DNA from: a virus
Lineage: Duplodnaviria > Heunggongvirae > Uroviricota > Caudoviricetes
Direction: 5' to 3' (one strand)
IMG/VR virus record: IMGVR_UViG_2541047879_000004
Coordinates: 1-52,210 of that record
DNA length: 52,210 bases
Part shown: piece by piece, positions 1-52,210 of the stretch
How positions within the stretch are numbered: the first letter of the stretch is position 1
How the letters are laid out: each line of letters starts with the position of its first letter
Notes under the pieces: generated by a model
What the model was told of the DNA's origin: nothing
Database searches by the model: none
What the model saw: only the letters and a program-made list of their open reading frames with translations
Program-made: the position numbers and the translations under genes

Positions 1-1131
1 TCAAATGACCAGTTTTTTCCATTCCTTACCGCGTGCGTCGTTGTAAATATCGGTCATTTTTTGATTCGAATGGCCCAGCAAAATTTTGGTATCAACCCCC
101 TGCTCTCTGAACAATCGCTCTGATAAAGATCTCTGCTCATGGAAAGAGGGTGGGGTGCCATTAGCACGCCAGTTGTAATCCACAGAATCCCGGGCTTTTT
201 TAAATGCAACGGTTAATGTTGCTGGCTTAACCATCCCGCCGCGCTTAGCTGTCCCTTTCGCGTGATGGTGGTGCAATAGCCACGGACTAAGAACGCAATC
301 GCGGCAGGATGACACCACATCATCTAGGGTGAGATTTAATTTATCGCAACGCAGAGCCAGAGGGATGGCAATCCGGGTTCCTGTTTTTTGCTGTTCGACA
401 TGAAGATAACCATCCCGGATATCCGAAAATTGCATTTTGCAAATATCTGAAAGGCGCTGGCCTGTCATCAGTGCCAGCAGCATACCGCGCTGTAAAAAGT
501 AACCATCCTTTTCCGCTGCGTTATAAATCATCATCCACTCATCAAAAGTCAGTCGCTGTCTTGATATCCGCACCTGCGGTTTTTTTGCCGATTCTGCAGG
601 GTTAAAGCCTGGCGGGACATCGCCCGTTTGCTGAGCTTCCCGGAAAACATCGATCAGTACCTTCCTGAAAATTTGTCCCATTCTGTTATGTCCTCTGGCC
701 TTGTACTCTTCCAGTACTGATACCACATCTTTTACGGTTATGGCATCTAACGGTCTGGTGCCAAAACGTTCATCAAATACCCTGAGAGGGGCCGCTTTCT
801 GTTTCAGCGTGTTGAGTTTGATCTCGCCGTTTTCATATCTTTCCTGTTGAATTTTTCTGTAATTATTCAGAAAAATGGTAACGGTTGATGAACCGCCGGT
901 ATCACTAATAATTTTCTCCTGCAGACTGAGCATTTGTTCCATTTGCTGCCGGGCAAGACGGCTGTTCGCTTCTGCTGCAATAGTTTCTGCCAGTTTCTGG
1001 TCAATACTGCCGAGACCGTGATTTTTGCCTGTTATGGGATGCCTGTAACGCCAGTAAACTTTGTTATTTCTTTTGTCAAAATACGGAGATAATCCCGGAA
1101 CATTGGTTTTATATTTTCGCGGGCGCGCCAT
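1..1131 (-). CDS. int: Tyrosine site-specific integrase (lambda Int family)
   Basis: 376-aa ORF; C-terminal HEQRS...LLGHSNQKMTDIY...REWKKL resembles lambda Int catalytic region (HxxR, terminal Tyr); overlapped by xis. Confidence 0.9.
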   Translation of the reverse strand: MARPRKYKTNVPGLSPYFDKRNNKVYWRYRHPITGKNHGLGSIDQKLAETIAAEANSRLARQQMEQMLSLQEKIISDTGGSSTVTIFLNNYRKIQQERYENGEIKLNTLKQKAAPLRVFDERFGTRPLDAITVKDVVSVLEEYKARGHNRMGQIFRKVLIDVFREAQQTGDVPPGFNPAESAKKPQVRISRQRLTFDEWMMIYNAAEKDGYFLQRGMLLALMTGQRLSDICKMQFSDIRDGYLHVEQQKTGTRIAIPLALRCDKLNLTLDDVVSSCRDCVLSPWLLHHHHAKGTAKRGGMVKPATLTVAFKKARDSVDYNWRANGTPPSFHEQRSLSERLFREQGVDTKILLGHSNQKMTDIYNDARGKEWKKLVI

Positions 1132-1357
1132 CTTCCAGTATCCTCTTCAAAGCAGGGTGATCTGTGGCGATCACCTCCGGCTTGTTTACCATTCCGACAA
1201 AGCGAGCTTGCGGATCCACTCGCCAGCGTCTTCCAACTTTTTTGGGGAGAGGAAATATCATTCCGGCTTTAGCGTATTTACTTAACGTACTCGGAGTTGG
1301 GACCGGTTCACTGAATTCCTCTTTTGCCCACTCAGTGAGCAGAATAAGTCTTGCCAT
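1109..1357 (-). CDS. xis: Excisionase-like protein
   Basis: 82-aa ORF directly upstream of and overlapping int start, typical xis-int arrangement. Confidence 0.65.
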   Translation of the reverse strand: MARLILLTEWAKEEFSEPVPTPSTLSKYAKAGMIFPLPKKVGRRWRVDPQARFVGMVNKPEVIATDHPALKRILEDGAPAKI

Positions 1358-1421
1358 GAGCGTCGTTCGCTAATCATGGTCGCCGCCACTATAGCTGGTG
1401 GGCAACGACCGGGGTTGAACA

Positions 1422-3893
1422 TTAAAAATCAGCCTGATTCGGGATCAGTTTTTGCCAGATAACTGAAACGTATTTTGCCTGGTAACGGGCGTCATCAAGT
1501 GCATTATGGCGCTCACCTTCGAATGGAATAGCCGTTCTGGCATCGAAGTCTATGGCTTTCCCCAGCTCAACGATTGTGCGTACATCGCGATCGTTGTAGT
1601 AACGCCACGGGCAGGGGATCCCCTGCCGTTCGTATGAACGGCGCAAAATCGTGTTGTCGAAGTTGGCTCCATTTCCCCAGACCTGAACAAAAAATTCACC
1701 GGAGTTTTCGTCGATAAATTCCCGCAATTGTAACAGTGCATCATCTAACGGGATTTCATCGGTCATAATGGCAGACTGCGCTTCACGTGATTGCTTCAGC
1801 CACCTTTTAATGACGTCACGATCAATGACTCCGCCAGCAGTTTCCAGATCGATAGTCTTACTAAATTCCGGTCCCATATCTCCGGTTTGCGGATCGAAAA
1901 ATATTGCACCTATTGAGATAATCGGGGCATCAGGATTTTTTCCCATGGTTTCAAGGTCGATCATTAGATGGTCACACGTCCTGCTGGTGGATGTGATAAC
2001 GTGATGACCGTTCATCGTAATTAAGGGATCTGCCGTCTCGCCAGTTTCACTATCGCTGGCGTGATCCTGAGCGCTACCAGCATTCTCCTTGTGTGGATGT
2101 TCAGCGCCTTCCATTTCCTTCGGATCATTTTCCTGAACTTCAACCTGATTCGCTTCATCGAATGTTTCCTGGTATGTTGCGTCACCCATCACCGCGCCAC
2201 AATCAGGGCAGTTGCCGCCACCGCTTTGACCGCAGGCGGTGCAGACTTTTTCCGGTTCCTGTTGCGCTACTGGCTCAGGTTGTTTCGTTTCTGGCTCGTT
2301 TTGTTGCGTATTTGGGCTGTTTTGTTCCGCTTTCTGGTCGTTCTGTTCCGATTCTTGCTGGTTCTGGTTTACAGAATCGCGGGTTTCAATCCCCTTTACC
2401 CATTTCGGATCATTCGGGTCGCTAATCCCTGCAACAAATTCTCCGCGAGAGGCAGCAAGCAACTTATCGGCGTCAGGCTGGCTGATATTGGCTGCCTGCA
2501 TAATTTTGTTTACTTCGTCAGCGGTAACTTTTACCGGCTCTGGTTGTGCGGTCGTGTCAGATGCACCAGTATTTTGTTGTGAACCTGAGTACGTGCCGTT
2601 TTTACGTGCGAAGTATTCCTCTTTTGTGATTTCCGTAGCTCCCAAGGCTAGTGCTTTTTCCAGACCAGAAAGTTTGTTTGCGCGACCGTATTTTTCGCCA
2701 TCCTTGTCGGTGAAGAGGAAGTAGAACGGCCCCTCACGCTCTACAGATGGTTCGACTTCCACTTTGCATTCGGTTTTTTCGTTGCCCGGAATTGCCGTTT
2801 CCACTGCATCAGTTTCTGGTACTGGCGACGAGAGAGTATCAGTTGCGCTCTGATTTCTTCCTTCATCTTCAAACACGCCCTTTGTAGTCAGGTATTCGCA
2901 GATATATTTGTTCAGTGCTACGGGATCTTTGTGAATGTCGATCGGACGCTCACGGACAAGGCCAAAAATAGTTTGGCGGTCGTAGCGAAGGGCATCAGGC
3001 TGTTTGCGCATTGATGCCGAGATACGCTTCCAGTCTTCGCGGTCGTTGTCGATAACTTCATTTTTTGCCCAGCGATGGATGCTGCCGTCAATGTTTCCGG
3101 CATCCACATCACCAGGCCAGAGAGCGCAGGCCAGTTCGTCATCCAGTGTTTTCCATGTCTGCTTGTATTCGCGATGAATGGCAGCAATGACCGGGCTGAT
3201 TTTTCCTGTTGAATTTTCAGTGTACTGTTGATTGGCTCTGGCGCGGGCGAGATCAACAACAGACGTGTATTTTCCGGTTTCCTTGCGTTCACCTTCGCGA
3301 CGTTTTTTCCAGATGCGCATCTCTGCCTGAATTTCGGGCCATTTAGCACCAGGAATACATTTATGCTTAACCCACCCAATGGCGTGCAACTTAAGCTCCG
3401 GATACATGGCGTTAACTTCTGGCATTTTCATCAACGCTTCAACGATATGTCCGTCGAATGTTGCCATGTCTTCCTGCAACAATTCCTGTGCGCTAATAAC
3501 CATATCAACGGTGATGTTTTCACATGTGTCGAACTTAACCATGACAGCGTTCTGTACTTCAGGGGCCAGCTTGTCAAAAGTGACGTTCATCGGATCGGAT
3601 TCAGTCTCAACCGGGACAAAAGAAGCAGACTCCTCATCCCAGCGGTTTTCCTGCATATATTCAGCATCCCATGAATCGAGGGCAGGGCGGGGTATGCCAG
3701 GTTTATCCTCGCAGACAATAAATTTATAAGCGCAGTCCTGAGCAGCCGGATAATGTTCCAGGAATTGCCAGTGAAATTTTGCTCGAGCACGGCGTTCGTC
3801 GCCAGCTTCAATGGCTGTGGCTACAGCCACAGCGCCTTCTTCCCTTGTTGCCAGTTCGTCAGGAATAGCGGCGCAAATAAAGACTTTACTCAT
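1422..3893 (-). CDS. Putative exonuclease with C-terminal DEDDh (DnaQ-like) 3'-5' exonuclease domain; start chosen at MSKVF
   Basis: C-terminal motifs MIDLETMG ... VWGNGANFD ... HNALDDA; central acidic Q/E/P-rich low-complexity linker; lambda exo-position. Confidence 0.6.
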   Translation of the reverse strand: MSKVFICAAIPDELATREEGAVAVATAIEAGDERRARAKFHWQFLEHYPAAQDCAYKFIVCEDKPGIPRPALDSWDAEYMQENRWDEESASFVPVETESDPMNVTFDKLAPEVQNAVMVKFDTCENITVDMVISAQELLQEDMATFDGHIVEALMKMPEVNAMYPELKLHAIGWVKHKCIPGAKWPEIQAEMRIWKKRREGERKETGKYTSVVDLARARANQQYTENSTGKISPVIAAIHREYKQTWKTLDDELACALWPGDVDAGNIDGSIHRWAKNEVIDNDREDWKRISASMRKQPDALRYDRQTIFGLVRERPIDIHKDPVALNKYICEYLTTKGVFEDEGRNQSATDTLSSPVPETDAVETAIPGNEKTECKVEVEPSVEREGPFYFLFTDKDGEKYGRANKLSGLEKALALGATEITKEEYFARKNGTYSGSQQNTGASDTTAQPEPVKVTADEVNKIMQAANISQPDADKLLAASRGEFVAGISDPNDPKWVKGIETRDSVNQNQQESEQNDQKAEQNSPNTQQNEPETKQPEPVAQQEPEKVCTACGQSGGGNCPDCGAVMGDATYQETFDEANQVEVQENDPKEMEGAEHPHKENAGSAQDHASDSETGETADPLITMNGHHVITSTSRTCDHLMIDLETMGKNPDAPIISIGAIFFDPQTGDMGPEFSKTIDLETAGGVIDRDVIKRWLKQSREAQSAIMTDEIPLDDALLQLREFIDENSGEFFVQVWGNGANFDNTILRRSYERQGIPCPWRYYNDRDVRTIVELGKAIDFDARTAIPFEGERHNALDDARYQAKYVSVIWQKLIPNQADF
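2270..2360. repeat. Short imperfect tandem repeats encoding acidic QQ(E/N)PE-type linker inside the exonuclease gene
   Basis: Repeated ttgtt(c/g)cg...tctgg units visible in DNA; protein QQNEPETKQPEPVAQQEPEK. Confidence 0.5.
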
Positions 3894-3985
3894 TTGTTTT
3901 AACCTCATGACAGATTTAAGGATGAACAAATCCCTGCCATTGCTGGCATATAAGAATGAAACCGGATATTTATTACGGAACTGTT

Positions 3986-4186
3986 TTAAAGACCTGCCGG
4001 GATTTCGATATTATCCTGGTGAATAACTTTATCGACCGGGTAACAGTTACCGGGAATTTTCTGTTCGGTTGCTGCAGTCATACACTCCTGCATTGTCCTG
4101 TGAACACTGACTGCAATATCAACTGGCTCTCCGGAAACAAGAAAAACTGTCAGAACAAGTGCAAATGCTGTATTCATTGCCAGCAT
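3986..4186 (-). CDS. Small hypothetical secreted protein (signal peptide, Cys-containing)
   Basis: MLAMNTAFALVLTVFLVSGEP... hydrophobic N-terminus; RBS-like aaaagga upstream. Confidence 0.35.
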   Translation of the reverse strand: MLAMNTAFALVLTVFLVSGEPVDIAVSVHRTMQECMTAATEQKIPGNCYPVDKVIHQDNIEIPAGL

Positions 4187-4362
4187 CCTTTTTGTATCGG
4201 ACGTAAACGGGCCAGCATTGAAAGAATGCATATTTTATTTAATAGCTCCCGTTCGTGTTTTCTCTTGTTAATGGCATCTTCAGTAAATACAGGGTTACTG
4301 ATATTGACACCAATTTCAAAACAACCTTCAGACGTATTAACGTTTGGTAATAACGTTTCCAT
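4174..4362 (-). CDS. Small hypothetical early protein
   Basis: ORF from METLLPNVNTSEG with gagga RBS. Confidence 0.3.
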   Translation of the reverse strand: METLLPNVNTSEGCFEIGVNISNPVFTEDAINKRKHERELLNKICILSMLARLRPIQKGCWQ

Positions 4363-4930
4363 TATCGCGTCCTCAACAATGAATTTTGTGATGCGGTGCC
4401 TGGTGCCTCCAGGTGACGTTAACCAGTTAACAATTAACGCCGGATACAGAGAATCCACCCATAACACTGTTTTTGGTTTTAACTGTTCCGCGTGCGCTCA
4501 GCCGCATTCACCACATCACAAAATTCACTTTAAAAAGGGCGGCATAGCAGTCACGGAGTAAAACTGATACCGCCAAACGTCACCAGAAAATTGATAACAG
4601 AGGGCGTTGCAGCGGGGTTGTCACTTAAGCGTATGGTCAACCTGACAACCCGGTGTCCTCAACGGGGGAAGGAATAACCCCGCCATACTTACCGCCGCGC
4701 CATTTCGCGGATTGCCACAACCGGAAGCGCACGATCGACGAAAATTTAACGACAGGCTATCTATGAACCAGCTACCTCGCCGTGCGCTTTCGCGTTATGG
4801 TCTGACTTTTCAGGGAAATATCCTTTCAGTAAACTGTCAGTGCCGGATGCTCACCCGTGTCCGGCGCACGCACTCCACCTCACCCGTGGAGAACTCCTTA
4901 ATTACCAACCTTAGCTTCGTTGGTTAGCTA

Positions 4931-5149
4931 TTAACGCGGGTATGTAATCATTCTGGCAATGCTTAATGCCGCTGCTTTTTCCAGATTGGTGATATCCTGC
5001 TCCAGAGCGGACAGATTTTCAGCCTGCTTGGCCCTGGCTTCATTGGCCCATTTCAGATCCTGCGCTGCATTAATTTTCTGGTGCATCCACTCATAAAGTT
5101 CATCATCGGTATAGTCTGGCGCGATGATGACGGGTTCTCGTTTCTGCAT
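4931..5149 (-). CDS. Small hypothetical early protein (72 aa)
   Basis: ORF with gagg RBS, tandem with neighbouring small leftward genes. Confidence 0.5.
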   Translation of the reverse strand: MQKREPVIIAPDYTDDELYEWMHQKINAAQDLKWANEARAKQAENLSALEQDITNLEKAAALSIARMITYPR

Positions 5150-5178
5150 ACTGATTCCTCGCGGTACTGCTTCGCTTA

Positions 5179-5307
5179 TCAGCCGTTAGATTTTGCCGAG
5201 CTGGAAAGCGCCTGTTTAAACTCACTGAAGCTGAGAGCTTCTTCGCCTTCGGCAAGGCCTTCGAAGTATTCTTCGTAAGCCTTTTCCATGATTGTGTCGA
5301 AATCCAT
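5179..5307 (-). CDS. Small acidic hypothetical protein (42 aa, MDFDTIMEKAYEEYFEG...)
   Basis: Short ORF below track cutoff, gagtga RBS, start abuts stop of upstream gene. Confidence 0.35.
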   Translation of the reverse strand: MDFDTIMEKAYEEYFEGLAEGEEALSFSEFKQALSSSAKSNG

Positions 5308-5308
5308 A

Positions 5309-5464
5309 TCACTCACCTGAGTTTCTTTCCAGCCAGCGACGGGCACCATTTTCGGTTTTAAACGTTTTGCTTTTGGTATGCGTCATCGCGGTGAATGTGC
5401 CGTCCTGGTTGGGAAACACGCCGTACACCAGAGATTCGTTGTTGCCAAGATCGATAGTATCCAT
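5309..5464 (-). CDS. Small hypothetical early protein (51 aa, MDTIDLGNNESLVYGVF...)
   Basis: aagggg/gagg RBS before internal ATG of track ORF 5309..5545. Confidence 0.5.
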   Translation of the reverse strand: MDTIDLGNNESLVYGVFPNQDGTFTAMTHTKSKTFKTENGARRWLERNSGE

Positions 5465-5670
5465 GTTGACCTCATTTCCCCTTAACGCCGGGGTAGCGGA
5501 ACAAAAACCTGCTGCATAGTTATTAAAGTTGAACCCTGCCGTCATGTTCTTACGCCTCGGGCTGGCTACTTAACCCCTGACCACTGCCTGGTAACTCGAA
5601 GTATTGCCCTGCATTCTGTGGGGTGGGGTGAGGGAATGAATGAAGTTTAGAAAAATGAACTTTTCAGGTC

Positions 5671-5694
5671 AATGTTTTTTTATCAAAACATTTT
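5671..5694. promoter_or_regulatory. Palindromic operator-like site (AATGTTTTTTTATCAAAACATT) in the leftward early control region
   Basis: Inverted repeat containing GTTTTGAT-type half-site also present in the cI-cro intergenic region. Confidence 0.4.
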
Positions 5695-5756
5695 AAGCAG
5701 GCAGCTGTTAAGCCATCACCACGATGGCATACAGTTAATCAAATAGATGAGGTTGG

Positions 5757-6395
5757 TTAAATATCTTGTTGAATTTTAAAGCATACGCCCAATATGCAAG
5801 ATAGATCATCCAGCATAATTGAAGGGTAGCGAGGATTCGTGGGGACTAAAAGAATATCCGGCCCTTCTATCTCCAGTTTACGAATGACAGGTGTTGTGGT
5901 CCCTTTGGGTAAGGCAAGGACAATATTTCCTGGTTGTACGGTTCGATCGGGATCAACAAAAACTGTTGAACCATTTGGGATGGAAACCCCCCCACCAGAT
6001 GTTGACATACTGTCACTCTCTAGAACAACTGCAAAGGTATTGGCCGGGATTTCTCCGACAAGCTGCACACAAGAGGTTATTGAGGAATTTTTCATATAAT
6101 CACTCCAGCTTGCTGCCTGCTGAAGTGATAGTAGCGGAACCGTTTTTATCGGCGGTAAAGATAGATCAAGCGAATCACCTGTATTTAACTCTCCTCCATT
6201 AAGAAGCCAATTTTCGTTTACTTTCAATATCTTTGCCAGTGAACTTATGTAACGCGAGGACGGCGCTCCTCCACCGTTCATCCATTGACTTACGGAGCCT
6301 TTTGATGCGCCAGTGGCATTGACAAGGTCTTTGCCTTTCAGGTTTAGCGCATGCATACGTTGGGTTATGCGTTCAGATATTGTTTGCTTGCTCAT
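5757..6395 (-). CDS. cI: CI-like phage repressor (HTH N-domain + S24 LexA-like autopeptidase C-domain)
   Basis: N-terminal HTH (GASKGSVSQWMNG), C-terminal S24-like region; divergent from cro. Confidence 0.85.
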   Translation of the reverse strand: MSKQTISERITQRMHALNLKGKDLVNATGASKGSVSQWMNGGGAPSSRYISSLAKILKVNENWLLNGGELNTGDSLDLSLPPIKTVPLLSLQQAASWSDYMKNSSITSCVQLVGEIPANTFAVVLESDSMSTSGGGVSIPNGSTVFVDPDRTVQPGNIVLALPKGTTTPVIRKLEIEGPDILLVPTNPRYPSIMLDDLSCILGVCFKIQQDI

Positions 6396-6486
6396 GTTTT
6401 GATTTTAAAACACAGATGGTTTTGTTTCTTGACTTTCTTTGGTTTTGATTATTAAACTTTTGGCGTTCAGTTTTATGGAGCGACTC
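6396..6486. promoter_or_regulatory. Divergent immunity promoter/operator region (PRM/PR-like)
   Basis: Two copies of GTTTTGATT(T/A)T(T/A)AAAC (6396-6411, 6441-6457); TTGACT -35-like hexamer at 6429-6434 upstream of cro. Confidence 0.5.
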
Positions 6487-6729
6487 ATGAAAAAATCAGA
6501 AGTATTAGGCTATTTTGGCGGAGTTGTTAAAACAGCCGCAGCTCTAGGAACGTCAAAAACCACAGTCAGCATGTGGGGGGAAGAGGTTCCGTGGAAATGG
6601 GCGTTGCTAATTCAGGCAGTCACTGCCGGGGCGCTCAAATATGAGTTACACATACCGACGGTTGTCATTCCCGGTTCTGATCATAATCCGCCTTCTAACC
6701 AAGGGGGGATTCATGAAAATCAAGCATGA
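6487..6729 (+). CDS. cro: Cro-like HTH regulator (YdaS-like)
   Basis: 80-aa ORF from MKKSEV, ggag RBS, HTH-like GTSKTTVSMW, divergent from cI. Confidence 0.8.
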   Translation: MKKSEVLGYFGGVVKTAAALGTSKTTVSMWGEEVPWKWALLIQAVTAGALKYELHIPTVVIPGSDHNPPSNQGGIHENQA

Positions 6730-7138
6730 ACACATCCGCATGGCGATGAATGCCTGGGCGCGTCCTGATGGCGAAAAAGTTCCAGCAGCTGGAATAACCC
6801 AGGCTTATTTTGAGTTGGGTATGACGTTTCCTGAACTGTATGACGACAGCCATCCGGAAGCCTTGGCTCGCAATACCCAGAAAATTTTCCGCTGGGTAGA
6901 GAAAGACACCCCTGATGCAGTTGAAAAAATTCAGGCGTTGTTACCAGCGATCGAAAAGGCAATGCCACCTTTGCTGGTGGCCAGAATGCGCAGCCACAGT
7001 TCAGCTTATTTTCGGGAGCTGGTGGAGACGCGGGAGCGACTGGTGAGAGACGCTGATGATTTTGTCGCAGTGGCAATCGCCGGTTTCAATCAGATGAACC
7101 GTGGTGGCCCGGCAGGAAATGCTGTGGCAGTACATTGA
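6713..7138 (+). CDS. YdaT-like protein (cII-position regulator)
   Basis: MKIKHEHIRMAMNAW... 141 aa immediately after cro with aagggggg RBS; resembles Rac prophage YdaT (recalled from memory). Confidence 0.65.
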   Translation: MKIKHEHIRMAMNAWARPDGEKVPAAGITQAYFELGMTFPELYDDSHPEALARNTQKIFRWVEKDTPDAVEKIQALLPAIEKAMPPLLVARMRSHSSAYFRELVETRERLVRDADDFVAVAIAGFNQMNRGGPAGNAVAVH

Positions 7139-7209
7139 CTGACAATAGCCATATCGAATCGCTTCCGGCAACTCGTGAGTAAAAAGATTCGGTATCAGAA
7201 GAGGTGAGT

Positions 7210-8226
7210 ATGGCTAACGCCTGGCTCAGATTATGGCATGACATGCCAAATGACCCTAAGTGGCGAACAATTGCCAGGGTGTCAGGGCAGCCAATTGCAA
7301 CAGTGATGGCAGTGTATATCCACCTCCTGGTGAGCGCGTCACGAAATGTCACGCGAGGTCACATTGATGTCACGACAGAAGATTTGGCAAGTGCGCTCGA
7401 CGTGACAGAAGAGGTAATTGATTCAATTTTGCAGACGATGCAGGGGCGGGTACTTGATGGTGATTTAATCACTGGATGGGAAAAACGCCAGGTGCTTAAA
7501 GAGGACAACGGCAATATTTCGCAAACCGCAAAATCTCCGGCAGAGCGCAAGAGGGCGCAGCGTGAGAGGGAAAGAAAGCGGGAACAAAATGGCGATTGTC
7601 ACGGCGCGTCACGAAATGTCACGCACATGTCACGACAAGTCACGACAGATAAAGATACAGATACAGAATTAAACCCCACACATAACGCGCGCATGCGCGA
7701 GAGTGCTCCAACCGGTGAGTCGCATGGTGCGCCGTTGCAGACAGCCGAACCTGAATACCTGGACGGCCTGAGCGAACCGATCGGGAAATTTTCGATGACT
7801 ACTGTCTGGCAGCCGTCGTCGGATTTTCGACAACGGGCAGCAGTGTGGGGTATGGCTCTGCCTGAGCCGGAATTTACACCTGCAGAGCTTGCCGCATTCC
7901 GGGATTACTGGATGGCGGAGGGGAAGGTTTTCACGCAGGTTCAGTGGGAGCAGAAATTTGCCCGCCACGTGCAGCACGTCAGGGCACAGGTAAAACCAGT
8001 CAGCAAGGGGGTAAGCCATGCAGCATCAGGTGGCACGGCATCACGGGCAGTTCAGGAAATCCGGGCAGCACGCGAACAGTGGGAACGTGACAACGGATTT
8101 ATCAGCAACGGAAACGGCCTGGAAGCTGTGGGAGCTTATGGGGGAGGTGTATTCGAACCGCTGGACCCAGAAGAACGGGGCCGCACCTTCGAAGCTCTGG
8201 ATTGCCCAGATTGGCGCGATGACTGA
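7210..8226 (+). CDS. Putative replication initiator / replisome organiser (O-like)
   Basis: Position after cro/cII-like genes; gene contains two arrays of GTCACG direct repeats; gaggtga RBS. Confidence 0.55.
   Translation: MANAWLRLWHDMPNDPKWRTIARVSGQPIATVMAVYIHLLVSASRNVTRGHIDVTTEDLASALDVTEEVIDSILQTMQGRVLDGDLITGWEKRQVLKEDNGNISQTAKSPAERKRAQRERERKREQNGDCHGASRNVTHMSRQVTTDKDTDTELNPTHNARMRESAPTGESHGAPLQTAEPEYLDGLSEPIGKFSMTTVWQPSSDFRQRAAVWGMALPEPEFTPAELAAFRDYWMAEGKVFTQVQWEQKFARHVQHVRAQVKPVSKGVSHAASGGTASRAVQEIRAAREQWERDNGFISNGNGLEAVGAYGGGVFEPLDPEERGRTFEALDCPDWRDD
7338..7378. repeat. Iteron array 1: four tandem ~10-bp GTCAC(G/A)-initiated repeats
   Basis: GTCACGAAAT GTCACGCGAG GTCACATTGAT GTCACGACAG. 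Confidence 0.75.
7598..7680. repeat. Iteron array 2: five tandem GTCACG repeats followed by AT-rich tract (candidate origin)
   Basis: GTCACGGCGC GTCACGAAAT GTCACGCACAT GTCACGACAA GTCACGACAG then ATAAAGATACAGATACAGAATTAAA. Confidence 0.75.
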
Positions 8227-8680
8227 ACAGCAAATCCGGCTGGTCTGCCGTCAGTGCATGGACCGCTGCCGGGCGGGTGAAACGTGGCCCCCGGACCTGG
8301 CTGAGTTTGTTGCACTGATTTCGGAGAGTGGGGCAAATCCATTTGGTCTTACGGTGGATGCAGTGATGGAAGAGTACCGGCGCTGGCGCAATGAATCCTG
8401 GCGATACGACGGGAGTGATAAATACCCGTGGCCACAGCCTGTGCTGTACCACATCTGCCTCGAAATGCGTACCAGAGGGATTGAGCGCCAGATGACGCAG
8501 GGTGAGTTAAAACGACTTGCAGAACGGCAACTGACGAAATGGGCAAAGCATGTTGGTAACGGGATGAGTGTTCCGCCAGTGCGACGACAACTGGAAGGGG
8601 CGAAACACCCGCAAGGGCCAACGCCAATTGAACGGCTGAAACAGGAATACGAACGCCGGAAGGCAGCTGGTTTTATTTGA
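8219..8680 (+). CDS. Hypothetical replication-module protein (P-position)
   Basis: 154-aa ORF from MTEQQIRL overlapping upstream stop; no Walker motif seen. Confidence 0.4.
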   Translation: MTEQQIRLVCRQCMDRCRAGETWPPDLAEFVALISESGANPFGLTVDAVMEEYRRWRNESWRYDGSDKYPWPQPVLYHICLEMRTRGIERQMTQGELKRLAERQLTKWAKHVGNGMSVPPVRRQLEGAKHPQGPTPIERLKQEYERRKAAGFI

Positions 8681-8713
8681 ATCTGAGAAACGATTTTGTC
8701 GGAGGAAATTTTA

Positions 8714-9439
8714 ATGGAAACCGTATTTGACGCACTGAAAGCACTGAAAAGAGCCTCTTCACAGGTAGTGGCGGCCCGCCTTGGAATCAGCCGTAAAGAT
8801 GCGGTCAACGAACTGTGGAAACTGAAGCGCCGCGGTGAAGCGGATAACAAGGGTTCGATGTGGTGGCTGATTCAGGCTGGTGAAAGTGAACCGGTGTCAC
8901 CGGTACCGAAAGTGACAGCGCAAATGCTGACTGAGGCGATTGAACAACATGGCCCACAAACGGCGGATGAGCTGGCACTGATGTTCGGGATTACCTCCCG
9001 CCGGGCGAATTCATCGCTGGCCATGGCAATCAGCAAAGGGCGTCTGATTCGCGTGAATCAGGGCGGTAAATTTCGTTACTGCATACCGGGCGCTGATTTA
9101 CCGGCAGAGCCGGAAGCTGCATCCGTAGCGGAAACCGATGGTAAAGCCTTTCCTCAGCCAGCAGGTGTTGCGTTACCAGTTCGGGAAGCAGAAACACAGG
9201 AAGAAATAAAAACGGAAAGTGTGGCGGTCACAGTGCAGTCACAGCCGTCGTTCACCAGAAAACATCCGGATGGTCTGATTTTACCATCGCTGCATGTGGC
9301 TAACCGTGAGCTGCGCCGGGCAAAAGGTCAGGTTCAGAAGTGGGAGCGAGTCTGCGCCGCGCTGCGGGAGCTGAATAAACACCGGGATATTTTCAGTTCG
9401 ATTGCTGATATTCCGGTTCATTCACCGACAACAAAGTGA
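8714..9439 (+). CDS. Hypothetical protein with two winged-helix-like segments
   Basis: ggagga [15 protein letters not shown]... Confidence 0.5.
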
Positions 9440-9454
9440 TCTCCGGAGGTGCTT

Positions 9455-9877
9455 ATGACAAGAGCATTTACACCAGAAGAGCGGGAAAAAATTAAGGGGC
9501 TGATCGTGGAATTCGTACGCCTTAACGGACGAGGCACGATTCGGCAGTTATCGGATGAAATTGGTGTCAGTCATGCGTCTGTCGGTCGTTTATGCATGGA
9601 GCTGGCCGCCAGTGGTGATGTTTACAATTCCGGTTACGGAGTATTCCCGTCTGAACAGGCTCGTAAAGACTGGCAAAATGCCCGCAAAAAATTATCGAGG
9701 GCAAAGCTGAAGAAACCGGTTGTGGTTGATCCGGACCTTATCTGGTCGTTACCTGACGGAGAAATACGTCGCTACGACAGTCGCCTAAACATAATCTGTC
9801 GCGAGTGCCGGAAGAGTGAAGCTATGCAGCGTGTACTGGCTTTCTATCAGGGTAATTTTCAGGAGGCGGTACTGTGA
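9455..9877 (+). CDS. Hypothetical protein
   Basis: ccggagg RBS; 141 aa. Confidence 0.5.
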   Translation: MTRAFTPEEREKIKGLIVEFVRLNGRGTIRQLSDEIGVSHASVGRLCMELAASGDVYNSGYGVFPSEQARKDWQNARKKLSRAKLKKPVVVDPDLIWSLPDGEIRRYDSRLNIICRECRKSEAMQRVLAFYQGNFQEAVL

Positions 9878-9934
9878 GTGAAATTAGCTATCAGGCTTCA
9901 ATTACCGCTGGCATTCGCATCAAAGGAGAGGAGC

Positions 9935-10291
9935 ATGGAAATAAAACCAGAGGATGAGTTAAGCAATATCGTTTTATTTCCGGTAAAAGAGGATGACCCT
10001 CGTAATCAGGTTAATTTTCTTTATGAGCCATCGGAAAGACCATATTGTCATCACGCCTCTGTCCGGGTTGACGAAAAAGAGCGTCAGGTCCGCTGTAAAA
10101 TCTGCGGTGCAGTTGTGGAGCCATTTGACTGGATGCTCTCTGTGGCGAAAAGAGAAACCAGACTGGCAGATGATGTAAGGCTCTTGCGTCAGGAGGAGCG
10201 GGAAAGGCGAAAAAATATAGAAAAGCTAATTCAGATTGAGCGTAACGCGAAAGCGCGGATACGCAGGGCGACAAAATCCAGAACTGAATAA
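9935..10291 (+). CDS. Hypothetical Cys/His zinc-ribbon-like protein with basic coiled C-terminus
   Basis: aaaggagag RBS; CHH...CKICG motif. Confidence 0.5.
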   Translation: MEIKPEDELSNIVLFPVKEDDPRNQVNFLYEPSERPYCHHASVRVDEKERQVRCKICGAVVEPFDWMLSVAKRETRLADDVRLLRQEERERRKNIEKLIQIERNAKARIRRATKSRTE

Positions 10292-10384
10292 TTAAATTTA
10301 GCTCTGTTAAAAATTTAATCCTTAACCGGAGGGATTTCTGCACCTTCAGAACATCAGGAGGCCGCCCGAAAGGGCGGTAGTTAA

Positions 10385-10567
10385 ATGCGAAAGTTTAAAA
10401 TAATTATTGAAACGGGAATAGCCGGTGGAGATTTCGAGGATGAATTCGAAGTGGATGATGATGCGACGCCTGATGAAATACATGACGAAGCAAAAGATAT
10501 TTTCTTTAACTACTGCAATTACTCATATCACGAAATAAAAGACGAAGAGGAAGAACAAAATGGCTGA
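10385..10567 (+). CDS. Small acidic hypothetical protein
   Basis: 60-aa ORF, translationally coupled to next gene. Confidence 0.4.
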   Translation: MRKFKIIIETGIAGGDFEDEFEVDDDATPDEIHDEAKDIFFNYCNYSYHEIKDEEEEQNG

Positions 10568-10736
10568 TTCTGGTTCAACTAAATATAACGCCAGTTTTGA
10601 AGAATGGCATGAACTGTTAATGGATTATGCAGAGTTACGCGGTGGAAGTGCCGCTGATGCTGAAGCATGGCGTGATGATTATGAAGCAGGGAAAACACCG
10701 GTCGAAGCATATTGTGATGAGTGGGGCGATGAATGA
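10560..10736 (+). CDS. Small acidic hypothetical protein (58 aa)
   Basis: ATG overlaps upstream stop; stop overlaps next start (ATGA). Confidence 0.35.
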   Translation: MADSGSTKYNASFEEWHELLMDYAELRGGSAADAEAWRDDYEAGKTPVEAYCDEWGDE

Positions 10737-11092
10737 GCGAGATTAATTATCAGGAAGGGCATGAAAAGGCAGGGCAGGCAAAACCAGTGGCATGGCGATA
10801 TCGCTACGTGAAAAAAGGCGTTACAGACTTTCAGGGGAAGCAGTGGGTTGGTGACTGGAAATATGTACCGACAAAAGAGGATTGCAACGACAGACCGAAC
10901 TATGAAATTCAGGCGTTATTCACTGCCCCGCCTGTGCCACTGACACCAGAAGGATTGATTAAAGCAGTGCGTTTCTATGAACAGGTAAAGCGTGAGAATC
11001 CGCCAGTCGAAACCGGAGCATGGAAAGACGCTGTTGACTGGGTGCTCAAAGAGGCTTGCCAGTCTGTAAACATTGGCATCAAAGGAGAGTGA
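10733..11092 (+). CDS. Hypothetical nin-region-like protein (MSEINYQ...IGIKGE)
   Basis: 119-aa ORF; C-terminus encodes the conserved AAAGGAGAG junction. Confidence 0.5.
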   Translation: MSEINYQEGHEKAGQAKPVAWRYRYVKKGVTDFQGKQWVGDWKYVPTKEDCNDRPNYEIQALFTAPPVPLTPEGLIKAVRFYEQVKRENPPVETGAWKDAVDWVLKEACQSVNIGIKGE

Positions 11093-11094
11093 GA

Positions 11095-11586
11095 ATGCAA
11101 ATTTCACCGGTTACTCTTCGTGTTGCGAAGGCGTTTATATCCAGACATCACCGACACAATAAACCCCCGGTGGGGCATAAATTCAGCATTGGTCTGAGAA
11201 ATGATGCCGGAGAATTGATAGGTGTGGCGACAGCCGGTCGACCTGTTGCACGACATTTGGATGATGGATTAACGCTTGAAGTAAATCGCACATGTACCAC
11301 AGGAGAACGCAACGCTAACAGCGCGCTTTATGGTGCTGTCTGGCGGGCAGCAAAAGCTATGGGTTATCAACGTTGTATTACGTACACCCGGGCAGATGAA
11401 TCAGGAGCATCTCTTCGCGCAGCTGGTTTTGTTCGTGTGAAAGAGCTTCCTCCAAGAAAAAGCTGGGCGGAATCAAGCGTCGCACTGCGGAGTAAACGCG
11501 ATCCAGTCGGAAACGGTGGTGTTCCTCGTGTGCTCTGGGAAATCAGGATAATGAGTACCACTGGTATTCGCATCAAAGGAGAGTGA
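11095..11586 (+). CDS. Hypothetical protein (163 aa)
   Basis: Starts 6 nt after conserved junction motif; ends ...TTGIRIKGE. Confidence 0.5.
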   Translation: MQISPVTLRVAKAFISRHHRHNKPPVGHKFSIGLRNDAGELIGVATAGRPVARHLDDGLTLEVNRTCTTGERNANSALYGAVWRAAKAMGYQRCITYTRADESGASLRAAGFVRVKELPPRKSWAESSVALRSKRDPVGNGGVPRVLWEIRIMSTTGIRIKGE

Positions 11587-11587
11587 T

Positions 11588-11851
11588 ATGGCAACTTTGA
11601 CAAAAAAAGAACGGGCATGGTTGAACGAATTACAGGACGTTCTTGATCGCTGCCCATCACCGAAAAAAATTGGTTTTTACACCATTGGCGATAAAAGCAT
11701 TTACCTGTATGACCTACGCCGCATGGATGAAATCATGGAGGCTCTTGATAATCGTTCGTCGATGGATTGGTGTGTTGCTGTTCATGATATGAATGCAGGG
11801 TTTGATGAAAAGATTTTGTTCCCCTCATCAGTTGAAAGCACTGCGGGTTAA
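11588..11851 (+). CDS. Hypothetical protein (87 aa)
   Basis: Starts right after junction motif. Confidence 0.5.
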   Translation: MATLTKKERAWLNELQDVLDRCPSPKKIGFYTIGDKSIYLYDLRRMDEIMEALDNRSSMDWCVAVHDMNAGFDEKILFPSSVESTAG

Positions 11852-11861
11852 GGAGTAACAC

Positions 11862-12029
11862 ATGACCACTATTACCAAAGAACGTATTGAATTGTTCATT
11901 AAAAACCCGCTTGAAAACGGGCTTACCCGTGGTGAACAAATGGAACTGGCACGGATTGCGCTGGCATCGCTGGAAGCAGAGCCGGTTGTGTTCTGGTTTG
12001 AAAAATATCAAGAAGGGGCTACGGCATGA
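11862..12029 (+). CDS. Small hypothetical protein (55 aa), N-terminal paralog of the next gene
   Basis: aaggag [15 protein letters not shown]... and ALASLEAEP parallel [12 protein letters not shown]... and ALVSLAAEP of next ORF. Confidence 0.4.
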
Positions 12030-12370
12030 CGACTTTTACCAGAGAGCAGTTAATAGCTCACGCAGAGGAGACTATTGAAGCACAGAGACTGTGCATACCG
12101 GGTACAATCGACCATGACATCATCCGCACATATAAGATGGATATTGCTGTTCTGGAAATCGCACTGGTATCGCTGGCAGCAGAGCCAGCCGGTAAATTGC
12201 ATGAATACAAACCAGTGGGATATCAGCGTCTGGTCGATGAGTTAACCATGCTGGTAAAGCAGTTAACCTGGCAACTGAGGAAAGCGAAGCCAGACTGCAA
12301 ATTACCGGATAAGGCGATGAGTTATCTGGAGCGGAACGGACTGATAAGCGTGGAGGATATTTTACGATGA
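12026..12370 (+). CDS. Hypothetical protein (114 aa)
   Basis: ORF overlapping upstream stop (ATGA). Confidence 0.5.
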
Positions 12371-12661
12371 CCTGGCCTGAAGCATTAACAACGGTAGGAA
12401 TTGCGATGGCGGTGACGCTGATGGTGTATTCGATTTGCCGCTGGGGATAAAAACGGTTTGCGGGAAAAGGAGAGTTAAGTAGAATTGCTGCGGGTGCTTG
12501 AGGCTATCTGTCTCAGGCATGAACACCAAAAGGCAGATAGAGAAAAGCCCCAGTTAACATTACGCGTCCGGCAAGACGCTTAACATTAATCTGAGGCCAT
12601 ATCTATGCTCTACACACGTAGGTTAGCCTCTTACGTGCCGAAAGGCAAGGAGAAGCAGGCT

Positions 12662-12817
12662 ATGAAGCAGCAAAAGGCGATGCTAATCGCCCTGATCGTC
12701 ATCTGTTTAACCGTCATTGTGACGGCACTGGTAACGAGGAAAGACCTCTGCGAGGTACGAATCCGAACCGGCCAGACGGAGGTCGCTGTCTTCACAGCTT
12801 ACGAACCTGAGGAGTAA
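12662..12817 (+). CDS. hok: Hok/Gef-family type I toxin (51 aa membrane peptide)
   Basis: MKQQKAMLIALIVICLTVIVTALVTRKDLCEVRIRTGQTEVAVFTAYEPEE: single TM helix plus conserved LCE(V/I)R motif; in-frame upstream extension (12605) is mok-like. Confidence 0.85.
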   Translation: MKQQKAMLIALIVICLTVIVTALVTRKDLCEVRIRTGQTEVAVFTAYEPEE

Positions 12818-12886
12818 GAGACCTGGCGGGGGAGAAATCCCTCGCCACCTCTGATGTGTCAGGCATCCTCAACGCACCCGCACTTA

Positions 12887-12913
12887 ACCCGCTTCGGCGG
12901 GTTTTGTTTTTTT
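12887..12913 (+). terminator. Rho-independent terminator after hok
   Basis: ACCCGCttcgGCGGGT stem followed by TTTTGTTTTTTT. Confidence 0.7.
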
Positions 12914-12984
12914 CTGGCATTCTGGTTTACAATTCGCACGTCAGCCTGAACACCTGACACCTGCTGCGCCAGCAGAGAAAACAG

Positions 12985-13257
12985 ATGGCGCACAAAACCA
13001 AATTTCACAATTCTGATACCGACCTTGCCATCCGGCATGGGCGGCGTTCACACGCATTTAAAACCGACTGGTACCAACACCCACCATGTACTGAAGAACA
13101 GGCCGAATGGCTAATTCATAACTACCGCAGACGCGGATACGAGATTAAGAAAGCCCTCAGCCTCGATTATCGTCACTGGATAATCTCCGTCAGGCTTCCT
13201 TACTCTGAACGCCCACCGCGTCCGTCCCGCACATTCCAGCAACGCATCTGGAGGTAA
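12985..13257 (+). CDS. Hypothetical protein (90 aa)
   Basis: ORF between hok locus and DUF968 gene. Confidence 0.4.
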   Translation: MAHKTKFHNSDTDLAIRHGRRSHAFKTDWYQHPPCTEEQAEWLIHNYRRRGYEIKKALSLDYRHWIISVRLPYSERPPRPSRTFQQRIWR

Positions 13258-13258
13258 C

Positions 13259-14305
13259 GTGCGGGTATTACTTCGACCTGTTCTGGTACCGGAACTCGGG
13301 CTGGTGATCGTTAAGCCGGGCCGTGAATCCATGCCGGTATTCCACAATACCCGGGTACTGGTGGAGCCGGAACCGAAAAGCATGCGTAATCTGCCGTCCG
13401 GGGTCGTTCCTGCCGTTCGCCAGCCGCTGGCGGAGGATAAATCATTACTGCCATTTTTCAGCGACGAACGAGTGATTCGTGCTGCTGGTGGCGCTGGCGC
13501 ATTGTCTGACTGGTTACTGCGCCATGTTAAATCCTGCCAGTGGCCACACGGCGATTATCACCACAGTGAAACCGTCATTCACCGTTATGGTACCGGCGCA
13601 ATGGTGTTGTGCTGGCACTGCGACAACCAGCTGCGCGACCAGACCTCCGAATCACTCGGGCAACTTGCTCACCAAAACCTGTCTGCATGGATGATTGACG
13701 TCATACGCCATGCAATGAATGGCTCGCAGGAACGGGAATTATCGCTGGCTGAATTATCCTGGTGGGCGGTCCGCAATCAGGTGGCGGACGCGCTACCGGA
13801 AGCGGTATTACGTCGTTCGCTGGGGTTGCGTGCGGAAAAAATCCGCTCAATGTACCGTGAAAGCGACATCGTACCGGGAGAGCAGACCGCCACCAGCATA
13901 CTGAAGCAGCGCACAAAAAATCTTGCGCCGCTGCCTCACGCCCACCAGCAAAACCCGCCACAGGAAAAGACGGTGGTCAGCATTGCTGTTGATCCGGAGT
14001 CTCCGGAATCTTTAATGAAGCGACCTAAACGTCGCCGTTGGGTAAATGAGAAATATACGCGCTGGGTAAAGACACAGCCGTGTGCGTGTTGTGGTAAGCC
14101 AGCCGACGATCCCCATCACCTGATTGGTCATGGTCAGGGCGGAATAGGGACAAAAGCCCACGATATTTTCACGCTACCGTTGTGTCGGGAGCATCACAAC
14201 GAACTTCATGCTGATCCGCTGGCATTTGAAGAAAAGCATGGTTCCCAGATTGATTTAATTTTTCGTTTTCTTGATCGCGCCTTTGCAACCGGCGTGCTCG
14301 GGTAA
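13259..14305 (+). CDS. DUF968-family protein with C-terminal Cys/His (HNH-like) motif
   Basis: GTG start with ggagg RBS; C-terminal CACCGK...DPHHLIGHG...CREHHNELH. Confidence 0.55.
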   Translation: MRVLLRPVLVPELGLVIVKPGRESMPVFHNTRVLVEPEPKSMRNLPSGVVPAVRQPLAEDKSLLPFFSDERVIRAAGGAGALSDWLLRHVKSCQWPHGDYHHSETVIHRYGTGAMVLCWHCDNQLRDQTSESLGQLAHQNLSAWMIDVIRHAMNGSQERELSLAELSWWAVRNQVADALPEAVLRRSLGLRAEKIRSMYRESDIVPGEQTATSILKQRTKNLAPLPHAHQQNPPQEKTVVSIAVDPESPESLMKRPKRRRWVNEKYTRWVKTQPCACCGKPADDPHHLIGHGQGGIGTKAHDIFTLPLCREHHNELHADPLAFEEKHGSQIDLIFRFLDRAFATGVLG

Positions 14306-14317
14306 AAGAGGTTACTG

Positions 14318-14677
14318 ATGCGTATAGAGTTTGTTTTGCCTTACCCGCCGACGGTGAACACCTACTGGCGTCGTCGTGGCAGCACATATTTTGTATCAAA
14401 AGCCGGTGAGCGTTATCGCCGGGATGTGGCACTTATTGTCCGCCAGCAGCGGCTGAAATTAAACCTGTCCGGAAGGCTGGCAATAAAAATTACTGCAGAG
14501 CCACCGGATAAGCGCCGTCGTGACCTGGACAATATTCTGAAAGCACCACTGGATGCACTGACACATGCGGGGTTGCTTATCGACGACGAGCAGTTTGATG
14601 AAATCAATATTGTGCGCGGACTGCCTGTTCCTGGTGGTCGGTTGGGGATAAAAATCACAGAGCTGGAGTGCGCATGA
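14318..14677 (+). CDS. rusA: Holliday junction resolvase RusA
   Basis: 119 aa; PDKRRRDLDNILKAPLDALTHAGLLIDDEQ matches RusA catalytic Asp cluster. Confidence 0.85.
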   Translation: MRIEFVLPYPPTVNTYWRRRGSTYFVSKAGERYRRDVALIVRQQRLKLNLSGRLAIKITAEPPDKRRRDLDNILKAPLDALTHAGLLIDDEQFDEINIVRGLPVPGGRLGIKITELECA

Positions 14678-15363
14678 ATAACCAGTATTTACAGTTTGTT
14701 CGTGAGCAGCTCATTATCGCCACCGCCGATTTGAGTGGGGCAACAAAAGGTCAGCTTGAAGCCTGGCAGGAGAATGCCATGTTTGATACAGGGCGTTACA
14801 GACGTAAAAAAATCCGGTACCGCGATAAGGTCACTGGAAAAATGGTAACGCTGGATAATCCACCGATCCCGGGAAAGCAATCGCTGGCGAAAGGTTCATC
14901 AATTGCCCTAGTCAGTCCGGTTGAGTTTTCGACATCATCATGGCGACGCGCCGTTCTGTCTCTTGAAGAGCATCAGAAGGCGTGGGTACTGTGGGTATAC
15001 AGTGAAAATCCGAGTTGGGATTATCAGGTGGTCATTGCGAAATGGGCGTGGGATAAGTTTCAGGTGCATTTTGGTACCAGAAAAATTACAGGGAAAACGC
15101 TTGAGCGTCTGAAGAAATTAATCTGGCTGGCGGCGCAGGATGTCAGGGGGAGGATTACTGGGTGTGACGTCTACCAGCGACAGGAACTTGCCAGACTGTG
15201 TGGAGTTAAGTCAGACAACTGGAGCCACAATTATGCGCACTACTGGCGTGATATGTGCGACATTTTTAAGAACCTCGACAACGAATCTTTGATTTATACC
15301 ATGAAAACAAGATCGCAACAAAAAGCGACCTTTTCGCGGCGGGTTATTGCAAAAGTCAATTAA
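14674..15363 (+). CDS. Late-gene antitermination protein Q-like
   Basis: Position immediately before late/lysis region and after rusA; ~230 aa; start overlaps rusA stop. Confidence 0.6.
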   Translation: MNNQYLQFVREQLIIATADLSGATKGQLEAWQENAMFDTGRYRRKKIRYRDKVTGKMVTLDNPPIPGKQSLAKGSSIALVSPVEFSTSSWRRAVLSLEEHQKAWVLWVYSENPSWDYQVVIAKWAWDKFQVHFGTRKITGKTLERLKKLIWLAAQDVRGRITGCDVYQRQELARLCGVKSDNWSHNYAHYWRDMCDIFKNLDNESLIYTMKTRSQQKATFSRRVIAKVN

Positions 15364-15635
15364 ATCGCGTACATTTCGTGTAAATCTGATATTTTGCTGA
15401 TTTTGTACACGATGGCAAACTAAACAAAGCCTGCTGCTGAGCGGGCTATCTTTTGTCGTAAGTTGAGCGAAAGACCATCGATTTTACCTTGCTAAAACTA
15501 TTCTGCTATTGCCGAGTTACCCTTTAGGTAATACACTCATCTTATAAAAGAAAGTGGTTGTTAGCCACATAGGTTAGGATGTGCGCATACTTTGTTTGTG
15601 TGCTTTTTGTGTTTTATCTGTTAACGGAGGGGAGC

Positions 15636-15863
15636 ATGCCGAAATATCTAACACTTGCCGCTCGCGCGATCCTCTCACCTGAGAAGATCATCAAAAAAAT
15701 TGCAGATATAGCTTCCATGTGTGATGGAAAAGAAGCTAAGCATGAAAGTGACAAGTTTTTCATTGATAGTAATGGTTCGATGGTTTTGAATCGCAACAAC
15801 GCTGATGTGCAAAAGGCTTTCGCAGCCAATATTAAGGGATTGAGTACTAAGAAGAAGGGTTAG
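15636..15863 (+). CDS. Hypothetical small protein (75 aa), cargo
   Basis: ggagggga RBS; AT-rich codon usage. Confidence 0.5.
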   Translation: MPKYLTLAARAILSPEKIIKKIADIASMCDGKEAKHESDKFFIDSNGSMVLNRNNADVQKAFAANIKGLSTKKKG

Positions 15864-15869
15864 TCTTCT

Positions 15870-16667
15870 ATGTGGGCTGCGCTGATTGTTATTGTTTTAG
15901 TTTGTGGTTATCACTATACCAACTGCCATTTGCCGTCACGATACCGTCAAAGCAAAGCGATCGGTTGGAATGCATACTTTGATGTTGCACTGAAAGGTGG
16001 TGAGTTTCTCATAAGTGGTATTCTTATCGCTGCCTTATTGGTTGTTGTTCTGTACGCTGGAATGTCACTTTGGAACATTCCAGCGTACTTGTTTGGTTGG
16101 TACGCTCCCTTTACTTTCGCCCATGACTTTCTCAAAATGCGAGTGTTTGGGTTGAGCATGTTCCCTGCTATGTCGATAGCTTTCACTATTATTGTAAGTA
16201 TCGGGAAGGCATCAGAGGCAACCAAAAACCATAAAGACCCACAAAAGCGCAAGGCTATTTTTGAAGAAATTGCGGCTCATAGTGCCGTGGAAAATATCCT
16301 TCTTGAATCAGTTGAGCGTGGATTGTTATTGTTGGTTACACTGAAGTCTCGCAAGGTCTATGTGGGGATGATTGATGAGGCACGTTTCAATCAGTTAGAT
16401 ACTCACACATTGGTGCTAATCCCTTTTATGTCCGGGTACAGAGATAAAGATACTCTGACTTTTTGTGTTGAGCATAATTATGTGGACTACTACCTTAGTC
16501 AGGGTATCACATTAACTTCTGAGCCATTGTCAGTTTATCAGTTTAGGCATGTGTTGCCCTTCGATCAGATCGAATCTTTTTCGCTGTTTAATGTTGAAAC
16601 ATTCGAGACTTTCAAGGCAGGTATTGAAGGGAAGAAGGCCACTGAAGTACAGAATCAAACAAGTTAA
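15870..16667 (+). CDS. Hypothetical multi-pass membrane protein (265 aa) with ~140-aa soluble C-terminal domain, cargo
   Basis: Several hydrophobic segments in N-terminal half; followed by own terminator. Confidence 0.55.
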   Translation: MWAALIVIVLVCGYHYTNCHLPSRYRQSKAIGWNAYFDVALKGGEFLISGILIAALLVVVLYAGMSLWNIPAYLFGWYAPFTFAHDFLKMRVFGLSMFPAMSIAFTIIVSIGKASEATKNHKDPQKRKAIFEEIAAHSAVENILLESVERGLLLLVTLKSRKVYVGMIDEARFNQLDTHTLVLIPFMSGYRDKDTLTFCVEHNYVDYYLSQGITLTSEPLSVYQFRHVLPFDQIESFSLFNVETFETFKAGIEGKKATEVQNQTS

Positions 16668-16687
16668 GGTTGTTACCTCATTAATTA

Positions 16688-16712
16688 AACCCGCCATTGA
16701 GCGGGTTTTTTG
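16688..16712 (+). terminator. Rho-independent terminator
   Basis: CCCGCcattgaGCGGG then TTTTTT. Confidence 0.75.
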
Positions 16713-16829
16713 ATGCCCGAAGTGCGGTACATTAAACGCGCTGGTAGTTATTAATATCGGTCTTTCAGCTTGCTGGCTTTTTCGACAAGAGTTATTGGTA
16801 TGTCACGTTAACCAGAAAAGGGAAAAGGC

Positions 16830-17027
16830 ATGCTAAAACAGCAGGATATGACCGAAACTGCCAGAGTGGTGTTTAATGAATTAAGCGTCACCGAACCGGC
16901 GACCGTCGGGGAAATTGCGCAGAATACTTACCTTTCACGCGAACGTTGCCAGTTAATACTGACCCAGCTTGTTATGGCGGGTCTGGCAGATTATCAGTTC
17001 GGTTGTTACAGACGCCTTCCTCAGTGA
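16830..17027 (+). CDS. Small hypothetical protein (65 aa)
   Basis: RBS aaaaggg..aagg; followed by terminator. Confidence 0.4.
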   Translation: MLKQQDMTETARVVFNELSVTEPATVGEIAQNTYLSRERCQLILTQLVMAGLADYQFGCYRRLPQ

Positions 17028-17038
17028 AGGCTTTTTTA
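17014..17038 (+). terminator. Rho-independent terminator
   Basis: GCCTTCctcagtGAAGGC then TTTTTT. Confidence 0.7.
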
Positions 17039-17177
17039 TTTGTGGTAATGGGCGGCTGGTGGGTGTTAGCGGCACCTGCCAGCCATCTGCTCATGCGTTG
17101 GGGTCACAAGCAAACCTCAGGCCCATCTGCTTTGCGCAAAAGCGGTATGAGCCTATCAGAGAAGTGCTTATTGATCT

Positions 17178-18227
17178 ATGGCTAATACTGTAAAAATATC
17201 CAGTTGTGAGTTAATCAACGCTGATTGCCTGGAATTTATCCAGACCTTACCGGAAAACTCTGTCGATCTTATAGTCACAGACCCGCCATACTTTAAAGTG
17301 AAACCCGAGGGCTGGGATAACCAGTGGAAGGGCGACGATGATTACCTGAAGTGGCTGGACCAGTGTCTGGCGCAGTTCTGGCGGGTGCTGAAACCTGTCG
17401 GAAGTCTTTACCTGTTCTGTGGTCATCGCCTGGCATCTGATATCGAAATCATGATGCGTGAACGCTTCAGTGTGCTGAACCATATTATCTGGGCGAAGCC
17501 GTCCGGACGCTGGAACGGATGCAACAAGGAAAGCCTGCGGGCGTATTTCCCCGCCACAGAGCGCATTCTGTTCGCGGAACATTATCAGGGGCCGTATCGT
17601 CCGAAAGATGCCGGGTATACGGCGAAGGGCAGTGCACTGAAACAGCATGTGATGGCCCCGCTGATTTCTTACTTTCGTGATGCGCGCGCGGCCCTGGGGA
17701 TAACGGCAAAACAGATTGCAGATGCCACAGGAAAGAAAAACATGGTGTCGCACTGGTTCAGTGCCAGTCAGTGGCAGCTACCGAACGAAAGCGATTATCT
17801 GAAATTACAGTCGCTGTTTGCCCGGGTGGCAGAAGAGAAACATCAGCGCGGTGAACTGGAAAAGCCCCACCACCAGCTGGTGGATACGTATACGTCACTG
17901 AACCGGCAGTATGTGGAGCTGCAGAGTGAATATAAGCATCTGCGGCGGTATTTTGGTGTGACGGCGCAGGTGCCGTACACGGATGTGTGGACACATAAAC
18001 CGGTGCAGTTCTATCCAGGGAAACATCCGTGCGAAAAACCGGCAGAAATGCTGCAGCAGATAATCAGCGCAAGCAGTCGTCCGGGAGACCTGGTTGCAGA
18101 TTTTTTTATGGGCTCAGGCTCAACGGTAAAAGCTGCACTGGCGCTCGGGCGTCGTGCGATTGGCGTTGAACTGGAGACCGGACGTTTTGAGCAGACAGTC
18201 AGGGAAGTTCAGGATTTAATCGTTTGA
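17178..18227 (+). CDS. DNA N6-adenine (or N4-cytosine) methyltransferase, beta-class (motif IV before motif I)
   Basis: N-terminal DPPYF motif, C-terminal FFMGSGST SAM-binding motif. Confidence 0.8.
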   Translation: MANTVKISSCELINADCLEFIQTLPENSVDLIVTDPPYFKVKPEGWDNQWKGDDDYLKWLDQCLAQFWRVLKPVGSLYLFCGHRLASDIEIMMRERFSVLNHIIWAKPSGRWNGCNKESLRAYFPATERILFAEHYQGPYRPKDAGYTAKGSALKQHVMAPLISYFRDARAALGITAKQIADATGKKNMVSHWFSASQWQLPNESDYLKLQSLFARVAEEKHQRGELEKPHHQLVDTYTSLNRQYVELQSEYKHLRRYFGVTAQVPYTDVWTHKPVQFYPGKHPCEKPAEMLQQIISASSRPGDLVADFFMGSGSTVKAALALGRRAIGVELETGRFEQTVREVQDLIV

Positions 18228-18276
18228 AACGGATGAGATTGCAGAATTAATTACGCACCATTATTATTCTGCTCCC

Positions 18277-18352
18277 GGCCCTTTAGCTCAGTGGTGAGAG
18301 CGAGCGACTCATAATCGCCAGGTCGCTGGTTCAAATCCAGCAAGGGCCACCA
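18277..18352 (+). tRNA. tRNA with CAU anticodon (Met or Ile2)
   Basis: Cloverleaf: acceptor GGCCCTT/AAGGGCC, anticodon loop cuCAUaa, TTCAAAT T-loop, CCA end. Confidence 0.8.
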
Positions 18353-18359
18353 TCACATA

Positions 18360-18436
18360 CCGCCATTAGCTCATCAGGAAAGAGCGCCAGCCTTCGAAGC
18401 TGGTTGCGCGGGGTTCAAGTCCCCGATGGCGGTCCA
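18360..18436 (+). tRNA. tRNA-Arg (anticodon UCG)
   Basis: Acceptor CCGCCAT/ATGGCGG, anticodon loop cuUCGaa, TTCAAGT T-loop, CCA end. Confidence 0.75.
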
Positions 18437-18449
18437 TTATCTGCATCAT

Positions 18450-18526
18450 GCGTTGTTAGCTCAGCCGGACAGAGCAATTGCCTTCTAAGCAATCGGTCAC
18501 TGGTTCGAATCCAGTACAACGCGCCA
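18450..18526 (+). tRNA. tRNA-Arg (anticodon UCU)
   Basis: Acceptor GCGTTGT/ACAACGC, anticodon loop cuUCUaa, TTCGAAT T-loop, CCA end. Confidence 0.8.
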
Positions 18527-18761
18527 CACTTATTTTCCCTGGCTCGCTTTTGCGGGCTTTTTTTTAAATGTCTCACAATTCAGGCGGTTGACTGTTGTCT
18601 GGTTTGCGGGGAGTTTGTTAAAAGAAACTGGCATGGTGAATCCCCCTGTGCGGAGGGGCAATCAGCGAGTAGGTATATGGGATAATCGCGGATTCAGGTG
18701 CTGGTACTGAATTCACCGGGAGGCACCCGGCACCATGCAATGGCACATAGCGCCACTCTCC

Positions 18762-28965: not shown

Positions 28966-30460
28966 TCTTTCACACATTATTGCCGCAGCATTCAATGAAC
29001 CGCTGCTTCTGGAGCCCGCCTATGCGCGGGTTTTCTTTTGCGCGCTCGGGCGCGAGATGGGGGCAGCAAGTCTTTCGGTACCACAACAACAGGTACAGCT
29101 TGATGCTCCCGGAATGCTGGCTGAAACGGACGAGTACATGGCCGGAGGTAAACGACCGGCCCGTGTTTACCGGGTGGTGAACGGTATTGCTGTACTGCCG
29201 GTGACCGGCACGCTGGTGCACCGGCTGGGCGGTATGCGGCCATTTTCCGGAATGACAGGCTATGACGGCATTGTCGCCTGTCTTCAGCAGGCAATGGCAG
29301 ATAGCCAGGTGCGGGGCGTACTGCTGGACATTGACAGTCCGGGCGGGCAGGCCGCCGGCGCGTTTGACTGCGCTGACATGATTTACCGCCTCCGTCAGCA
29401 GAAGCCGGTCTGGGCACTGTGCAATGACACGGCCTGTTCTGCAGCCATGCTGCTGGCGTCGGCCTGCTCCCGACGGCTGGTTACCCAGACATCCCGTATC
29501 GGCTCCATTGGCGTGATGATGAGCCATGTCAGCTATGCCGGTCATCTGGCGCAGGCCGGGGTGGATATCACGCTGATTTATGCCGGGGCGCACAAGGTGG
29601 ATGGCAATCAGTTTGAAGCCTTACCGGCAGAGGTGCGTCAGGACATGCAGCAGCGGGTTGATGCGGCGCACCGGATGTTTGCCGAAAAAGTGGCGATGTA
29701 TACGGGGCTGTCTGTGGAAGCTGTCACGGGGACAGAGGCTGCCGTTTTTGAAGGTCAGTCCGCTATTAAGGCCGGACTGGCGGATGAATTAATCAATGCG
29801 TCGGATGCCATCAGCGTGATGGCTGCGGCGCTGAACACTCATGATACAGGAGGCACTATGCCGCAATTAACTGCAACGGAAGCTGCCGCGCAGGAGAACC
29901 AGCGAGTGATGGGGATCCTGACGTGTCAGGAAGCGAAAGGACGTGAACAGCTTGCCACGATGCTGGCAGGACAACAGGGCATGAGCATTGAACAGGCCCG
30001 GGCGATTCTGGCCGCGGCGGCACCACAGCAGCCGGTGGCATCCGCGCAGAGTGAAGCCGATCGCATTATGGCGTGTGAAGAAGCGAAAGGTCGTGAACAA
30101 CTGGCGGCAACGCTGGCGGCGATGCCGGAGATGACGGTGGAAAAAGCCCGCCCGATCCTGACTGCCTCACCGCAGGCGAATGCCGGGCCCTCACTTCGTG
30201 ATCAGATCATGGCCCTGGATGAGGCAAAAGGGGCAGAAGCGCAGGCTGAAAAACTGGCGGCCTGCCCGGGAATGACCGTGGAGAACGCCCGGGCTGTGCT
30301 GGCTGCGGGATCAGGTAAGGCCGAACCGGTCTCTGCATCCACAACCGCCCTGTTTGAACATTTCATGGCGAATCATTCACCGGCAGCGGTGCGGGGTGGC
30401 GTGTCACAGACGTCAGCAGACGGTGATGCGGACGTGAAAATGCTCATGGCCATGCCATGA
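28955..30460 (+). CDS. C: Head maturation protease C (S49/ClpP-like) with nested scaffold (Nu3-like) C-terminal region
   Basis: RNLSHIIAAAFNEPLLLEPAYARVFFCAL and SRIGSIGVMMSHVSYAG like lambda gpC. Confidence 0.9.
   Translation: MRRNLSHIIAAAFNEPLLLEPAYARVFFCALGREMGAASLSVPQQQVQLDAPGMLAETDEYMAGGKRPARVYRVVNGIAVLPVTGTLVHRLGGMRPFSGMTGYDGIVACLQQAMADSQVRGVLLDIDSPGGQAAGAFDCADMIYRLRQQKPVWALCNDTACSAAMLLASACSRRLVTQTSRIGSIGVMMSHVSYAGHLAQAGVDITLIYAGAHKVDGNQFEALPAEVRQDMQQRVDAAHRMFAEKVAMYTGLSVEAVTGTEAAVFEGQSAIKAGLADELINASDAISVMAAALNTHDTGGTMPQLTATEAAAQENQRVMGILTCQEAKGREQLATMLAGQQGMSIEQARAILAAAAPQQPVASAQSEADRIMACEEAKGREQLAATLAAMPEMTVEKARPILTASPQANAGPSLRDQIMALDEAKGAEAQAEKLAACPGMTVENARAVLAAGSGKAEPVSASTTALFEHFMANHSPAAVRGGVSQTSADGDADVKMLMAMP
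29900..30310. repeat. Three ~120-bp tandem in-frame repeats in C/Nu3 region (consensus ...EAKGREQLA...MTVE.AR.ILAA...)
   Basis: Repeat units visible in both protein and DNA. Confidence 0.7.
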
Positions 30461-30496
30461 AGTCAGTGCTGACCATCAATATGAGGTTTTAACAAA

Positions 30497-30844
30497 ATGG
30501 TGACGAAAACCATCACTGAACAGCGTGCGGAAGTACGTATTTTTGCTGGTAATGATCCGGCTCATACCGCCACAGGCAGCAGCGGGATTTCTTCTGCAAC
30601 ACCGGCTCTGACGCCCCTGATGCTGGATGAAGCCACCGGGAAACTGGTGGTCTGGGATGGACAGAAAGCCGGTAGTGCGGTTGGCATACTGGTACTGCCG
30701 CTTGAAGGCACAGAGACGGTGCTGACCTATTACAAGTCGGGGACCTTTGCGACGGAGGCAATCCGCTGGCCTGACAGTGTGGATGAACACAAAAAGGCAA
30801 ATGCCTTTGCCGGCACAGCCCTGAGTCACGCGGCTCTGCCGTAA
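30497..30844 (+). CDS. D: Head decoration protein D
   Basis: DPAHTAT...TPLMLDE...VVWDG...YYKSGTFA like lambda gpD. Confidence 0.9.
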   Translation: MVTKTITEQRAEVRIFAGNDPAHTATGSSGISSATPALTPLMLDEATGKLVVWDGQKAGSAVGILVLPLEGTETVLTYYKSGTFATEAIRWPDSVDEHKKANAFAGTALSHAALP

Positions 30845-30901
30845 CACGTTATCAGGCCACCATGGTGGCCTGACTGATTTCTGAATGAAAGGAACTGATT
30901 T

Positions 30902-31930
30902 ATGGGATTGTTTACGACCCGCCAGTTACTCGGTTATACCGAACAAAAAGTTAAATTCCGTGCGCTGTTTCTGGAGCTGTTTTTCCGCCGTACGGTGAAT
31001 TTCCACACCGAAGAGGTGATGCTGGACAAAATTACCGGAAAAACGCCGGTGGCGGCCTATGTCTCCCCGATCGTTGAAGGAAAAGTGCTGCGCCATCGTG
31101 GTGGTGAAACCCGCGTGTTGCGTCCGGGCTACGTCAAGCCGAAACACGAATTTAATTACCAGCAGGCGGTTGAGCGCCTTCCTGGTGAAGATCCGGCTCA
31201 GCTGAACGACCCGGCCTACCGTCGTCTGCGTATCATTACCGATAACCTCAAACAGGAAGAGCACGCCATTGTCCAGGTGGAAGAAATGCAGGCGGTGAAT
31301 GCCGTGCTGTATGGCAAATACACCATGGAAGGGGATCAGTTTGATACTGTCGAGGTGGATTTCGGGCGCTCTGAAGGAAATAACATTGAGCAGGCTGACG
31401 GTAAAAAATGGTCTGAGCAGGACCGTGATACGTTTGATCCGACGCATGATATTGACCTCTACTGCGATCAGGCCAGCGGCCTTGTGAATATCGCCATTAT
31501 GGACGGTACGGTCTGGCGTCTGCTGAATGGCTTTAAGCTGTTCCGCGAAAAACTGGATACCCGTCGCGGCTCAAATTCACAACTCGAAACGGCAGTGAAA
31601 GATCTGGGCGCAGTGGTGTCCTTCAAGGGGTATTACGGCGATCTGGCCATTGTGGTGGCGAAAACGTCTTATGTGGCAGAGGACGGTACCGAAAAACGTT
31701 ATCTGCCGGAGGGCATGCTGGTGCTGGGGAATACGGCGGCAGAGGGGATTCGTTGCTATGGTGCCATTAAGGATGCACAGGCGTTGTCTGAAGGAGTGGT
31801 GGCTTCTTCCCGTTACCCGAAACACTGGCTGACCGTGGGCGATCCGTCCTGTGAATTCACCATGACGCAGTCCGCTCCGCTGATGGTGCTGCCGGATCCG
31901 GATGAGTTTGTGGTGGTACAGGTGAAATAA
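30902..31930 (+). CDS. E: Major capsid protein E
   Basis: 342 aa; lambda gpE-like end to end (TRRGSNSQLETAVKDLG, TMTQSAPLMVLPDPDEF). Confidence 0.95.
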   Translation: MGLFTTRQLLGYTEQKVKFRALFLELFFRRTVNFHTEEVMLDKITGKTPVAAYVSPIVEGKVLRHRGGETRVLRPGYVKPKHEFNYQQAVERLPGEDPAQLNDPAYRRLRIITDNLKQEEHAIVQVEEMQAVNAVLYGKYTMEGDQFDTVEVDFGRSEGNNIEQADGKKWSEQDRDTFDPTHDIDLYCDQASGLVNIAIMDGTVWRLLNGFKLFREKLDTRRGSNSQLETAVKDLGAVVSFKGYYGDLAIVVAKTSYVAEDGTEKRYLPEGMLVLGNTAAEGIRCYGAIKDAQALSEGVVASSRYPKHWLTVGDPSCEFTMTQSAPLMVLPDPDEFVVVQVK

Positions 31931-31981
31931 TCCGTGAGCGGGGGCGAAATGCCCCCGTGTCTTTTTTCACAGGAGGCTGAG

Positions 31982-32365
31982 ATGGCAACAAAAGAAGAAA
32001 ATCTGAATCGTCTTCGTCAACTGGCTGGCCTGCTGGGGCGCGAGGCGGATATGTCGGGGAGTGCTGCGGATATTGCGCAACGTGTGTCTGAGTGGGAAGA
32101 GGAGCTTGCTGTTTCCCCGGAGGGCATTATGCACTCTGATGAGAGCGGGGCTGATCAAAATCACACAGACGATGGTGAGCAGTTGAACAACACGGATGCT
32201 CCGGATGATGTTAAAGCCGTCCGGGTACGGAAGTGCCTGCAAGTAATGGGGTATTGCCCGGAGACAGGTCGTCCCGTTGAGCTGGCGTTACGGGGTATGC
32301 GTGTTCTGGTGCCATCATCACTGGCAACGGCCATGATACAGCACGGAACGGCTGAATATGCGTGA
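31982..32365 (+). CDS. DNA-packaging protein FI-like
   Basis: Position between E and FII; aggagg RBS; acidic protein. Confidence 0.55.
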   Translation: MATKEENLNRLRQLAGLLGREADMSGSAADIAQRVSEWEEELAVSPEGIMHSDESGADQNHTDDGEQLNNTDAPDDVKAVRVRKCLQVMGYCPETGRPVELALRGMRVLVPSSLATAMIQHGTAEYA

Positions 32366-32711
32366 TTTTCAGAATGCCTTTGATGCTGCCCTCGCCGGGG
32401 TAGACAGTACGATCGTTGAAGTGATGGGGCTCTGTGCGCAGTTCACCTCGGGGGCACAGTGTGGCAGCGAAGTTCAGGGGGTTTTTGACGATCCGGAGTC
32501 GCTGGGGTTTGCCGGTGGCGGGGTCCGTATTGAAGGAAGCAGCCCGTCATTATTTGTGCGGACGGATACGGTTCGTGCCGTGCGGCGTGGTGACACGCTG
32601 ACCATTAATGGTGAGATATTCTGGGTGGATCGTGTTTCTCCGGATGACGGGGGCAGCTGTTATCTCTGGCTCAACCGTGGTCAACCACCCGCAGTTAACC
32701 GGCGACGATAA
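32358..32711 (+). CDS. FII: Head-tail connector protein FII
   Basis: GVFDDPE...VRIEGSSPSLFVRTD...WVDRVSPDDGGSCYLWL...PPAVNRRR like lambda gpFII. Confidence 0.9.
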   Translation: MRDFQNAFDAALAGVDSTIVEVMGLCAQFTSGAQCGSEVQGVFDDPESLGFAGGGVRIEGSSPSLFVRTDTVRAVRRGDTLTINGEIFWVDRVSPDDGGSCYLWLNRGQPPAVNRRR

Positions 32712-32726
32712 ACGCAGGGTGAAATT

Positions 32727-33260
32727 ATGGCGATAAAAGGGCTTGATCAGGCGATTGACAATCTGAGCCGGGTTCGTAAAAACGCCATTCCGGCGGCTTC
32801 AGCAATGGCCATTAACCGCGTGGCCACAACGGCGATTAATCAGTCTTCATCACAGGTTGCCCGGGAGACAAAGGTTCGCCGGAAACTGGTTAAGGAACGG
32901 TCCAGACTGAAACGGGCGACGGTCAGAAATCCGAATGCCAGAATTATCGTTAACCGCGGTGATCTCCCTGTGATTAAGCTGGGGATCAGGATGCTGGGGC
33001 GTCGCCCGAACAGCATACTTAAAGCCGGTCAGCATCGGTATCAGCGGGCATTTATTCAGCGATTAAAAAATGGTCGCTGGCATGTCATGCAGCGTGTGGC
33101 CGGGAAAAACCGTTACCCCATTGATGTGGTGAAAATCCCGATGGCGGCCCCACTGAAACAGGCATTTGATGAGAATGTTGACCGTATCCGGCGTGAACGC
33201 CTGCCTAAAGAACTGGCATACGCGCTGAAACAACAACTGAGGATTGCAATAAAACGATGA
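32727..33260 (+). CDS. Z: Minor tail protein Z
   Basis: MAIKGLDQAIDNLSR...QVARETKVRRKLVKER like lambda gpZ. Confidence 0.9.
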   Translation: MAIKGLDQAIDNLSRVRKNAIPAASAMAINRVATTAINQSSSQVARETKVRRKLVKERSRLKRATVRNPNARIIVNRGDLPVIKLGIRMLGRRPNSILKAGQHRYQRAFIQRLKNGRWHVMQRVAGKNRYPIDVVKIPMAAPLKQAFDENVDRIRRERLPKELAYALKQQLRIAIKR

Positions 33261-33652
33261 AACACACTGACATTCGTGCCGCAGTGCTGGATGCACTCGA
33301 GCAGCATGAACACGGGGCGACGCTGTTTGATGGTCGCCCCGTTGTTTTTGACGAAGAGGATTTTCCTGCGATCGCGGTTTATCTGACGGATGCAGAGTAT
33401 ACCGGTGAAGAGCTGGATGCAGATACCTGGCGGGCCACGCTGCATATTGAGGTGTTTTTACCGGCACAGGTACCGGATTCAGAGCTTGATCAGTGGATGG
33501 AAAGCCGGATTTACCCGGCGATGACCGCGATCCCGGCACTGGCAGGACTGATTACCACGATGGTTACGCAGGGCTATGAGTATCGTCGTGATGACGATAT
33601 GGCGTTATGGAGTTCTGCAGATCTGACTTATTCCATTACATACGAGATGTGA
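33257..33652 (+). CDS. U: Tail terminator protein U
   Basis: [15 protein letters not shown]...[17 protein letters not shown]...[14 protein letters not shown] like lambda gpU. Confidence 0.9.
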
Positions 33653-33659
33653 GGACGAT

Positions 33660-34412
33660 ATGGCAACACCAAATCCCCTTGAGCCGGTAAAAGGTGCCGG
33701 TACCACTCTGTGGGTTTACAACGGCAAGGGTGATGCTTATGCAAACCCGTTGTCAGACGATGACTGGCAGCGACTGGCTAAGGTGAAGGATCTGACGCCG
33801 GGCGAGATGACGGCAGAATCCTACGATGATAACTACCTGGATGATGAAGACGCGGACTGGACCGCGACCGGGCAGGGGCAGAAATCTGCAGGTGATACCA
33901 GTTTTACGCTGGCCTGGAAACCGGGAGAGGAAGGCCAGAAAGGGCTTATAGGCTGGTTTGAAAGCGGCGATGTCCGGGCCTATAAAATCCGTTTTCCGAA
34001 TGGCACGGTGGATGTGTTTCGTGGCTGGGTCAGCAGTATCGGTAAGGCCGTGACGGCGAAAGAAGTGATCACCCGCACGGTGAAAGTCACTAACGTGGGT
34101 AAACCTTCTGTAGCGGAAGAACGCAGCAAAATTACGCCGGTCAGTGCGATTAAGGTGACGCCGACATCCGGTACGGTGGCAAAAGGGAAAACAACCACCC
34201 TGACGGTTTCTTTTGAGCCGGAAAGTGCAACCGACAAGACGTTCAGAGCGGTTTCCGCCGATCCGTCGAAAGCCACCATTAGTGTGAAAGATATGACAAT
34301 TACGGTAAACGGCGTGGCGACAGGTAAGGTGCAGATCCCTGTGGTGAGCGGAAATGGTCAGTTCGCCGCAGTGGCTGAAGTCACCGTTACTGAAGCGGGC
34401 GCTGCAGGGTAA
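33660..34412 (+). CDS. V: Major tail protein V
   Basis: [11 protein letters not shown]...[38 protein letters not shown] like lambda gpV. Confidence 0.95.
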
Positions 34413-34425
34413 ACGGAGGTAATAC

Positions 34426-34857
34426 ATGTTTCTGAAAACAGAACAATTTGAATATAACGGTGTGTCTGTCACGCTTTCCGAATTGTCTGCGCTGCAGCGT
34501 ATCGAGCATCTTGCCCTCCTGAAACGGCGTGCAGAACAGGCAGAATCCTGCGGCAACCTGCAGGTAAGCGTGGAAGATCTCGTCAGAACCGGCGCGTTTC
34601 TGGTGGCGATGTCCCTGTGGCATAACCATCCACAGAAAACGCAGTCACCGTCAATGAATGAGGCCGTGATGAAGATAGAGCAGGAAGTGCTCACCACCTG
34701 GCCTGCCGATGCCATTGCCCGGGCGGAAGACGTGGTGTTGTGCCTGTCCGGGATGATCGAAGCTGTTCGTCCGGATACTGATATTACTGAAGTGGCGAAA
34801 AATAACACGCTGACTGATGATGATTTTTCTGCGGGAAAGTCTTCGACGGCGAGCTGA
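34426..34857 (+). CDS. G: Tail assembly chaperone G
   Basis: MFLKTEQFEYNGVSVTLSELSALQRIEHLALLKRRAEQAES like lambda gpG. Confidence 0.9.
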   Translation: MFLKTEQFEYNGVSVTLSELSALQRIEHLALLKRRAEQAESCGNLQVSVEDLVRTGAFLVAMSLWHNHPQKTQSPSMNEAVMKIEQEVLTTWPADAIARAEDVVLCLSGMIEAVRPDTDITEVAKNNTLTDDDFSAGKSSTAS

Positions 34858-35297
34858 ACTTTGCCCTCAGACTGGCGCGTGAGATGGGGAGACCCGACTG
34901 GCGCGCCATGCTTGCCGGGATGACATCCACCGAATATGCCGACTGGCACCGTTTTTACCGCACGCATTATTTTCAGGATACCCAGCTGGATATGCATTTT
35001 TCCGGGCTGACGTACGCTGTACTCAGCCTGTTTTTTTGCGATCCGGATATGCATCCCTCTGATTTCAGTCTGCTTGTCCCCCGGCATGAGGAAGAGCAGG
35101 TGGAGAGGCCGGATGAGGACAAAATGCTGATGCAGAAAGCGGCAGGACTTGCCGGAGGCGTCCGGTTCGGTGGGGACGGAGGGCGCGATATTTTATCGTC
35201 TGCGGATGTGGCGGATGTCATGGTGGATGATGCCGCATTAATGATGGCTTCAGCGGGGATTCCGGGAGGTGTGAGATATGTCCCAGCCGGTTGGTGA
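34426..35297 (+). CDS. Tail assembly chaperone G-T fusion (via -1 frameshift at 34833-34839)
   Basis: Downstream T-frame ORF lacks independent RBS context and is in -1 frame to G, as in lambda. Confidence 0.75.
34833..34839 (+). promoter_or_regulatory. Programmed -1 ribosomal frameshift slippery heptamer G GGA AAG (G to G-T fusion)
   Basis: GGGAAAG five codons before G stop; -1 frame is open from here into the T ORF (T frame is -1 relative to G). Confidence 0.8.
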
Positions 35298-37851
35298 TCT
35301 TGTTATTGACCTGAGTCTGGATGCTGTCCGTTTCGATGAGCAGATGAGCCGGGTAAGGCGTCATTTTTCAGGTCTGGATACCGACGCCAGAAAAACCGCC
35401 AGTGCTGTTGAACAGGGCCTGAGCCGCCAGGCGCTGGCTGCACAAAAAGCCGGGATTTCCGTCGGGCAGTATAAAGCGGCCATGCGAACCCTGCCCGCAC
35501 AGTTTACGGATATCGCCACGCAGCTTGCAGGTGGTCAGAATCCCTGGCTGATCCTGCTGCAACAGGGCGGTCAGGTGAAGGACTCCTTCGGCGGGATGAT
35601 CCCCATGTTCAGGGGGCTCGCCGGTGCGATCACCCTGCCGATGGTCGGGGTCACCTCGCTGGCGGTGGCGACAGGTGCGCTGGTGTACGCCTGGTACCAG
35701 GGAGATTCCACGCTTTCAGCGTTTAATAAAACCCTGGTTCTTTCCGGTAATCAGTCCGGACTGACTGCCGATCGTATGCTGACTCTCTCAAGAGCCGGGC
35801 AGGCAGCAGGGCTGACGTTTAACCAGGCGAGAGAGTCACTGGCAGCCCTGGTGAATGCCGGTGTGCGTGGTGGTGAACAGTTTGATGCCATCAACCAGAG
35901 TGTCGCGCGTTTTGCGTCTGCATCCGGTGTGGAGGTGGATAAAGTCGCTGAAGCCTTCGGGAAGCTGACCACTGACCCGACGTCGGGACTGATGGCGATG
36001 GCGCGCCAGTTCCGTAACGTGACGGCAGAGCAGATTGCGTATGTTGCACAGCTGCAGCGTTCCGGAGACGAGGCCGGGGCATTGCAGGCGGCGAACGATA
36101 TCGCCACGAAAGGCTTTGATGAGCAGACCCGTCGCCTGAAAGAAAACATGGGAACACTGGAGACCTGGGCGGATAAAACAGGGAAGGCATTCAAATCGAT
36201 GTGGGATGCCATTCTGGATATCGGTCGTCCTGAATCCTCAGCGGATATGCTCGCCAGTGCGCAGAAGGCATTTGATGAGGCGGATAAAAAATGGCAGTGG
36301 TACCAGAGCCGGAGCCAGCGCCGGGGAAAGACCTCCTCTTTTCGTGCGAACCTTCAGGGGGCATGGGATGACCGGGAAAATGCCCGTCTGGGTCTGGCAG
36401 CGGCCACGCTGCAGTCGGATATGGAAAAAGCCGGTGAACTGGCGGCAAGGGACCGGGCTGAGCGTGAGGCGTCACAGCTGAAGTATACCGGAGAGGCGCA
36501 GAAGGCGTATGAGCGCCTGCAGACGCCGCTGGATAAATATACCGCCCGTCAGAAAGAGCTGAATAAGGCCCTGAAAGACGGAAAAATCCTGCAGGCGGAT
36601 TACAACACGCTGATGGCGTCGGCAAAAAAGGATTATGAATCGACGCTGAAAAAGCCGTCAGGTGTGAAGGTGTCTGCCGGTGAGCGCCAGGAAGACCGGG
36701 CGCATGCAGCCATGCTGGCGCTTGAAACCGAGCTCAGGACGCTGGAAAAACACAGCGGTGTGAATGAGAAAATCAGCCAGCAGCGCCGGGATTTATGGGA
36801 AGCGGAAAATCAGTATGTGGTCCTGAAAGAGGCCGCCACGAAACGGCAGTTATCTGAGCAGGAAAAATCCCTGCTGGCCCATGAGAAAGAAACGCTGGAG
36901 TACAAACGCCAGCTGGCTGAGCTGGGCGACAAGATTGAACACCAGAAACGGCTGAATGAGCTGGCACAGCAGGCGGCGCGGTTTGAACAGCAGCAGAGCG
37001 CGAAGCAGGCGGCAATCAGCGCAAAAGCCCGCGGACTCACCGACCGTCAGGCGCAGCGGGAGTCGGAAGAGCAGCGCCTTCGTGAGGTGTACGGTGATAA
37101 TCCGGCTGCGCTGGCGAAGGCCACATCTGCACTGAAGAACACCTGGTCTGCGGAGGAGCAGCTTCGTGGAAGCTGGATGGCCGGGATGAAGTCCGGCTGG
37201 GGCGAGTGGGCGGAAAGTGCGACGGACAGTTTTTCGCAGGTTAAAAACGCGGCCACGCAGACCTTTGACGGTATTGCACAGAATATGGCAGCGATGCTGA
37301 CCGGCAGCGAACAGAACTGGCGTGGTTTCACCCGTTCTGTGCTGTCCATGCTGACAGAGATTTTTCTGAAGCAGGCGATGGTGGGGATAGTCGGGAGTAT
37401 CGGCAGCGCCATTGGCGGGGCTGTTGGTGGCGGCGCATCCGCGTCAGGCGGTACAGCCATTCAGGCTGCGGCGGCGAACTTCCATTTCGCGACCGGGGGA
37501 TTTACGGGGACGGGGGGTAAATATGAACCTGCGGGGATTGTTCATCGCGGGGAGTTTGTCTTCACGAAGGAGGCGACCAGCCGGATTGGTGTCGGCAATC
37601 TGTACCGCCTGATGCGGGGCTATGCGGAAGGTGGTTATGTCGGCGGTGCCGGAAGTCCGGCGCAGATGCGGCGGGCGGAAGGCATTAATTTTAATCAGAA
37701 CAATCACGTGGTGATTCAGAACGACGGCCCCAACGGGCGGGCAGGGCCGCAGCTGATGAAAGCGGTGTATGAGATGGCCCGCAAGGGGGCACAGGATGAA
37801 CTCCGGCTGCAGTTGCGTGATGGCGGTATGTTATCAGGGAGCGGTGGATGA
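35278..37851 (+). CDS. H: Tail tape measure protein H
   Basis: 857 aa, helical/coiled-coil-rich, between G-T and M. Confidence 0.95.
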   Translation: MSQPVGDLVIDLSLDAVRFDEQMSRVRRHFSGLDTDARKTASAVEQGLSRQALAAQKAGISVGQYKAAMRTLPAQFTDIATQLAGGQNPWLILLQQGGQVKDSFGGMIPMFRGLAGAITLPMVGVTSLAVATGALVYAWYQGDSTLSAFNKTLVLSGNQSGLTADRMLTLSRAGQAAGLTFNQARESLAALVNAGVRGGEQFDAINQSVARFASASGVEVDKVAEAFGKLTTDPTSGLMAMARQFRNVTAEQIAYVAQLQRSGDEAGALQAANDIATKGFDEQTRRLKENMGTLETWADKTGKAFKSMWDAILDIGRPESSADMLASAQKAFDEADKKWQWYQSRSQRRGKTSSFRANLQGAWDDRENARLGLAAATLQSDMEKAGELAARDRAEREASQLKYTGEAQKAYERLQTPLDKYTARQKELNKALKDGKILQADYNTLMASAKKDYESTLKKPSGVKVSAGERQEDRAHAAMLALETELRTLEKHSGVNEKISQQRRDLWEAENQYVVLKEAATKRQLSEQEKSLLAHEKETLEYKRQLAELGDKIEHQKRLNELAQQAARFEQQQSAKQAAISAKARGLTDRQAQRESEEQRLREVYGDNPAALAKATSALKNTWSAEEQLRGSWMAGMKSGWGEWAESATDSFSQVKNAATQTFDGIAQNMAAMLTGSEQNWRGFTRSVLSMLTEIFLKQAMVGIVGSIGSAIGGAVGGGASASGGTAIQAAAANFHFATGGFTGTGGKYEPAGIVHRGEFVFTKEATSRIGVGNLYRLMRGYAEGGYVGGAGSPAQMRRAEGINFNQNNHVVIQNDGPNGRAGPQLMKAVYEMARKGAQDELRLQLRDGGMLSGSGG

Positions 37852-38177
37852 AAACCTTTCGCTGGAAAGTGAAGCCGGATATGGAGGTGAACTCGCAGCC
37901 ATCGGTGCGTGAAGTGCGTTTTGGTGACGGGTACTCACAGCGTATGGCGGCAGGGCTGAATGCTGACCTGAAAACATACAGGGTGACGCTTTCCGTGACC
38001 CGGGAGGAGGCCCGGCATCTGGAAGCGTTCCTGGCAGAGCACGGTGGCTGGAAGGCATTTTTGTGGAAGCCACCCTATGCATACCGGCAGATAAAGGTGA
38101 CCTGTGCCGGGTGGTCTGCGCGGGTCGGGATGTTGCGCGTTGAGTTCAGCGCGGAGTTTAAGCAGGTGGTGAACTGA
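37848..38177 (+). CDS. M: Minor tail protein M
   Basis: 109 aa, lambda gpM position and size. Confidence 0.9.
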   Translation: MKTFRWKVKPDMEVNSQPSVREVRFGDGYSQRMAAGLNADLKTYRVTLSVTREEARHLEAFLAEHGGWKAFLWKPPYAYRQIKVTCAGWSARVGMLRVEFSAEFKQVVN

Positions 38178-38875
38178 TGCAGGATATTCGAGAAGAAAGT
38201 CTGAGCGAGTCGGTTAAATCAGAGCAGTCACCGCGGGTGGTACTCTGGGAAATTGACCTGACGGTGCAGGGTGGTGAGCGGTATTTTTTCTGTAATGAGC
38301 TGAATGAAAAAGGGGAGCCGGTCACCTGGCAGGGGCGGAAGTACCAGGCGTACCCGATTGATGGCAGCGGCTTTGAAATGAACGGGAAAGGCAGCAGTGC
38401 CAGACCGTCGCTGACGGTGTCCAATCTGTTCGGTCTGGTCACCGGGATGGCGGAAGACCTGCAGAGTCTGGTGGGGGCCACGGTGGTCCGCCGTCGGGTG
38501 TATGCGCGTTTTCTGGATGCGGTGAATTTCGTTGCGGGCAATCCGGAAGCGGACCCGGAGCAGGAGCTGAGCGACCGCTGGGTGGTGGAGCAGATGTCGG
38601 AGCTGACAGCCATGACGGCCTCGTTTGTGCTGGCCACACCGACCGAGACGGACGGAGCGCTGTTTCCCGGTCGTATCATGCTGGCGAACACCTGTATGTG
38701 GACCTACCGCTCTGATGAGTGTGGTTACACGGGCGGGGCTGTGGCGGATGAGTTCGATAAACCCACCACGGATATCCGTAAGGACAGATGCAGCAAGTGC
38801 ATGCGCGGGTGTGAACTGCGCAGGAATGTCGGCAATTTTGGCGGTTTCCTTTCCATTAATAAACTTTCGCAGTAA
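38177..38875 (+). CDS. L: Minor tail protein L
   Basis: 232 aa, lambda gpL position; C-terminal Cys cluster. Confidence 0.9.
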   Translation: MQDIREESLSESVKSEQSPRVVLWEIDLTVQGGERYFFCNELNEKGEPVTWQGRKYQAYPIDGSGFEMNGKGSSARPSLTVSNLFGLVTGMAEDLQSLVGATVVRRRVYARFLDAVNFVAGNPEADPEQELSDRWVVEQMSELTAMTASFVLATPTETDGALFPGRIMLANTCMWTYRSDECGYTGGAVADEFDKPTTDIRKDRCSKCMRGCELRRNVGNFGGFLSINKLSQ

Positions 38876-38880
38876 ATCCC

Positions 38881-39624
38881 ATGACACAGACAGAATCAGC
38901 GATTCTGGCGCACGCCCGGCGATGTGCGCCAGCGGAGTCGTGCGGCTTCGTGGTAAGCACGCCGGAGGGGGAAAGATATTTCCCCTGCGTGAATATCTCC
39001 GGTGAGCCGGAGGCGTATTTCCGTATGTCGCCGGAAGACTGGCTGCGGGCAGAGATGCAGGGGGAGATTGTGGCACTGGTCCACAGTCATCCCGGTGAGC
39101 TGCCCTGGCTGAGCGAGGCTGACCGGCGGCTGCAGATAAAAAGCGCACTGCCCTGGTGGCTGGTCTGCCGGGGGGAAATTTATAAATTCCGCTGTGTGCC
39201 ACATCTGACAGGACGGCGCTTTGAGCACGGGGTGACGGACTGTTACACGCTGTTCCGGGATGCATACCATCTGGCGGGAATTGATATGCCGGATTTTCAT
39301 CGCGAGGATGACTGGTGGCGCAACGGCCAGAACCTGTACCTGGACAATATGGCGGTCACCGGCTTTTACCGGGTGCCCCTGTCCTCTGCACAGCCGGGCG
39401 ATATCCTGCTGTGCTGCTTCGGCGCATCGGTGGCTAATCATGCCGCCATTTACTGCGGCAACGGTGAACTGCTTCACCATATTCCTGAACAACTGAGTAA
39501 ACGGGAGAGGTATTCCGAAAAATGGCAACGACGAACGCATTCTGTCTGGCGTCACCGCCACTGGCACACATCTGCCTTCACGGGGATTTACAACGATTTG
39601 GCCGCCGCCTCAGCCTGTATGTGA
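38881..39624 (+). CDS. K: Tail assembly protein K (MPN/NlpC-P60-like)
   Basis: HSHP...SxxD JAMM-like motif (VHSHPGELPWLSEAD) and Cys-His region (DCYTLF...H). Confidence 0.9.
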   Translation: MTQTESAILAHARRCAPAESCGFVVSTPEGERYFPCVNISGEPEAYFRMSPEDWLRAEMQGEIVALVHSHPGELPWLSEADRRLQIKSALPWWLVCRGEIYKFRCVPHLTGRRFEHGVTDCYTLFRDAYHLAGIDMPDFHREDDWWRNGQNLYLDNMAVTGFYRVPLSSAQPGDILLCCFGASVANHAAIYCGNGELLHHIPEQLSKRERYSEKWQRRTHSVWRHRHWHTSAFTGIYNDLAAASACM

Positions 39625-40202
39625 ACACGGCAGCGGAAGCCATTCGCGCCCTGTCGATGCAGATGCCGGGCTTTCGCCGTCAGATGAACGAAGGCTGGTA
39701 CCAGATACGTATTGCCGGTGATGACACGGCACCGGAGGCGGTGTATGCCCGTCTTCACGAACAGCTGGGTGAGGGAACGGTCATCCACATTGTGCCGCGA
39801 CTGGCCGGGGCCGGAAAGGGTGGACTGCAGATTGTGCTGGGGGCGGCAGCCATCGTGGGCTCTTTCTTCACGGCCGGAGGCTCGATGGCGTTATGGGGTA
39901 CAGCCCTGAGTGCCGGTGGTTTTTCTGCCACCACGATGCTGTTTTCACTGGGTGCCAGCATGATACTGGGCGGTGTGGCCCAGATGCTGGCCCCGAAGGC
40001 AAAAACACCGGATTACCGCGCAACGGATAACGGCAGACAGAACACGTACTTTTCCTCGCTGGATAACATGATTGCCCAGGGGAACCCGATGCCGGTGCCT
40101 TACGGGGAAATGCTGGTTGGCTCCCGCCGTATATCCCAGGACATCAGCACCCGTGATGAAGGCGGGGGCGGAAAGGTCGTGGTTATCGGGCGGCAGGGGT
40201 AA
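39522..40202 (+). CDS. I: Tail assembly protein I
   Basis: ICLHGDLQRFGRR...IHIVPR...QNTYFSSLDNM like lambda gpI; overlaps K 3' end. Confidence 0.9.
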   Translation: MATTNAFCLASPPLAHICLHGDLQRFGRRLSLYVNTAAEAIRALSMQMPGFRRQMNEGWYQIRIAGDDTAPEAVYARLHEQLGEGTVIHIVPRLAGAGKGGLQIVLGAAAIVGSFFTAGGSMALWGTALSAGGFSATTMLFSLGASMILGGVAQMLAPKAKTPDYRATDNGRQNTYFSSLDNMIAQGNPMPVPYGEMLVGSRRISQDISTRDEGGGGKVVVIGRQG

Positions 40203-40545
40203 AAAGAATAAAAAAATCCCGCAGTGATCGCGGACAGGAACTGCGGGAGAGTTACGAAGATTAAGTGTAAGGAATTATTCTTATATCACGACAAAAAAAT
40301 TAACGCAGAGAAATTATACGCGCCACGGTCAGTTTGTGAAAATGTGAAGATATTCAGAATTTTTATGCCATTACCGGTTTTAACCAACAGGATTATCGGT
40401 GGGCATGAAAGAAAACCCCGGTATCTGCTGATACCGGGGGTTCTCTTTAGCATGGCAGAAATGTGTTTCATGCTTTTCGGGCGAAGGATATCCGACTTCT
40501 GTACGGAATGGCAAGTGGCGGTTAATTTATTCAGGGGAAGGCTGT

Positions 40546-43500
40546 ATGGGAAAAGGTGGCGGTAAGGCACACACGCCTCGTGAGGCGAAGGATAATCTCA
40601 AATCCACGCAGATGATGAGTGTGATTGATGCGATTGGTGAGGGACCGATAGAAGGTCCGGTGAAGGGACTGCAGAGTATTCTGGTGAACAAAACCCCACT
40701 GACGGACACGGACGGCAATCCCGTGATACACGGTGTGACGGCGGTCTGGCGCGCCGGGGAGCAGGAGCAGACACCACCGGAAGGCTTTGAGTCCTCCGGA
40801 GCTGAAACCGGACTGGGCGTGGAAGTGACGAAGGCAAAACCGGTGACGCGCACCATTACGTCCGCGAACATTGACCGCCTGCGGGTTACCTTCGGGGTGC
40901 AGTCACTGGTGCAGACCACGTCAAAGGGCGACCGTAATCCTTCCTCTGTCCGGATTCTGATTCAGTTACAGCGTAATGGTCGCTGGGTGACGGAAAAGGA
41001 CGTCACCATTAACGGCAAGACCACCTCACAGTTCCTGGCCTCGGTGATTCTGGATAATCTGCCGCCCCGGCCCTTTAACATCCGGATGGTCAGGGAGACG
41101 GCGGACAGCACCACGGACCAGCTGCAGAATAAGACGCTGTGGTCGTCATACACCGAAATCATCGATGTGAAACAGTGCTACCCGAACACGGCCATTGTGG
41201 GGCTGCAGGTGGATGCGGAGCAGTTCGGCGGCCAGCAGATGACGGTGAACTACCATATCCGCGGTCGCATCATCCAGGTGCCGTCAAACTATGACCCGGA
41301 AAAACGCACGTACAGTGGTATCTGGGACGGCAGTCTGAAACCGGCATACAGCAACAACCCGGCCTGGTGCCTGTGGGACATGCTGACTCACCCGCGCTAC
41401 GGCATGGGAAAACGTCTGGGGGCGGCGGATGTGGACAAGTGGGCGCTGTATGCCATCGGGCAGTACTGCGATCAGACGGTCCCGGATGGTTTCGGGGGGA
41501 CCGAGCCGCGGATGACCTTTAATGCGTACCTGGCACAACAGCGTAAGGCGTGGGACGTTCTCAGTGATTTCTGCTCTGCGATGCGCTGTATGCCGGTATG
41601 GAACGGTCAGACGCTGACGTTCGTTCAGGACCGCCCGTCGGATGTGGTGTGGCCGTACACCAACAGCGATGTGGTGGTGGATGATAACGGCGTGGGATTC
41701 CGCTACAGCTTCAGTGCCCTGAAGGACCGGCACACGGCGATGGAGGTGAATTACACCGACCCGCAGAACGGCTGGCAGACCTCCACGGAACTGGTGGAAG
41801 ACCCGGAAGCCATACTGCGCTACGGACGCAACCTGCTGAAGATGGATGCGTTCGGCTGTACCAGCCGCGGTCAGGCCCACCGTGCCGGACTGTGGGTGAT
41901 AAAGACCGAACTGCTGGAAACGCAGACGGTGGATTTCACGCTCGGGTCTCAGGGGCTGCGGCACACACCCGGTGACATCATTGAAATCTGTGATAACGAC
42001 TATGCCGGGACCCTGACCGGCGGACGTGTCCTGTCCATTGATGCTGCCACCCGCACCCTGACGCTGGACCGTGAAGTGACACTTCCGGAGACCGGTGCCG
42101 CCACGGTGAACCTGATTAACGGCAGCGGTAAGCCAGTGAGTGTGGACATCACCGAACACCCCGCGCCGGACCGGATACAGGTCAGTACCCTGCCTGATGG
42201 TGTGGAGACATACGGGGTGTGGGGACTCTCCCTGCCGTCACTGCGCCGTCGCCTGTTCCGCTGTGTCTCCGTCCGGGAAAACACGGACGGCACCTTTGCC
42301 ATCACGGCGGTGCAGCACGTACCGGAAAAAGAAGCCATCGTGGATAACGGTGCCCGCTTTGAGCCGCAGTCAGGTTCCCTGAACAGCGTCATCCCACCGG
42401 CAGTGCAGCACCTGACGGTGGAGGTGAGCGCAGCTGACGGCCAGTATCTGGCGCAGGCGAAATGGGACACGCCGCGGGTGGTGAAGGGTGTGCGCTTCAG
42501 TCTGCGCCTGACCAGTGGTAAGGGAACGGATGCCAGACTGGTGACCACCGCTATCACCGCAGACACGGAGCACCGTTTCAGCGGCCTGCCGCTCGGGGAA
42601 TACACCCTGACGGTGCGGGCGATAAACAGCTATGGCCAGCAGGGTGAACCTGCCACCACCACCTTCCGGATTGCCGCACCGGCAGCACCGTCGCGGATTG
42701 AGCTGACGCCGGGCTATTTTCAGATAACCGCCACGCCGCATCTTGCCGTTTATGACCCGACGGTACAGTTTGAGTTCTGGTTCTCGGAAAAGCGGATTGC
42801 GGATATCAGGCAGGTTGAAACCGCAGCCCGCTATCTTGGCTCGGCGCTGTACTGGATAGCTGCCAGTATCAATATCAAACCGGGCCATGATTATTATTTT
42901 TATATCCGCAGTGTGAATACTGTTGGCAAATCGGCATTCGTGGAGGCTGTCGGTCGGGCGAGCGATGATGCGGAAGGTTACCTGGATTTTTTCAAAGGAG
43001 AAATCGGGAAAACACATCTGGCCCAGGAGCTGTGGACGCAGATTGATAACGGTCAGCTTGCGCCGGACCTGGCTGAAATCAGGACGTCCATTACGAATGT
43101 CAGCAATGAAATCACGCAGACCGTCAATAAAAAACTGGAAAATCAGAGTGCGGCAATCCAGCAGATACAGAAAGTTCAGGTTGATACAAATAATAACCTG
43201 AACAGCATGTGGGCCGTGAAACTGCAGCAGATGCAGGACGGACGCCTTTATATTGCGGGTATCGGTGCCGGTATTGAGAATACGCCAGCAGGAATGCAGA
43301 GTCAGGTGCTGCTGGCGGCAGACAGGATTGCGATGATTAATCCTGCGAATGGCAACACAAAGCCGATGTTTGTTGGTCAGGGCGATCAGATATTTATGAA
43401 TGAAGTGTTCCTGAAATATCTGACGGCTCCCACCATTACCAGCGGCGGTAATCCTCCGGCATTTTCCCTGACACCGGACGGGCGGCTGACGGCGAAAAAT

Positions 43501-43638
43501 GCCGATATCAGCGGTAACGTGAATGCGAACTCCGGGACGCTCAACAACGTCACGATTAACGAGAACTGTCGGTTTACGAGAACTCGGCACAAGCGGGGAG
43601 AAAATACCGTTACTCAGTACAGCGAATACCTGGACTAA
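40546..43638 (+). CDS. J: Tail tip / host specificity protein J body (C-terminal receptor-binding domain apparently detached)
   Basis: 1030-aa lambda gpJ-like ORF; last ~22 residues non-J and stop lies inside a gix-like sequence. Confidence 0.85.
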
Positions 43639-43644
43639 TCGACA
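43619..43644. other. Degenerate gix-like recombination site (left boundary of invertible tail-fibre segment)
   Basis: ACAGCGAATACC TG GACTAATCGACA; outer half matches the strong site at 46638-46663 in inverted orientation, inner half diverged. Confidence 0.4.
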
Positions 43645-44515
43645 AACATTCAGCGGTGGCCTTTCTGGTGAACTATCCGGCAATGCTTCTACAGCTGCAA
43701 AATTAAAAACTGCCAGGAAAATAAGCAATGTGGCTTTTGATGGTTCCTCCGATATCACATTAAAAGCAAGTCATGTTGGTGCGTTTGCCTTAGGGAAAAC
43801 AGGAAGCACCGTTGCGAATGATAAAGCAGTTGGATGGAACTGGAGTAGCGGAGCCTATAACGCAACTATTAGTGGTGCATCAACGTTAATTATTCATTTT
43901 TATATGGGAGAAGGAAGTTGTCCTGCAGCTCAGTTTCGGATTAATTATAAAAATGGCGGTATTTTTTATCGTTCAGCCCGTGATGGTTATGGTTTTGAAG
44001 CCGACTGGTCCGAATTTTACACCACCACCAGAAAGCCTTCAGCAGGAGATGTTGGTGCACTGCCGTTATCTGGTGGTCAACTGAATGGTGCACTGGGTAT
44101 CGGAACATCCAGTGCTCTTGGCGGTAATTCGATTGTATTGGGTGATAATGACACGGGCTTTAAACAAAATGGCGATGGTAATCTGGATGTTTATGCTAAT
44201 AACGTCCATGTTATGCGCTTTGTCTCCGGAAGCATTCAAAGTAATAAAACCATAAATATTACAGGGCGTGTTACCCCCTCGGATTACGGTAACTTTGATT
44301 CCCGTTATGTGAAAGATGTTCGACTTGGTTCACAGCAATATTATGGAGTGAACAACTGGCAAACATGGAATTTCCAGTGCCCTTCAGGTCATGTATTGTC
44401 TGGTATTAATGTTCAGGATACAGGGTCTAACTCTGCCGATAATATAGCGGGCGTTTATTACAGACCCGTTCAAAAGTATATAAATGGCACCTGGTATAAT
44501 GTAGCGAGCGTTTAA
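43645..44515 (+). CDS. Silent alternative tail-fibre C-terminal cassette (S'v-like), no start codon of its own
   Basis: Homologous to C-terminal part of stf (LGGNSI(V/T)LGDNDTG(F/I)KQ(N/G)GDG, ...[11 protein letters not shown]); frame differs from J. Confidence 0.6.
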
Positions 44516-44516
44516 T

Positions 44517-45050
44517 ATGATGCACTTAAAGAACATAAAAGCGGGTAATGCTAAAACACTGGAACAGTATGAGTTAACAAAGAAACACGGAGTTATCTGG
44601 CTTTACTCTGAGGACGGAAAAAACTGGTATGAGGAAGTGAAAAACTTTCAGCCAGACACCATAAAGATTGTTTACGATGAAAATAATATTATTGTTGCCA
44701 TAACCAAAGATGCCTCCACACTTAACCCTGAAGGTTATAGCGTCGTTGAGATTCCTGATATTACCGCCAACCGGCGTGCTGACGACTCAGGTAAATGGAT
44801 GTTTAAAGATGGCGCAGTCATTAAACGTGTATATACCGAAGAAGAGTTGCGCCTACAGACGGAAAACCAGAAAAAAATATTATTACAGCAGGTCAGAGAA
44901 AAAACGCAGTTCTGGCAAACACAGCTTACTTTGGGGATTATCACTGATTCAGACAGACAGCAACTGATGAACTGGATGCGATACGTGCAACAGGTTGAGA
45001 CAACTGATACCTCGGTTCTTCCTGTAACATTCCCGGAACCACCAGAATAA
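44517..45050 (+). CDS. Tail fibre assembly protein (Tfa', alternative cassette)
   Basis: 177 aa paralog of 45081..45608 (MxHLKNIxAG...GVIWLY(S/T)EDGKNWY). Confidence 0.8.
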
Positions 45051-45054
45051 GAAA

Positions 45055-45078
45055 AGGCCCGTACGGGCCTTAATTTGT
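45055..45078. terminator. Bidirectional hairpin between convergent tfa genes
   Basis: AGGCCCGtacGGGCCT flanked by A/T runs. Confidence 0.55.
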
Positions 45079-45080
45079 TG

Positions 45081-45608
45081 TTATTCTGGTTTCTGTGGCC
45101 ATTCAGGCTTTGCAGTATCCACACGGCTGACCATAACGCTGTAGCGTTCCCATGATTCCAGTCGTGTGCGTTCCTCATCAGTTGCCATATTAAGTCTGAC
45201 AGCACGTTCCAGCGGTTGAATCACAGACTCCGCTTCGGAAAGCAAAGCGGCTTTTTGTAACTCTGCCTGCTGTTGCAGTTCCTGTTTTGTATATTCCCGC
45301 TTTACTACTTTACCATCCAGAAACTTCCAGTTTCCCGAGATATCGGCGCGACGGTTGGCTGTTATATTCGGTAACTCAACAACACTTAACCCGTCAGGGT
45401 TAAGTGTTGATACGTCTTTCTCAATACAACGAATAATCCCCTTCTGGTCATAAGCTATTTTTAAAGTATCATCCTGAAAGTTTTTTAATTCGTCATACCA
45501 GTTTTTACCGTCTTCTGTATATAGCCAGATAACGCCAGCTTTTTTCGTAAGCTGATACTGCTCAATGGTTTTGGGCTTTCCGGCGGTAATATTTTTCAGA
45601 TGTTGCAT
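45081..45608 (-). CDS. tfa: Tail fibre assembly protein Tfa
   Basis: 175 aa immediately downstream of stf on minus strand. Confidence 0.8.
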
Positions 45609-45623
45609 ATATTCTCCTGATGG

Positions 45624-48530
45624 CTATGCCTGTTCAACGTTATACCAGTTACCAGAAATGTATTTTTGTAGTGGTCGTGACACCATCCAGTCATCTCCAT
45701 CAACCTCACCAATAATTTGCAATCCTGTTGTCACATGACCATTACCTGGTTCGCAAAGTCCTCCGCGATATAATGCGTCAGAACGTCTGCCTCCCAGACG
45801 CACATTTCTGATAAAAGAACTATTCAGGTAATCATTTAAGTTTGAACCCCAGCACCCACCAAATATATTTCCATCGGTGTTATAACGGACGCCACCCGCA
45901 ATAAGAGCACCCGGTGAAATAAAGGATTTATCGTTCGGGTTAAACTGCCATAAAGCATCATTACCGCCATCGCCACGCATATGAATACATGGAACCGGAA
46001 ATCCATACTGTTCTGTCAGTAAATACCCAAAGCTGACCGCGCCGGGATAGCCCTGTCCATTGCGAATGGACAAGCCCTTAACTATCGGCACGTAATGACC
46101 ACCAGGAGTGGGATTCCAGGCAAACTGCGTCTGAACAAAAGGCGCGGTGGCATTATTCAACTGGTCTGCAAATGCGCCACTTCCATCAGGAATTATTCCC
46201 TGATGAATATATGCAACCCGCTTATAAAAATCAGCAGATGCGGGTTGAAGCCCAAATGCCAGTTGTCCATTTGAATAGAATAAAAGGACACCGTCGCCGC
46301 CCTGTTTAATACCAGTGTCGTTATCTCCGAGAGTAATGGAATTACCGCCCAGTGCGTTATCTGTACCAAGCGCCAGCCCACCATCAATTTTGGCCCCGTG
46401 GCTGACAGATATAGCACCTGTTCTCAGATTTATAGCGAATGGCCTTAATGGGCCGATATCACCGTTTTCGCCTTGTCCTTCAGCCGTCGGAATGAAATGA
46501 AGAAAATCTTCTGAACGACGGAAAATAAGACCGAAGGCATCATTGAAAATTCGCAGCGCATTCACCGTGCCAATTTTCAGTTCTCCGGTCATTTTATCGC
46601 CGGAACGCTGAACGGCGTTACCAGCCTTGTTTACCGTTTCCTGTAAACCGAGGTATTCGATAACGGCGGCAACGGTCGATTTCGCAAGAATATCCCGCCC
46701 AACTTTTGTCAGGGTTGCCAGACTGGCAACATCATTCCCCGTAAAATACGGAAACCTGTCTGCCGCAGTAGCAAGCCCGGCCAGCGCCGTCAGGGTGGCA
46801 TCTTTCGGTTGCTTACCCGCAAGCGCGCTAGTCATGGTGGTCGCAAAATTCGGGTCGTTGCCCAACGCCGCAGCCAGCTCGTTCAGCGTATTCAGTGCGT
46901 CAGGCGACGAGTCCACGAGGGCAGCGATCGCAGCCATAACATAAGCCGTGCTTGCGATTTGGGTATTATTCGTTCCCTGTCGCGCAGTTGGTGTTGTTGG
47001 CGTTCCGGTCAGTGCAGGACTATTTAAGGGCGCTTTCTTGTTCGTTTCACCCATTACCGCCTTAACCGCTTTTGGCGTTGCCGCCAGTGACTCGGAAGTG
47101 CTGTTGGTCGCACTGCTGAGCTGTACTATCCCCTTTTTCGTCGTGCTCGCATCCTCAAGCGCCACGGCGGATGCAATATCCTCTGCCCGTTTTGCCGCTG
47201 TCTCAGCGCGCGTTGCCGCGGATTCCGCCGTACTTTTGCTCTGAGCTGCCGCCGTCGCACTGCCAGCTGCCTCTGTCGCCTTCGTGGATGCCGTCGTGGC
47301 GCTGCCCTTTGCTGCTGACGCCTGTCTGGTCGCCTCATCTTTTGAAGCAGACGCAGATGATGCCGATGACGCCGCTGAACTGGCTGACGATGCGGCTGCC
47401 GCCTTAGAGGAAGCAGCATTGTCTGCTGAAGTCTTTGCATTTGTTTCAGAGGTTTTTGCTGCAGAAGCAGACCTCGCTGCTGCAGTGGCTTGCTCAGTGG
47501 CTTTGCCAGCCTTCGTTGTGGCTGTTGAAGCGGATGATGCGGCGCTTTCTGCCGATTTTCCGGCGGCGGTGGCACTGGCTGAGGCCTGCCCGGCACTTGT
47601 TGACGCGGCACTGGCAGATAATGCAGCCGCTGTTTTTGAACCTGCCGCAGCTGAGGCGCTCTGTCCCGCTGCTGTTTCAGAAGACTTAGCGTTCGTCTCG
47701 GACGTTTTTGCCGCCTTCGCGGAATTTCCTGCCGCCGTTGCCGAGGAAGCTGCACTACTGGCACTTGATGATGCATTCGTTTCTGAAGATTTCGCTGCCT
47801 CTTTTGAGGCCGCCGCACCCCGTGCCGAGGTGGCAGCTTCTGACGCCTTCGTGGTCGCTGTGGATGCAGAAGTGGCTGCTGATTGTTGTGACGCTGCCGC
47901 ATTCGTTTCTGACGTTTTCGCGGCACTGGCGCTGGTAGCTGCCGCGCTTTTTGATGACTCTGCAGCAGCAGCACTTTTTGATGCCTCAGAGGCTTTTGCT
48001 GATGCCGTTCCTGCGCTGGAAAAAGCCTCCTGAGCCGACGTCGCGGCCTGTCCGGCTGACGTGCTGGCTGCGCGTGCTGAGCCTGCAGCATCAGTCGCAT
48101 GGGTTGCCGCCTCACGGGCTGATGTGCTGGCATCGCCGGCTGACTTCTTCGCGGCTGCCGTGTTCTGTGCCACTGCGGACGCGTTACGCGCCACCTCTTC
48201 CACCATCAGTTCAAAACGGCGCAGTGCCTCCGGACGGGCATCATCCTCCGTCATGGCACCGAGAAAATCATTCAGCGTACCTGGTCTGGAACCTTCATAG
48301 ACGGTAATGGTCCCGGCATGTGAAGGCGGAAAACCTTCAACCAGCAGGGTGACGCTGTACTGACCATGCTCAACATCCATGCTGTAACGTCCGGCTTCAT
48401 CCGGATTTTCAGAGGCCACCGTGTTCACCACCACCGTGCTGCTGGTTCGTCTGGCCTTCAGCACAATGGTGCAGTTCTGTACTGGTTTTCCTGTGCCATC
48501 TTTAAGCACGCCAGAAATTTTTACTGTCAT
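45624..48530 (-). CDS. stf: Side tail fibre protein Stf
   Basis: 968 aa; N-terminus MTVKISGVLKDGTGKPVQNCTI like lambda Stf (recalled); long Ala/Ser/Thr-rich shaft repeats. Confidence 0.85.
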   Translation of the reverse strand: MTVKISGVLKDGTGKPVQNCTIVLKARRTSSTVVVNTVASENPDEAGRYSMDVEHGQYSVTLLVEGFPPSHAGTITVYEGSRPGTLNDFLGAMTEDDARPEALRRFELMVEEVARNASAVAQNTAAAKKSAGDASTSAREAATHATDAAGSARAASTSAGQAATSAQEAFSSAGTASAKASEASKSAAAAESSKSAAATSASAAKTSETNAAASQQSAATSASTATTKASEAATSARGAAASKEAAKSSETNASSSASSAASSATAAGNSAKAAKTSETNAKSSETAAGQSASAAAGSKTAAALSASAASTSAGQASASATAAGKSAESAASSASTATTKAGKATEQATAAARSASAAKTSETNAKTSADNAASSKAAAASSASSAASSASSASASKDEATRQASAAKGSATTASTKATEAAGSATAAAQSKSTAESAATRAETAAKRAEDIASAVALEDASTTKKGIVQLSSATNSTSESLAATPKAVKAVMGETNKKAPLNSPALTGTPTTPTARQGTNNTQIASTAYVMAAIAALVDSSPDALNTLNELAAALGNDPNFATTMTSALAGKQPKDATLTALAGLATAADRFPYFTGNDVASLATLTKVGRDILAKSTVAAVIEYLGLQETVNKAGNAVQRSGDKMTGELKIGTVNALRIFNDAFGLIFRRSEDFLHFIPTAEGQGENGDIGPLRPFAINLRTGAISVSHGAKIDGGLALGTDNALGGNSITLGDNDTGIKQGGDGVLLFYSNGQLAFGLQPASADFYKRVAYIHQGIIPDGSGAFADQLNNATAPFVQTQFAWNPTPGGHYVPIVKGLSIRNGQGYPGAVSFGYLLTEQYGFPVPCIHMRGDGGNDALWQFNPNDKSFISPGALIAGGVRYNTDGNIFGGCWGSNLNDYLNSSFIRNVRLGGRRSDALYRGGLCEPGNGHVTTGLQIIGEVDGDDWMVSRPLQKYISGNWYNVEQA
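46638..46663. other. gix/cix/pix-like DNA invertase crossover site inside stf (constant/variable junction)
   Basis: TTCCTGTAAACCGAGGTATTCGATAA, about 23 of 26 match to Mu gixL-type sequence as recalled; encodes AAVIEYLGLQE in stf frame. Confidence 0.65.
47120..48185. repeat. Ala/Ser/Thr-rich low-complexity repeat region of Stf shaft
   Basis: Protein segment of repeated (A/S/T)xSAxxA units; GC-rich DNA generating mirror ORFs in other frames. Confidence 0.7.
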
Positions 48531-48681
48531 ACTTTTCCACCAATAAAAAAAGCCCGCAGCAGTGACGCCACGGGGTTCAGGACAGTGTAACTTTACGTTT
48601 CCTCAAACGCAGTTCACCCCATAAGGTGGATGAACCTGCGTATCATAACAATATTTACAGAAGATAAATCGGCGTCTGTTG

Positions 48682-49281
48682 TCAGAAACGGTATCCGATA
48701 CCAACAATAAATGCATCCGTTCGCCAGTCGCCACTACCGGAACCTTCATAAGCAAGGTCAATGGTCACGGATTCGGTCGGGTTAAACTGCACGCCAGCCC
48801 CCCACGCCAGAGACGTGTTGCTGTGGCGACCGTCATCACTTCCGGTCAGCACATCGTGCGTTTTCCCCTTGTTGTCAGTTACGCGGAGATAATCCCCGGA
48901 GAAAGTCGACACACGGCTGTAAGCCACACCCGCCATCGCATACGCGCTGAACCATTCATTCACGCGTACAGACGGCCCCGCCATCACGCTGAACCAGCGG
49001 TTACGCACGGAATCTTCATGCCAGCGGGTATCGCTGTAGCGCGTTTTTTGCTCATCCTCAGCATTGGCATAACTGAAGGACGTAATCAGCCCCAGCGCGT
49101 CCGTAAACTCATAACGGTATTTCACGTTAATCCCGTTCAGATCATCACTACCGGGAACGTTCGTCGAGGCATGGAGATACCCCGCGCTCAGCGTGGACTG
49201 ATGTTCTGCTGCACTCGCTGGCGTAGCAGCGGCGACCTGCCAGACTACTGCGGACAAAATAACAGCACATAATTTACGCAT
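48682..49281 (-). CDS. lom: Outer membrane beta-barrel protein Lom (Ail/PagC/OmpX family)
   Basis: Signal peptide MRKLCAVILSAVVWQVAAATPASA; C-terminal ...GIGYRF beta-barrel terminus. Confidence 0.85.
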   Translation of the reverse strand: MRKLCAVILSAVVWQVAAATPASAAEHQSTLSAGYLHASTNVPGSDDLNGINVKYRYEFTDALGLITSFSYANAEDEQKTRYSDTRWHEDSVRNRWFSVMAGPSVRVNEWFSAYAMAGVAYSRVSTFSGDYLRVTDNKGKTHDVLTGSDDGRHSNTSLAWGAGVQFNPTESVTIDLAYEGSGSGDWRTDAFIVGIGYRF

Positions 49282-49299
49282 AATTACCTCTCGCTTTTC

Positions 49300-49330
49300 T
49301 GCAATAAAAAAGGCGCCATTTCTGGCGCCC
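49300..49330 (-). terminator. Rho-independent terminator (minus strand) between J-fragment ORF and lom
   Basis: GGCGCCagaaatGGCGCC followed by T-run on minus strand. Confidence 0.6.
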
Positions 49331-49348
49331 GTATCTGGGTTATAAAAT

Positions 49349-49831
49349 TCAGCTAATCGTGATGCCTGCAGTGGCTTTCTTCATCACCACAACCAGCAAA
49401 TCGCTGATACTTGCTGTGGGATACCAGTTATTTACCAGCCATGCTGACACCGAAAACTCCAGTGTCATGTGACCGTGACCGGCAGGCATATCAATAACAC
49501 CACTGTAAATCAGCGTATTATCCAGCGCGGTACGGTTATAAATTTCAGCACCGTTTTTCCGCACTATCAGACGGCATGAGGAGTAAATATCAGTATGCTC
49601 TTTCTCATGTTTAGCGCCGCTGAATGCCACCGCCGGAATAACAATCTGCCGGTCAAACGGCTGATCGTCATAAACCCTGACGGTAATGGTTCCTGATGGC
49701 CACCGCTCCGGTGCACGGGAGTCCCGGGGGAAAGCTTTGCCCACTGTTTTAACGAGATCGCCTTCAATCTGGTTCGCGGACAATTTTCCCAGAACCCGAG
49801 GTTTTAGATAATGGCGGTTTCTGGCCTGCAT
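49349..49831 (-). pseudogene. Inverted, detached fragment resembling C-terminal receptor-binding domain of J
   Basis: [21 protein letters not shown]...[15 protein letters not shown]...[10 protein letters not shown] resembles recalled lambda J C-terminus; lies upstream of lom on minus strand as in lambda J-lom order. Confidence 0.55.
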
Positions 49832-49865
49832 GGCATGATTTGTGCTTTTGGACGGGAGATTCAGC

Positions 49866-50105
49866 GTGCTGATTGGCTATGTAAGGGTATCAACAAATGA
49901 CCAGAATACAGATCTGCAACGAAACGCTCTTGTTTGTGCAGGATATGAACAAATATTTGAAGATAAATTAAGCGGAACAAGGACAGGCCGACCTGGATTA
50001 AAACGTGCTTTAAAGCGCCTTCAAAAAGGTGACGCACTGGTTGTCTGAAAACTGGACTGACTGGTTCACTGTATGCGGCATCTTGTCGTGCTGGTGGTGG
50101 AAGCC
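49866..50105 (+). pseudogene. pin: DNA invertase (Pin/Gin/Hin serine recombinase) N-terminal remnant with nonsense mutations, 3' part deleted
   Basis: [62 protein letters not shown] then TGA; downstream frame degenerate with second stop. Confidence 0.75.
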
Positions 50106-50107
50106 TA

Positions 50108-50240
50108 GAAAAAGTATCGGGTGTTACTGAACCGTGTTGATACATCAACTGCACCTGATATTGAGTGGCCTACGAACCCTGTCAGGGAGTAATCATTGGG
50201 ATTATGCCGCAGCACGTCTTAAGCAAGAACGTGCTGCGGT
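50108..50240. repeat. Direct repeat copy A: tfa 3' end (..[26 protein letters not shown]) plus hairpin
   Basis: About 130 bp nearly identical to 51166-51298. Confidence 0.8.
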
Positions 50241-50246
50241 TGGATG

Positions 50247-50915
50247 CTATTTTTTCCCTGAAGCGGAAAACATTACTACAGTACCTTGAACCTTGGTTTT
50301 AACATTCTCGAAATGCTCTGAGAGTATATGTGTTAAGCCTTCTTCGGAATCTTTTGTGTTTGAAAAGATGCCTTTCTGATTGTAAATGCGCATCAGTTTT
50401 TGACCGAAGCTATTGTGCACAACTCCATCGCCAAGAATTGTGGCTCCGTATAGAGTTCCATCGTCAGTTAAGGCCTGCGCCGCATTGCGTATTACACAGC
50501 TTTTTGTAGATATATTTCCAGGCAGGCAGTGAAGAAGGTAAAACATGGAAATGGAATCAAATTGACCATGTAACGCCGCGGGATAAGGTTCAAAAACATC
50601 ATGGCTAATTTTATGTTTAATTTTTGATTCCCCAGCCCTTGTAGATGCCGCGTTCAGGCTAGCTTCGTTCAAATCCATTAAAGATATCAGACTACTCTCA
50701 GGTACGTGAGTAAGGTAAAACCCAGTTCCAACACCAATATCCAGATGGTTGTTACCTACATGTTCCAGAAAGTGTGGAAGAAGGTGTTCCTTTGTAGGAC
50801 ATCCCCATGCAAGCCGATTTGATACTCCCAAAACCCACCAGTCATAAAGCTTTAGGGTAAGTGGTGTGTAAATTTTAGCCCCATCATCTGTGTTTTTTTT
50901 CATTGATTTCACCAT
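50247..50915 (-). CDS. Class I SAM-dependent methyltransferase (non-DNA type), cargo gene
   Basis: Motif I LDIGVGTG, acidic post-I LMDLN, motif II-like FDSISMFYLLHCLP; AT-rich. Confidence 0.6.
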   Translation of the reverse strand: MVKSMKKNTDDGAKIYTPLTLKLYDWWVLGVSNRLAWGCPTKEHLLPHFLEHVGNNHLDIGVGTGFYLTHVPESSLISLMDLNEASLNAASTRAGESKIKHKISHDVFEPYPAALHGQFDSISMFYLLHCLPGNISTKSCVIRNAAQALTDDGTLYGATILGDGVVHNSFGQKLMRIYNQKGIFSNTKDSEEGLTHILSEHFENVKTKVQGTVVMFSASGKK

Positions 50916-50971
50916 GTTATAGTTTTATTTGTGAATTAAATCAATTATGGCGATGAATTACAAGGGGTTAA

Positions 50972-51241
50972 ATGCTGCCGCAGCATAGCGATATTGAAAT
51001 AGCCTGGTATGCTTCGATACAGCAGGAGCCGAATGGCTGGAAGACCGTCACCACACAGTTCTACATCCAGGAATTCAGTGAGTATATTGCGCCACTGCAG
51101 GATGCTGTAGATCTGGAAATCGCAACGGAGGAAGAAAGATCGTTGCTGGAGGCATGGAATAAATATCGGGTATTGTTGAATCGTGTTGATACATCAACTG
51201 CACCTGATATTGAGTGGCCTGCAAATCCTGTCAGGGAGTAA
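50972..51241 (+). pseudogene. Tail fibre assembly protein C-terminal fragment
   Basis: ...[37 protein letters not shown]; only C-terminal part present. Confidence 0.6.
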
Positions 51242-51298
51242 TCATTGGGATTATGCCGCAGACACGTCGTATGCAGGAACGTGCTGCGGTTAGTTTGT
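51166..51298. repeat. Direct repeat copy B of tfa 3' end plus hairpin
   Basis: Near-identical to 50108-50240. Confidence 0.8.
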
Positions 51299-51355
51299 GA
51301 GCTTTCGATAGTGGTTGTTATTTTTGCCCTTATTTGTTCCGGAGGCCATGGTTCA

Positions 51356-51526
51356 ATGGTCCGTCTGCCCCCTGTGGTGATGTCAGCAAAATCAGCCACT
51401 GCGCGAACCACAATAGCCCGGGAAGATGCTGAAGATCACCAGGTAAAGCTGTCAGCGCAGAAACTGGAAGAACTGCTCGCATCAATGGTTAAGGATGAGG
51501 TTGATCGCAATGATGGGATTTATTGA
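51356..51526 (+). CDS. Small hypothetical protein (56 aa)
   Basis: ggagg upstream; weak. Confidence 0.3.
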   Translation: MVRLPPVVMSAKSATARTTIAREDAEDHQVKLSAQKLEELLASMVKDEVDRNDGIY

Positions 51527-51619
51527 CGTCAGCGAGAGCAGAAGGAAGAACTGAATAACCTGAATGATTTACGCTCAATCAGAGCGATGGCGATTAGCGG
51601 CAATCACGCTCGATAAAAT

Positions 51620-51646
51620 TAACCCCGGTGATCATCCGGGGTTTTG
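51620..51646. terminator. Bidirectional rho-independent terminator between convergent genes
   Basis: CCCCGGtgatcatCCGGGG then TTTT. Confidence 0.7.
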
Positions 51647-51652
51647 CATTCA

Positions 51653-52210
51653 TTAAAACCGCATCAACCTTTCCACCAATTGTTCTTTACGGGCAACGAT
51701 CCACCCATGTTGCTCCAGATAAAATTTAAACCGTTCCAGCGTGCATACCATCGCATCGGCGGGGACTTTTTCTGTGAACTCGACCTGACCGTGTTTATCG
51801 AAGTGGATCAGTAATGCGCATCCATTATTTGGGGCGGGGGAGTTTTGTGCTGCAGGAGGACGTTTGTGGAGTTCTTCTTCCATTGCGTTAAATTTTTCAA
51901 TGTAAGCTTCTTTTAGTCTGGCTGCTTTTTTGCCAGTAAATCCCATTACGAGGAACATGAAGCCGTCTTTTGTGATCAGGTAGCATCGTGATTCACGTTC
52001 TGCGCCGTTGCCAATTTCGACAGTCTGAACATCGGCCGAAAAGTTGGCTGATGTAAATTCGGGAGAGCAGTCGAGTGTGTCAATCTTAGCTAAAACGTGT
52101 TTATGTTGTTTATCGAAGTAGTCGGCAACAGCTTGAGAGGTGGTAACCAGGCGACCATCTTTGAAAAAGACTTTTGGTGACTCGTTAGAAAAAGTTATAG
52201 CTGTATTCAT
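51653..52210 (-). CDS. Rha-family phage regulatory protein
   Basis: N-terminal ...GRLVTTSQAVADYFDKQHKHVLAKIDTL... and ...YLITKDGFMFLVMGFTGKKAARLKEAYIEKFNAMEEEL pattern of Rha family (recalled); start codon at window edge. Confidence 0.65.
   Translation of the reverse strand: MNTAITFSNESPKVFFKDGRLVTTSQAVADYFDKQHKHVLAKIDTLDCSPEFTSANFSADVQTVEIGNGAERESRCYLITKDGFMFLVMGFTGKKAARLKEAYIEKFNAMEEELHKRPPAAQNSPAPNNGCALLIHFDKHGQVEFTEKVPADAMVCTLERFKFYLEQHGWIVARKEQLVERLMRF

What the first reader, a model, noticed from the sequence alone, without database searches (positions are those of the whole stretch)
7338..7680. Two arrays of 10-bp GTCACG iterons inside the replication initiator gene (candidate ori)
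Four and five directly repeated GTCACG-initiated units at helical-turn spacing lie about 260 bp apart within the O-like ORF, the second followed by an AT-rich tract. This mirrors the lambda ori-in-O organisation, but with two arrays and a different repeat.
Basis: seen in the sequence. Interest (0 to 1): 0.5.

Follow-up and report, generated by a model that had tools for sequence, protein, structure and literature searches.

The report
Two-array iteron origin inside initiator gene
The GTCACG repeats are real and are almost certainly the replication origin of this lambda-like prophage: two arrays of initiator-binding sites written into the initiator's own gene, a layout kept (with lineage-specific repeat sequences) across many bacterial groups and present in about 39% of complete E. 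coli genomes.

Summary
Observation confirmed. GTCACG (one copy GTCACA) lies at 7338/7348/7358/7369 and at 7598/7608/7618/7629/7639, spaced 10-11 bp, with one inverted copy at 7401-7406. That is 9 exact copies where 0.17 are expected (P about 2e-13). A purine-rich AT tract follows array 2.

Both arrays lie in gene 7210-8226. It encodes a distant replisome-organiser-like winged-helix N-domain, a disordered linker and a DnaT-like C-domain. A lambda-P-like loader gene follows.

In 63 homologous genes from diverse bacteria, mostly Proteobacteria, the two-array layout recurs. The core hexamer differs by lineage (GTCACG, CGAACG, GTAACG, GTGACG, GCAACG) but is the same in both arrays of a gene.

In 24 GTCACG-class genes (GC 0.42-0.68), synonymous sites inside the repeats are frozen: 0.20 versus 1.84 bits of codon entropy, p=1.7e-6. 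Selection therefore acts on the DNA, not on the peptide.

Array 2 is always followed by a (C)AGATAAAGATA-type tract, where E. coli prophages also swap C-terminal modules.

Best reading: array 2 plus the AT tract is the core origin, as in lambda ori-in-O. Array 1 is an accessory initiator-binding array, missing in some divergent members. Binding and origin firing are inferred, not shown. It is a new variant of a known kind.

The parts
7210..8226 (+). Replication initiator gene (338 aa). It has an N-terminal winged-helix domain (aa 1-~95), a basic helix (aa 110-126), a disordered linker (aa ~127-185) and a DnaT-like ssDNA-binding domain (aa ~187-262).
   Evidence: The ORF and its homologues start with MAN.... 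PHROG families 'replication initiation protein' match at E 1e-110. Pfam DnaT PF17948 matches at E 3.7e-17. The AF2 model and a Foldseek hit to DnaT 4ou6 (57% identity) support the C-domain. The N-domain matches Phage_rep_org_N over its full length but below threshold.
7337..7374 (+). Array 1: four head-to-tail iteron units, CGTCACG, TGTCACG, GGTCACA and TGTCACG, starting at 7338/7348/7358/7369. It encodes the loop A43-SRNVTRGHIDVT-55 between helix 29-45 and the helix-turn-helix.
   Evidence: The sites are listed. Codons are frozen in 24 homologues (V47 GTC 24/24, T48 ACG 24/24, G50 GGT 24/24, V54 GTC 24/24). The AF2 model places the peptide in a loop where pLDDT dips. E. coli variants carry 6 units through a 21-bp insertion.
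7401..7407 (-). Single inverted iteron copy (TGTCACG on the - strand), 32 bp after the last unit of array 1. It encodes D64-V65-T66 at the start of the putative recognition helix.
   Evidence: The site is listed. GTGAC occurs at gene position 193 in most GTCACG-class homologues. Codon V65 is GTG in 20 of 20.
7597..7644 (+). Array 2: five head-to-tail iteron units starting at 7598/7608/7618/7629/7639. It lies in the disordered linker (aa 130-145, CHGASRNVTHMSRQVT) and is the origin-proximal array.
   Evidence: The sites and the tandem repeat are. Codons are frozen (H131 CAC 22/22, S141 TCA 24/24, V144 GTC 24/24). The linker has pLDDT below 50. Homologues carry 2-5 units at the same place.
7645..7675 (+). 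AT-rich, purine-rich hexanucleotide-repeat tract (ACAGAT AAAGAT ACAGAT ACAGAA TTAAA), the candidate DNA-unwinding element. It is also the mosaic joint between N- and C-terminal modules.
   Evidence: TRF finds period 6 with 3.8 copies, and GC is 0.33-0.375. CAGATAAAGATAAAGA-type tracts follow array 2 in all iteron classes: mean GC 0.33 against 0.55 for the gene, 73% purine, and 42 of 49 loci at least 0.10 below gene GC. GAT/AAA codons stay frozen even in hosts with GC 0.6-0.68. Megablast matches break at window 7647-7667.
8219..8680 (+). Lambda-P-like helicase-loader gene (153 aa), probably translationally coupled to the initiator gene through the ATGACTGA overlap.
   Evidence: Pfam Phage_lambda_P PF06992 matches at E 1.3e-15, and PHROG 'P-like helicase loader' also matches. 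The start is inferred from the 8-nt overlap, which is the same in the annotated ydaU/ydaV pair of phage Rac-SA53.

Best explanation
This is the vegetative replication origin of a lambdoid prophage, embedded in the gene for its own initiator. Shown: two arrays of short sites, unit (T)GTCACG every 10-11 bp and so on one face of the helix, are under selection at the DNA level. Both are inherited together with the initiator's N-terminal domain. Array 2 is immediately followed by a conserved AT-rich, purine-rich 6-bp repeat tract. Inferred mechanism: after derepression, rightward early transcription produces the initiator, and its N-terminal winged-helix domain binds each unit. The five units of array 2 nucleate an oligomeric complex next to the AT tract, which melts under negative supercoiling, as at lambda ori and SPP1 oriL. 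The DnaT-like C-domain then binds the exposed single strand and/or the P-like loader encoded next door, which delivers host DnaB. Array 1 (four direct units plus one inverted, 260 bp upstream, inside the coding sequence of the DNA-binding domain) binds the same protein. It acts as an accessory element, most likely by bridging or looping to array 2 to raise local initiator concentration and torsional stress. A negative copy-control role cannot be excluded. Both arrays sit in structurally permissive parts of the protein, a loop and a disordered linker. The DNA requirement therefore dictates the peptide sequence (ASRNVTRGH..VT and CH..SRNVT).
For: The repeat cluster is far beyond chance. Gene order is cI-like repressor, cro-like, cII-like, initiator, P-like loader. 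In 63 homologous genes from Enterobacterales, Pseudomonas, Bordetella, Acidovorax, Stenotrophomonas, Chromobacterium, sphingomonads and others, arrays sit at gene nt ~129-165 and ~335-500. Unit spacing is 10 bp 183 times and 11 bp 42 times. The cores found are GTCACG, CGAACG(C), GTAACG, GTGACG and GCAACG, and the core is the same in both arrays of a gene. The top periodic 5-mers of the two regions agree in 46 of 63 genes, against 22.4 +/- 3.4 for random pairing. Codon entropy at conserved residues with at least fourfold-degenerate codons is 0.20 bits inside the repeats and 1.84 bits outside, p=1.7e-6. The same hexamer is read in all three frames (SR, VT, G/CH), which a peptide-level constraint cannot produce. 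Some lineages have the arrays in opposite orientation (L064, L065), and the window has a conserved inverted copy. Both facts point to a double-stranded DNA site. The AT/purine tract after array 2 is conserved across all iteron classes and keeps GAT/AAA codons in GC-rich hosts. The mosaic joint lies at that tract: the N-half with both arrays is 99% identical to phages Evi and Tritos, which have other C-termini. The C-half is 86-89% identical to Rac-SA53 and PPompW initiators, which have unrelated N-domains and their own repeats (for example ACCCAA x6) just upstream of the same junction. The structure model places array 1 in a loop and array 2 in a disordered linker. Arrays grow and shrink in-frame by 21 bp, that is two units. 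Established precedents are lambda ori in O (PMC7466680, PMC6022878) and SPP1 oriL in gene 38 (PMC5737612).
Against: There is no direct evidence that the protein binds these sites or that replication starts here. Which residues recognise the core could not be determined: the helix-turn-helix consensus is similar between iteron classes. About 9-12 divergent members, mostly alphaproteobacterial (L041, L055, L056, L062, L052, L061), have array 2 but no detectable array 1, so array 1 is not universally required. Array 1 has no marked AT tract after it (GC 0.53 against 0.56). The distance between arrays varies from 189 to 350 bp with no conserved helical phase, so it gives no specific support for looping. 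The N-domain's similarity to replisome organisers is below the family thresholds.
Confidence: 0.72

Rival explanations
1. Array 2 plus the AT tract is the origin, but array 1 is a negative control element rather than a helper. It could titrate the initiator, handcuff origins like the second iteron array of P1 (incA) or F, or block transcription and translation of the initiator gene when occupied.
For: Array 1 is a separate array with no adjacent AT tract. It is dispensable in some lineages. Its copy number varies between 4 and 6 among E. coli prophages. It lies inside the initiator's own coding sequence, so an occupied array would stand in the path of RNA polymerase. Two-array control is well established for iteron plasmids (general knowledge; review PMC4980987 is listed but was not read).
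Against: A lytic burst gains little from copy-number limitation. No iteron copies occur at the early promoter region or elsewhere in the 52-kb window. Nothing in the sequence separates a positive from a negative role.
Confidence: 0.2
2. The repeats are binding sites for some other protein, such as a host factor or a phage regulator like the cII-like or cro-like protein. On this view they serve regulation rather than replication initiation.
For: No binding data exist. The arrays lie downstream of the early regulatory genes.
Against: The core hexamer changes with the initiator lineage across distant hosts, while the upstream regulators differ between phages that share the module: Tritos has a Rha-type gene where the window has a cII/YdaT-like gene. 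A host factor would not change its specificity five times. The iteron-then-AT-tract arrangement in the inter-domain linker matches origins.
Confidence: 0.05
3. The repeats reflect protein-level selection for a repeated peptide motif (SRNVT...), or act in the mRNA, and have no role as DNA sites.
For: The peptides ASRNVTRGH..VT and CH..SRNVT are invariant or nearly so in the protein alignment.
Against: Synonymous positions are frozen only inside the hexamers. The same hexamer is used in three reading frames and so encodes different dipeptides. Spacing is one helical turn. Inverted copies and inverted arrays occur, and they would not be equivalent in RNA or in protein. The encoded peptides lie in a loop and a disordered linker that tolerate 7-aa insertions.
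Confidence: 0.02

Closest known systems
Bacteriophage lambda ori within gene O (O/P replication module; also Stx phages 933W and P27)
   Same: The origin is embedded in the initiator gene, at the junction between the DNA-binding N-domain and the C-terminal recruitment domain. An iteron array is directly followed by an AT-rich unwinding tract. The next gene encodes a P-family helicase loader. Iteron number varies in-frame between relatives (4 versus 6 in Stx phages; PMC7466680). N-domain and iterons are exchanged together as one module.
   Different: The initiator has no detectable homology to lambda O. The sites are short asymmetric cores of 6-7 bp in head-to-tail units of 10-11 bp, not 18-19-bp inverted repeats (PMC6022878). 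There are two arrays 260 bp apart, one of them inside the coding sequence of the DNA-binding domain. The AT tract is a conserved (AGATAA/AGATAC)n hexamer repeat. The C-domain is DnaT-like.
Bacillus phage SPP1 replisome organiser G38P and oriL (AB boxes plus DUE embedded in gene 38; second binding region oriR)
   Same: The N-domain shows weak similarity over its full length to the replisome-organiser N-terminal family, and NCBI names close relatives 'phage replisome organizer'. The origin (iterons plus adjacent AT-rich DUE) is embedded in the initiator gene, and the initiator lacks an AAA+ domain (PMC5737612). G38P also binds two separate regions.
   Different: The match is below family thresholds. 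SPP1's two regions lie far apart on the genome, whereas here both arrays lie within one gene. The loader is P-like, not G39P. The host range is mainly Proteobacteria. The repeat units differ.
Iteron plasmids with a second iteron array (for example P1 oriR/incA, F, RK2, R6K)
   Same: Directly repeated initiator sites are spaced in helical phase next to an AT-rich DUE, and a second, separate array is bound by the same initiator. This comparison rests on general knowledge.
   Different: Plasmid Rep proteins have tandem winged-helix WH1-WH2 domains and iterons of 17-22 bp. Their arrays flank the rep gene rather than lying inside it. The second array there serves copy control (handcuffing), which has not been shown here.
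E. coli primosomal protein DnaT (C-terminal ssDNA-binding domain)
   Same: Residues ~187-262 match Pfam DnaT (E 3.7e-17) and NCBIfam DnaT (E 5.9e-27, but below the equivalog cutoff). The model superposes on DnaT 84-153 bound to ssDNA (4ou6) at 57% identity and rmsd 1.3 A.
   Different: Only the C-domain is shared. It is fused to an origin-binding domain and paired with a P-like loader, whereas DnaT works with PriA and PriB.

Membership tests
Lambda-type origin (ori inside O) | The initiator is a member of the lambda O protein family | tested here: not met
   Pfam and PHROG scans of the 338-aa protein give DnaT and 'replication initiation protein' PHROGs but no lambda O family.
Lambda-type origin (ori inside O) | The iteron array lies inside the initiator gene between the N- and C-domains and is immediately followed by an AT-rich tract | tested here: met
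   Array 2 (7597-7644) lies in the disordered linker and is followed by 7645-7675 at GC 0.33.
Lambda-type origin (ori inside O) | The iterons are 18-19-bp inverted repeats, each bound by an O dimer, in a single array of 4-6 | tested here: not met
   The units are 10-11 bp, head-to-tail, with an asymmetric core (T)GTCACG, and there are two arrays of 4 and 5. The lambda description comes from PMC6022878 and PMC7466680.
Lambda-type origin (ori inside O) | The downstream gene encodes a P-family helicase loader | tested here: met
   PF06992 matches at E 1.3e-15, and PHROG 'P-like helicase loader' matches at E 1e-62.
Phage replisome organiser (Phage_rep_org_N, PF09681 / TIGR01714; SPP1 G38P type) | The N-terminal domain scores above the family threshold | tested here: not met
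   PF09681 scores 16.5 bits against a cutoff of 23.3 (E 0.0085), and TIGR01714 scores 15.6 against 49.8. Both alignments cover the whole profile, so this is a distant relative at best.
Phage replisome organiser (Phage_rep_org_N, PF09681 / TIGR01714; SPP1 G38P type) | The origin (repeats plus DUE) is embedded in the organiser gene | tested here: met
   The SPP1 description comes from PMC5737612.
Functional iteron origin (any family) | The initiator binds the repeats specifically | not testable with these tools
   This needs EMSA or footprinting. Only indirect support exists: concerted change of both arrays with the initiator lineage, and frozen synonymous sites.
Functional iteron origin (any family) | The fragment supports initiator-dependent replication, with unwinding at the AT tract | not testable with these tools
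   This needs a plasmid replication assay, KMnO4 or P1 probing, or marker-frequency analysis.
Functional iteron origin (any family) | The repeats are conserved as DNA beyond what coding requires | tested here: met
   Codon entropy is 0.20 bits inside the repeats against 1.84 bits outside, p=1.7e-6. Frozen third bases map only to the arrays and the AT tract.
Two-array iteron control (P1 incA-type handcuffing) | A second array negatively controls initiation | not testable with these tools
   A second array exists, but whether its effect is positive or negative is unknown.

The most novel reading that the evidence does not exclude
This may be a widespread but undescribed class of bipartite phage origin with two linked properties. 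First, the initiator bridges two iteron arrays that are both written into its own gene, one of them inside the coding sequence of its DNA-binding domain. The binding site then dictates an invariant peptide loop of the protein that reads it. Second, new origin specificities (at least five core hexamers) arise by concerted change of about ten sites together with the protein. The conserved (AGATAA)n tract would be a sequence-specific unwinding or single-strand-binding element shared by all specificities, and also the recombination point at which loader-recruiting C-domains are swapped.
Probability: 0.35. Interest if true: 0.7.

Novelty: new variant of a known kind. Interest (0 to 1): 0.55.

Why it matters
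The module occurs in 2096 of 5426 complete E. coli genomes, with up to four copies in one genome, including O157 and O145 strains. Its origin nevertheless appears undescribed in the literature I could search.

Knowing the origin and its specificity classes has several uses:
- It allows prediction of which co-resident prophages can trans-activate or compete for one another's initiators.
- It gives a simple rule for finding origins in this initiator family: two periodic arrays followed by an AGATAA-type tract.
- It offers a clean natural case of a DNA-binding-site code overriding codon choice across hosts from 42% to 68% GC.
- It offers defined, recodable targets (array 1 versus array 2) for asking what a second iteron array does in a lytic replicon.

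Tried and rejected
- **Literature.** Seven searches were run, on lambdoid iterons, GTCACG plus iteron, Eru replication regions of Stx phages, replisome organiser plus iterons, iterons within coding sequence, DnaT-like phage origin, and SPP1 oriL. None found a description of this origin. The Eru paper (PMC8044961) does not mention iterons or origins.
- **Sequence search of solved structures.** A profile of the family found nothing.
- **Fold search of the N-domain.** Foldseek gave only non-significant MarR/CRP-type winged-helix hits, so its fold family is not settled.
- **DnaA boxes.** None with one mismatch or fewer lies in 7000-8300, so a DnaA-dependent origin architecture gains no support.
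- **Rfam.** No RNA family lies in the region.
- **Promoter and terminator scan.** Only weak consensus matches appeared, including a - strand promoter-like hit that is simply the iterons themselves, and hairpins over the GC palindrome at 7674-7702. I treat these as chance.
- **Recognition residues.** I compared class consensus sequences to find them. The helix-turn-helix is similar between classes and the differences are confounded with the inverted iteron that encodes D64-V65-T66, so this was unresolved.
- **Helical phasing between arrays.** The distance varies from 189 to 350 bp, which is uninformative.
- **First unbiased concordance test.** The AGATA microsatellite contaminated it. I repeated it with GC-containing k-mers only.
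Full report
**1. The observation**

Reading window 6600-8400 and searching for the motif confirm the finding.
- Array 1 has GTCACG on the + strand at 7338, 7348 and 7369, with GTCACA at 7358. Spacing is 10/10/11.
- Array 2 has GTCACG at 7598, 7608, 7618, 7629 and 7639. Spacing is 10/10/11/10.
- The arrays start 260 bp apart.
- An inverted copy lies at 7401-7406 on the - strand.

The hexamer is not enriched in the window overall (28 sites found, 24.8 expected). Nine of the 28 nevertheless fall within 307 bp, where 0.165 are expected (Poisson P = 2e-13). Tandem Repeats Finder reports array 2 as five copies of TGTCACGACA, followed by a 6-bp repeat at 7645-7667. A 19-bp stretch, GCGTCACGAAATGTCACGC, is identical in both arrays. 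The 36 nt after array 2 have GC 0.33, against 0.55 for the gene, and are purine-rich on the top strand.

**2. Genomic context**

The region is the early-right operon of a lambdoid prophage. The genes, in order, are:
- a cI-like repressor (5757-6395, - strand);
- a cro-like ORF;
- a cII-like/YdaT-like gene (6641-7138);
- the 338-aa gene 7210-8226, which holds both arrays;
- a lambda-P-like helicase-loader gene (PF06992).

The loader gene most likely starts at ATG 8219. That start overlaps the initiator's stop codon (ATGACTGA), as in the annotated ydaU/ydaV pair of phage Rac-SA53.

The 338-aa protein matches PHROG 'replication initiation protein' families at E 1e-110. Its C-terminal part (aa ~187-262) is a DnaT ssDNA-binding domain: Pfam E 3.7e-17, and a Foldseek hit to DnaT 84-153/ssDNA (4ou6) at 57% identity and rmsd 1.3 A. 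The N-terminal 125 residues align along the whole length of the Phage_rep_org_N / TIGR01714 profiles, but below threshold (E about 0.01). No lambda O family match exists. The protein is therefore 'O-like' in role and position, not by homology.

**3. Mosaic structure**

Megablast against phage genomes splits the gene exactly at the AT tract.
- Window 7100-7667 is 96.5-99.1% identical to phages Evi, Tritos and others. This stretch holds the end of the upstream gene, the N-domain, both arrays and the tract. Those phages continue with a different C-terminus.
- Window 7647-8300 is 86-89% identical to the initiators of Rac-SA53 (ydaU) and the PPompW prophages. These have unrelated N-domains.

The other initiators carry their own repeats just upstream of the same '...AAAGAT..TAAACCCCACACATA...' junction. 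One example is ACCCAA x6 in L003. In E. coli genomes many matches to the N-module also stop at window 7667. The unit 'N-domain plus arrays plus AT tract' is thus exchanged against different C-terminal, loader-side modules. This matches the lambda O picture, in which N-domain and iterons co-vary.

**4. Family-wide comparison (the key evidence)**

A search with the N-terminal 153 residues found 558 relatives. Loci were fetched from one-genome-per-species contigs (66 loci) and from viral contigs (80 of at least 592). These gave 63 analysable genes, mostly from Proteobacteria:
- Enterobacterales, Pseudomonas, Bordetella, Acidovorax, Aquitalea, Stenotrophomonas, Chromobacterium, Gilvimarinus and Pseudothauera;
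- sphingomonads and Burkholderiales;
- several metagenome-assembled genomes.

In these genes periodic repeats sit at the same two places, gene nt ~129-165 and ~335-500. Unit spacing is 10 bp in 183 cases and 11 bp in 42.

The core hexamer differs between lineages:

| Core | Loci |
|---|---|
| GTCACG | 27 |
| CGAACG(C) | 18 |
| GTAACG | 6 |
| GTGACG | 1 |
| GCAACG | 1 |

Within a gene the core is the same in both arrays. By a strict criterion, 43 of 53 classified genes have both arrays. An unbiased test compared the top periodic GC-containing 5-mer of nt 100-260 with that of nt 300-520. The two agree in 46 of 63 genes, against 22.4 +/- 3.4 (maximum 35 in 2000 trials) for random pairing of genes. 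Relatedness inflates that count. The independent events are the roughly five specificity switches, and in each one both arrays changed together.

A few lineages have the two arrays in opposite orientation (L064, L065), which points to a double-stranded DNA site. About 9-12 divergent members, mostly alphaproteobacterial, have array 2 but no detectable array 1.

**5. DNA-level versus protein-level constraint**

The peptides encoded by the arrays, A43-SRNVTRGH..VT-55 and C/GH..SRNVT, are invariant or nearly so in the protein alignments. A codon alignment of 24 GTCACG-class genes (57-99% amino-acid identity, GC 0.42-0.68) shows why.
- Conserved residues with at least fourfold-degenerate codons use on average 4.3 codons (1.84 bits) outside the repeats.
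- Inside the repeats they use 1.6 codons (0.20 bits). Mann-Whitney p = 1.7e-6.
- V47 and V54 are GTC in 24/24, T48 is ACG in 24/24, G50 is GGT in 24/24, S141 is TCA in 24/24 and V144 is GTC in 24/24.
- V65, in the inverted copy, is GTG in 20/20.

A map of third-base entropy shows frozen sites only at array 1, array 2 and the AT tract, apart from Trp and Met codons. The same hexamer is read in all three frames (SR, VT, G/CH). Selection therefore acts on the DNA, and the invariant peptides are its by-product.

The AlphaFold model agrees with this (58-sequence alignment; N-domain pLDDT 84-95). Array 1 encodes the loop between helix 29-45 and the helix-turn-helix (H56-63, H67-77), where pLDDT dips. 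Array 2 and the AT tract encode a disordered linker with pLDDT below 50.

Both places tolerate in-frame insertions of 21 bp, that is 7 aa or two units. Most E. coli variants have six units in array 1 (the insert encodes TCHGVSL). The E. coli genes also have two more units in array 2 than the non-E. coli relatives.

**6. The AT tract**

In every iteron class, array 2 is followed within a few bases by (C)AGATAAAGATAAAGA or CAGATACAGATA-type hexamer repeats. Mean GC is 0.33 against 0.55 for the genes, the top strand is 73% purine, and 42 of 49 loci lie at least 0.10 below gene GC (Wilcoxon p = 2e-9). GAT and AAA codons are kept even in hosts with GC 0.60-0.68. The repeat number varies among E. 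coli prophages, from DKDT x1 to x4. The 36 nt after array 1 are hardly different from the gene average (0.53 against 0.56). Array 2 plus the tract is therefore the lambda- and SPP1-like 'iterons plus DUE' core. Array 1 is a separate element.

**7. Mechanism**

Shown: there are two DNA-level-constrained, helically phased arrays of one lineage-specific site. They are co-inherited with the N-domain. A conserved AT/purine tract adjoins array 2, and module exchange occurs at that tract.

Inferred by analogy with lambda O/ori (PMC7466680, PMC6022878) and SPP1 G38P/oriL (PMC5737612):
- The winged-helix N-domain binds each unit.
- The array 2 complex destabilises the adjacent tract on supercoiled DNA.
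- The DnaT-like C-domain binds the single strand and/or the P-like loader, which brings DnaB.
- Array 1 binds the same protein and acts as an accessory, either as a helper through bridging or looping, or as a negative control element.

The sequence cannot decide between the helper and control roles. Confidence is about 0.7 for the origin reading as a whole and about 0.2 for the negative-control variant. The other-protein, peptide-level and RNA-level rivals are small or effectively excluded.

**8. Comparison and novelty**

Functionally this works like lambda ori-in-O and SPP1 oriL-in-gene-38. It is not a member of the lambda O family, because that defining feature was tested and not met. It is at best a distant relative of the replisome-organiser family.

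It differs from both in four ways:
- very short asymmetric sites in head-to-tail units of 10-11 bp;
- two arrays inside one gene, one of them in the coding sequence of the DNA-binding domain;
- a conserved hexamer-repeat unwinding tract shared by all specificity classes;
- a DnaT-like C-domain.

I found no description of this origin in the searchable literature. That library is incomplete, so absence there is not proof. The module is common: 2096 of 5426 complete E. coli genomes carry it, with up to four copies per genome.

I rate it a new variant of a known kind, with interest 0.55. It is well supported and widespread, and it poses a testable question about what the second array does. The general principle of an origin inside the initiator gene is classical.

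Noticed in passing
window 7688-7699: A perfect 12-bp GC-rich palindrome, CGCGCATGCGCG, lies about 12 bp after the AT tract. It falls in the C-terminal module (peptide NARMRE) and is only imperfectly kept in Rac-SA53 and PPompW. From memory, lambda ori also has an inverted repeat to the right of its AT-rich region; I did not check this against a source.
   Followed up: partly
window 8219-8226: The P-like loader gene probably starts at ATG 8219 and overlaps the initiator's stop codon (ATGACTGA), which would give translational coupling. The mechanical ORF list starts it at 8018, which is probably 67 codons too early.
   Followed up: partly
window 4537-4588 (-), 12492-12667 (+), 18277-18526 (+), 18602-18791 (+): Rfam and ARAGORN find DicF antisense RNA, a sok antitoxin RNA, three tRNAs (Met-CAT, Arg-TCG, Arg-TCT) and the sRNA STnc100. 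The tRNA cluster is followed by a 622-aa ORF (19398-21266), and no ORF of 80 aa or more on the + strand lies between them. The layout resembles the late region of Stx phages without the toxin genes. The 622-aa ORF was not run against any family library.
   Followed up: no
whole window: DnaA-box-like 9-mers (TTATCCACA with at most one mismatch) occur 21 times, against 10.7 +/- 3.3 in shuffles; none of 100 shuffles reached 21. None lies in the origin region 7000-8300. The excess is unexplained.
   Followed up: no
L047 and L060 (Serratia and Pantoea loci), gene nt ~330-480: Two family members lack GTCAC-type arrays. Right after the N-domain they carry a segment that by eye looks like a GIY-YIG motif (..YVYYVAT..VGISRNPWAR..), together with a periodic CTACG/ACTACG repeat. 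This may be a different origin or an inserted nuclease domain. It was not tested.
   Followed up: no
L065 (Lysobacter) gene nt 66-113 and 383-434; L064 (Paraburkholderia) nt 157-167 and 428-468: In these divergent members array 1 sits elsewhere in the N-domain coding sequence (six GTCAC units encoding CVTSVTSVTNVT in L065). The two arrays also have opposite orientations.
   Followed up: partly
L001 (Rac-SA53 ydaU) gene nt 420-470; L003 (PPompW initiator) gene nt 290-480: Unrelated initiator N-domains are joined to the same DnaT-like C-module. Each carries its own repeats just upstream of the shared AT-rich junction: GTGTTCAAAC / GTGTTTGAAC in L001 and ACCCAA x6 in L003. These are probably their own iterons.
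   Followed up: partly
window 7400-7439: A second local GC minimum (0.375) lies just after the inverted iteron copy, in the sequence encoding the putative recognition helix (EEVIDSIL). Third bases there show some A/T preference in homologues (I73 is ATT or GTT in 22 of 24). The 36 nt after array 1 are not clearly AT-rich across the family.
   Followed up: partly

Follow-up and report, generated by a model that had tools for sequence, protein, structure and literature searches.

Why the same short sequence should recur at three gene junctions of a single operon is the question raised by the window, the 52,210-nt stretch of viral DNA analysed here. The motif had been placed by the first-pass annotation at 9910-9930 (GGCATTCGCATCAAAGGAGAG), 11075-11089 (GGCATCAAAGGAGAG), and 11563-11583 (GGTATTCGCATCAAAGGAGAG), and these coordinates proved correct. 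The 17-mer TTCGCATCAAAGGAGAG is found exactly at 9914-9930 and 11567-11583, together with a copy at 11073-11089 carrying a single mismatch (TTGGCATC…), and the identity between copies 1 and 3 reaches 28 nt. The features surrounding the three junctions are given in Table 1. Chance recurrence of a purine-rich string resembling a Shine-Dalgarno (SD) sequence would be one answer, as such strings are common upstream of genes. This answer is refuted, its probability being close to nil, by the three occurrences of the 17-mer with up to 3 mismatches against 0.18 expected in the window (three were reached in 1 of 100 shuffles), by the 28-nt identity of copies 1 and 3, and by more than 120 further exact copies in viral contigs, located at gene ends.

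Table 1. Genes and boundary elements around the three junction copies, in window coordinates.
Feature	Position	Strand	Description
DUF977 / Ren-like (LygF) gene	9449-9877	+	Pfam PF06163, E=6e-28; phrog_142; annotated as DUF977 in E. coli relatives
ea22-family 5' end signature	9872-9896	+	start codon and first 7-8 codons, SEI(S/N/D)YQA
27-codon mini-ORF VSEISYQASITAGIRIKGEEHGNKTRG	9874-9957	+	ea22-family gene reduced to both ends ("scar")
TTCAATT, 7 nt	9897-9903	+	matches neither end of the full-length gene
Junction copy 1	9904-9937	+	ACCGCTGGCATTCGCATCAAAGGAGAG, then GAGC, then ATG of the next gene; stop codon gone
118-codon gene	9935-10291	+	phrog_1621; weak zinc-ribbon match; downstream class D1
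119-codon mosaic gene	10733-11092	+	ea22 5' signature (10733-10754), unique middle, C-terminal module ending NIGIKGE
Junction copy 2	11073-11097	+	TTGGCATCAAAGGAGAG TGA GA ATG
XF1762-family (Mom-like) gene	11095-11586	+	NCBIfam NF045478 over residues 3-136; phrog_1384
Junction copy 3	11558-11590	+	CCACTGGTATTCGCATCAAAGGAGAG TGA T ATG; phage BLAST blocks begin or finish at 11566-11596
87-codon gene	11588-11851	+	phrog_1714; downstream class D3, behind at least 5 different upstream genes

In the lambda ea22 / P22 ead gene family, the motif makes up the final 7-9 codons (…A-G-I-R-I-K-G-E, stop). The terminus of lambda ea22, …SDAGIRIKGE-TGA, is identical to it, and a 300-nt motif-bearing stretch is 100% identical to positions 29700-29999 of lambda (J02459), annotated as ea22 in phage DE3. 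The Ead/Ea22-like family (Pfam PF13935, IPR025153) has been described as mosaic, its members having the N-terminus and the coiled coil in common but carrying C-terminal domains that are unrelated to each other (PMC10834534), and a K/RGE ending, "significance unknown", is the only thing common to all Ea22 proteins (Dydecka et al. 2020, PMC7093339). The KGE tripeptide is encoded at all three copies in the window; the longer ending GIRIKGE, which had been attributed to every copy, is encoded by copies 1 and 3, whereas copy 2 encodes NIGIKGE. The gene end at copy 2 also occurs in exact-motif form, in comparator L061. The N-terminal signature of the family, M/V-S-E/K-I-N/D-Y-Q, is present at 9874, at 10733, and in most of the ORFs ending at the motif, nearly all such ORFs starting with V/M-S-E/K-I-N/D-Y-Q-A-L-R-E. 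The resemblance between the frames at 9874 and 10733 that had been pointed out earlier is confirmed, RTGAGYGARATTRRYTATCAGG occurring exactly twice against 0.00 expected. At the DNA level, the 5' end of Ea22-family genes is conserved as well and forms a second boundary, of ~55 nt across the family.

The window elements themselves are remnants or chimeras of the Ead/Ea22 family and not members of it. Unlike lambda ea22, which sits between exo and xis and for which a pro-lysogenic phenotype has been reported, the array of the window lies downstream of replication genes, in the nin-region position of a rightward operon, and the Ead_Ea22 domain is missing in its three carriers (the 27-codon remnant, the 119-codon chimera, and the XF1762 gene). 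The 119-aa ORF has no Pfam match, PF13935 at the gathering score included, and matches phrog_660; its similarity to the 260-residue Ea22-like protein of L061 is confined to the first 7 and the last 48 residues. The comparators do contain family members, genes of L123, L204, and L002 (two genes in the latter) scoring 46.7-137.3 bits where 27 is the cutoff. The core of the junction is also found on genes encoding non-Ea22 proteins, as in the XF1762 gene, where an appended 11-codon tail, MSTTGIRIKGE, occupies 11551-11583. XF1762 homologues in other genera are 150-154 aa long and end in …LWEIRRxx without the tail, which is restricted to some lineages and missing in most homologues. The MSTT of this tail is plausibly a second collapsed N-terminus (compare the starts MSTITKER… and MTTITKER…), a likeness not distinguishable from chance.

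The motif had also been said to carry the ribosome-binding site of the next gene, and AAGGAG does lie 6-7 nt before the ATG at 9935, 11095, and 11588. The codons for lysine, glycine, and glutamate, together with the stop and 1-2 bases beyond it (AAAGGAGAGTGAT), amount to an extended SD sequence for the adjoining downstream gene; at all three junctions, this complement of the 3' end of 16S rRNA lies within the 5-9 nt spacing required of such sequences, and the predicted anti-SD duplexes at 9935, 11095, and 11588 are -10.9, -13.7, and -14.4 kcal/mol. UGAUG-type stop/start overlaps in phage and operon genes serve translational coupling, with the SD sequence inside the upstream coding sequence. 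The junctions of the window are similar in that the upstream gene contains the SD sequence in its final codons and stop and start are separated by 1-2 nt (TGA-GA-ATG at copy 2, TGA-T-ATG at copy 3) or overlap (by 23 nt at copy 1). However, ordinary coupling junctions are specific to a gene pair, while that of the window is portable and identical across dozens of gene pairs. The hairpin that follows the 9935 start is no stabler than in shuffled sequence (z = -0.12), promoter and terminator scans gave background level, and the Rfam search detected no RNA family at the junctions, its only match being sok (12492-12667).

These features raise the alternative that the core is solely a translation-initiation element, an optimal ribosome-binding and coupling site that travels with downstream genes, mosaicism being produced by illegitimate, homology-independent recombination and subsequent selection for intact genes (the Hendrix model). 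Consistent with it, AAAGGAGAGTGAT is an extended anti-SD complement, and of the ten starts in the block (range -6.0 to -14.4 kcal/mol), the two with the strongest predicted pairing are junction-fed. In addition, other gene ends in these loci share just …KGE, the stop, and ATG, with unrelated codons before them (MLHGKGE, LRSNKGE, HLRTKGE), K/RGE alone is common to all Ea22 proteins (Dydecka et al.), and many lambdoid joints are thought to be due to illegitimate recombination. However, no SD role falls to the 12 nt GGCATTCGCATC or to the GCT before them, although both occur in at least 13 unrelated C-terminal modules, always in frame. The behaviour of the junction in other genomes also weighs against initiation as the only role.

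The first-pass annotation had proposed to look for the motif at gene boundaries in related phages, where the boundary position turned out to be kept, with many different partners on each side. The core, GCTGGCATTCGCATCAAAGGAGAGTGAKATG (~25-33 nt), is near-invariant as DNA, both of its flanks being interchangeable among lambdoid phages, and as expected of a linker at a gene boundary it invariably runs from the final codons through the stop to the start codon of the gene that follows. At 125 sites from viral contigs and the window, counted as sequences and not as independent events because related prophages account for many of the loci, 16 upstream and 19 downstream classes of unrelated flanks occur in 49 combinations; class D1 is found behind 6 upstream classes and class U3 before 7 downstream classes. 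Invariance inside the 17-mer is by construction in this main collection, since its sites were ascertained by the exact 17-mer, and the unbiased parts of the comparison are the flanks and a sample of 87 Ea22-like genes. Where the downstream gene differs, the core remains attached to the upstream gene, and vice versa; it is therefore not simply the baggage of one partner. In pairs with only one flank in common (median identity of that side 96-97%), identity is lost 1-14 nt to the left of the 17-mer, with a mode of 8 nt, whereas random joints would predict widely scattered and often out-of-frame left boundaries; to the right, homology is lost 0-16 nt from the 17-mer. BLAST blocks in GenBank phages start or end at 9906-9907 (many records), 10754, 11087, and 11566-11596. 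Similarly, homology with E. coli E-1246 and other genomes starts at 9906-9908, and ~550 E. coli genomes match the window only from that point onward, an ead/Ea22-like or RseB-domain gene being annotated upstream in the sampled rows. A short core common to phages with unrelated flanks, and partners reassorted on both sides, are the marks of a linker, and a role confined to translation initiation is accordingly considered unlikely.

Conservation of the encoded peptide was also considered. Among the 87 Ea22-like genes, a sample ascertained by the N-terminus, the exact 21-mer is present in 41, and its single-base variants fall into 6 non-synonymous and 2 synonymous types, a roughly neutral ratio based on only 8 variant types. 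Because of this ratio, the core appears to be conserved at the DNA level and not at the peptide level. That G-I-R-I-K-G-E is a C-terminal tag (e.g., a degron, or a signal for interaction or localisation) under selection in each carrier therefore seems very unlikely, widespread as the heptapeptide is and common as the K/RGE ending of unknown significance is to all Ea22 proteins (PMC7093339). Long-term selection on the protein predicts the reverse of the observed variants, among which there is hardly any synonymous codon diversity. Furthermore, the peptide is carried by proteins of unrelated fold (XF1762, the 119-aa protein, and at least 13 C-terminal modules) and missing in most XF1762 homologues, and the frame at copy 1 continues past it for 8 codons. 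In the literature searched, the string "IRIKGE" is absent, nothing specific was found on mosaic ends of Ea22-like genes, and a reading of K/RGE at the DNA level, as an embedded SD and boundary sequence, was not encountered.

The junction at copy 1 belongs to a gene of which little more than the two boundaries is left. The frame from 9874 reads VSEISYQASITAGIRIKGE, as had been reported, but it does not end at 9930 as had been assumed: GAGC replaces the TGAT of the other copies, so that there is no stop after GE, and the frame gains 8 codons up to the TGA at 9955-9957, overlapping the next gene, which starts at 9935. On the other side, the stop of the DUF977 gene overlaps the GTG of the mini-ORF (GTGA). 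The suggestion that a paralogue has left only its ends was borne out, as the first half of the frame matches the 5' end, and its second half the 3' end, of a full-length Pfam Ead_Ea22 gene. Positions 9872-9896 agree at 23 of 25 nt with 8008-8032 of L123, the start of a 230-codon Ead_Ea22 gene (693 nt), and copy 1 agrees with the 3' end of the same gene at 27 of 27 nt. The stretch 9874-9957 is made up of the 5' boundary, 7 nt, and the 3' boundary, and its ORF retains only ~8 N-terminal and ~11 C-terminal codons of an ea22-type gene. Syntenic relatives carry complete ea22-like genes of 153-335 codons directly before the same downstream gene, and full-length genes fill the slot of the scar in L001, L002, L006, and L204.

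A search of viral contigs with the 5' variant of the scar recovered one full-length gene, that of L123, while full-length genes with its exact 3' variant (…TCAATTRCCGCTGGCATTCGCATC, no scar before) numbered zero in these contigs; therefore, no exact parent gene was found. A deletion between two TATCAGG repeats (microhomology) had been suggested by a gene of L054 ending in …HYQASITAGIRIKGE; this idea was dropped because L054 proved to be a two-ORF insertion sequence inserted in the scar. With a scar-specific 67-nt query, the collapsed allele was detected in 979 of 5,426 complete E. coli genomes (~18%), a figure that supersedes a first count of 961 genomes, which may have included joined BLAST pieces. 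In view of this prevalence, the deletion is an old allele, neither private to the window nor an event in it. Among species-representative genomes, the scar is present in E. coli and Shigella only.

Variable single-gene cargo between recurring ends, with an "empty" allele, resembles the gene cassettes of integrons, which are bounded by attC. A dedicated site-specific or homing target (an integron attC-like or homing-endonuclease site) would account for this cassette-like layout, and an HNH endonuclease gene is present in the same array of phage ArgO145. Such a target is nevertheless highly improbable here, more so than a peptide tag, as a search for inverted repeats and palindromes found none at the three copies, the highly variable neighbours include no recombinase or endonuclease that regularly adjoins the motif, and the only integrase of the window lies at 1-1131, at the prophage end, 8.7 kb away. 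Unlike integron cassettes, the junction has neither an attC-like imperfect palindrome nor a dedicated integrase, its ends are coding, and exchange at it would proceed by general homologous recombination.

The linker idea is an established hypothesis (Susskind & Botstein 1978; Clark et al. 2001, J Mol Biol 311:657, on phage HK620; both as cited in PMC3029335 and PMC2327257). According to these two articles, lambdoid boundary sequences or linkers are, like the junction described here, short conserved sequences between unrelated neighbours at gene or module boundaries and have been proposed as foci of homologous recombination. Boundary sequences of this short, conserved kind count among the accepted candidates for how lambdoid mosaicism arises, and homologies that are short or diverged can be recombined by Red/RecET (PMC3029335, PMC2327257). 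The junction of the window differs from the linkers of modular theory in that it bounds single small accessory genes, is repeated several times in one operon, and is half coding sequence and half ribosome-binding site. The seven sequences of Clark et al. are said to bound large functional modules.

From the anatomy of the junction, which is plain in the DNA, and from the comparative patterns, which support the linker idea of the first-pass annotation, we infer with a probability of roughly 0.7 that the core is a boundary where small accessory genes are reassorted by homologous recombination, and that it is kept for driving downstream translation. The core and the 5' boundary would act as a short-homology patch, at which host RecA or annealing proteins of the phage Red/RecT/Erf type could exchange, insert, or delete small accessory genes in register, keeping each new neighbour coupled to a strong ribosome-binding site. 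Repeated exchange, together with the translational role, would maintain the uniformity of the core. At 25-33 nt, the core is close to the minimum length at which homologous recombination is efficient, and no Red/RecT/Erf-type recombinase was identified in the window, the search finding only the integrase and a protein of 835 aa that contains an Rv2179c-like exonuclease domain. The collapsed gene would have arisen by deletion between its two ends, may persist because the DUF977 gene and the 118-codon gene remain joined through it, and could be a landing pad for regaining a cassette.

A broader proposal is offered tentatively and is rather doubtful at present: that Ea22-family genes form a two-ended cassette system for homologous recombination, in which the ~55-nt 5' and ~30-nt 3' boundaries surround freely exchangeable cargo, be it C-terminal domains or entire foreign genes (e.g., XF1762/Mom-like or HNH). 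The boundaries would be kept uniform by frequent exchange in the E. coli/Shigella prophage pool, and the 57-nt "empty cassette", which ~18% of E. coli genomes possess, would be a maintained landing pad and not inert debris.

The junction is a well-documented instance of the established concept of mosaic boundaries and not a new mechanism. It provides a countable case for the old question of whether lambdoid mosaicism arises via short conserved linkers or by illegitimate recombination alone, with homology boundaries sharp to ~10 nt across dozens of partner combinations. A simple explanation can also be offered for the K/RGE puzzle, namely that these codons are the SD sequence of the next gene and part of a DNA-level boundary. 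For annotation, XF1762 tails such as MSTTGIRIKGE and 27-codon "hypothetical proteins" are artefacts, being junction remnants. If the cassette system were true, the junction would be a natural recombineering site that diversifies accessory, possibly anti-defence, genes of phages.

The window is a lambdoid prophage with lysis and virion genes located past 15363, and its junction block (9449-12370), made up of small, tightly packed or overlapping genes on the + strand, sits between the replication genes and antiterminator Q. The gene-end motif that the first-pass annotation had located at three gene junctions in this block was confirmed in the sequence. Its central 17-mer, TTCGCATCAAAGGAGAG, is exact at 9914-9930 (copy 1) and 11567-11583 (copy 3) and has one mismatch at 11073-11089 (copy 2), with only 0.18 such matches expected by chance in the window. 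A stretch of 28 nt, TACC(G/A)CTGG(C/T)ATTCGCATCAAAGGAGAG, is common to copies 1 and 3, and the window has just two occurrences of the N-terminal signature RTGAGYGARATTRRYTATCAGG, at 9874 and 10733 (0.00 expected). Promoter and terminator scanning of the block gave signals no higher than background. The only sizeable intergenic gap of the block, 10292-10384, contains a GC-rich hairpin (GGCCGCCC GAAA GGGCGGT) shortly before the start of the DUF7167 gene, with no T-run behind it. A hok/sok type I toxin-antitoxin locus was also observed, with an Rfam sok match at 12492-12667 (117 bits) and a Hok-like ORF (…MKQQKAMLIALIVICLTVIVTALVTRKDLCEVRIRTGQTEVAVFTAYEPEE) terminating at 12817, whose counterpart in E. 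coli relatives bears the annotation hokD.

Features of the prophage and of its junction block
Feature	Position	Strand	Remark
Integrase	1-1131	-	
Early-left 835-aa ORF	1422-3929	-	Sole Pfam match: C-terminal Rv2179c-like 3'-5' exoribonuclease domain, E = 3.5e-63
S24-type repressor	5757-6395	-	
DnaT-like and P-like replication genes	7204-8680		
DUF977 gene	9449-9877	+	
118-codon gene	9935-10291	+	
119-codon gene	10733-11092	+	
XF1762-family (Mom-like) gene	11095-11586	+	
55-codon gene	11862-12029	+	
hok/sok locus	12492-12817		
DUF968, RusA, antiterminator Q	13259-15363		

Judging from sequence identity, the motif is the 3' end of phage lambda's own ea22: the 300 nt around one viral-contig copy are 100% identical to phage lambda J02459 29700-29999, this region carries the ea22 annotation in phage DE3, and the ORF within it (182 aa) ends in …SDAGIRIKGE and has HRYYGVGG at residues 152-159, matching the description of lambda Ea22 (PMC10834534). 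Almost all viral-contig ORFs terminating at the motif start with V/M-S-E/K-I-N/D-Y-Q-A-L-R-E, and representative full-length ones are members of Pfam Ead_Ea22, whereas the motif carriers in the window are not themselves Ead_Ea22 domain proteins. The ea22 genes have been described as mosaic by Donaldson and co-workers (PMC10834534), and K/RGE has been reported at the end of all Ea22 proteins, 'of unknown significance' (Dydecka et al., PMC7093339).

An exact-match IMG/VR scan with the 17-mer returned at least 120 loci, and 150 nt on each side of 125 oriented sites, including the three of the window, were clustered. Among the matches listed, these sites comprised at least 16 upstream and at least 19 downstream flank classes in at least 49 combinations. 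The core is a portable element, invariant at the DNA level and sited at gene ends, and its partners on either side are combinatorial; the motif thus stands at gene boundaries in related phages, as its reading as a linker for module exchange had predicted. In class representatives, conservation climbs from background to near 100% only inside GCTGGCATTCGCATCAAAGGAGAGTGAKATG. Where the same downstream gene (median 96.7% identity) follows unrelated upstream DNA, identity is lost 1-14 nt to the left of the 17-mer (mode 8), and where the same upstream gene precedes different downstream DNA, it is lost 0-16 nt to the right. Independent evidence was provided by BLAST against GenBank phages, in which homology blocks begin or stop at window 9906-9907, 10754 (the end of the 5' signature in the 10733 gene), 11087, and 11566-11596.

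The frame at 9874 had been described as a paralog deleted down to its ends. Its location was correct, but its end differs: copy 1 lacks a stop (GAGC instead of TGAT), and the frame therefore has 27 codons (9874-9957) and overlaps the next gene by 23 nt. The deletion itself was borne out, as window 9872-9896 matches the start (23/25 identical) and 9904-9930 the end (27/27) of a 693-nt Ead_Ea22 gene in a viral contig (L123, 8010-8702), with 7 nt (9897-9903) matching neither, and as relatives hold complete genes in the same slot, directly before the 118-codon gene. These have 161 codons in phage vB_EcoS-689R5, 335 in phage ArgO145, where the gene has the same read-through end …AGIRIKGEEHGNKTRG, and ~150 in contig L006 and E. 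coli E-1246. The collapsed allele, or scar, keeps both boundaries.

With a scar-specific 67-nt query and a required coverage of at least 80%, the scar was detected in 979 of 5,426 complete E. coli genomes and, among species-representative genomes, only in E. coli and Shigella flexneri; the allele is old and common. Its variants (S/N, E/K, T/A/I, SE -> SG) reveal no obvious peptide constraint. Nucleotide diversity is 0.040 in the scar and 0.037 in the downstream gene, with highly heterogeneous DNA upstream (0.34), a pattern indicating that the scar travels with the downstream gene and has a mosaic joint at its own 5' boundary. In about 550 E. coli genomes the match to the scar query begins no earlier than 9906-9908, and an ead/Ea22-like or RseB-domain gene is annotated upstream in those sampled. 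E. coli E-1246 is 93/93 identical from window 9908 and 98.9% identical across the following 2.2 kb, with DUF977, DUF4406 and a 153-aa Ea22-like gene upstream of the shared segment. In contig L054 (4759-5963), a two-ORF insertion sequence (orfA MKKRNFSAEFKRE…, orfB 279 aa), which looks IS3-family or IS911-like, lies within the scar, with the DUF977 stop on one side and TATCAGGCTTCAATT on the other. A further collapsed gene stands directly 5' of the scar in contig L084 (site 6171, - strand) and E. coli hit H45, its frame running from an N-terminus of the 55-codon-gene type through FSGGGT (the final 18 nt of the DUF977 gene, read in another frame) to VSEISYQ…; scars therefore occur in chains.

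A set of 87 Ea22-like genes was selected by the N-terminal and coiled-coil region, which leaves the 3' ends unbiased. The exact 21-mer GGCATTCGCATCAAAGGAGAG was present in 41 of them, and the single-base variants, few and from non-independent sequences, comprised six non-synonymous types (GIGIKGE, DIRIKGE, GIRIKGD, GIRIKGK, GFRIKGE, and GIRLKGE) against two synonymous ones, a ratio roughly at neutral expectation, unlike that of a selected peptide. The GIRIKGE tail is also portable, being appended to the XF1762-family protein, whose NCBIfam model match is limited to residues 3-136. Homologues of 150-154 aa that end in …LWEIRRxx occur in Edwardsiella, Klebsiella, Enterobacter, and Pantoea, while the E. 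coli versions bear the extra tail MSTTGIRIKGE. Related extra tails (AAGIKVEVK, AAGIQVIEGEDGE, and TTAGIKLQIEGE) in some Klebsiella, Salmonella, and Enterobacter versions (P0007, P0021, P0031, and P0034) suggest that other prophage pools have genus-specific alleles of this junction.

Positioned 6-7 nt 5' of the ATGs at 9935, 11095, and 11588, AAAGGAGAGTGAT pairs with the 16S rRNA tail save one bulged base (perfect complement UAAGGAGGUGAU), with predicted duplex energies of -10.9, -13.7, and -14.4 kcal/mol, respectively, the last two being the strongest among the ten starts of the block (-6.0 to -14.4 kcal/mol). By this predicted pairing, the K-G-E codons plus stop are thus the Shine-Dalgarno (SD) sequence of the next gene, a strong one embedded in the core. 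The main rival explanation, an SD-only constraint combined with illegitimate recombination, accounts for the AAAGGAG part of the core and for looser …KGE gene ends, but fails on the 12-15 nt without an SD role, found in frame in at least 13 unrelated C-terminal modules, and on the core staying with either partner. A perfect 11-nt inverted repeat (9937-9947 / 9971-9981; GGAAATAAAAC / GTTTTATTTCC) begins with the final base of the start codon at 9935, and the 9874 frame ends within its loop. The 91-nt fold at this repeat did not exceed shuffled sequence in stability (z = -0.12), and a translational-coupling role is therefore speculative.

The 5' end of ea22-family genes is conserved across ~55 nt (CGCAAAGGAGGCAACCAGTGAGCGAGATTAACTATCAGGCACTGCGTGAGGCGGCAGA), covering the end of the preceding gene, the SD, the GTG, and ~13 codons. 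This 5' boundary is the counterpart of the 3' core, and ea22-family genes thus have a conserved patch at either end and variable content inside. For example, the residues that the 119-codon gene has in common with an Ea22-like protein of 260 aa are confined to its first 7 and last 48; the middle differs, and the Ead_Ea22 domain was not found in its product. The 5' boundary (CTTCGCAAAGGAGGCAACCAGTGAGC; upstream gene ending …LRKGGNQ) resembles the 3' junction (ATTCGCATCAAAGGAGAGTGATATGAGC), and tandem Ea22 arrays show gene ends like IRKGSSQ and LRKGVIQ; both boundaries may have diverged from a single element. Another portable gene-end junction was observed at window 11985-12030 and contig L002 3790-3838. 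The 55-codon gene has an ATGA overlap with the next gene (12026), and the HNH endonuclease gene of phage ArgO145 has the same last 15 residues and the same downstream gene. A repeated segment common to adjacent genes (11941-11983 and 12153-12186; direct repeats D2 and D5) is also found in an 'Ea22' gene of contig L001. Matches to phrog_660, phrog_60, and phrog_3323 fall within 10733-12370, and this block resembles an array in which ea22-superfamily modules have been shuffled.

Homologous recombination at these short patches would exchange, delete, or insert small genes in register, repeated exchange would homogenise the core, and the translational role would account for tolerance and retention of the arrangement. 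Enzymes proposed for such exchange are RecA and those of the Red/RecT/Erf type. The latter are also named in PMC2327257, and none was recognised among the window ORFs scanned. The closest concepts are the 'linker' hypothesis of Susskind and Botstein and the 'boundary sequence' hypothesis of Clark et al. 2001 (as cited in PMC3029335 and PMC2327257), and the junction agrees with each of their testable points as set out there. It is not an attC-type site, because there is no palindrome at the motif copies and no dedicated recombinase. Overall, the feature noticed in the first-pass annotation is real and its reading is supported: the junction is a clear example, with unusually many members, of a kind of mosaic boundary already known in phages. 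The one modestly new point is K/RGE as an embedded SD and boundary sequence; the rest belongs to the known concept of phage mosaic boundaries.

Follow-up and report, generated by a model that had tools for sequence, protein, structure and literature searches.

In an E. coli prophage, two co-directional genes on the + strand just 3′ of Q make up a 1.28-kb AT-rich insertion. This pair of a small and a large gene is a horizontally mobile, self-contained two-gene module that travels as prophage cargo. We regard it as a putative membrane-acting phage-exclusion or abortive-infection system and assign this reading a probability of roughly 45%. New here are the combination of transmembrane (TM) helices with a modelled cytoplasmic Sm-like domain in the large protein, the invariant motifs and the spread of its family, and the obligate small partner. 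The window, i.e. the whole stretch of DNA that was analysed, comprises 52,210 nt; the following features were located in it:

15424–16705, + strand: inserted cassette (‘moron’), with boundaries set by comparison with the empty site of related prophages
15428–15447, + strand: upstream hairpin resembling an intrinsic terminator (tR′-like), between Q/pR′ and the cassette, from terminator scan and folding
15626–15634, + strand: Shine-Dalgarno (SD) sequence GGAGGGGAG of the small gene, read off the sequence
15636–15863, + strand: small partner gene, 75 aa, from ORF and translation; WP_001127354.1 in RefSeq
15870–16667, + strand: large gene, 265 aa, an ORF (WP_000263274.1) for an inner-membrane protein with a cytoplasmic Sm-like domain
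15873–16235, + strand: membrane region, aa 2–122, with helices 2–19, 33–68 and 97–122 in the AF2 secondary structure
16284–16589, + strand: Sm/LSm/Hfq-like domain, aa 139–240, with an N-terminal helix, five strands and an insertion between strands 4 and 5
16687–16712, + strand: downstream intrinsic terminator, stem AAACCCGC / GCGGGTTT followed by a T-run

The Q gene in the window belongs to PF06323 (1.5e-83) and ends at 15363. The otherwise near-identical prophage L166 of E. coli MSB1_4I is homologous up to 15423 and again from 16706; its site is empty, with 214 bp between Q and a gene for a 65-aa wHTH protein. Another prophage (L165) carries different cargo in the same post-Q slot. The empty site and the alternative cargo together demonstrate directly that the cassette is a moron. 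The cassette is present in 14, and its flanks in ~2,430, of 5,426 complete E. coli genomes. GC content is 0.40–0.43 over positions 15300–16800 compared with 0.47–0.59 in the flanks. An earlier note on this DNA had described an AT-rich cargo cassette inserted downstream of Q with two genes encoding 75 and 265 aa, and it was right on each of these points: both ORFs are present on the + strand and both are under purifying selection. E. coli strain 41 carries a copy that is 97% identical, and measured against it the small gene has a dN/dS of 0.06 and the large gene one of 0.10; against homologues of 75–80% identity both genes show a pN of ~0.2 while synonymous sites are saturated. The note had, on the other hand, placed the start of the small gene at 15579, which has to be corrected. 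The longest ORF (94 aa) has its first ATG at this position, and the N-terminal extension that this gives is not conserved in homologues; the true start is the ATG at 15636, and RefSeq holds the 75-aa form.

The pair is found in the post-Q slot of lambdoid prophages with unrelated Q families (PF06323 here, PF03589 in the prophage L096), and homologous cassettes in other lambdoid prophages lie upstream of the same methyltransferase. This variable slot is the one that carries stx in Stx phages. In P2-like prophages, including that of CFT073 (NC_004431 918325–919311; WP_001292590 and WP_000529102, retrieved with a P2-type homologue of the family), the pair is located between gpA and the portal gene Q, the tin/old hotspot. 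It also occurs in primase/DUF927 elements, and at two homologous loci an Imm_superinfect gene follows next downstream. Integrases adjoin the pair at some loci; other neighbours encode a CHAT-NB-ARC-TPR (NLR-like) protein, a reverse transcriptase with an XRE regulator, an HNH nuclease, a caspase and Hypoth_Ymh. Chromosomal sites without phage genes harbour it in Pseudomonas, Shewanella, Psychrobacter and Acidobacteriota. On plasmids it was detected in 6 of 72,556 records, all of them large replicons. A megablast search of the phage collection gave no match; matches at the protein level, annotated as hypothetical only, were obtained in the deposited phages SEN4/SEN5 and a Klebsiella P2-like phage. 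The P2 gpA–Q locus is an experimentally supported anti-phage hotspot that carries old, tin and others, and it also carries partition systems and the CDT toxin (PMC9122126). As the hotspot holds such non-defence cargo too, residence there only raises the prior for defence.

Two terminator-like structures frame the genes. The terminator scan shows an 8-bp stem followed by ATCTTTTGT for the upstream hairpin, which folds with a ΔG of −14.2 kcal/mol (z = −2.4); at this position the empty-site prophage has its one and only terminator. The stem of the downstream terminator (16687–16708, U-run after it) folds with a ΔG of −17.9 kcal/mol (z = −3.8), and none of 200 shuffled sequences was as stable. Its sequence is found on both sides of the alternative cargo in L165 and 5′ of the cassette in L096, and it is therefore part of the prophage tR′ region, located at the cassette boundary. 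The strong terminator and the separate ribosome binding sites that had been proposed for the cassette are real, and SD sequences are conserved at both genes. An AGGAGG-type SD is the sole conserved upstream element among the cassette homologues. A consensus scan of the interval 15448–15635, which separates the small gene from the upstream terminator, yielded no sigma-70-like promoter, and a promoter travelling with the cassette was not found in the upstream DNA of the homologues, which is unconserved except for the SD. For these reasons expression of the cassette in this prophage may be Q-dependent and late, which would fit poorly with a defence expressed in the lysogen.

Late expression is the core of one alternative explanation, namely that the cassette serves the lytic cycle of its own phage and is transcribed from pR′ by read-through under Q antitermination, as stx is in Stx phages. 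Its product would then act late at the membrane, for example in superinfection exclusion during lytic growth or in lysis timing. The position between two tR′-like terminators directly after Q, the lack of a sigma-70-like promoter 5′ of the small gene, and the fact that other lambdoid prophages have homologous cassettes behind two unrelated Q families and 5′ of this same methyltransferase are consistent with this explanation. However, the same pair resides in the P2 tin/old slot far from the lysis genes, and P2 prophages are known to express the genes of that slot. It also occurs at the non-phage chromosomal sites in Pseudomonas, Shewanella, Psychrobacter and Acidobacteriota, and neither a holin nor an antiholin family matches. 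We consider a function in the lytic cycle unlikely. The more specific assignment as a holin or antiholin lysis gene was rejected on the basis of the missing Pfam match, the unconserved context, the distance from the lysis genes in P2-like prophages and the presence of the pair at non-phage loci.

We were able to follow the pairing across a large family. The large protein has homologues in 2,759 clusters at 50% identity from Proteobacteria, Acidobacteriota and Balneolaceae; among the best 150 of these clusters the architecture is uniform, with 240–290 aa and no fusions. At ~153 of 162 loci a same-strand small ORF of 55–95 aa (β-hairpin plus helix) ends within ~15 bp of the large gene. Of these upstream ORFs, 123 are profile-detectable homologues of the small protein, and the remaining ones have in common a helix that comes after the motif G-x-hydrophobic-V-x-[DN]. 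Homologues of the small protein are always situated directly 5′ of a large-protein homologue, the 259–262-aa large gene following 7 bp later. A third conserved gene was sought across the family and none emerged; conservation of the neighbourhood is confined to the small gene. The two genes are 6 bp apart in this prophage; family-wide the gap ranges from −4 to +15 bp, which suggests translational coupling, and ATGA-type overlaps are found in several loci. Small and large proteins co-diverge (r = 0.80), with the small partner evolving faster. In ~10 of 162 loci the large gene is truncated and the small gene is kept.

The small protein is basic (pI 9.7) and has neither a TM segment nor a signal peptide, as expected for the soluble protein that had been predicted. 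Its AF2 model (pLDDT 69.6 overall, 80–85 in the core) consists of helices 2–13 and 15–29, a β-hairpin 41–51 and a helix 56–70 with a low-confidence linker, and the conserved core motif is KFFIDxxGSxxLNRxNxxVQKAF. No DNA-binding or antitoxin fold (RHH, HTH, AbrB, Phd) was recognised with Pfam, the AF2 model or a PDB profile search; PDB sequences gave weak matches only (E 0.36–1.2, CRABP2 among them), which represent noise.

With its small upstream gene tightly coupled to the downstream gene (gap 6 bp here) the pair resembles type II toxin-antitoxin systems. It could be an addiction module in which a membrane toxin and a small antitoxin protein stabilise the carrier element, with no dedicated anti-phage role. 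Such a module would account for the gene order with its spacing typical of translational coupling and ATGA-type overlaps, the faster evolution of the small partner, the stand-alone occurrence on many different mobile elements and the loci with a truncated large and an intact small gene. But the small protein is devoid of a recognisable DNA-binding or antitoxin fold, Pfam and PADLOC contain no matching toxin-antitoxin family, and the rarity on plasmids is unusual for an addiction module, which makes this explanation quite improbable in our view. It would be compatible with defence, because many toxin-antitoxin pairs act in abortive infection.

For the large protein a Kyte-Doolittle scan revealed two clear TM segments and a borderline first one, i.e. 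2–3 N-terminal TM helices. The AF2 model reached a pLDDT of 91.4 and a pTM of 0.76; hydropathy and model hence agree with the multi-pass membrane protein with a soluble C-terminal domain that had been proposed. The K/R-rich loops 20–44 and after residue 113, both cytoplasmic in this assignment, suggest an N-out, C-in topology. Conservation is concentrated toward the cytoplasmic side: TM1 and loop 20–45 are conserved (G13, G32, Y36, G43) and loop 66–96 is the least conserved stretch.

The cytoplasmic domain is confidently modelled as an Sm/LSm/Hfq-like fold, in which an N-terminal α-helix is followed by five strongly bent antiparallel β-strands. It bears an invariant cluster of basic and aromatic residues (K159, R161, K162, Y164, Y190, R191 and K193), and the invariant motifs of the family are LKSRKVYxG and SGYRDKD. 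At the sequence level Sm1/Sm2 motifs were not recognised, as there was no Pfam LSM or Hfq match at E ≤ 1; a profile search of PDB sequences with the large protein gave 0 matches at E ≤ 10, and a structure search of BFVD resulted in weak matches only, to Sm-like viral proteins. What sets the domain apart from the Sm/LSm/Hfq superfamily is its fusion to a membrane anchor, an insertion of ~25 residues between strands 4 and 5 and invariant motifs of its own. MscS channels are heptamers in which three TM helices lead into a cytoplasmic Sm-like β domain, and the large protein shares with MscS-type channels the TM helices that precede such a domain. An MscS homologue was rejected nevertheless, since an MS_channel sequence signature and an overall match to the TM3-β-α/β fold are missing. 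WYL domains are Sm-like/SH3 β-barrel ligand sensors of defence systems (PMC4012209). They score below true Sm and Hfq proteins and there is no WYL Pfam match; furthermore, WYL proteins are soluble transcription regulators whereas the large protein is a membrane protein.

A cellular role outside of conflict is another conceivable explanation: the pair would bind RNA or a ligand through an Sm-like protein tethered to the membrane, or would be a module associated with a channel, and mobile elements would carry it as a fitness factor. The family is large and old with its uniform architecture, the Sm fold is classically RNA-binding, and the MscS channels provide a precedent for joining TM helices to an Sm-like β domain. 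In Bryobacteraceae the copies lie in conserved synteny with KsgA, a GT2 glycosyltransferase (lineage-specific, upstream) and a sigma/anti-sigma pair, a pattern that looks like vertical inheritance rather than an island, and the Acidobacterial copies are surrounded by genes of seemingly ordinary cellular function. We judge a purely cellular role to be a rather improbable explanation as well. The Bryobacteraceae synteny counts against a defence function, as does the possible Q-dependent late expression. Finally, chance reading frames in AT-rich non-coding DNA, for which only the missing database annotation speaks, are practically impossible and refuted by the dN/dS values of 0.06 and 0.10, thousands of homologues, the confident AF2 model and the SD conserved at both genes.

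Searches of Pfam, NCBIfam and PADLOC (PADLOC-DB 2.0.0) returned 0 families at E ≤ 1 for both proteins, and single-sequence and profile searches of PDB sequences found no relatives of either. In PHROGs only families of unknown function matched, the large protein corresponding to phrog_3630 (3e-59), whose function is unassigned. This agrees with the statement of the earlier note that neither protein belongs to a recognisable family. The empty PADLOC result counts against defence. The description of the system as undescribed has to be qualified: homologues are already listed in Table S5B of Rousset et al. 2022 (Cell Host Microbe, PMC9122126) as the unnamed system #43 (93 occurrences) and system #57 (75 occurrences, listed together with a VVGRGAIIT-type small partner of 78 aa). 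There, ‘2 TM’ is the only remark, given without name or fold, and both systems are absent from the tested-system tables of that study. The listed sequences contain the family motifs TLKSRKVYIG and ISGYRDKD (#43) or ISGYRDKD (#57) and belong to the same protein family as the large protein of the cassette. The copy in the window is only ~37% identical to the CFT073-type variant and, unlike #43 and #57, lies after Q of a lambdoid prophage and not between gpA and the portal gene gpQ. Accession numbers, PHROG id and motif strings of the family were found in no paper text. The family is also missing from the supplementary data of DefensePredictor and Vassallo et al., two large screens for defence in E. 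coli, and literature searches on Sm-like proteins in anti-phage defence or abortive infection turned up WYL and Tevenvirinae LSm papers and not this family. Its absence from the two screens and from the tested tables of Rousset et al. counts against a defence role.

The defence or exclusion function put forward in the note stands in part, with genuine support that comes from context. In its favour, homologous pairs occupy the P2 tin/old hotspot and lie beside NLR-like, reverse transcriptase, HNH, caspase, Hypoth_Ymh and Imm_superinfect genes; against it are the non-defence cargo of this hotspot, the lack of a sigma-70-like promoter and the cellular surroundings of the Acidobacterial copies. 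The insertion, the strict pairing, the use of cargo slots on unrelated mobile elements and the protein architecture also count for defence.

Among known membrane effectors, CBASS Cap15 (S-2TM-β) has a cytoplasmic β domain that binds the signal and drives membrane disruption. The large protein resembles Cap15 and other abortive-infection membrane effectors in its N-terminal TM helices and compact cytoplasmic β-rich domain. A CBASS/Pycsar-type effector was rejected, as the small protein is the sole conserved neighbour and no cyclase was among the top families of the neighbour scan. As prophage-borne cargo that would act at the inner membrane the pair may also be compared with lambda RexAB, T4 Imm and P22 SieA/SieB, although it has no sequence similarity to them and a different domain content.

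For a phage-exclusion or abortive-infection system of this architecture we propose the following mechanism. The large protein would be held in the inner membrane by its 2–3 N-terminal helices, with the basic, aromatic-rich conserved Sm-like domain facing the cytoplasm. By analogy to Sm proteins this domain probably forms a 6- or 7-membered ring, which would bring 12–21 TM helices together. The small basic protein would be produced from the same transcript. It probably attaches to the large protein at its cytoplasmic face and regulates it, acting like an antitoxin or else as sensor or adaptor. The Sm domain or the small partner would perceive a cue from the infecting phage, for instance a nucleic acid or a phage protein, and the membrane part would be switched to a permeabilising state; permeabilisation would then halt phage development. 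It is a more far-reaching and doubtful proposal that membrane-anchored Sm rings form a new class of immune effectors, which at the inner membrane would detect a nucleic acid or protein of the phage and convert ring assembly directly into a pore. The small β-hairpin partner would restrain or arm the Sm domain, and an RNA-chaperone fold would serve as the sensor in ~2,760 clusters from several phyla.

Should the pair prove to act in defence or exclusion, the known systems would gain a compact, taxonomically widespread module of 1.1 kb, and two unnamed cargo types in the P2 hotspot catalogue would obtain a function. TM helices fused to an Sm-like domain, together with an obligate mini-protein partner, have no solved or characterised counterpart. 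It would also follow that the post-Q slot of lambdoid prophages and the tin/old hotspot of P2 have exchangeable cargo in common. Even without a role in defence, a membrane-tethered protein with an Sm fold that is found from E. coli to Acidobacteriota represents unstudied cell biology.

The window is an E. coli prophage of the lambdoid type, and the earlier note had drawn attention to two open reading frames in AT-rich DNA after its Q gene, followed by a strong terminator. This layout was confirmed by the ORF calls, by the Pfam match of Q and by a dip in GC content (0.40–0.43 across 15300-16800 vs 0.47–0.59 in both flanks):

14668-15363, + strand: Q antiterminator (PF06323, 1.5e-83)
15428-15447: second terminator-like hairpin, 5′ of the cassette
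15579-15863, + strand: first ORF in its longest form, 94 aa counted from the first ATG
15636, + strand: functional start ATG of the small gene, preceded by GGAGGGGAG at 15626-15634; RefSeq 75-aa form WP_001127354.1
15870-16667, + strand: large gene, a 265-aa ORF
16687-16708: stem of a strong intrinsic terminator 3′ of the large gene, with U-run (dG -17.9 kcal/mol, z = -3.8)

The small gene had been assigned a start at 15579, which we corrected to 15636 because of the position of the Shine-Dalgarno sequence, the RefSeq form and the absence of the 19-residue N-terminal extension from homologues. The comparison with strain 41, whose copy is 97% identical, gives a dN/dS of 0.06 for the small and 0.10 for the large gene; in comparisons with 75–80% homologues pN is ∼0.2 and synonymous sites are saturated. 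Both genes are under purifying selection. Judged by the ORF, GC, terminator and selection results, the original description of the locus is correct except for the start coordinate.

The cassette (15424-16705) is an insertion. In E. coli MSB1_4I, 214 bp with one terminator in between separate Q from the next gene, which encodes a winged-helix protein, and homology to the window ends at 15423 and restarts at 16706. The exact cassette was found in 14 of 5,426 complete E. coli genomes, every time in the identical context, between Q and the genes of a 65-aa winged-helix protein and an N6/N4 DNA methyltransferase, and with both cassette genes annotated as 'hypothetical protein'; the flank sequences are present in ∼2,430 of the genomes searched. 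In E. coli MFDS1019527 (NZ_CP169309.1; locus L165) the slot after Q is occupied by other cargo, a gene at 2427-3140 for the multi-TM protein WP_000999910.1 (237 aa), whose C-terminus is short and beta-rich and for which no Pfam family was found. Copies of the tR′-like terminator at window 16687-16712 lie on either side of this cargo and suggest that cargo is exchanged through recombination at the terminator. Given the upstream hairpin, the cassette in the window lies beyond the late promoter region with a tR′-type terminator on either side. We found no sigma-70-like site in 15448-15635, and conservation of the DNA upstream of homologous cassettes is limited to the Shine-Dalgarno sequence. The flanking terminators and the missing promoter would fit a Q-dependent late function for the carrying phage itself, but copies in the P2 slot and at non-phage sites speak against this reading, which is a live rival of low probability.

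Downstream of the slot, the winged-helix gene (16830-17027; weak TrmB/MarR-like matches; phrog_331) and the methyltransferase gene (17178-18227) form a conserved backbone pair, and a terminator-like hairpin (17014-17031) overlaps the 3′ end of the former. Three phage-borne tRNA genes are located at 18277-18526, Met (CAT), Arg (TCG) and Arg (TCT); in sister prophages the set at this site differs (Ile/Arg/Arg, Thr/Gly, Arg/Gly). A strongly AT-rich island (GC 0.31–0.39) between the tRNA block and a nanS-like gene contains, in the opposite orientation, a 111-aa IraM-like anti-adapter gene (18817-19152, − strand; NCBIfam PRK09919, 4.7e-48; phrog_4407), which looks like a second moron of the prophage. 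Proteins of the IraM type block RssB and thereby stabilise RpoS. The 622-aa ORF at 19398-21266, directly upstream of the lysis genes, presumably resembles prophage NanS/YjhS-type 9-O-acetyl-sialic-acid esterases, which occur downstream of stx in Stx phages.

No family had been recognised for the large protein (WP_000263274.1), and indeed no Pfam, NCBIfam or PADLOC model matched it at E<=1, nor did any PDB sequence in single-sequence or profile search; it belongs to phrog_3630, a PHROG of unknown function. Besides two linker helices and a C-terminal helix, its confident AF2 model, computed from 48 homologues (pLDDT 91.4, pTM 0.76), predicts the following elements:

aa 2-19, 33-68 and 97-122: helices
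aa 139-150: helix leading into the beta domain
aa 153-240: beta domain

Hydropathy gives two clear TM segments and, in addition, a borderline first one, which together with the modelled beta domain agrees with the multi-pass membrane protein and soluble C-terminal domain proposed earlier. K/R-rich stretches lie at 20-44 and beyond residue 113, and the positive-inside rule suggests an N-out, C-in topology in which the beta domain would be cytoplasmic. By its predicted fold the C-terminal domain belongs to the Sm/LSm/Hfq superfamily, and at the level of sequence it fits no described Sm family. The invariant residues of the protein are concentrated in this domain (L158, K159, S160, R161, K162, V163, Y164, G166, then S188, G189, Y190, R191, K193, D194, Y204). 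Across 65 non-redundant sequences the Sm core (151-200) is most conserved, followed by TM1 and the first cytoplasmic loop (G13, G32, Y36, G43), and the predicted periplasmic loop 66-96 is least conserved, so that constraint falls on the cytoplasmic side. The large protein is an inner-membrane protein whose cytoplasmic Sm-fold domain carries an invariant basic and aromatic cluster. In layout alone it is like MscS, where TM helices join an Sm-like beta domain, and like Cap15-type effectors, where they join a small barrel; we rejected the former for want of an MS_channel signature or fold match and the latter for want of a linked cyclase.

The small protein, described earlier as soluble, is basic (75 aa, pI 9.7) and has no TM segment. 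In its AF2 model (pLDDT 69.6 overall, 80–85 in the core) a linker of low confidence leads from two N-terminal helices to a beta-hairpin (41-51), and a helix (56-70) follows. Direct homology search retrieved 13 clusters only. At 153 of 162 loci with a large homologue, a count that includes a few artefact calls from disrupted loci, a same-strand ORF of at least 40 aa ends near the start of the large gene; these ORFs mostly have 55–95 aa and end at most ∼15 bp from it. One profile covers 123 of the 153, and the others, acidobacterial and Balneolaceae ORFs included, share the same core, hydrophobic-x-[VI]-x-x-x-G-x-hydrophobic-x-[VIL]-[DN], with an amphipathic helix after it. At ∼10 of the 162 loci (L009, L016, L024, L033, L037, L039, L040, L050, L060 and L152, from Xenorhabdus, Photorhabdus, Symbiopectobacterium and others) the large gene is truncated or frameshifted and the adjacent small ORF usually intact, which would fit the decay of a gene that is costly or toxic. 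When all neighbours within 6 genes were clustered for 62 non-redundant loci, the small gene was the only conserved neighbour of the large one. Conversely, each of the small homologues from Pectobacterium and Klebsiella has, 7 bp further on, a gene of 259–262 aa, presumably a large homologue. The identities of the small and of the large protein, compared pair by pair, are correlated (r = 0.80), and divergence is faster in the small protein. Both genes form an obligate two-gene unit, and their spacing suggests translational coupling. That the pair is a toxin–antitoxin or addiction module, which would be compatible with defence, we regard as slightly less probable still than a late phage function.

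A profile search of 1.84 billion representatives yielded 2,759 clusters of the large protein at E<=1e-3 and 1,728 at E<=1e-10; among the best 150 of the 2,759, nearly all have 230–340 aa and none has extra domains. The large protein occurs in species-level genomes of, among others, many Enterobacterales, Pseudomonas, Shewanella, Psychrobacter, Photobacterium, Legionella, Neisseriales, Burkholderiales, Acidobacteriota (Bryobacteraceae) and Balneolaceae. Homologues are encoded on 236 viral contigs in IMG/VR and rarely on plasmids (6 of 72,556 records, every one a large replicon).

The pair is a mobile module of two strictly paired genes, captured again and again in the cargo slots of phages, a documented defence hotspot among them. 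The lambdoid slot after the late antiterminator holds it in the window (Q of PF06323), at locus L096 (Q of the unrelated PF03589) and at L111, in the order DUF968, Q-like gene, cassette (47% identity), methyltransferase. In P2-like prophages its place is the tin/old locus, flanked by replication gene A and the portal gene, Q; the order in E. coli CFT073 is gpA, hypothetical, DinI, small, large, Hypoth_Ymh/TIGR02391 protein, portal. This gpA-Q hotspot contains anti-phage systems as well as partition systems and CDT toxin; Table S5A of the same study includes the CFT073 locus, and in Table S5B the family appears as system #43 (93 occurrences, '2 TM') and as system #57 (75 occurrences, with small partner) (Rousset et al. 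2022, PMC9122126). Both are homologous to the pair, but the window copy sits in a different slot. Neither family motif (LKSRKVYxG, SGYRDKD) was found in the tables of tested systems of that study (PMC9122126), the literature text searched nowhere mentions accessions, PHROG or motifs of the pair, and the supplements of two large defence screens in E. coli do not list the family.

Further copies reside in elements that also encode a primase/DUF927 protein, SSB and ProQ. In the Klebsiella-type loci L172 and L173 the next gene after the pair (at 5524-5835 and 5598-5918, respectively) is PF14373 Imm_superinfect (T4 Imm-like), so the slot there is also a cargo or exclusion region. Some chromosomal copies adjoin integrases; others adjoin apparent toxin–antitoxin pairs, assigned by sequence (L041, L043), a reverse transcriptase with XRE regulator (L076), an HNH nuclease (L066) or a caspase-family protein (L080). 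In an Acidobacteriaceae MAG (L053) a 1,186-aa CHAT protease-NB-ARC/AAA_16-TPR protein is encoded at 3921-7478, on the same strand 21 bp upstream, an NLR/Avs-like neighbour that hints at a possible three-gene variant. Bryobacteraceae/Bryobacterales MAGs (L055, L057, L064; ∼4600-10500) share a conserved and unremarkable synteny of KsgA (opposite strand), a double GT2 glycosyltransferase (770–787 aa, coiled-coil N-terminus), small and large; an anti-sigma and ECF sigma pair lies downstream in L055 and L053. In Bryobacteraceae, unlike in Enterobacterales, the pair looks vertically inherited. This acidobacterial synteny lends support to a third rival reading, a cellular role with the pair carried along for the fitness it confers, to which we assign odds as low as to an addiction module.

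Sm domains assemble into 6- or 7-membered rings via strand 4-strand 5 pairing. As strands 4 and 5 are present and conserved, the large protein probably oligomerises, bundling its TM helices. The small protein probably docks on the cytoplasmic face of the large one, where its beta-hairpin could lengthen the Sm sheet or cap it; a phage cue would relieve or trigger the complex, and the inner membrane would then be permeabilised. Of the readings considered, this one, in which the module acts like other TM-effector systems, is the most probable, and we tentatively put it at roughly 0.45. The P2 hotspot and the conflict-type neighbours lend contextual support to the earlier proposal of a defence system, which is plausible and unproven. 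The cassette belongs to a large family, strictly of two genes, whose membrane-Sm architecture is unusual, and the pair, whose family was catalogued earlier and never characterised, is a candidate membrane-effector exclusion module.

Follow-up and report, generated by a model that had tools for sequence, protein, structure and literature searches.

The locus is very probably the Din-family cassette of a lambdoid prophage lying beside ompW, in which the source isolate has undergone a further inversion of 6,227 bp through a quasi-site in J. Its assignment to the invertible tail-fibre cassettes of the Gin/Cin/Pin type (Din family), with a genuine crossover site in stf, is supported by the sequences described below. 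The cassette itself has already been described; the new part is the 6,227-bp inversion (43571-49797), which is private to one isolate. The features are listed in Table 1, where all positions refer to the window, i.e., the whole analysed stretch of 52,210 nucleotides.

Table 1. Features of the fibre cassette, of J in its two parts and of the invertase remnant.
Feature	Position	Strand	Remarks
J N-terminal part, 1,008 codons	40546-43570	+	ORF continues to 43638
Site A, hybrid crossover site	43557-43582	+	TAACGAGAACTG-TC-GGTTTACGAGAA
S'v, alternative startless variable C-terminal fibre part	43571-44515	+	314 codons; Pfam gp37_C
Second site of the sequence-only reading, not a site	43619-43644	.	13/26 match, central TG
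tfa', assembly protein cognate to S'v	44517-45050	+	Pfam Caudo_TAP, E 1.4e-31
Two-way terminator-like hairpin AAGGCCCGTACGGGCCTT between convergent tfa' and tfa	45054-45071	.	consensus scan only
tfa, assembly protein cognate to Sv	45081-45608	-	Pfam Caudo_TAP, E 9e-35
Sv, variable C-terminal part now joined to stf	45624-46649	-	
Site B, intact crossover site in stf	46638-46663	+	TTCCTGTAAACC-GA-GGTATTCGATAA
stf constant N-terminal part	46650-48530	-	Pfam phage_tail_N, residues 1-134; whole ORF 968 aa
lom, intact, carried within the large inversion	48682-49281	-	Pfam Ail_Lom, E 9e-125
J C-terminal part, 149 codons, receptor-binding domain, detached and inverted	49349-49797	-	Pfam Ig_GpJ_C 1-135 of 135
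Site C, hybrid crossover site	49786-49811	+	TTCCCAGAACCC-GA-GGTTTTAGATAA
pin-type invertase remnant	49866-50094	+	Pfam Resolvase N-terminal domain, limited to positions 2-69 of 145

Site B is a 26-bp imperfect dyad of the 12-2-12 form of Din-family crossover sites. Its sequence, TTCCTGTAAACCGAGGTATTCGATAA, occurs nowhere else in the window at up to three mismatches, with a chance expectation of 0. It matches bixL, from the PinB system of Shigella boydii, at all 26 positions and Mu gixL/R at 24 of 26 (PMC3241671 Table 3), and it is the same as Phi4_5prime of EC958 (Forde 2014 Table 3, PMC4134206). Its minus-strand translation is ...IEYLGLQE..., residues ~623-631 of the 968-aa stf::Sv product, which is where the two fibre versions part ways. 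The sequence-only reading had proposed a Gin/Cin/Pin-type site here, at the boundary between the constant and variable parts of stf, and was right on both counts. The mirror-image layout that it described to the left, with Sv and tfa on the minus strand and S'v and tfa' on the plus strand (Sv-U/U'-S'v), is likewise confirmed: tfa and tfa' both match Caudo_TAP and are 56% identical, and the homology it expected between the plus-strand cassette and the C-terminal region of stf is present locally between Sv and S'v (60% over 50 aa, E 4e-13).

In the present arrangement, the inverted partner of site B would be site A. Its inner half, GGTTTACGAGAA (43571-43582), matches the half of the invertase-proximal site at 12 of 12 positions, with the same sequence in Phi4_3prime (Forde 2014 Table 3); its centre is TC, and its outer half is J sequence, which agrees with the real half-sites at 4 of 12 positions. 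The left site appears half-missing because the larger inversion used a quasi-site in J, and an intact invertase-proximal partner is recovered only once that inversion is undone. Two details of the sequence-only reading are thereby corrected. The left site does not keep only its outer half but retains the segment-proximal half and the central TC, and no 1-nt indel puts S'v out of frame, since stf up to 46650 joined to 43571 onwards gives a 941-codon frame without internal stop, the predicted stf::S'v.

Comparison with EC958 locates the larger inversion. The window is collinear with EC958 over 39006-43572, inverted over 43569-48906 and 48902-49799, and collinear again over 49793-52210 (99.96% identical). 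The overlaps at the breakpoints are 4 bp (TCGG) and 7 bp, zero bases are lost or gained, and the breakpoint falls within TCGG, which includes the TC at the centre of Phi4_3prime. An overlap of 4 bp is also expected from microhomology-mediated illegitimate recombination. The exchange was conservative and reciprocal, as its two junctions both occur and the hybrid sites A and C remain, with the intact site B between them. In site C, J contributes the left half and the invertase-proximal site its outer half on the right (12/12), and the whole matches bixR at 22 of 26 positions. Of the two parental sites, the reconstructed invertase-proximal site (site P), TTATCTAAAACCTCGGTTTACGAGAA, is identical to Phi4_3prime (Forde 2014 Table 3), and the J quasi-site reads TAACGAGAACTG-TC-GGGTTCTGGGAA. 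Both have a central TC. The halves of the quasi-site match the real half-sites at 4 and 8 of 12 positions, and the better half, compared by eye with the half-site list of the PMC3241671 comparison, matches the mix half-site TTCCCCCAAACC at 9 of 12. In the window, 223 TC-centred 26-mers score at least as high as the J quasi-site, so sequence alone cannot explain why it was chosen.

The inversion splits J into two parts. The N-terminal part contains the Pfam domains FNIII-A_GpJ, Phage-tail_3, Ig_J, Ig_J_second and Phage_Tail_Tip, and Ig_GpJ_C was not found in it by the Pfam search. Past 43570, its ORF continues through 22 out-of-frame codons of S'v DNA to a TAA stop at 43638, S'v being placed out of frame behind it. 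The C-terminal part is 100% identical to the inverted EC958 sequence, and an accidental ATG at 49831 gives it a 160-aa ORF (49349-49831, minus strand). When 40546-43570 is followed by 49346-49797 in reverse complement, a single 1,158-aa J ORF results, and reversing 43571-49797 in silico restores this intact J together with the EC958 gene order. A 312-nt stretch over the restored junction is contiguous and 100% identical in more than 1,000 genomes, where it lies within annotated gpJ. In the present arrangement, lom, stf and tfa are oriented against the late operon. Neither junction A nor junction C was found in 5,426 complete E. coli genomes, and junction A was not found in species-representative genomes, IMG/VR or JGI metagenomes. 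In the collections searched, no assembly other than the source, GCA_000460075.1, yielded the truncated J protein. The source is a short-read, scaffold-level NCBI assembly, and the inversion junctions are known from it alone. Site C (49786-49811), the split J and the invertase remnant (49866-50094) do not appear in the sequence-only reading.

The small fibre segment flips in nature, and both isomers are common: the predicted stf::S'v junction is found at 100% identity in ~226 complete E. coli genomes, and the opposite isomer (restored invertase-proximal junction, 600 nt) in ~302. Indeed, both orientations were seen in PacBio reads of a single EC958 culture (Forde et al. 2014, PMC4134206). The description of the system as frozen or decaying is thus wrong for the cassette but apt for the cis invertase gene. 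In the latter, 60 sense codons are followed by three in-frame stops and then by a tfa 3' fragment from ~50095. The 5' 180 nt (49866-50045) are ~96% identical to the intact invertase gene of EC958 Phi1. The same pseudogene is present in EC958, where the defect is shared with EC958_1582, and it therefore predates the 6,227-bp inversion. No serine recombinase other than this remnant and no intact recombinase was found in the window, and the locus has no adjacent functional serine invertase with a catalytic domain and a C-terminal helix-turn-helix. Because the cis invertase is a 60-codon pseudogene, the cassette would be a non-autonomous member of its family, and the enzyme would have to come from another prophage in the cell. 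The Phi4 segment, which also has a truncated invertase, is thought to be flipped in trans (Forde 2014, PMC4134206), and action of Pin enzymes in trans between prophages has been reported for PinQ on e14 (Kirigo et al. 2025, PMC12529663). By analogy with hin, whose enhancer lies ~100 bp from one hix site, a Fis enhancer may be kept in the pin remnant (49866-50045), where its position would put it ~100 bp from the invertase-proximal site.

The cassette is the same element as the Phi4 segment of the ST131 strain EC958 (Forde et al. 2014, PMC4134206). The two agree fully in the site within stf and in the reconstructed invertase-proximal site; the segment spans 3,107 bp here (outer site edges) against 3,106 bp as published, and DNA identity over 43569-52210 is 99-100%. 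They share the truncated invertase and a right-hand flank with a tfa fragment, SAM methyltransferase, Rha and ash. Yet, Phi4 lacks the further 6.2-kb inversion via J that marks this prophage, the head and tail module is lambda-like here rather than HK97-like, and lom, intact in this prophage, is split by ISEc12 in EC958. The B segment of the PinB/bix system of S. boydii (D00660; PMC3241671) was compared at its sites: besides the identity of bixL with site B, bixR agrees with the reconstructed invertase-proximal site at 24 of 26 positions and the central dinucleotide is GA in both systems. In S. boydii, the pinB gene is intact. Mu G (Gin/gix), P1 C (Cin/cix) and e14 P (Pin/pix) follow the same logic, with inverted 12-2-12 sites, one of them at the constant/variable boundary of the fibre gene, mirror-image sets of variable part and assembly gene, and a serine invertase gene just outside. 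This cassette differs from them in being carried by a lambdoid prophage whose side fibre is of the stf type and in having a defunct cis invertase. Its sites are centred on GA, like gix and bix, whereas cix, pix and hix have AA.

Precedents exist for both the irregular partner and the foreign enzyme. In work of 1987, Iida and Hiestand-Nauer are said to have found that Cin recombines a genuine site with a poorly matching quasi-site (cixQ), the central dinucleotide being shared and hybrid sites being left; those events were reportedly selected experimentally. The event described here is, by contrast, natural and fixed in an isolate; it broke up a tail gene that is essential, and its catalyst presumably acted in trans. 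PinQ of the Qin prophage shows that the invertase of one prophage can act on the fibre cassette of another, defective one, the e14 P segment (Kirigo et al. 2025, PMC12529663). That case involves regular sites and a chimeric protein helping the host, whereas the J-splitting event used a quasi-site.

In the mechanism that we propose, a serine invertase would cleave two 26-bp sites in inverted orientation, one within stf and the other adjoining the invertase gene, at their central TC/GA dinucleotide, and the segment between them would be turned round, fusing the constant part of stf in frame either to Sv (with tfa) or to S'v (with tfa'). In the source isolate, the invertase-proximal site would instead have paired with the weak quasi-site in J. 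This pairing would have led to the reciprocal, conservative inversion of 6,227 bp, with exchange inside the shared TCGG, and would have cut J after 1,008 codons, removing the receptor-binding domain. The prophage would then be unable to produce particles that adsorb, except after a reversal by recombination between A and C. With an invertase present, both the A-B and the A-C inversion should stay chemically possible.

The inversion might be real but independent of any invertase, through illegitimate recombination at the 4-bp microhomology TCGG. This is very unlikely: the J quasi-site is indeed no better than ~200 other positions in the window, and with no intact invertase in the window the presence of the enzyme in the source genome is only inferred, but one end falls on the central dinucleotide of a site that recombines in EC958 (Forde 2014, PMC4134206), as a randomly placed breakpoint in 52 kb would do with a probability on the order of 1e-4. 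Moreover, the exchange is reciprocal and conservative, and the partners share the central TC, inverted orientation and a presumed enhancer ~100 bp from site P. It is very unlikely that the 6.2-kb inversion is an artefact of draft-genome assembly, as could arise if the prophages of a single cell carry several copies of J, stf and tfa. The scaffold-level source and the absence of the arrangement from every other genome of the collections searched would fit such an error. However, the parental sequences share just 4-7 bp at the breakpoints, far less than the k-mer of any assembler, which means that each junction must be covered by reads. The two reciprocal junctions both occur, the window and its flanks contain no Ns, and one breakpoint coincides exactly with the dinucleotide at which a proven crossover site is cleaved.

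A simple Mu G-like cassette from 43619-43644 to 46638-46663, with a decayed left site and a 1-nt indel that makes S'v unfusable in frame, as the sequence-only reading had it, is extremely unlikely. The cis invertase is indeed dead, and the 9-mer CGAATACCT is common to 43619-43644 and the stf site, but such a match is at chance level (10 in the window against 7.2 expected). Of its two boundaries, only 46638-46663 resembles known sites; 43619-43644 agrees with site B at just 13 of 26 positions, has a central TG instead of TC and, joined to stf, yields 28 stop codons against the open frame at 43571. This model is already refuted by these frames, by the ~226 genomes that carry the 43571 junction and by the published Phi4 sites, which fit the corrected positions. 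An inversion through J could also belong to a programmed three-site switch that reversibly uncouples the J receptor-binding domain as an on/off lock on the prophage. Each of the hybrids, A and C, is a better site than the original quasi-site, which makes reversal chemically plausible, and an identical J quasi-site is present in more than 1,000 genomes. The quasi-site nevertheless lies in conserved J coding sequence, which alone explains its presence, the J::S'v joint is out of frame, and neither the 5,426 complete genomes nor any other collection searched contained a second instance, making such a switch exceedingly improbable.

Collectively, the locus is an ordinary invertible fibre system with a single unusual accident. 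That the J-splitting inversion is one state of a reversible system of three sites (A, B and C), served by an invertase in trans and with a free J domain made from the 160-aa ORF, is highly improbable. If it were so, the prophage would toggle between a particle-competent and a locked form while exchange of the stf tip is still allowed, and in the lysogen the 160-aa ORF could give rise to an unattached receptor-binding domain of J, which might act, e.g., as a receptor blocker, by analogy with StfE2 of the PinQ/e14 system.

The side tail fibre gene, stf, carries one strong crossover site, TTCCTGTAAACCGAGGTATTCGATAA (site B), which occurs once in the window even when three mismatches are allowed and has no match in shuffled sequence. 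Site similarity was expressed as pairwise identities to the Din-family invertase target sites tabulated in PMC3241671 (Table 3). Site B matches bixL, from the PinB system of Shigella boydii, at 26 of 26 positions and gixL/R of phage Mu at 24 of 26. The search of this boundary (46638–46663) against known invertase sites thus gave a clear family match and bears out the sequence-only reading, which had placed a strong gix-type site inside stf. The Sv-U/U′-S′v architecture recognized by the same reading is also present: the variable fibre part Sv and its assembly gene tfa, on the minus strand, are mirrored by S′v and tfa′ on the plus strand. The two tfa products are 56% identical, and Sv and S′v share 60% identity over a 50-residue core plus a weaker C-terminal match (E 4e-13), so the expected homology of the plus-strand cassette to the C-terminal part of stf was found. 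The 3′ end of tfa′ (45007–45017) contains an 11-nt exact match to the core of the stf site, ATACCTCGGTT, central TC included; the number expected per window is about 0.4, and the match may be either another quasi-site or chance. The Ala/Ser-rich repeats of the stf shaft (47100–48200) give rise to long spurious ORFs on the opposite strand and in alternative frames, e.g., 47126–48133 (−) and 47284–48033 (+), as well as many short direct-repeat families.

Features of the tail-fibre region and blocks of its alignment to E. coli EC958
Feature	Position	Strand	Remark
Site A	43557–43582		hybrid; TAACGAGAACTG-TC-GGTTTACGAGAA
S′v	43571–44515	+	startless; Pfam gp37_C
tfa′	44517–45050	+	Caudo_TAP
Hairpin	45054–45071		putative two-way terminator between the convergent tfa and tfa′ sets; sequence scan
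tfa	45081–45608	−	Caudo_TAP
Sv	45624–46649	−	variable fibre part, left of site B
stf ORF	45624–48530	−	968 aa, contains site B; residues 1–134, Pfam prophage tail fibre N-terminal domain
Site B	46638–46663		within stf
Site C	49786–49811		hybrid; reverse complement TTATCTAAAACC-TC-GGGTTCTGGGAA
pin-type invertase remnant	49866–50094		60 sense codons, resolvase-domain positions 2–69 of 145
EC958 block 1	39006–43572		collinear
EC958 block 2	43569–48906		inverted
EC958 block 3	48902–49799		inverted
EC958 block 4	49793–52210		collinear, 99.96%

The true partner of site B is the half-site GGTTTACGAGAA at 43571–43582, directly preceded by a central TC (43569–43570). With the stf constant part read down to 46650 and continued from 43571 onward, the frame stays open for 941 codons. 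The predicted stf::S′v junction, used as a 600-nt query, is 100% identical in approximately 226 complete E. coli genomes, and in JJ1886 it carries a tail fibre annotation. The second site had earlier been assigned to 43619–43644, with a 1-nt indel putting S′v out of frame with stf. This candidate was rejected: it matches the stf site at 13 of 26 positions and has a central TG, the 9-mer common to both is at chance level (ten matches in the window versus 7.2 expected), and joining stf to S′v at this point results in 28 stop codons. The switch is a genuine one of a known kind and its strong site was correctly located, but its partner was put in the wrong place, and there is neither a 1-nt indel nor a frameshift. 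The description of the system as frozen or decaying holds for the invertase gene in cis, which is truncated, but not for the cassette itself, which is invertible and keeps S′v in frame. In E. coli 4/1-1 and 4/4, the 3.1-kb segment is oriented oppositely to that in 2/0 and 4/0 (CP023844, CP023826, CP023853, and CP023849); the accession numbers are neighboring and the hosts are human throughout. If related, these four isolates would point to flipping of the segment on a short timescale.

This cassette is textbook biology and was described earlier in prophage Phi4 of the ST131 strain EC958, in which three invertible prophage tail-fibre segments have been reported (Forde et al. 2014, PMC4134206). 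The Phi4 segment is 3,106 bp long and was observed in both orientations in PacBio reads of one EC958 culture (PMC4134206). Its two sites, ccgccgTTATCGAATACCTC GGTTTACAGGAA and ccgccaTTATCTAAAACCTC GGTTTACGAGAA (PMC4134206), are identical to site B and to the reconstructed parental site of the window, respectively. Phi4 has a truncated invertase, EC958_1582, without the helix-turn-helix domain; the same study inferred that Phi4 is acted on in trans and named the P2-like prophage Phi1, which has almost the same sites, as the probable source of the enzyme (PMC4134206). The window begins at an integrase adjoining ompW and covers most of a lambdoid prophage, which has its integrase end and its J-to-Rha end in common with Phi4. 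However, Phi4 has HK97-type genes, whereas the head/tail module of the window is lambda-like (capsid E, FI, Z, U, V, G, T, and H). Since no megablast match to Phi4 was found for 23500–38100, i.e., the head and proximal tail genes, which are of lambda type (Phage_cap_E, Packaging_FI, Minor_tail_Z, Phage_tail_U, and others), the prophage is a mosaic with only its ends in common with Phi4.

The left site appears half-missing because of a second, larger inversion, spanning 43571–49797. Gene J, the plus-strand ORF that terminates at 43638, lacks its C-terminal receptor-binding domain (Pfam), and this domain lies in a minus-strand ORF at 49349–49831 (Ig_GpJ_C positions 1–135 of 135). In addition, a third gix-like sequence, TTCCCAGAACCC-GA-GGTTTTAGATAA, is located at 49786–49811, just upstream of the invertase remnant. 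The inversion was tested by rebuilding both parental junctions. Joining 40546–43570 to the reverse complement of 49346–49797 gave a single J ORF of 1,158 aa, and more than 1,000 genomes contain, within annotated gpJ, a contiguous and 100% identical copy of a 312-nt stretch across the restored join. The reverse complement of 43571–43870 followed by 49798–50097 gave 600 nt that are 100% identical in approximately 300 genomes, essentially ST131. Against EC958, adjacent blocks share 4 bp (TCGG) at the left breakpoint and 7 bp at the right one, indicating that no base was lost or gained. The two inverted blocks are separated by an ISEc12 insertion in EC958 lom. Collectively, the entire arrangement is explained by one inversion event starting from the Sv-on isomer, which is the reference state of EC958 with the gene order J, lom, stf, tfa, tfa′ (reversed), S′v (reversed), and pin pseudogene. 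The lom gene itself (48682–49281) is intact here, whereas in EC958 it is split by ISEc12, an IS21-family element (comparison sequence L001, 5081–8266); a 5-bp overlap at 48902–48906 marks the target duplication.

At the base level, the parental pin-adjacent site is TTATCTAAAACC-TC-GGTTTACGAGAA and the parental J sequence is TAACGAGAACTG-TC-GGGTTCTGGGAA; exchange at their central TC would yield precisely the hybrid sites A and C. As a crossover site, the J sequence is poor. By eye, its better half matches 9 of 12 positions of the mix half-site TTCCCCCAAACC (PMC3241671), and its halves score 4/12 and 8/12 against real half-sites. In the window, 223 other TC-centred 26-mers score equal to or above it. 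According to Iida and Hiestand-Nauer in 1987, quasi-site use by invertases reportedly involves a common central dinucleotide with limited flanking similarity, and the J sequence looks like such a secondary site. A full-text literature search on quasi-sites returned only Forde 2014 (PMC4134206), which cites that work.

The domain assignment of the invertase remnant is based on Pfam and alignment to the EC958 Phi1 gene, the comparison with PinE, an approximate sequence, serving only to display the stops. After the 60 sense codons, three in-frame stops occur and the remnant joins a tfa 3′ fragment. Over the remnant and its upstream region, identity to the 5′ end of the Phi1 invertase gene, which is intact and encodes 199 aa, is approximately 96%, and no other serine recombinase was found in the window. 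Since genomes that retain the uninverted order carry the same pin pseudogene, the pseudogene is older than the inversion, and an enzyme from elsewhere would therefore have been needed. In the Hin system, the two Fis sites of the enhancer are spaced at 47 bp, and the enhancer is situated approximately 100 bp away from one of the hix sites; the stretch equivalent by position is putatively kept in the remnant, which may explain the continued flipping of the cassette. The tfa sequence fused to pin at the truncation (50095–50212) recurs at 51144–51261 as a 118-nt direct repeat (89% identical), both copies being tfa 3′ ends. These repeats bracket a SAM-dependent methyltransferase gene (50247–50915, minus strand), a unit resembling a moron that entered through recombination between tfa fragments.

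In BLAST searches of 5,426 complete E. coli genomes, no match extended across junction A or junction C, and exact-pattern scans of species-representative genomes, IMG/VR, and JGI metagenomes for a 36-nt junction A string returned no match. Only one assembly, NCBI GCA_000460075.1, has a record of the truncated J protein (1,030 aa); there it is encoded on scaffold KE701494.1, which is the source of the window and is identical over the overlap (30546–52210), with no Ns nearby. The inversion is therefore a private event. Its origin as a misassembly is unlikely, as the similarity of the parental sequences at the breakpoints is limited to 4–7 bp and the window contains both reciprocal junctions.

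As a result of the inversion, J consists of 1,008 native codons followed by 22 out-of-frame codons before it ends, and its receptor-binding domain is detached and inverted. The lom, stf, and tfa genes are oriented against the late operon, and S′v and tfa′ lie downstream of the N-terminal part of J (J-N), with S′v one base off the J frame. In its present state, the prophage should thus be unable to make adsorbing virions. Sites A and C each appear better than the original quasi-site, so reversal would be possible given an invertase; inversion between A and B is possible too. Sites B and C would form direct repeats, a configuration normally excluded by the invertasome. For the inverted lom–stf block, no minus-strand promoter was found in a scan of 43000–50300, where sigma-70-like matches are fewer than in shuffled sequence. 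The inversion also created a 160-aa ORF (J-C; 49349–49831, minus strand), in which 11 codons, beginning with ATG and derived from sequence upstream of pin, precede the complete receptor-binding domain; the source assembly annotates this ORF as a gene. PinQ of Qin has recently been reported to invert the e14 cassette in trans, yielding a protein that protects the host (PMC12529663), and by analogy there is a small chance that the rearranged cassettes function in the lysogen.

The off-target inversion into J is the unusual feature of the locus and adds a new natural example of a phenomenon already known. It is probably a clean natural case of an invertase using an off-target quasi-site, with both parents and both products recoverable to the base. 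The startless S′v, the J-N::S′v tail, and the J-C ORF were all called genes in the source record, which calls for caution in annotation. Because the identical J quasi-site is present in more than 1,000 sequenced E. coli, the event represents a measurable off-target reaction, relevant to the study and engineering of Gin/Hin-type recombinases. Such switches can disable their own prophage, here through loss of the J receptor-binding domain, and this self-inactivation can come through the enzyme of another prophage, as was probably the case here.

Follow-up and report, generated by a model that had tools for sequence, protein, structure and literature searches.

Inversion between a tail-fibre switch site and a putative quasi-site in J splits the tail-tip gene of an Escherichia coli prophage

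Introduction

The Cin invertase of phage P1 can bring together a genuine crossover site and a secondary one that matches poorly, a quasi-site, the choice of which depends on the central dinucleotide. Recombination of this kind was reportedly obtained with P1 Cin on laboratory plasmid substrates by Iida and Hiestand-Nauer in 1986 (Cell 45:71) and 1987 (Mol Gen Genet 208:464). Action in trans is likewise established among the Din invertases, as PinQ, PinR and PinE act on the e14 P segment, Fin acts on H and PinE acts on Mu G (PMC12529663). In prophage Phi4 of E. coli ST131 EC958, a 3106-bp inversion was observed despite a 'severely truncated' invertase, and the invertase of prophage Phi1 was proposed as the trans actor on Phi4 (Forde et al. 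2014, PMC4134206). Table 3 of the same paper compares the Phi4 sites with the Mu/P1/e14/p15B consensus.

Here we analysed a 52,210-nt stretch of DNA (hereafter the window) that derives from a short-read draft scaffold, GCA_000460075.1 KE701494.1. Judged by its sequence, the locus is the tail-fibre switch already known from Phi4 of EC958.

Results

Comparison with un-inverted relatives revealed that positions 43569-49799 are inverted with respect to their flanks, a span of 6,231 bp from core to core, or 6,255 bp when both hybrid crossover sites described below are included in full. The block gave a single gap-free BLAST match of 99.2% identity to E. coli O121 201805972, while both flanks matched the same locus on the opposite strand, and identical limits for the block were found in 219 complete genomes. 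The features of the region are as follows.

43569-49799, no strand: inverted block (gap-free 6,231-bp HSP, strand opposite to both flanks)
40546-43638, plus strand: truncated J, termed J' (1030-aa open reading frame; Pfam J domains without Ig_GpJ_C)
43571-44515, plus strand: Sv', alternative C-terminal tail-fibre segment, gp37_C-like (Pfam gp37_C, gp37_trimer)
44517-45050, plus strand: tfa', tail-fibre assembly chaperone partner of Sv' (Pfam Caudo_TAP, 1.4e-31)
45081-45608, minus strand: tfa, tail-fibre assembly chaperone partner of Sv (Pfam Caudo_TAP, 9e-35)
45624-48530, minus strand: stf, side tail fibre, 968 aa, intact (Pfam phage_tail_N, 2.7e-70)
48682-49281, minus strand: lom, Ail/Lom outer-membrane protein, 199 aa, intact (Pfam Ail_Lom, 9e-125)
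49349-49797, minus strand: detached J C-terminus, J residues 1009-1157, receptor-binding domain (Pfam Ig_GpJ_C, E=1.5e-38)

In the un-inverted relatives, which lie likewise at the chromosomal locus ompW/trpA, the order is J (1157 aa)-lom-stf-tfa / tfa'-Sv'-gixR-pin'. Reversal of 43569-49799 in silico restored a J of 1157 aa that was identical to those of the relatives at 1148/1157 and 1140/1157 positions (98.5-99.2%), and yielded a single colinear HSP of 29,393 nt with relative L003. The evidence for the inverted arrangement is far beyond chance.

J' retains the Pfam domains FNIII-A_GpJ, Phage-tail_3, Ig_J, Ig_J_second and Phage_Tail_Tip and lacks the C-terminal receptor-binding domain. Sequence derived from J stops at 43569/70, at codon ~1008, and is followed by 22 foreign codons, which are an out-of-frame reading of the Sv' 5' end, and by a stop codon. 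The N-terminal 1008 and the C-terminal 149 residues of J consequently lie on opposite strands, 6.2 kb apart, and the full lambda gpJ domain series was found on one polypeptide only after in silico reversal. The exact J' protein was found only on GCA_000460075.1 KE701494.1. The reading frame of the detached C-terminus extends to an ATG at 49831, giving 160 aa, of which 12 are non-J residues from the gixR-pin spacer. Its translation (49349-49831) aligns to residues 984-1131 of lambda gpJ (PDB 8iyk_J, E=3.6e-28) and also matches A8 gpJ (E=1e-48).

These results bear out most of the original prediction, which had placed an inversion between a point in J (~43570) and a point upstream of pin (~49790), the exact breakpoints being 43569/70 and 49798/99, and which had read a J C-terminal domain, lom, stf and tfa leftwards on the minus strand. 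J is disrupted as predicted, and comparison with intact prophages defined both breakpoints, relatives with a full-length J having the opposite arrangement. The ~22 non-J residues at the end of J were also correctly called, whereas the stop codon, thought to lie inside a gix-like site, is at 43636-43638 and outside that site (43557-43582), the 2-bp core of which contains the J/non-J junction instead. Loss of the receptor-binding domain would be expected to leave the tail tip of the prophage defective and to abolish infectivity.

Between J' and lom the architecture is that of an invertible cassette, with Sv-tfa and tfa'-Sv' opposed between inverted sites. The stf gene consists of a constant part Sc (46652-48530) and a variable part Sv (45624-46649), and the boundary between them (...VIEYLG|LQET) falls at the crossover site gixL. 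Lacking its own start, Sv' is readable only when fused to the constant part. Both orientations are in frame, a normal flip in silico yielding an Stf of 941 aa as compared to 968 aa in the unflipped state. The crossover sites are given below.

43557-43582, no strand: left hybrid crossover site, TAACGAGAACTG-TC-GGTTTACGAGAA (core TC at 43569-43570; four-site comparison)
46638-46663, no strand: gixL, genuine site inside stf, TTCCTGTAAACC-GA-GGTATTCGATAA (22/24, top score in the window)
49786-49811, no strand: right hybrid crossover site, TTCCCAGAACCC-GA-GGTTTTAGATAA (core GA at 49798-49799; half-site scan)

Comparison of four sites accounted for both junctions. When the parental J site, TAACGAGAACTG-TC-GGGTTCTGGGAA, and the parental gixR, TTCTCGTAAACC-GA-GGTTTTAGATAA, are exchanged at the core, both window junctions result with no base gained or lost. 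The outer half of the left hybrid site comes from J and matches poorly, and its inner half, a perfect match, was originally the half of gixR that faced Sv'. The right hybrid site combines, on its left, the good half of the J site (8/12) as its reverse complement with, on its right, the half of gixR nearer to pin. The site gixL is inverted with respect to the left hybrid site and direct with respect to the right one. Together with the reconstructed gixR it has the 26-bp format of Din-family sites and matches 22-24 of the 24 reference half-site positions. Both agree in every base with the crossover sites of EC958 Phi4, the reverse complement of gixL being identical to 'Phi4_5prime', TTATCGAATACCTCGGTTTACAGGAA (PMC4134206, Table 3).

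The J site falls short of the full consensus, as its half-sites match at 8/12 and 4/12 positions, and is accordingly a quasi-site and not a genuine Din-family crossover site. On the same strand its core is TC and that of gixR is GA, which is the same core in inverted orientation. A generic inverted-repeat search revealed no long repeats at the breakpoints, which argues against homologous recombination. Instead of a generic inversion, a genuine site and a quasi-site in J underwent site-specific recombination at their core dinucleotide that was both reciprocal and conservative.

Beside the right hybrid site lie the remains of the invertase gene.

49866-50056, plus strand: pin remnant, 5' stub of a Din-family invertase (Pfam Resolvase, N-terminal part only)
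49887-49950, no strand: putative Fis-dependent recombinational enhancer (motif scan, inside the pin remnant)

The Resolvase N-terminal match spans 49842/49866-50048. The remnant holds the first ~63 codons of pin, with a TGG to TGA nonsense mutation at codon 61 (W61, 50046-50048), and its homology ends at ~50056, after ~190 nt, where a tfa 3' fragment follows. It lacks the C-terminal half of the catalytic domain and the DNA-binding domain, and the sites are thus without an adjacent functional serine invertase gene. Including the upstream half-site, the remnant is identical at 249/264 nt (94%) to the intact invertase of EC958 prophage Phi1, which encodes a 199-aa recombinase. The counterpart in the relatives is annotated 'recombinase, incomplete'. 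A separation of pin from its cassette had been predicted: pin is indeed only a remnant, dead before the event, whereas the normal 3.1-kb cassette is itself kept in the window, still bracketed by gixL and the left hybrid site.

The cassette flips in nature beside the same dead pin. Flipped cassettes were found beside it in 152 complete genomes, all at least 99% identical, and unflipped ones in 375, of which 238 were at least 99% identical; these Sv/Sv' joints are to be read against 508 genomes carrying the stub, and as the identity bands overlap with Phi1-type loci, gixR may or may not have further, aberrant partners among them. Both orientations are also present in isolates that have similar names and adjacent accession numbers (4/0 as against 4/1-1 and 4/4). 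An invertase encoded elsewhere in the genome must therefore act in trans on the cassette. The same holds for the J inversion, since pin was dead before the event and is equally dead in the un-inverted relatives. The enzyme would be a Din-family serine invertase, and it probably used a putative Fis enhancer surviving in the pin stub, where the motif scan detected two Fis-like 15-mers (G-N13-C, A/T-rich centre) at 95 and 144 bp distance from the core of gixR, a position consistent with that of the enhancer ~100 bp from one hix site (PMC3798978).

The inversion between J and gixR was present in none of 5,426 complete E. coli genomes, whether searched with the 7.5-kb arrangement or with the left and right junctions, and the alternative J-Sv junction was likewise found in 0 of the 5,426; as these searches targeted J junctions, other quasi-site products may exist unnoticed. 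The dead-pin arrangement with an un-inverted J, by comparison, was carried by 508 of the same genomes. The exact junction patterns had no match in GTDB species representatives, JGI metagenome contigs or IMG/VR.

Outside the complete genomes, the exact junction-spanning 160-aa reading frame was present on 8 contigs; besides that of the window, seven contigs from different samples had yielded the right junction in independent assemblies. In GCA_024391565.1 the same inversion had used the same dinucleotide, leaving a J' of 1018 aa. This genome matches EC958 at 100.000% identity over 10.7 kb, contains ISEc12 in lom and is without yciGFE, while the window genome has yciG-F-E, is without the insertion sequence and is 98.0-98.9% identical to GCA_024391565.1 there. 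This divergence indicates that the J inversion arose independently in the source genome and in an EC958-type ST131 background, that is, in at least two E. coli lineages. Found in two backgrounds and in 0 of 5,426 complete genomes, the inversion is real, rare and recurrent.

Discussion

An invertase acting in trans very probably paired gixR with the quasi-site in J and thereby flipped 6,231 bp. The starting locus was a lambda-type J-lom-stf-tfa module combined with a host-range switch of the Mu G / P1 C / e14 P type, the pin of which was already dead. A relative of Pin, a Din-family serine invertase with its gene at another place in the genome, would still act on the sites in trans and, instead of gixL, would have paired gixR with the weak look-alike in J, which has the same TC/GA core, half-sites of 8/12 and 4/12 and the required inverted orientation. 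A 2-bp staggered cut and 180-degree exchange would then have inverted the block. As a result J is split after codon 1008, ending in 22 junk codons, and the J receptor-binding domain, lom, stf and tfa are now oriented against transcription of the late operon.

Recurrence raises the question of whether the J site is more than an accident. It is very improbable that it is a recurrent reversible switch by which the invertase of a co-resident (e.g. P2-like) prophage disables the tail tip, be it as sabotage or as a 'locking-in' by the host, with a stand-alone J receptor-binding domain or a host-protective re-oriented lom-stf unit possibly being freed. That the site was selected as a secondary site for a programmed, reversible switch, turning the tail tip off or producing a host-useful J domain or re-oriented lom-stf, is very improbable. 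Use of one dinucleotide in two backgrounds and the creation of an ATG-initiated 160-aa reading frame fit such a switch, and since each hybrid site keeps one perfect half-site, with matching cores, the inversion is reversible in principle. There is also a precedent in inversion-made chimeric fibre proteins with a host function, as StfE2, made via PinQ in e14, is reported to be host-protective (PMC12529663). A selected switch is, however, difficult to reconcile with its absence from all complete genomes, 508 of them with the dead-pin arrangement, or with a J-Sv' joint that is out of frame and a new reading frame that has no obvious ribosome-binding site or promoter in the window sequence. Nor does the J site stand out as a mimic of gix, as one half-site reaches just 4/12 and 104 other 26-mers in the 52-kb window share the GA/TC core and a half-site of at least 8/12. 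L003, the J allele of which is closely related, moreover lacks the site.

That the prophage's own Pin inverted the block in cis before pin decayed, making a trans enzyme unnecessary, is highly unlikely, even though 55 bp separate pin from the right junction and an invertase prefers its own sites. The same dead allele, with its codon 61 stop, truncation and tfa-fragment fusion, stands beside an un-inverted J in the 508 complete genomes, and the right flank of the window is 99.96% identical to un-inverted O121. Thus pin had decayed before these prophages diverged, whereas only a few genomes carry the inversion. The EC958-type instance, being 100% identical to un-inverted EC958, arose after pin was truncated, and the normal cassette demonstrably flips next to the dead gene.

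Action of an enzyme in trans is also preferred over an assembly or scaffolding artefact, in which the 6.2-kb block was misoriented in the draft, perhaps because the culture contained both states of the normal tail-fibre switch. The sequence does come from a draft scaffold, and tail-fibre inversions of prophages are known to confuse assemblies (PMC4134206), yet such an error is scarcely credible here. The window contains no N bases, and both junctions therefore lie in contiguous sequence; block and flank matches overlap by just 7 and 4 nt at the joints, too short for a mis-join by a graph assembler, and both joints are reciprocal and lie exactly in the 2-bp core. The J-Sv' joint cannot come from a mixture of normal flips, and besides the seven contigs with the right junction the full structure is found on the 3.35-Mb contig of GCA_024391565.1. 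Least probable is an invertase-independent illegitimate recombination, microhomology-mediated or by replication slippage, that ended near gix by coincidence, for although the 4 nt (TCGG) common to both partners at the exchange point are typical of many such events, random breakage would not place both joints of a reciprocal, conservative exchange within the very 2 bp that form the core of a 26-bp invertase site, with a partner having the same core dinucleotide in the orientation an invertase requires, and then repeat this identically in a second lineage.

Read as the work of a trans invertase, the locus provides a natural, base-exact example of a DNA invertase going off target in a chromosome and splitting the tail-tip gene of its own decaying prophage. 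Orphan crossover sites beside dead invertase genes remain recombinogenic for as long as a related enzyme is present in the cell. They can inactivate prophages and give rise to structural variants, which annotation of short-read data would record as a 'J pseudogene plus fragments'. As a natural and recurrent case it could serve the study of the sequence rules of quasi-site choice.

The event between J and gixR is a fresh natural instance of a known mechanism and no new kind of system. With EC958 Phi4 the window shares the ompW/trpA locus, the 26-bp sites, the ~3.1 kb cassette, the truncated invertase and the J-lom-stf-tfa order; it differs in the added 6.2-kb inversion via the J site, J being intact in EC958 and in all 5,426 complete genomes, and in having an intact stf and no ISEc12 in lom. 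Like Mu G/Gin, P1 C/Cin and e14 P/Pin, it has the layout Sc-gix-Sv-tfa / tfa'-Sv'-gix-invertase with in-frame alternative fibre C-termini and 26 bp sites with a 2-bp core; an enhancer would be expected near the 5' end within the invertase gene. In contrast to these, its constant part is a lambda Stf-type siphovirus side fibre and not a myovirus fibre, its invertase is a stub and the event uses a site outside the cassette. The e14 P segment acted on in trans by PinQ/PinR (Kirigo et al. 2025, PMC12529663) similarly combines the invertase of another prophage, a defective target prophage and new joints, but there normal sites gave an in-frame chimera with a phenotype, whereas here an off-target site gave an out-of-frame J joint. 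As with the quasi-sites of P1 Cin, a genuine site was paired with a poor one sharing the TC/GA core and the exchange took place exactly there; unlike those cases, the event occurred in natural chromosomes, apparently driven in trans with the prophage's own invertase dead, broke an essential virion gene and recurred at one site.

Organization of the prophage tail region

The window holds an almost complete lambdoid prophage. Genes for an integrase, a RecE-like exonuclease, CI- and CII-like regulators and O/P-like replication functions occupy its left end and are followed by head and tail genes, and its right end lies by Rha/ash, adjoining yciE-yciF-yciG-trpA. The original prediction of a split J gene with an inverted block of J C-terminus, lom, stf and tfa was borne out in all its parts by open reading frames, Pfam and a match to lambda gpJ.

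Features of the tail region and its crossover sites
40546-43638, plus strand: truncated J (J'), 1030 aa, all J domains present except the C-terminal one
Up to 44515, plus strand: Sv', a gp37_C-type fibre C-terminus without its own start
44517-45050, plus strand: tfa'
45081-45608, minus strand: tfa
45624-48530, minus strand: stf, 968 aa
48682-49281, minus strand: lom
49349-49831, minus strand: 160-aa ORF, the J C-terminal receptor-binding domain (Pfam Ig_GpJ_C 1.5e-38; lambda gpJ residues 984-1131, E=3.6e-28)
49866-50056, plus strand: 5' stub of a serine invertase gene (pin)
43557-43582: left junction, TAACGAGAACTG-TC-GGTTTACGAGAA
43557-43582 restored to parental form: J site, TAACGAGAACTGTCGGGTTCTGGGAA
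49786-49811: right junction, TTCCCAGAACCC-GA-GGTTTTAGATAA
Parental J site: TAACGAGAACTG-TC-GGGTTCTGGGAA
Parental gixR: TTCTCGTAAACC-GA-GGTTTTAGATAA

Several further features were recorded. A class I SAM-dependent methyltransferase gene (50247-50915, minus strand) lies between direct repeats of ~145 nt (50095-50241 and 51144-51291, 89% identical). Each repeat is the 3' end of a tfa gene, the first being fused directly to the truncated pin, and the methyltransferase looks like a cargo gene captured via recombination between tfa copies. The I and J genes of lambda abut. Here they are separated by a spacer of 340 nt (40203-40545) that is low in GC (~47%), is also present in relatives and contains two hairpin/terminator-like elements, around 40214-40245 and 40413-40445; the spacer had no Rfam match and may house a small moron or regulatory RNA. 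Rfam matches at gathering score elsewhere were DicF antisense RNA (4537-4588, minus strand), sRNA STnc100 (18602-18791, plus strand) and sok antitoxin RNA (12492-12667, plus strand), the last implying a hok/sok-type module. Three prophage tRNA genes at 18277-18526, upstream of the lysis/late region, were assigned as tRNA-Met(CAT), tRNA-Arg(TCG) and tRNA-Arg(TCT), the first being annotated as tRNA-Ile in one relative.

Inversion between J and gixR

A 7.5-kb query returned the arrangement of the window from no complete E. coli genome, and exactly the segment 43569-49799, as one block, from 219 of them. In E. coli O121 201805972 (L001) this block aligned gap-free at 99.2% on one strand, with 38161-43575 and 49796-52210 on the other strand at the same locus. 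The un-inverted order in L001 and in L003, the closest relative in the left flank, is K-I-J(1157 aa)-lom-stf-tfa, then tfa'-Sv'-recombinase stub-tfa fragment-methyltransferase-...-Rha-ash-'ompW. Reversal of 43569-49799 in silico restored a 1157-aa J, identical to that of L001 at 1148 and to that of L003 at 1140 of the 1157 positions, and the restored window aligned with L003 as one colinear stretch of 29.4 kb. Comparison of the four sites identified the window junctions as exact reciprocal recombinants of the J site and gixR at the 2-bp core, with zero bases gained or lost. The inversion in the window is thus real and nucleotide-exact. Mis-assembly and homologous recombination are not credible as its source, since the window contains no N and only 4-7 nt are common to each joint; a generic repeat search showed the inversion ends to be free of long inverted repeats. 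The inversion first proposed, from inside J (~43570) to just upstream of pin (~49790), is supported by the gene order of L001 and L003 and by the restored J; only the position it gave to the stop codon and the role it gave to pin need correction.

As the J and Sv' frames differ, J' ends in 22 junk codons and lacks the receptor-binding domain, and virions, if made, should be missing a functional tail tip. The start codon of the 160-aa ORF is a chance ATG located between gixR and pin, and no ribosome-binding site is evident. Sv' and tfa' now lie downstream of J', and lom, stf and tfa face the late operon. Every displaced gene is still an intact ORF, and stf, intact here, carries the annotation of an incomplete pseudogene in several relatives without the inversion (L001 8728-10962, L003 26843-28339 and the EC958 locus L014 8466-9962), which suggests that the inversion is recent; the copy with the broken J accordingly has the better-preserved side fibre. 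In each hybrid site one half-site is still perfect and the core is compatible, so that reversal and further cassette flipping are mechanistically possible. That the inversion is a selected reversible off-switch, or sabotage between prophages, is unlikely.

Tail-fibre switching beside a dead invertase

A Din-family half-site scan located a third, genuine crossover site inside stf (gixL, 46638-46663, TTCCTGTAAACC-GA-GGTATTCGATAA), at the boundary between the constant and variable parts (...VIEYLG|LQET). Flipping the 3.1 kb from this site to the left junction in silico gave a second version of Stf, in frame, 941 aa long and with the Sv' end. The underlying switch is already known from the prophage Phi4 of E. 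coli ST131 EC958, as two of the crossover sites are letter-for-letter 'Phi4_5prime' and 'Phi4_3prime' (PMC4134206). That study observed a 3106-bp inversion in Phi4 despite a 'severely truncated' invertase, attributed it to a different enzyme working in trans, and put forward the one encoded by the P2-like prophage Phi1, which has nearly identical sites (PMC4134206). Phi4 has the parental gene order, with ISEc12 in lom, and Phi1 carries an intact 199-aa recombinase beside its own cassette.

The pin stub of the window and its upstream half-site are identical to the Phi1 recombinase gene at 249 of 264 nt, but codon 61 is changed from TGG to TGA and homology ends after ~190 nt. The arrangement of stub, tfa fragment and methyltransferase is carried by 508 complete genomes. 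Cassette orientation was scored with two 503-nt chimeric probes, in each of which 250 nt of cassette was fused to the pin stub with its stop codon. The probe for the flipped state matched 152 complete genomes, none of them below 99% identity, and that for the unflipped state 375, with 238 at 99% or above. The crossover sites beside the dead pin are still in use. Orientation also differed among similarly named isolates with neighbouring accessions, being flipped in 4/0 (NZ_CP023849.1) and unflipped in 4/1-1 (NZ_CP023844.1) and 4/4 (NZ_CP023826.1), which indicates ongoing trans-driven flipping on short time scales. Din invertases do act in trans on foreign sites: PinQ, PinR and PinE on e14 P, Fin on H, and PinE on Mu G and the Salmonella H segment (PMC12529663). 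Two Fis-like 15-mers are present in what remains of the 5' region of pin, at distances of 95 and 144 bp from the gixR core, a position matching that of the Hin enhancer ~100 bp from hix (PMC3798978). By this analogy we infer that a putative enhancer survives in cis inside the stub, which would account for the continued activity of the orphan sites.

Recurrence and rarity of the J inversion

Outside the source scaffold (GCA_000460075.1 KE701494.1), the exact 1030-aa J' was not found. The 160-aa ORF spanning the right junction was found on 8 contigs, including contigs from other samples, all aligning across the junction at 99.4-100%. One of these inversions, in L012 (GCA_024391565.1), is on a 3.35-Mb contig that matches EC958 with 100.000% identity over 5,004 and 5,743 nt. 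L012 has ISEc12 in lom and, as in EC958, no yciG-F-E between trpA and the prophage. Here the inverted segment extends from the J site to gixL, yielding a J' of 1018 aa and the joint TTCCTGTAAACC-GA-CAGTTCTCGTTA, with the same J dinucleotide as in the window; either the inversion started from the flipped cassette state or a cassette flip came after it. The genome of the window has yciG-F-E and no IS, and is 98.0-98.9% identical to L012 in J and the constant part of stf. Because these backgrounds differ, the same secondary site must have served in two or more independent events, or once in each direction. Three short contigs with the J inversion end exactly at the ISEc12 insertion point and are ST131-like; another, ERR217069, lacks the IS and resembles the window most closely. 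In ST131-type copies this IS21-family element splits lom (L014 10114-13299; L012 11009-13512) at a point corresponding to window 48902/48906, where lom is intact.

Junction searches found the J inversion in 0 of 5,426 complete E. coli genomes, and the junction patterns gave no match in GTDB representatives, JGI metagenomes or IMG/VR. The event is thus rare.

Comparison with known inversion systems

The stf cassette has the classical architecture of Mu G, P1 C and e14 P, grafted onto a lambda-type side fibre. The J site shares the core dinucleotide of gixR in inverted orientation, and its half-sites match at 8/12 and 4/12. An invertase acting in trans very probably synapsed gixR with this site in place of gixL, inverting 6,231 bp. 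The J site is no conspicuous mimic, as 104 other 26-mers in the window combine a GA/TC core with one half-site of at least 8/12. The J of L003, though closely related, has a different C-terminal allele (25545-25615, QIKGKLSANQ..., like phage A8 gpJ) whose DNA is without the quasi-site, making susceptibility to the inversion allele-specific. Iida and Hiestand-Nauer reportedly described, in 1986 and 1987, 'quasi sites' of P1 Cin at which the central dinucleotide governs selection, and the J site shows the same behaviour. The inversion between J and gixR is a new, natural and recurrent case of this known Din quasi-site behaviour, occurring in trans in a prophage whose own invertase is dead.

Follow-up and report, generated by a model that had tools for sequence, protein, structure and literature searches.

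The region described here is most probably the outer end, now decayed, of the tail-fibre module in a lambdoid prophage situated at ompW/trp, of the Escherichia coli ST131 type, and we put the probability of this explanation as a whole at about 0.8. Its methyltransferase gene is an intact orthologue of ybcY. Over the 1124 nt from 50095 to 51218, both flanks of the gene included, the window (the whole stretch of DNA that was analysed, 52,210 nucleotides) is 97% identical to the annotated tfaD-ybcY-tfaX segment (b0561–b0563) of the K-12 prophage DLP12, and all pieces of the region carry PGAP annotation in an identical ST131 sequence. The tfaD-ybcY-tfaX layout is already known from the K-12 annotation and is not new. 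Because that layout is annotated and about 70% of the complete genomes of E. coli carry the gene, the region is an ordinary one; as a genome feature it has minor weight, a case of textbook lambdoid mosaicism covered by standard pipelines and the K-12 reference.

Three layers would account for the arrangement. An invertible tail-fibre segment of the Mu-G/e14 type would have recombined into the stf-tfa genes, and its invertase gene, cut at about codon 76, would have been joined non-homologously to the last ~33 codons of a resident tfaD-type gene. Downstream of this lies what we take to be a widespread moron module, composed of a tfa stop with a hairpin, an AT-rich methyltransferase gene that runs convergently and is served by a putative sigma-70 promoter of its own, and a truncated second tfa. 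Homologous recombination in the flanking repeats would join this module to different prophage backbones, and recombination between the repeats would also delete it, leaving a single hybrid tfa end. The features are as follows.

49786–49811, plus strand: pix/gix-like invertase crossover site, 26 bp, TTCCCAGAACCC GA GGTTTTAGATAA, a hybrid site
49866–50094, plus strand: pin', all that is left (about 76 codons, from the 5' end) of a gene for a serine DNA invertase, recognised by Pfam, PHROG and DNA identity to intact pin
50095–50192, plus strand: coding part of repeat copy A, the last ~33 codons of a tfaD-type gene (stop TAA 50190–50192), 97% identical to the K-12 tfaD 3' end
50206–50240, no strand assigned: hairpin A, 15 predicted pairs (12 + 3 with a single bulged base), following the stop of tfa
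50247–50915, minus strand: intact ybcY orthologue, class I SAM-dependent methyltransferase (222-aa ORF; Pfam, PHROG 2132, AlphaFold)
50916–50971, minus strand: candidate ybcY promoter region, AT-rich (27% GC), hexamers located in the sequence
50972–51241, plus strand: tfaX', an 89-aa ORF for the C-terminal part only of a tail-fibre-assembly protein (Caudo_TAP, PHROG 2341)
51144–51291, plus strand: repeat copy B, a tfa 3' end with hairpin B, 88.5% identical to copy A and continuous with the resident prophage backbone
51338–51616, plus strand: remnant of a DUF4376-type tail-fibre gene of the resident prophage, a pseudogene by PGAP on the identical JJ1887 sequence

The invertible segment and the invertase remnant

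The frame that opens with GTG at 49866 matches the Pfam Resolvase N-terminal domain (2.9e-15) and a PHROG family of DNA invertases (5e-33), and its DNA is 93% identical, up to 50056, to the intact 199-aa pin of a P2-like prophage. An earlier note, made from the letters of the window, had described a pin-like frame open for about 60 codons and then closed by a TGA and a second stop; these are found at codon 61 (TGA 50046–50048) and codon 65 (TGA 50058–50060). A further stop, TAG 50106–50108, falls within the tfa-derived part and arose as a TGG>TAG change. The remnant keeps the N-terminal YVRVSTNDQ segment but has lost the DNA-binding domain together with what else made up the catalytic domain, and pin' falls short of a full-length invertase, which has about 190–200 aa with a catalytic and a C-terminal DNA-binding domain. 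PGAP annotates pin' in ST131 genomes as an incomplete recombinase. To judge from its sequence, the invertase gene is dead, a pseudogene.

The fusion of this pseudogene to a tfa 3' end, also proposed earlier, is borne out by the Resolvase and PHROG matches and by the 97% identity to the K-12 tfaD 3' end that sets in at 50095. The join lies at about 50090–50097. The near-perfect copy of a tfa end that had been placed at 50108–50240 is real, and its start belongs at this join rather than at 50108. An identical pin'::tfa junction is present in the e14-like element of strain K71-77, and the junction goes back to an event of its own, a deletion or joining without homology. Similarity to pin that reached into the tfa part, to residue 99, in a tblastn comparison was rejected as a chance resemblance (..DTS..P) because the stretch is 97% identical to tfaD.

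The crossover site at 49786–49811 is unique in the window, with 0 occurrences expected by chance. Further sites, judged against the crossover-site consensus, lie at 46637–46662 and 43559–43584. When four parental and recombinant sites were compared, its left half was found to come from gene J and its right half from the pin-proximal site. The gene remnant is adjoined by a 26-bp site with a central dinucleotide and by an invertible segment, the setting characteristic of a serine invertase. The segment is seen in both orientations in two ST131 genomes, and the inversion breakpoint relative to ST131 genomes falls at the 49786–49811 site.

The window is also inverted from 43570 to 49800 with respect to ST131 genomes, the two ends being the pix site and a quasi-site that lies within gene J.

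The direct repeats, hairpins and tfa fragment

Because both flanks of the module are tfa 3' ends, they form direct repeats of ~150–230 nt. Self-comparison by alignment yields two copies, copy A at 50095–50241 (147 nt) and copy B at 51144–51291, which are identical at 131 of 148 columns (88.5%) with one 1-nt indel; there is no third copy within the window. The direct repeats that the earlier note saw around the methyltransferase gene are real, although the second copy occupies 51144–51291 and not 51166–51298. Each copy is a near-perfect match to a tfa end, yet the two are only ~89% alike, and the homology to K-12 tfaD spans 227 nt for copy B. What the repeats preserve are the 3' ends of two tfa paralogues that have diverged; they are not scars of an insertion.

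Hairpin A, which sits between the convergent tfa remnant and methyltransferase gene, has a predicted folding energy of −28.6 kcal/mol (z −4.35 against shuffles), and hairpin B (51255–51290) gives a z of −2.41 against shuffles. No T-tract lies beside the hairpins, and a scan for the intrinsic-terminator consensus made no call there. In phage Turner and in O157:H7 hairpin A is the left edge of the module, with homology beginning at 50201–50207.

A C-terminal tfa fragment had been suspected between the repeats, and the 89-aa tfaX' indeed matches the end of Caudo_TAP (profile positions 75–130 of 131, 6e-25) as well as PHROG 2341 over its full length. Full-length Caudo_TAP proteins have about 175–195 aa, and the full-length tfa relatives 187–194 aa; neither tfaX' nor copy A attains this size. 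The tfaX' region is 97–99% identical to K-12 tfaX and to phages 2G7b and Turner as far as 51196–51218, and on this side the module homology begins at 50942. Farther along, the ORF at 51245–51526 has PHROG tail-fibre matches, and the window from 51065 to 51604 is 95% identical to the tfa-hairpin-DUF4376' segment of the EFF60 prophage, which is free of the cassette.

Spread of the module and alleles at the ompW site

Of 5426 complete E. coli genomes, 3799 (about 70%) carry ybcY at 98–100% identity with at least 80% of the gene covered; it is also found at full length in 14 phage records, free lambdoid phages included. In phages 2G7b and Turner it adjoins tail-fibre genes. The edges of the module vary with the element: on the left it is bounded by a full tfa (K-12, S88), a different truncation (2G7b) or the hairpin (Turner, O157), and on the right it ends at 51196, 51218 or 50998 or is continuous into DUF4376'. 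The unit as a whole, tfaD3'-hairpin-ybcY-tfaX', is an old and widespread module. Among the 5426 genomes, the tfa-ybcY junction was counted in 2608, the pin'-tfa'-ybcY junction in about 760–820, with 763 for pin'-tfa', and the cassette-free junction in 20.

Related prophages at the ompW site differ by exactly the unit between the repeats. The S88 allele reads stf-tfa-hairpin-ybcY-tfaX'-DUF4376'-ompW' and is 99.4% identical to the window over 50095–51604; EFF60 and strain 10 read stf-tfa-hairpin-DUF4376'-ompW', with the cassette absent. The tfa ends of the latter two are hybrids of copies A and B. Scored at the 30 sites that distinguish the copies, the switch from A to B lies between alignment columns 83 and 119 in EFF60 and between columns 38 and 78 in strain 10. 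The hybrids indicate that the repeats do recombine, and they show cleanly, in the sequence itself, how conserved tfa 3' ends can serve as recombination linkers by which a passenger gene is moved or deleted, with two independent crossover points visible. The recombinant that the repeats of the window allele would produce, pin'-tfa-hairpin-DUF4376', was found in 0 of the 5426 genomes. In the e14-like element of K71-77 the methyltransferase gene was deleted later, with 36 nt of its 3' end left, and because these nucleotides persist this locus was rejected as an empty site.

Change at the locus would appear to be mostly loss, a polarity read from frequencies and the two switch points and not from phylogeny. 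Loss is likelier than capture because cassette-free alleles are rare (20 genomes), and the two switch points seem to fit repeated loss by recombination between the repeats better than capture. The earlier note had proposed that cargo was captured by recombination between tfa 3' ends; crossovers inside the repeats are upheld, whereas capture at this locus is disfavoured, since loss is preferred and the module is found elsewhere.

Capture at the locus would make the cassette-free state ancestral and derive the S88 and ST131 alleles from a double crossover with a donor phage, a course of events that we regard as unlikely. The right-hand joint between module and backbone does lie inside tfa homology (51065–51218), and crossovers during acquisition would account equally well for the hybrid ends of EFF60 and strain 10; independent acquisitions by double crossover would yield the same hybrids. 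Against this, cassette-free alleles occur in 20 of 5426 genomes and cassette-bearing ones in thousands, and the two switch points would require that the cassette-free sequences were already mosaic. Furthermore, the module occurs with both tfa flanks in many unrelated contexts and was, therefore, not assembled at the window locus.

The methyltransferase YbcY

The AT-rich minus-strand gene between the repeats had been taken for a class I SAM-dependent methyltransferase, and both its composition (41.1% GC, against 51.3% for the window) and its product agree with this description. The 222-aa protein passes the cut-offs of four Pfam class I methyltransferase profiles (score/cut-off: Methyltransf_12 37.5/30, Methyltransf_23 29/27, Methyltransf_25 27.7/27, Methyltransf_11 24.6/21.2). 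In PHROG 2132, a family without assigned function, profile positions 1–218 correspond to YbcY residues 5–222; all homologues begin at M5 of the 222-aa ORF, and the real start is likely the ATG at 50903, which gives 218 aa. The gene is 99% identical to the K-12 ybcY pseudogene. Alignment of 25 homologues revealed 62 invariant columns, the DIGVGTG motif among them, with D59, G61, G63, T64, G65 and D81 invariant throughout; the glycine-rich SAM motif I and the acidic residue after strand 2 are presumed to play the roles that they have in the family.

The AlphaFold model consists of a single domain (pLDDT 89.7) and is confidently predicted to adopt the Rossmann fold that the earlier note implied, with alternating beta and alpha elements and the seven-stranded sheet typical of class I. 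Sequence and model together place YbcY in the class I (Rossmann-fold) SAM-dependent methyltransferase family, and SAM binding and methyl transfer are predicted. Its top PDB relatives are phosphatidylethanolamine (PE) N-methyltransferase, juvenile-hormone-acid methyltransferase, SgvM, UbiG and natural-product methyltransferases, and a fold search of BFVD retrieved generic methyltransferases only. NCBIfam models matched far below threshold only (CpaM; RquA 16.9 vs 175 bits; PmtA 15.7 vs 390 bits). In Salmonella and Enterobacter, homologues at 56–68% identity stand alone on the chromosome as genes, the neighbourhoods of which are not conserved and give no pathway hint.

On this evidence we lean slightly towards a small, probably hydrophobic, metabolite or a lipid as the methyl acceptor, not DNA, RNA or protein. 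That YbcY might be a phage DNA (or RNA) methyltransferase serving anti-restriction or epigenetic control is very improbable: it has neither a (D/N/S)PP(Y/F/W) nor a PCQ motif of DNA methylases, the 218-aa single domain has no target-recognition domain, the best relatives in sequence and fold act on small molecules or lipids, the sole PADLOC match is insignificant (12.9 bits), and its close homologues lie singly on the chromosome, not in prophages.

Two candidate promoters precede the gene on the minus strand, TTGATT-17-TATAAC (50944 to 50916) and, from a consensus scan, TTAACC-16-CATAAT (50971 to 50944). A genomic SELEX study reported the TTGATT-17-TATAAC promoter, in the K-12 ybcY/tfaX spacer, among constitutive RpoD promoters, with an H-NS mark (PMC3946193), and H-NS binds the region in K-12. 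In the lysogen the gene would be expressed as a unit of its own, a status only half documented because the hairpins are devoid of a T-tract and are not called as intrinsic terminators.

A speculative reading, to which we give little weight, is that YbcY is an H-NS-silenced enzyme of lysogenic conversion, the substrate of which, once it is expressed, would be a lipid or quinone of the host membrane or else a small-molecule toxin from outside. It can be entertained because the family is intact and strongly conserved and is nearest to lipid and hydrophobic-acid methyltransferases, with no substrate assigned; if it were true, the lysogen would be altered in its envelope properties, its susceptibility to phages or its resistance to toxins. 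A literature search retrieved no functional study of ybcY, the sources consulted just listing the gene or its neighbourhood. Few prophage genes of unassigned function are as widespread in E. coli, and its being intact in most strains and dead in K-12 may explain the absence of study.

Other readings of the repeats

The tfa 3' repeats could be viewed as genes for the small RNA IS009 (Rfam RF02111), kept for an RNA function, which we consider highly improbable. Rfam matches are found at 50995–51198 (112.5 bits, E 2e-26) and 50070–50149 (43.5 bits), and the repeat segments end in stable hairpins. Both matches, however, stay below the gathering score of 117 bits that defines the family, the K-12 match to the model (227.8 bits) lies wholly inside the tfaD coding sequence, and conservation tracks the tfa reading frame. 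A ribosome-profiling study excluded IS009 as located within genes (PMC5331693), which also counts against this reading.

Weakest of all is a discrete mobile cassette inserted in tfa, with the repeats as target duplication or attachment sites: direct repeats around a gene of deviant base composition and the presence and absence alleles at one site would suit it, but the repeats extend over 147 nt, and copy B aligns to K-12 tfaD over 227 nt; they are only 88.5% identical and are in-frame 3' ends of diverged tfa genes, each with its own upstream coding sequence. The cassette has no linked transposase or integrase, the module edges vary between elements, and the crossover points of the cassette-free alleles vary within the repeat, which already contradicts this reading and is the mark of homologous, not site-specific, recombination.

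Comparison with known systems

Invertible tail-fibre segments with a serine invertase are known as Mu G/gin, P1 C/cin and e14 P/pin. The window resembles these systems in the 26-bp crossover site that adjoins the invertase gene and in the alternative stf C-termini, each with an inverted-order tfa gene (43570–46662). It differs in the lambdoid J-lom-stf context of the module and in that its invertase gene is a pseudogene, so that inversion would have to rely on an invertase from another element.

YbcY shares with PmtA (8ys9), insect juvenile-hormone-acid methyltransferase (7ebs/7ec0) and UbiG (4kdr) a single-domain Rossmann architecture of similar size with an N-terminal helical cap, and these are its best matches (Foldseek E 5e-12, profile 7.6e-6). 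Identity is, however, only 13–21%, with TM-scores of 0.55–0.66; the PmtA equivalog cut-off is missed and 8ys9 is a fold resemblance only (TM 0.62–0.66). The conserved N-terminal YDWWV..SN..AW.C motif of YbcY has no counterpart in the characterised families searched (Pfam, NCBIfam, profiles), and no substrate in common with these three enzymes can be claimed.

Morons are the 'more on' genes of lambdoid phages (PMC3594210). Two marks of a moron, a deviant composition and a presence that varies from one related phage to another, are found in ybcY: it is a gene of foreign composition lying between phage genes, with a candidate promoter of its own, it is present or absent among otherwise similar phages, and its expression from the prophage is expected. 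By contrast with phage morons, the hairpin 3' of ybcY is not a canonical terminator, and gain and loss are driven by its flanks themselves, which are ends of paralogous genes.

The closest parallel is DLP12 of K-12, in which a tfa 3' end, a hairpin, a convergent methyltransferase gene and a truncated tfa follow in the same order and orientation and the ybcY promoter hexamers match those of the window. The two also differ. In K-12 ybcY is a pseudogene (ATA stands in place of the ATG at 50903, and the alignment is shorter by 2 nt), whereas it is intact in the window; tfaD is full length in K-12, whereas the upstream tfa of the window is reduced to ~33 codons by the pin' fusion; and tfaX of K-12 diverges past the equivalent of 51218, whereas the tfa end of the window runs on into the ompW-site backbone.

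The cassette and its direct repeats

The window was read from 47500 to 52210 and its ORFs were listed. The two direct repeats reported in the earlier note do align, with 131 of 148 columns identical (88.5%) and one 1-nt indel, and their bounds are redrawn as shown below. No third copy occurs within the window.

Features of the cassette region
49866 (GTG start), + strand: pin', N-terminus of a serine DNA invertase (Pfam Resolvase, 2.9e-15; PHROG DNA invertase, 5e-33)
50095-50241, + strand: copy A, last ~33 codons of tfa, stop codon and stable hairpin
50206-50240: hairpin A (z = -4.35)
50247-50915, - strand: methyltransferase ORF, between copies A and B
50972-51241, + strand: tfaX', truncated second tfa, 89 aa
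51144-51291, + strand: copy B, last ~33 codons of tfa, stop codon and stable hairpin
51255-51290: hairpin B (z = -2.41)

A T-tract is absent after both hairpins, and hairpin A was not called by the terminator scan. Hairpin A also gives a weak match to CssrB (32.6 bits; cut-off, 76). The Rfam model IS009 (RF02111) matches the window below threshold at 50995-51198 (112.5 bits) and 50070-50149 (43.5 bits), and reaches 227.8 bits in K-12, within the tfaD coding sequence (5857-6055 of the K-12 locus, L004). In practice, what IS009 captures is the conserved 3' portion of tfa genes; the family may represent coding sequence and not an sRNA, and its matches bring no separate function to the repeats.

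The region is already known as a feature. Positions 49800-51650 are 100% identical to many ST131 chromosomes, in which the PGAP annotation gives a recombinase and two tfa genes as incomplete, alongside a DUF4376 pseudogene and a class I SAM-dependent methyltransferase (WP_000240999.1). The DLP12 prophage of MG1655 has the same gene order, tfaD, ybcY (a pseudogene), tfaX, with 97% identity over 50095-51218. The cassette is the ybcY module of K-12. Its methyltransferase ORF has a GC content of 41.1% compared with 51.3% for the window, and the spacer upstream of the ORF has 27%. A tfa C-terminal fragment between the copies had also been claimed, and of the Caudo_TAP profile tfaX' indeed covers just the C-terminal end. 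With PHROG 2341 (unknown function) it aligns over the full length (4e-61), and in phage Turner an ORF is annotated across this stretch (306 nt); tfaX' may be more than debris, namely a small protein that is maintained.

The methyltransferase

The proposed identity of the enzyme as a SAM-dependent methyltransferase holds: four Pfam class I models score above cut-off, and AlphaFold predicts a seven-stranded Rossmann fold (pLDDT 89.7, pTM 0.86). A promoter TTGATT-17-TATAAC, with an H-NS mark, was assigned to K-12 ybcY by genomic SELEX (PMC3946193), and the same elements are found in the window at 50944-50916, abutting the first ATG. Because of this position, translation probably starts at ATG 50903, which is preceded by GGTGA, giving a product of 218 aa. 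The residue equal to M5 is the start in all homologues and in PHROG 2132. In K-12, ATA replaces the equivalent ATG, the likely true ybcY start (L004 ~6780-6810), and the alignment spans 667 nt there versus 669 nt in the window, which fits the pseudogene status of ybcY. This state may be the reason why ybcY is unstudied in the reference strain; the literature search found no functional study of the gene, which is mentioned only in lists, in accounts of its neighbourhood and in a catalogue of promoters.

A large protein search returned 2296 homologues from Enterobacterales, Aeromonas, Shewanella and Pasteurellaceae, all with generic names only. An alignment of 25 homologues (56-90% identity) contains 62 invariant columns, with the invariant blocks DIGVGTG, D81, HD(V/I)F, FDSxSxxYLLHCL and an N-terminal YDWWV..N..AW.C. 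The top Foldseek matches are a bacterial PE N-methyltransferase (8ys9), juvenile-hormone-acid MT, SgvM and phosphoethanolamine MTs, while sequence profiles rank juvenile-hormone-acid MT (7.6e-6) and UbiG first. The protein has no DNA-methylase motif, no match in the defence-system search and no curated NCBIfam family. The enzyme belongs to an uncharacterised family, and these matches hint at a small molecule or lipid as substrate.

Of 5426 complete E. coli genomes, 3799 contain at least 80% of the gene length, with an identity of 98-100% and in up to four places per genome, making this a very common prophage enzyme. The full-length gene is also found in 14 phage records, among them 2G7b, ev243 and Turner, and its place in 2G7b and Turner is immediately past the tail-fibre genes. 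The Salmonella and Enterobacter homologues are lone chromosomal genes in unrelated neighbourhoods. We conclude that the gene was probably taken up by phages as a moron.

Recombination between the tfa ends

The edges of the module vary by host element. Upstream, the module runs on into a longer tfa in K-12, S88 and a minimal argU remnant; in 2G7b it is truncated differently, ~33 nt farther upstream, and in Turner and O157:H7 homology begins only at the hairpin (50201-50207). Downstream, homology ends at 51196 in 2G7b, Turner and O157, at 51218 in K-12, and at 50998 where ompT directly follows; in S88 and ST131 it extends into the tail-fibre remnant DUF4376'.

The comparison of related prophages, which the earlier note had suggested, is decisive when made at the ompW site. 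S88 carries the insert, in the order stf-tfa(full length)-hairpin-ybcY-tfaX'-DUF4376'-ompW', and is 99.4% identical to window 50095-51604. EFF60 and strain 10 lack it, with the order stf-tfa-hairpin-DUF4376'-ompW'. Typing of these cassette-free alleles at the 30 positions that distinguish the copies places the switch within the repeat: EFF60 follows copy A up to alignment column 83 and copy B from 119 on, and strain 10 changes from A to B between columns 38 and 78. Their tfa ends are recombinants of copies A and B with two independent crossover points. The cassette-free junction was found in 20 genomes and the tfa-ybcY junction in 2608. Given these recombinants and junction frequencies, we take the repeats to be the ends of paralogous genes, acting as homologous-recombination linkers, and the cassette-free alleles to be probably mostly deletions. 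The specific product that deletion between the repeats would leave in the ST131 allele occurs in none of 5426 genomes. Recombination in the repeats, as proposed earlier, stands, but its reading as cargo capture gives way to one of probably predominant loss; what the earlier note observed is correct, and its interpretation is correct in part.

Inversion of the tail-fibre genes

Compared with ST131 reference genomes, the window has a 6.2-kb segment (43570-49800) in inverted orientation, which contains stf C1, two tfa genes, stf, lom and the C-terminus of J. The exchange sites lie at 43559-43584 and 49786-49811. Two sites are involved, the pin-proximal pix site, TTATCTAAAACC TC GGTTTACGAGAA, and a quasi-site within gene J, TAACGAGAACTG TC GGGTTCTGGGAA, and the exchange falls precisely on the central TC of each. 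The inversion splits J and therefore disables the tail tip: the N-part (40546-43569) reads on out of frame until the stop codon at 43638, and the final 160 codons are at 49349-49831 (- strand). The junction occurs in 0 of 5426 complete E. coli genomes. This looks like the action of an invertase supplied in trans at a secondary site, or else an assembly error.

The normal invertible segment of 3.1 kb (window 43570-46662) is bounded by pixL (46637-46662) and the pin-proximal site. Its orientation is opposite in the ST131 genomes JJ1887 and 4/1-1 (L001 4900-8018 versus the L003 locus), and the pin beside it is a pseudogene in both. The presence of both orientations despite a dead local pin makes an invertase acting in trans plausible; the segment therefore still flips, or did so recently, presumably by an invertase from another element.

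Two further differences were observed. The lom gene (48682-49281) is intact in the window, and contains ISEc12 (IS21 family) in the ST131 reference genomes examined. Past DUF4376' (51604-52210; L001 9854-11060), the ST131-type prophage has rha, ash and then an ompW fragment 50 bp from trpA, whereas S88 and EFF60 have ompW'-yciE-yciF-yciG-trpA without rha or ash (L016 3858-5585). At this locus, then, yciEFG appear to be missing from ST131.

The invertase remnant and a proposed origin of the allele

From the crossover site to 50056, the window is 93% identical in DNA to an intact 199-aa pin of a P2-like prophage (O145:H28 RM12581), and beyond this point the resemblance persists only at the protein level. 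The pin' frame is interrupted by TGA 50046 (codon 61), TGA 50058 (codon 65) and TAG 50106. From 50095 on, pin homology ends and the sequence matches the K-12 tfaD 3' end with 97% identity; TAG 50106 is a TGG>TAG change within this remnant. The pin-like frame with early stops leading into a tfa 3' end is thereby confirmed, and the join, formerly placed at 50108, is real and lies at ~50090-50097. As it shares just a few bases (GGAA), pin'::tfa was probably formed by non-homologous joining.

The junction was counted in 763 genomes. An e14-like element of K71-77 has an identical one (L006 4479-4482), with TGG at the positions of TGA 50046 and TAG 50106. In this element the methyltransferase gene, apart from 36 nt of its 3' end, and the promoter have been lost in a 659-bp deletion of the non-repeat type, which corresponds to window 50283-50941.

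The window and EFF60 share J-lom-stf N-terminus (47062-49799, 96%) and tfa-3'-DUF4376' (51065-51604, 95%), and differ between 49799 and 51065. On alignment grounds, the simplest path would have two steps: an S88-like prophage would have gained an invertible tail-fibre module, with the left crossover in stf, and the right side would have been closed by the non-homologous pin-tfa join. The evolutionary mechanism is ordinary lambdoid mosaicism, and the invertase remnant is of the same type as the Mu-G/e14-P invertible tail-fibre modules.
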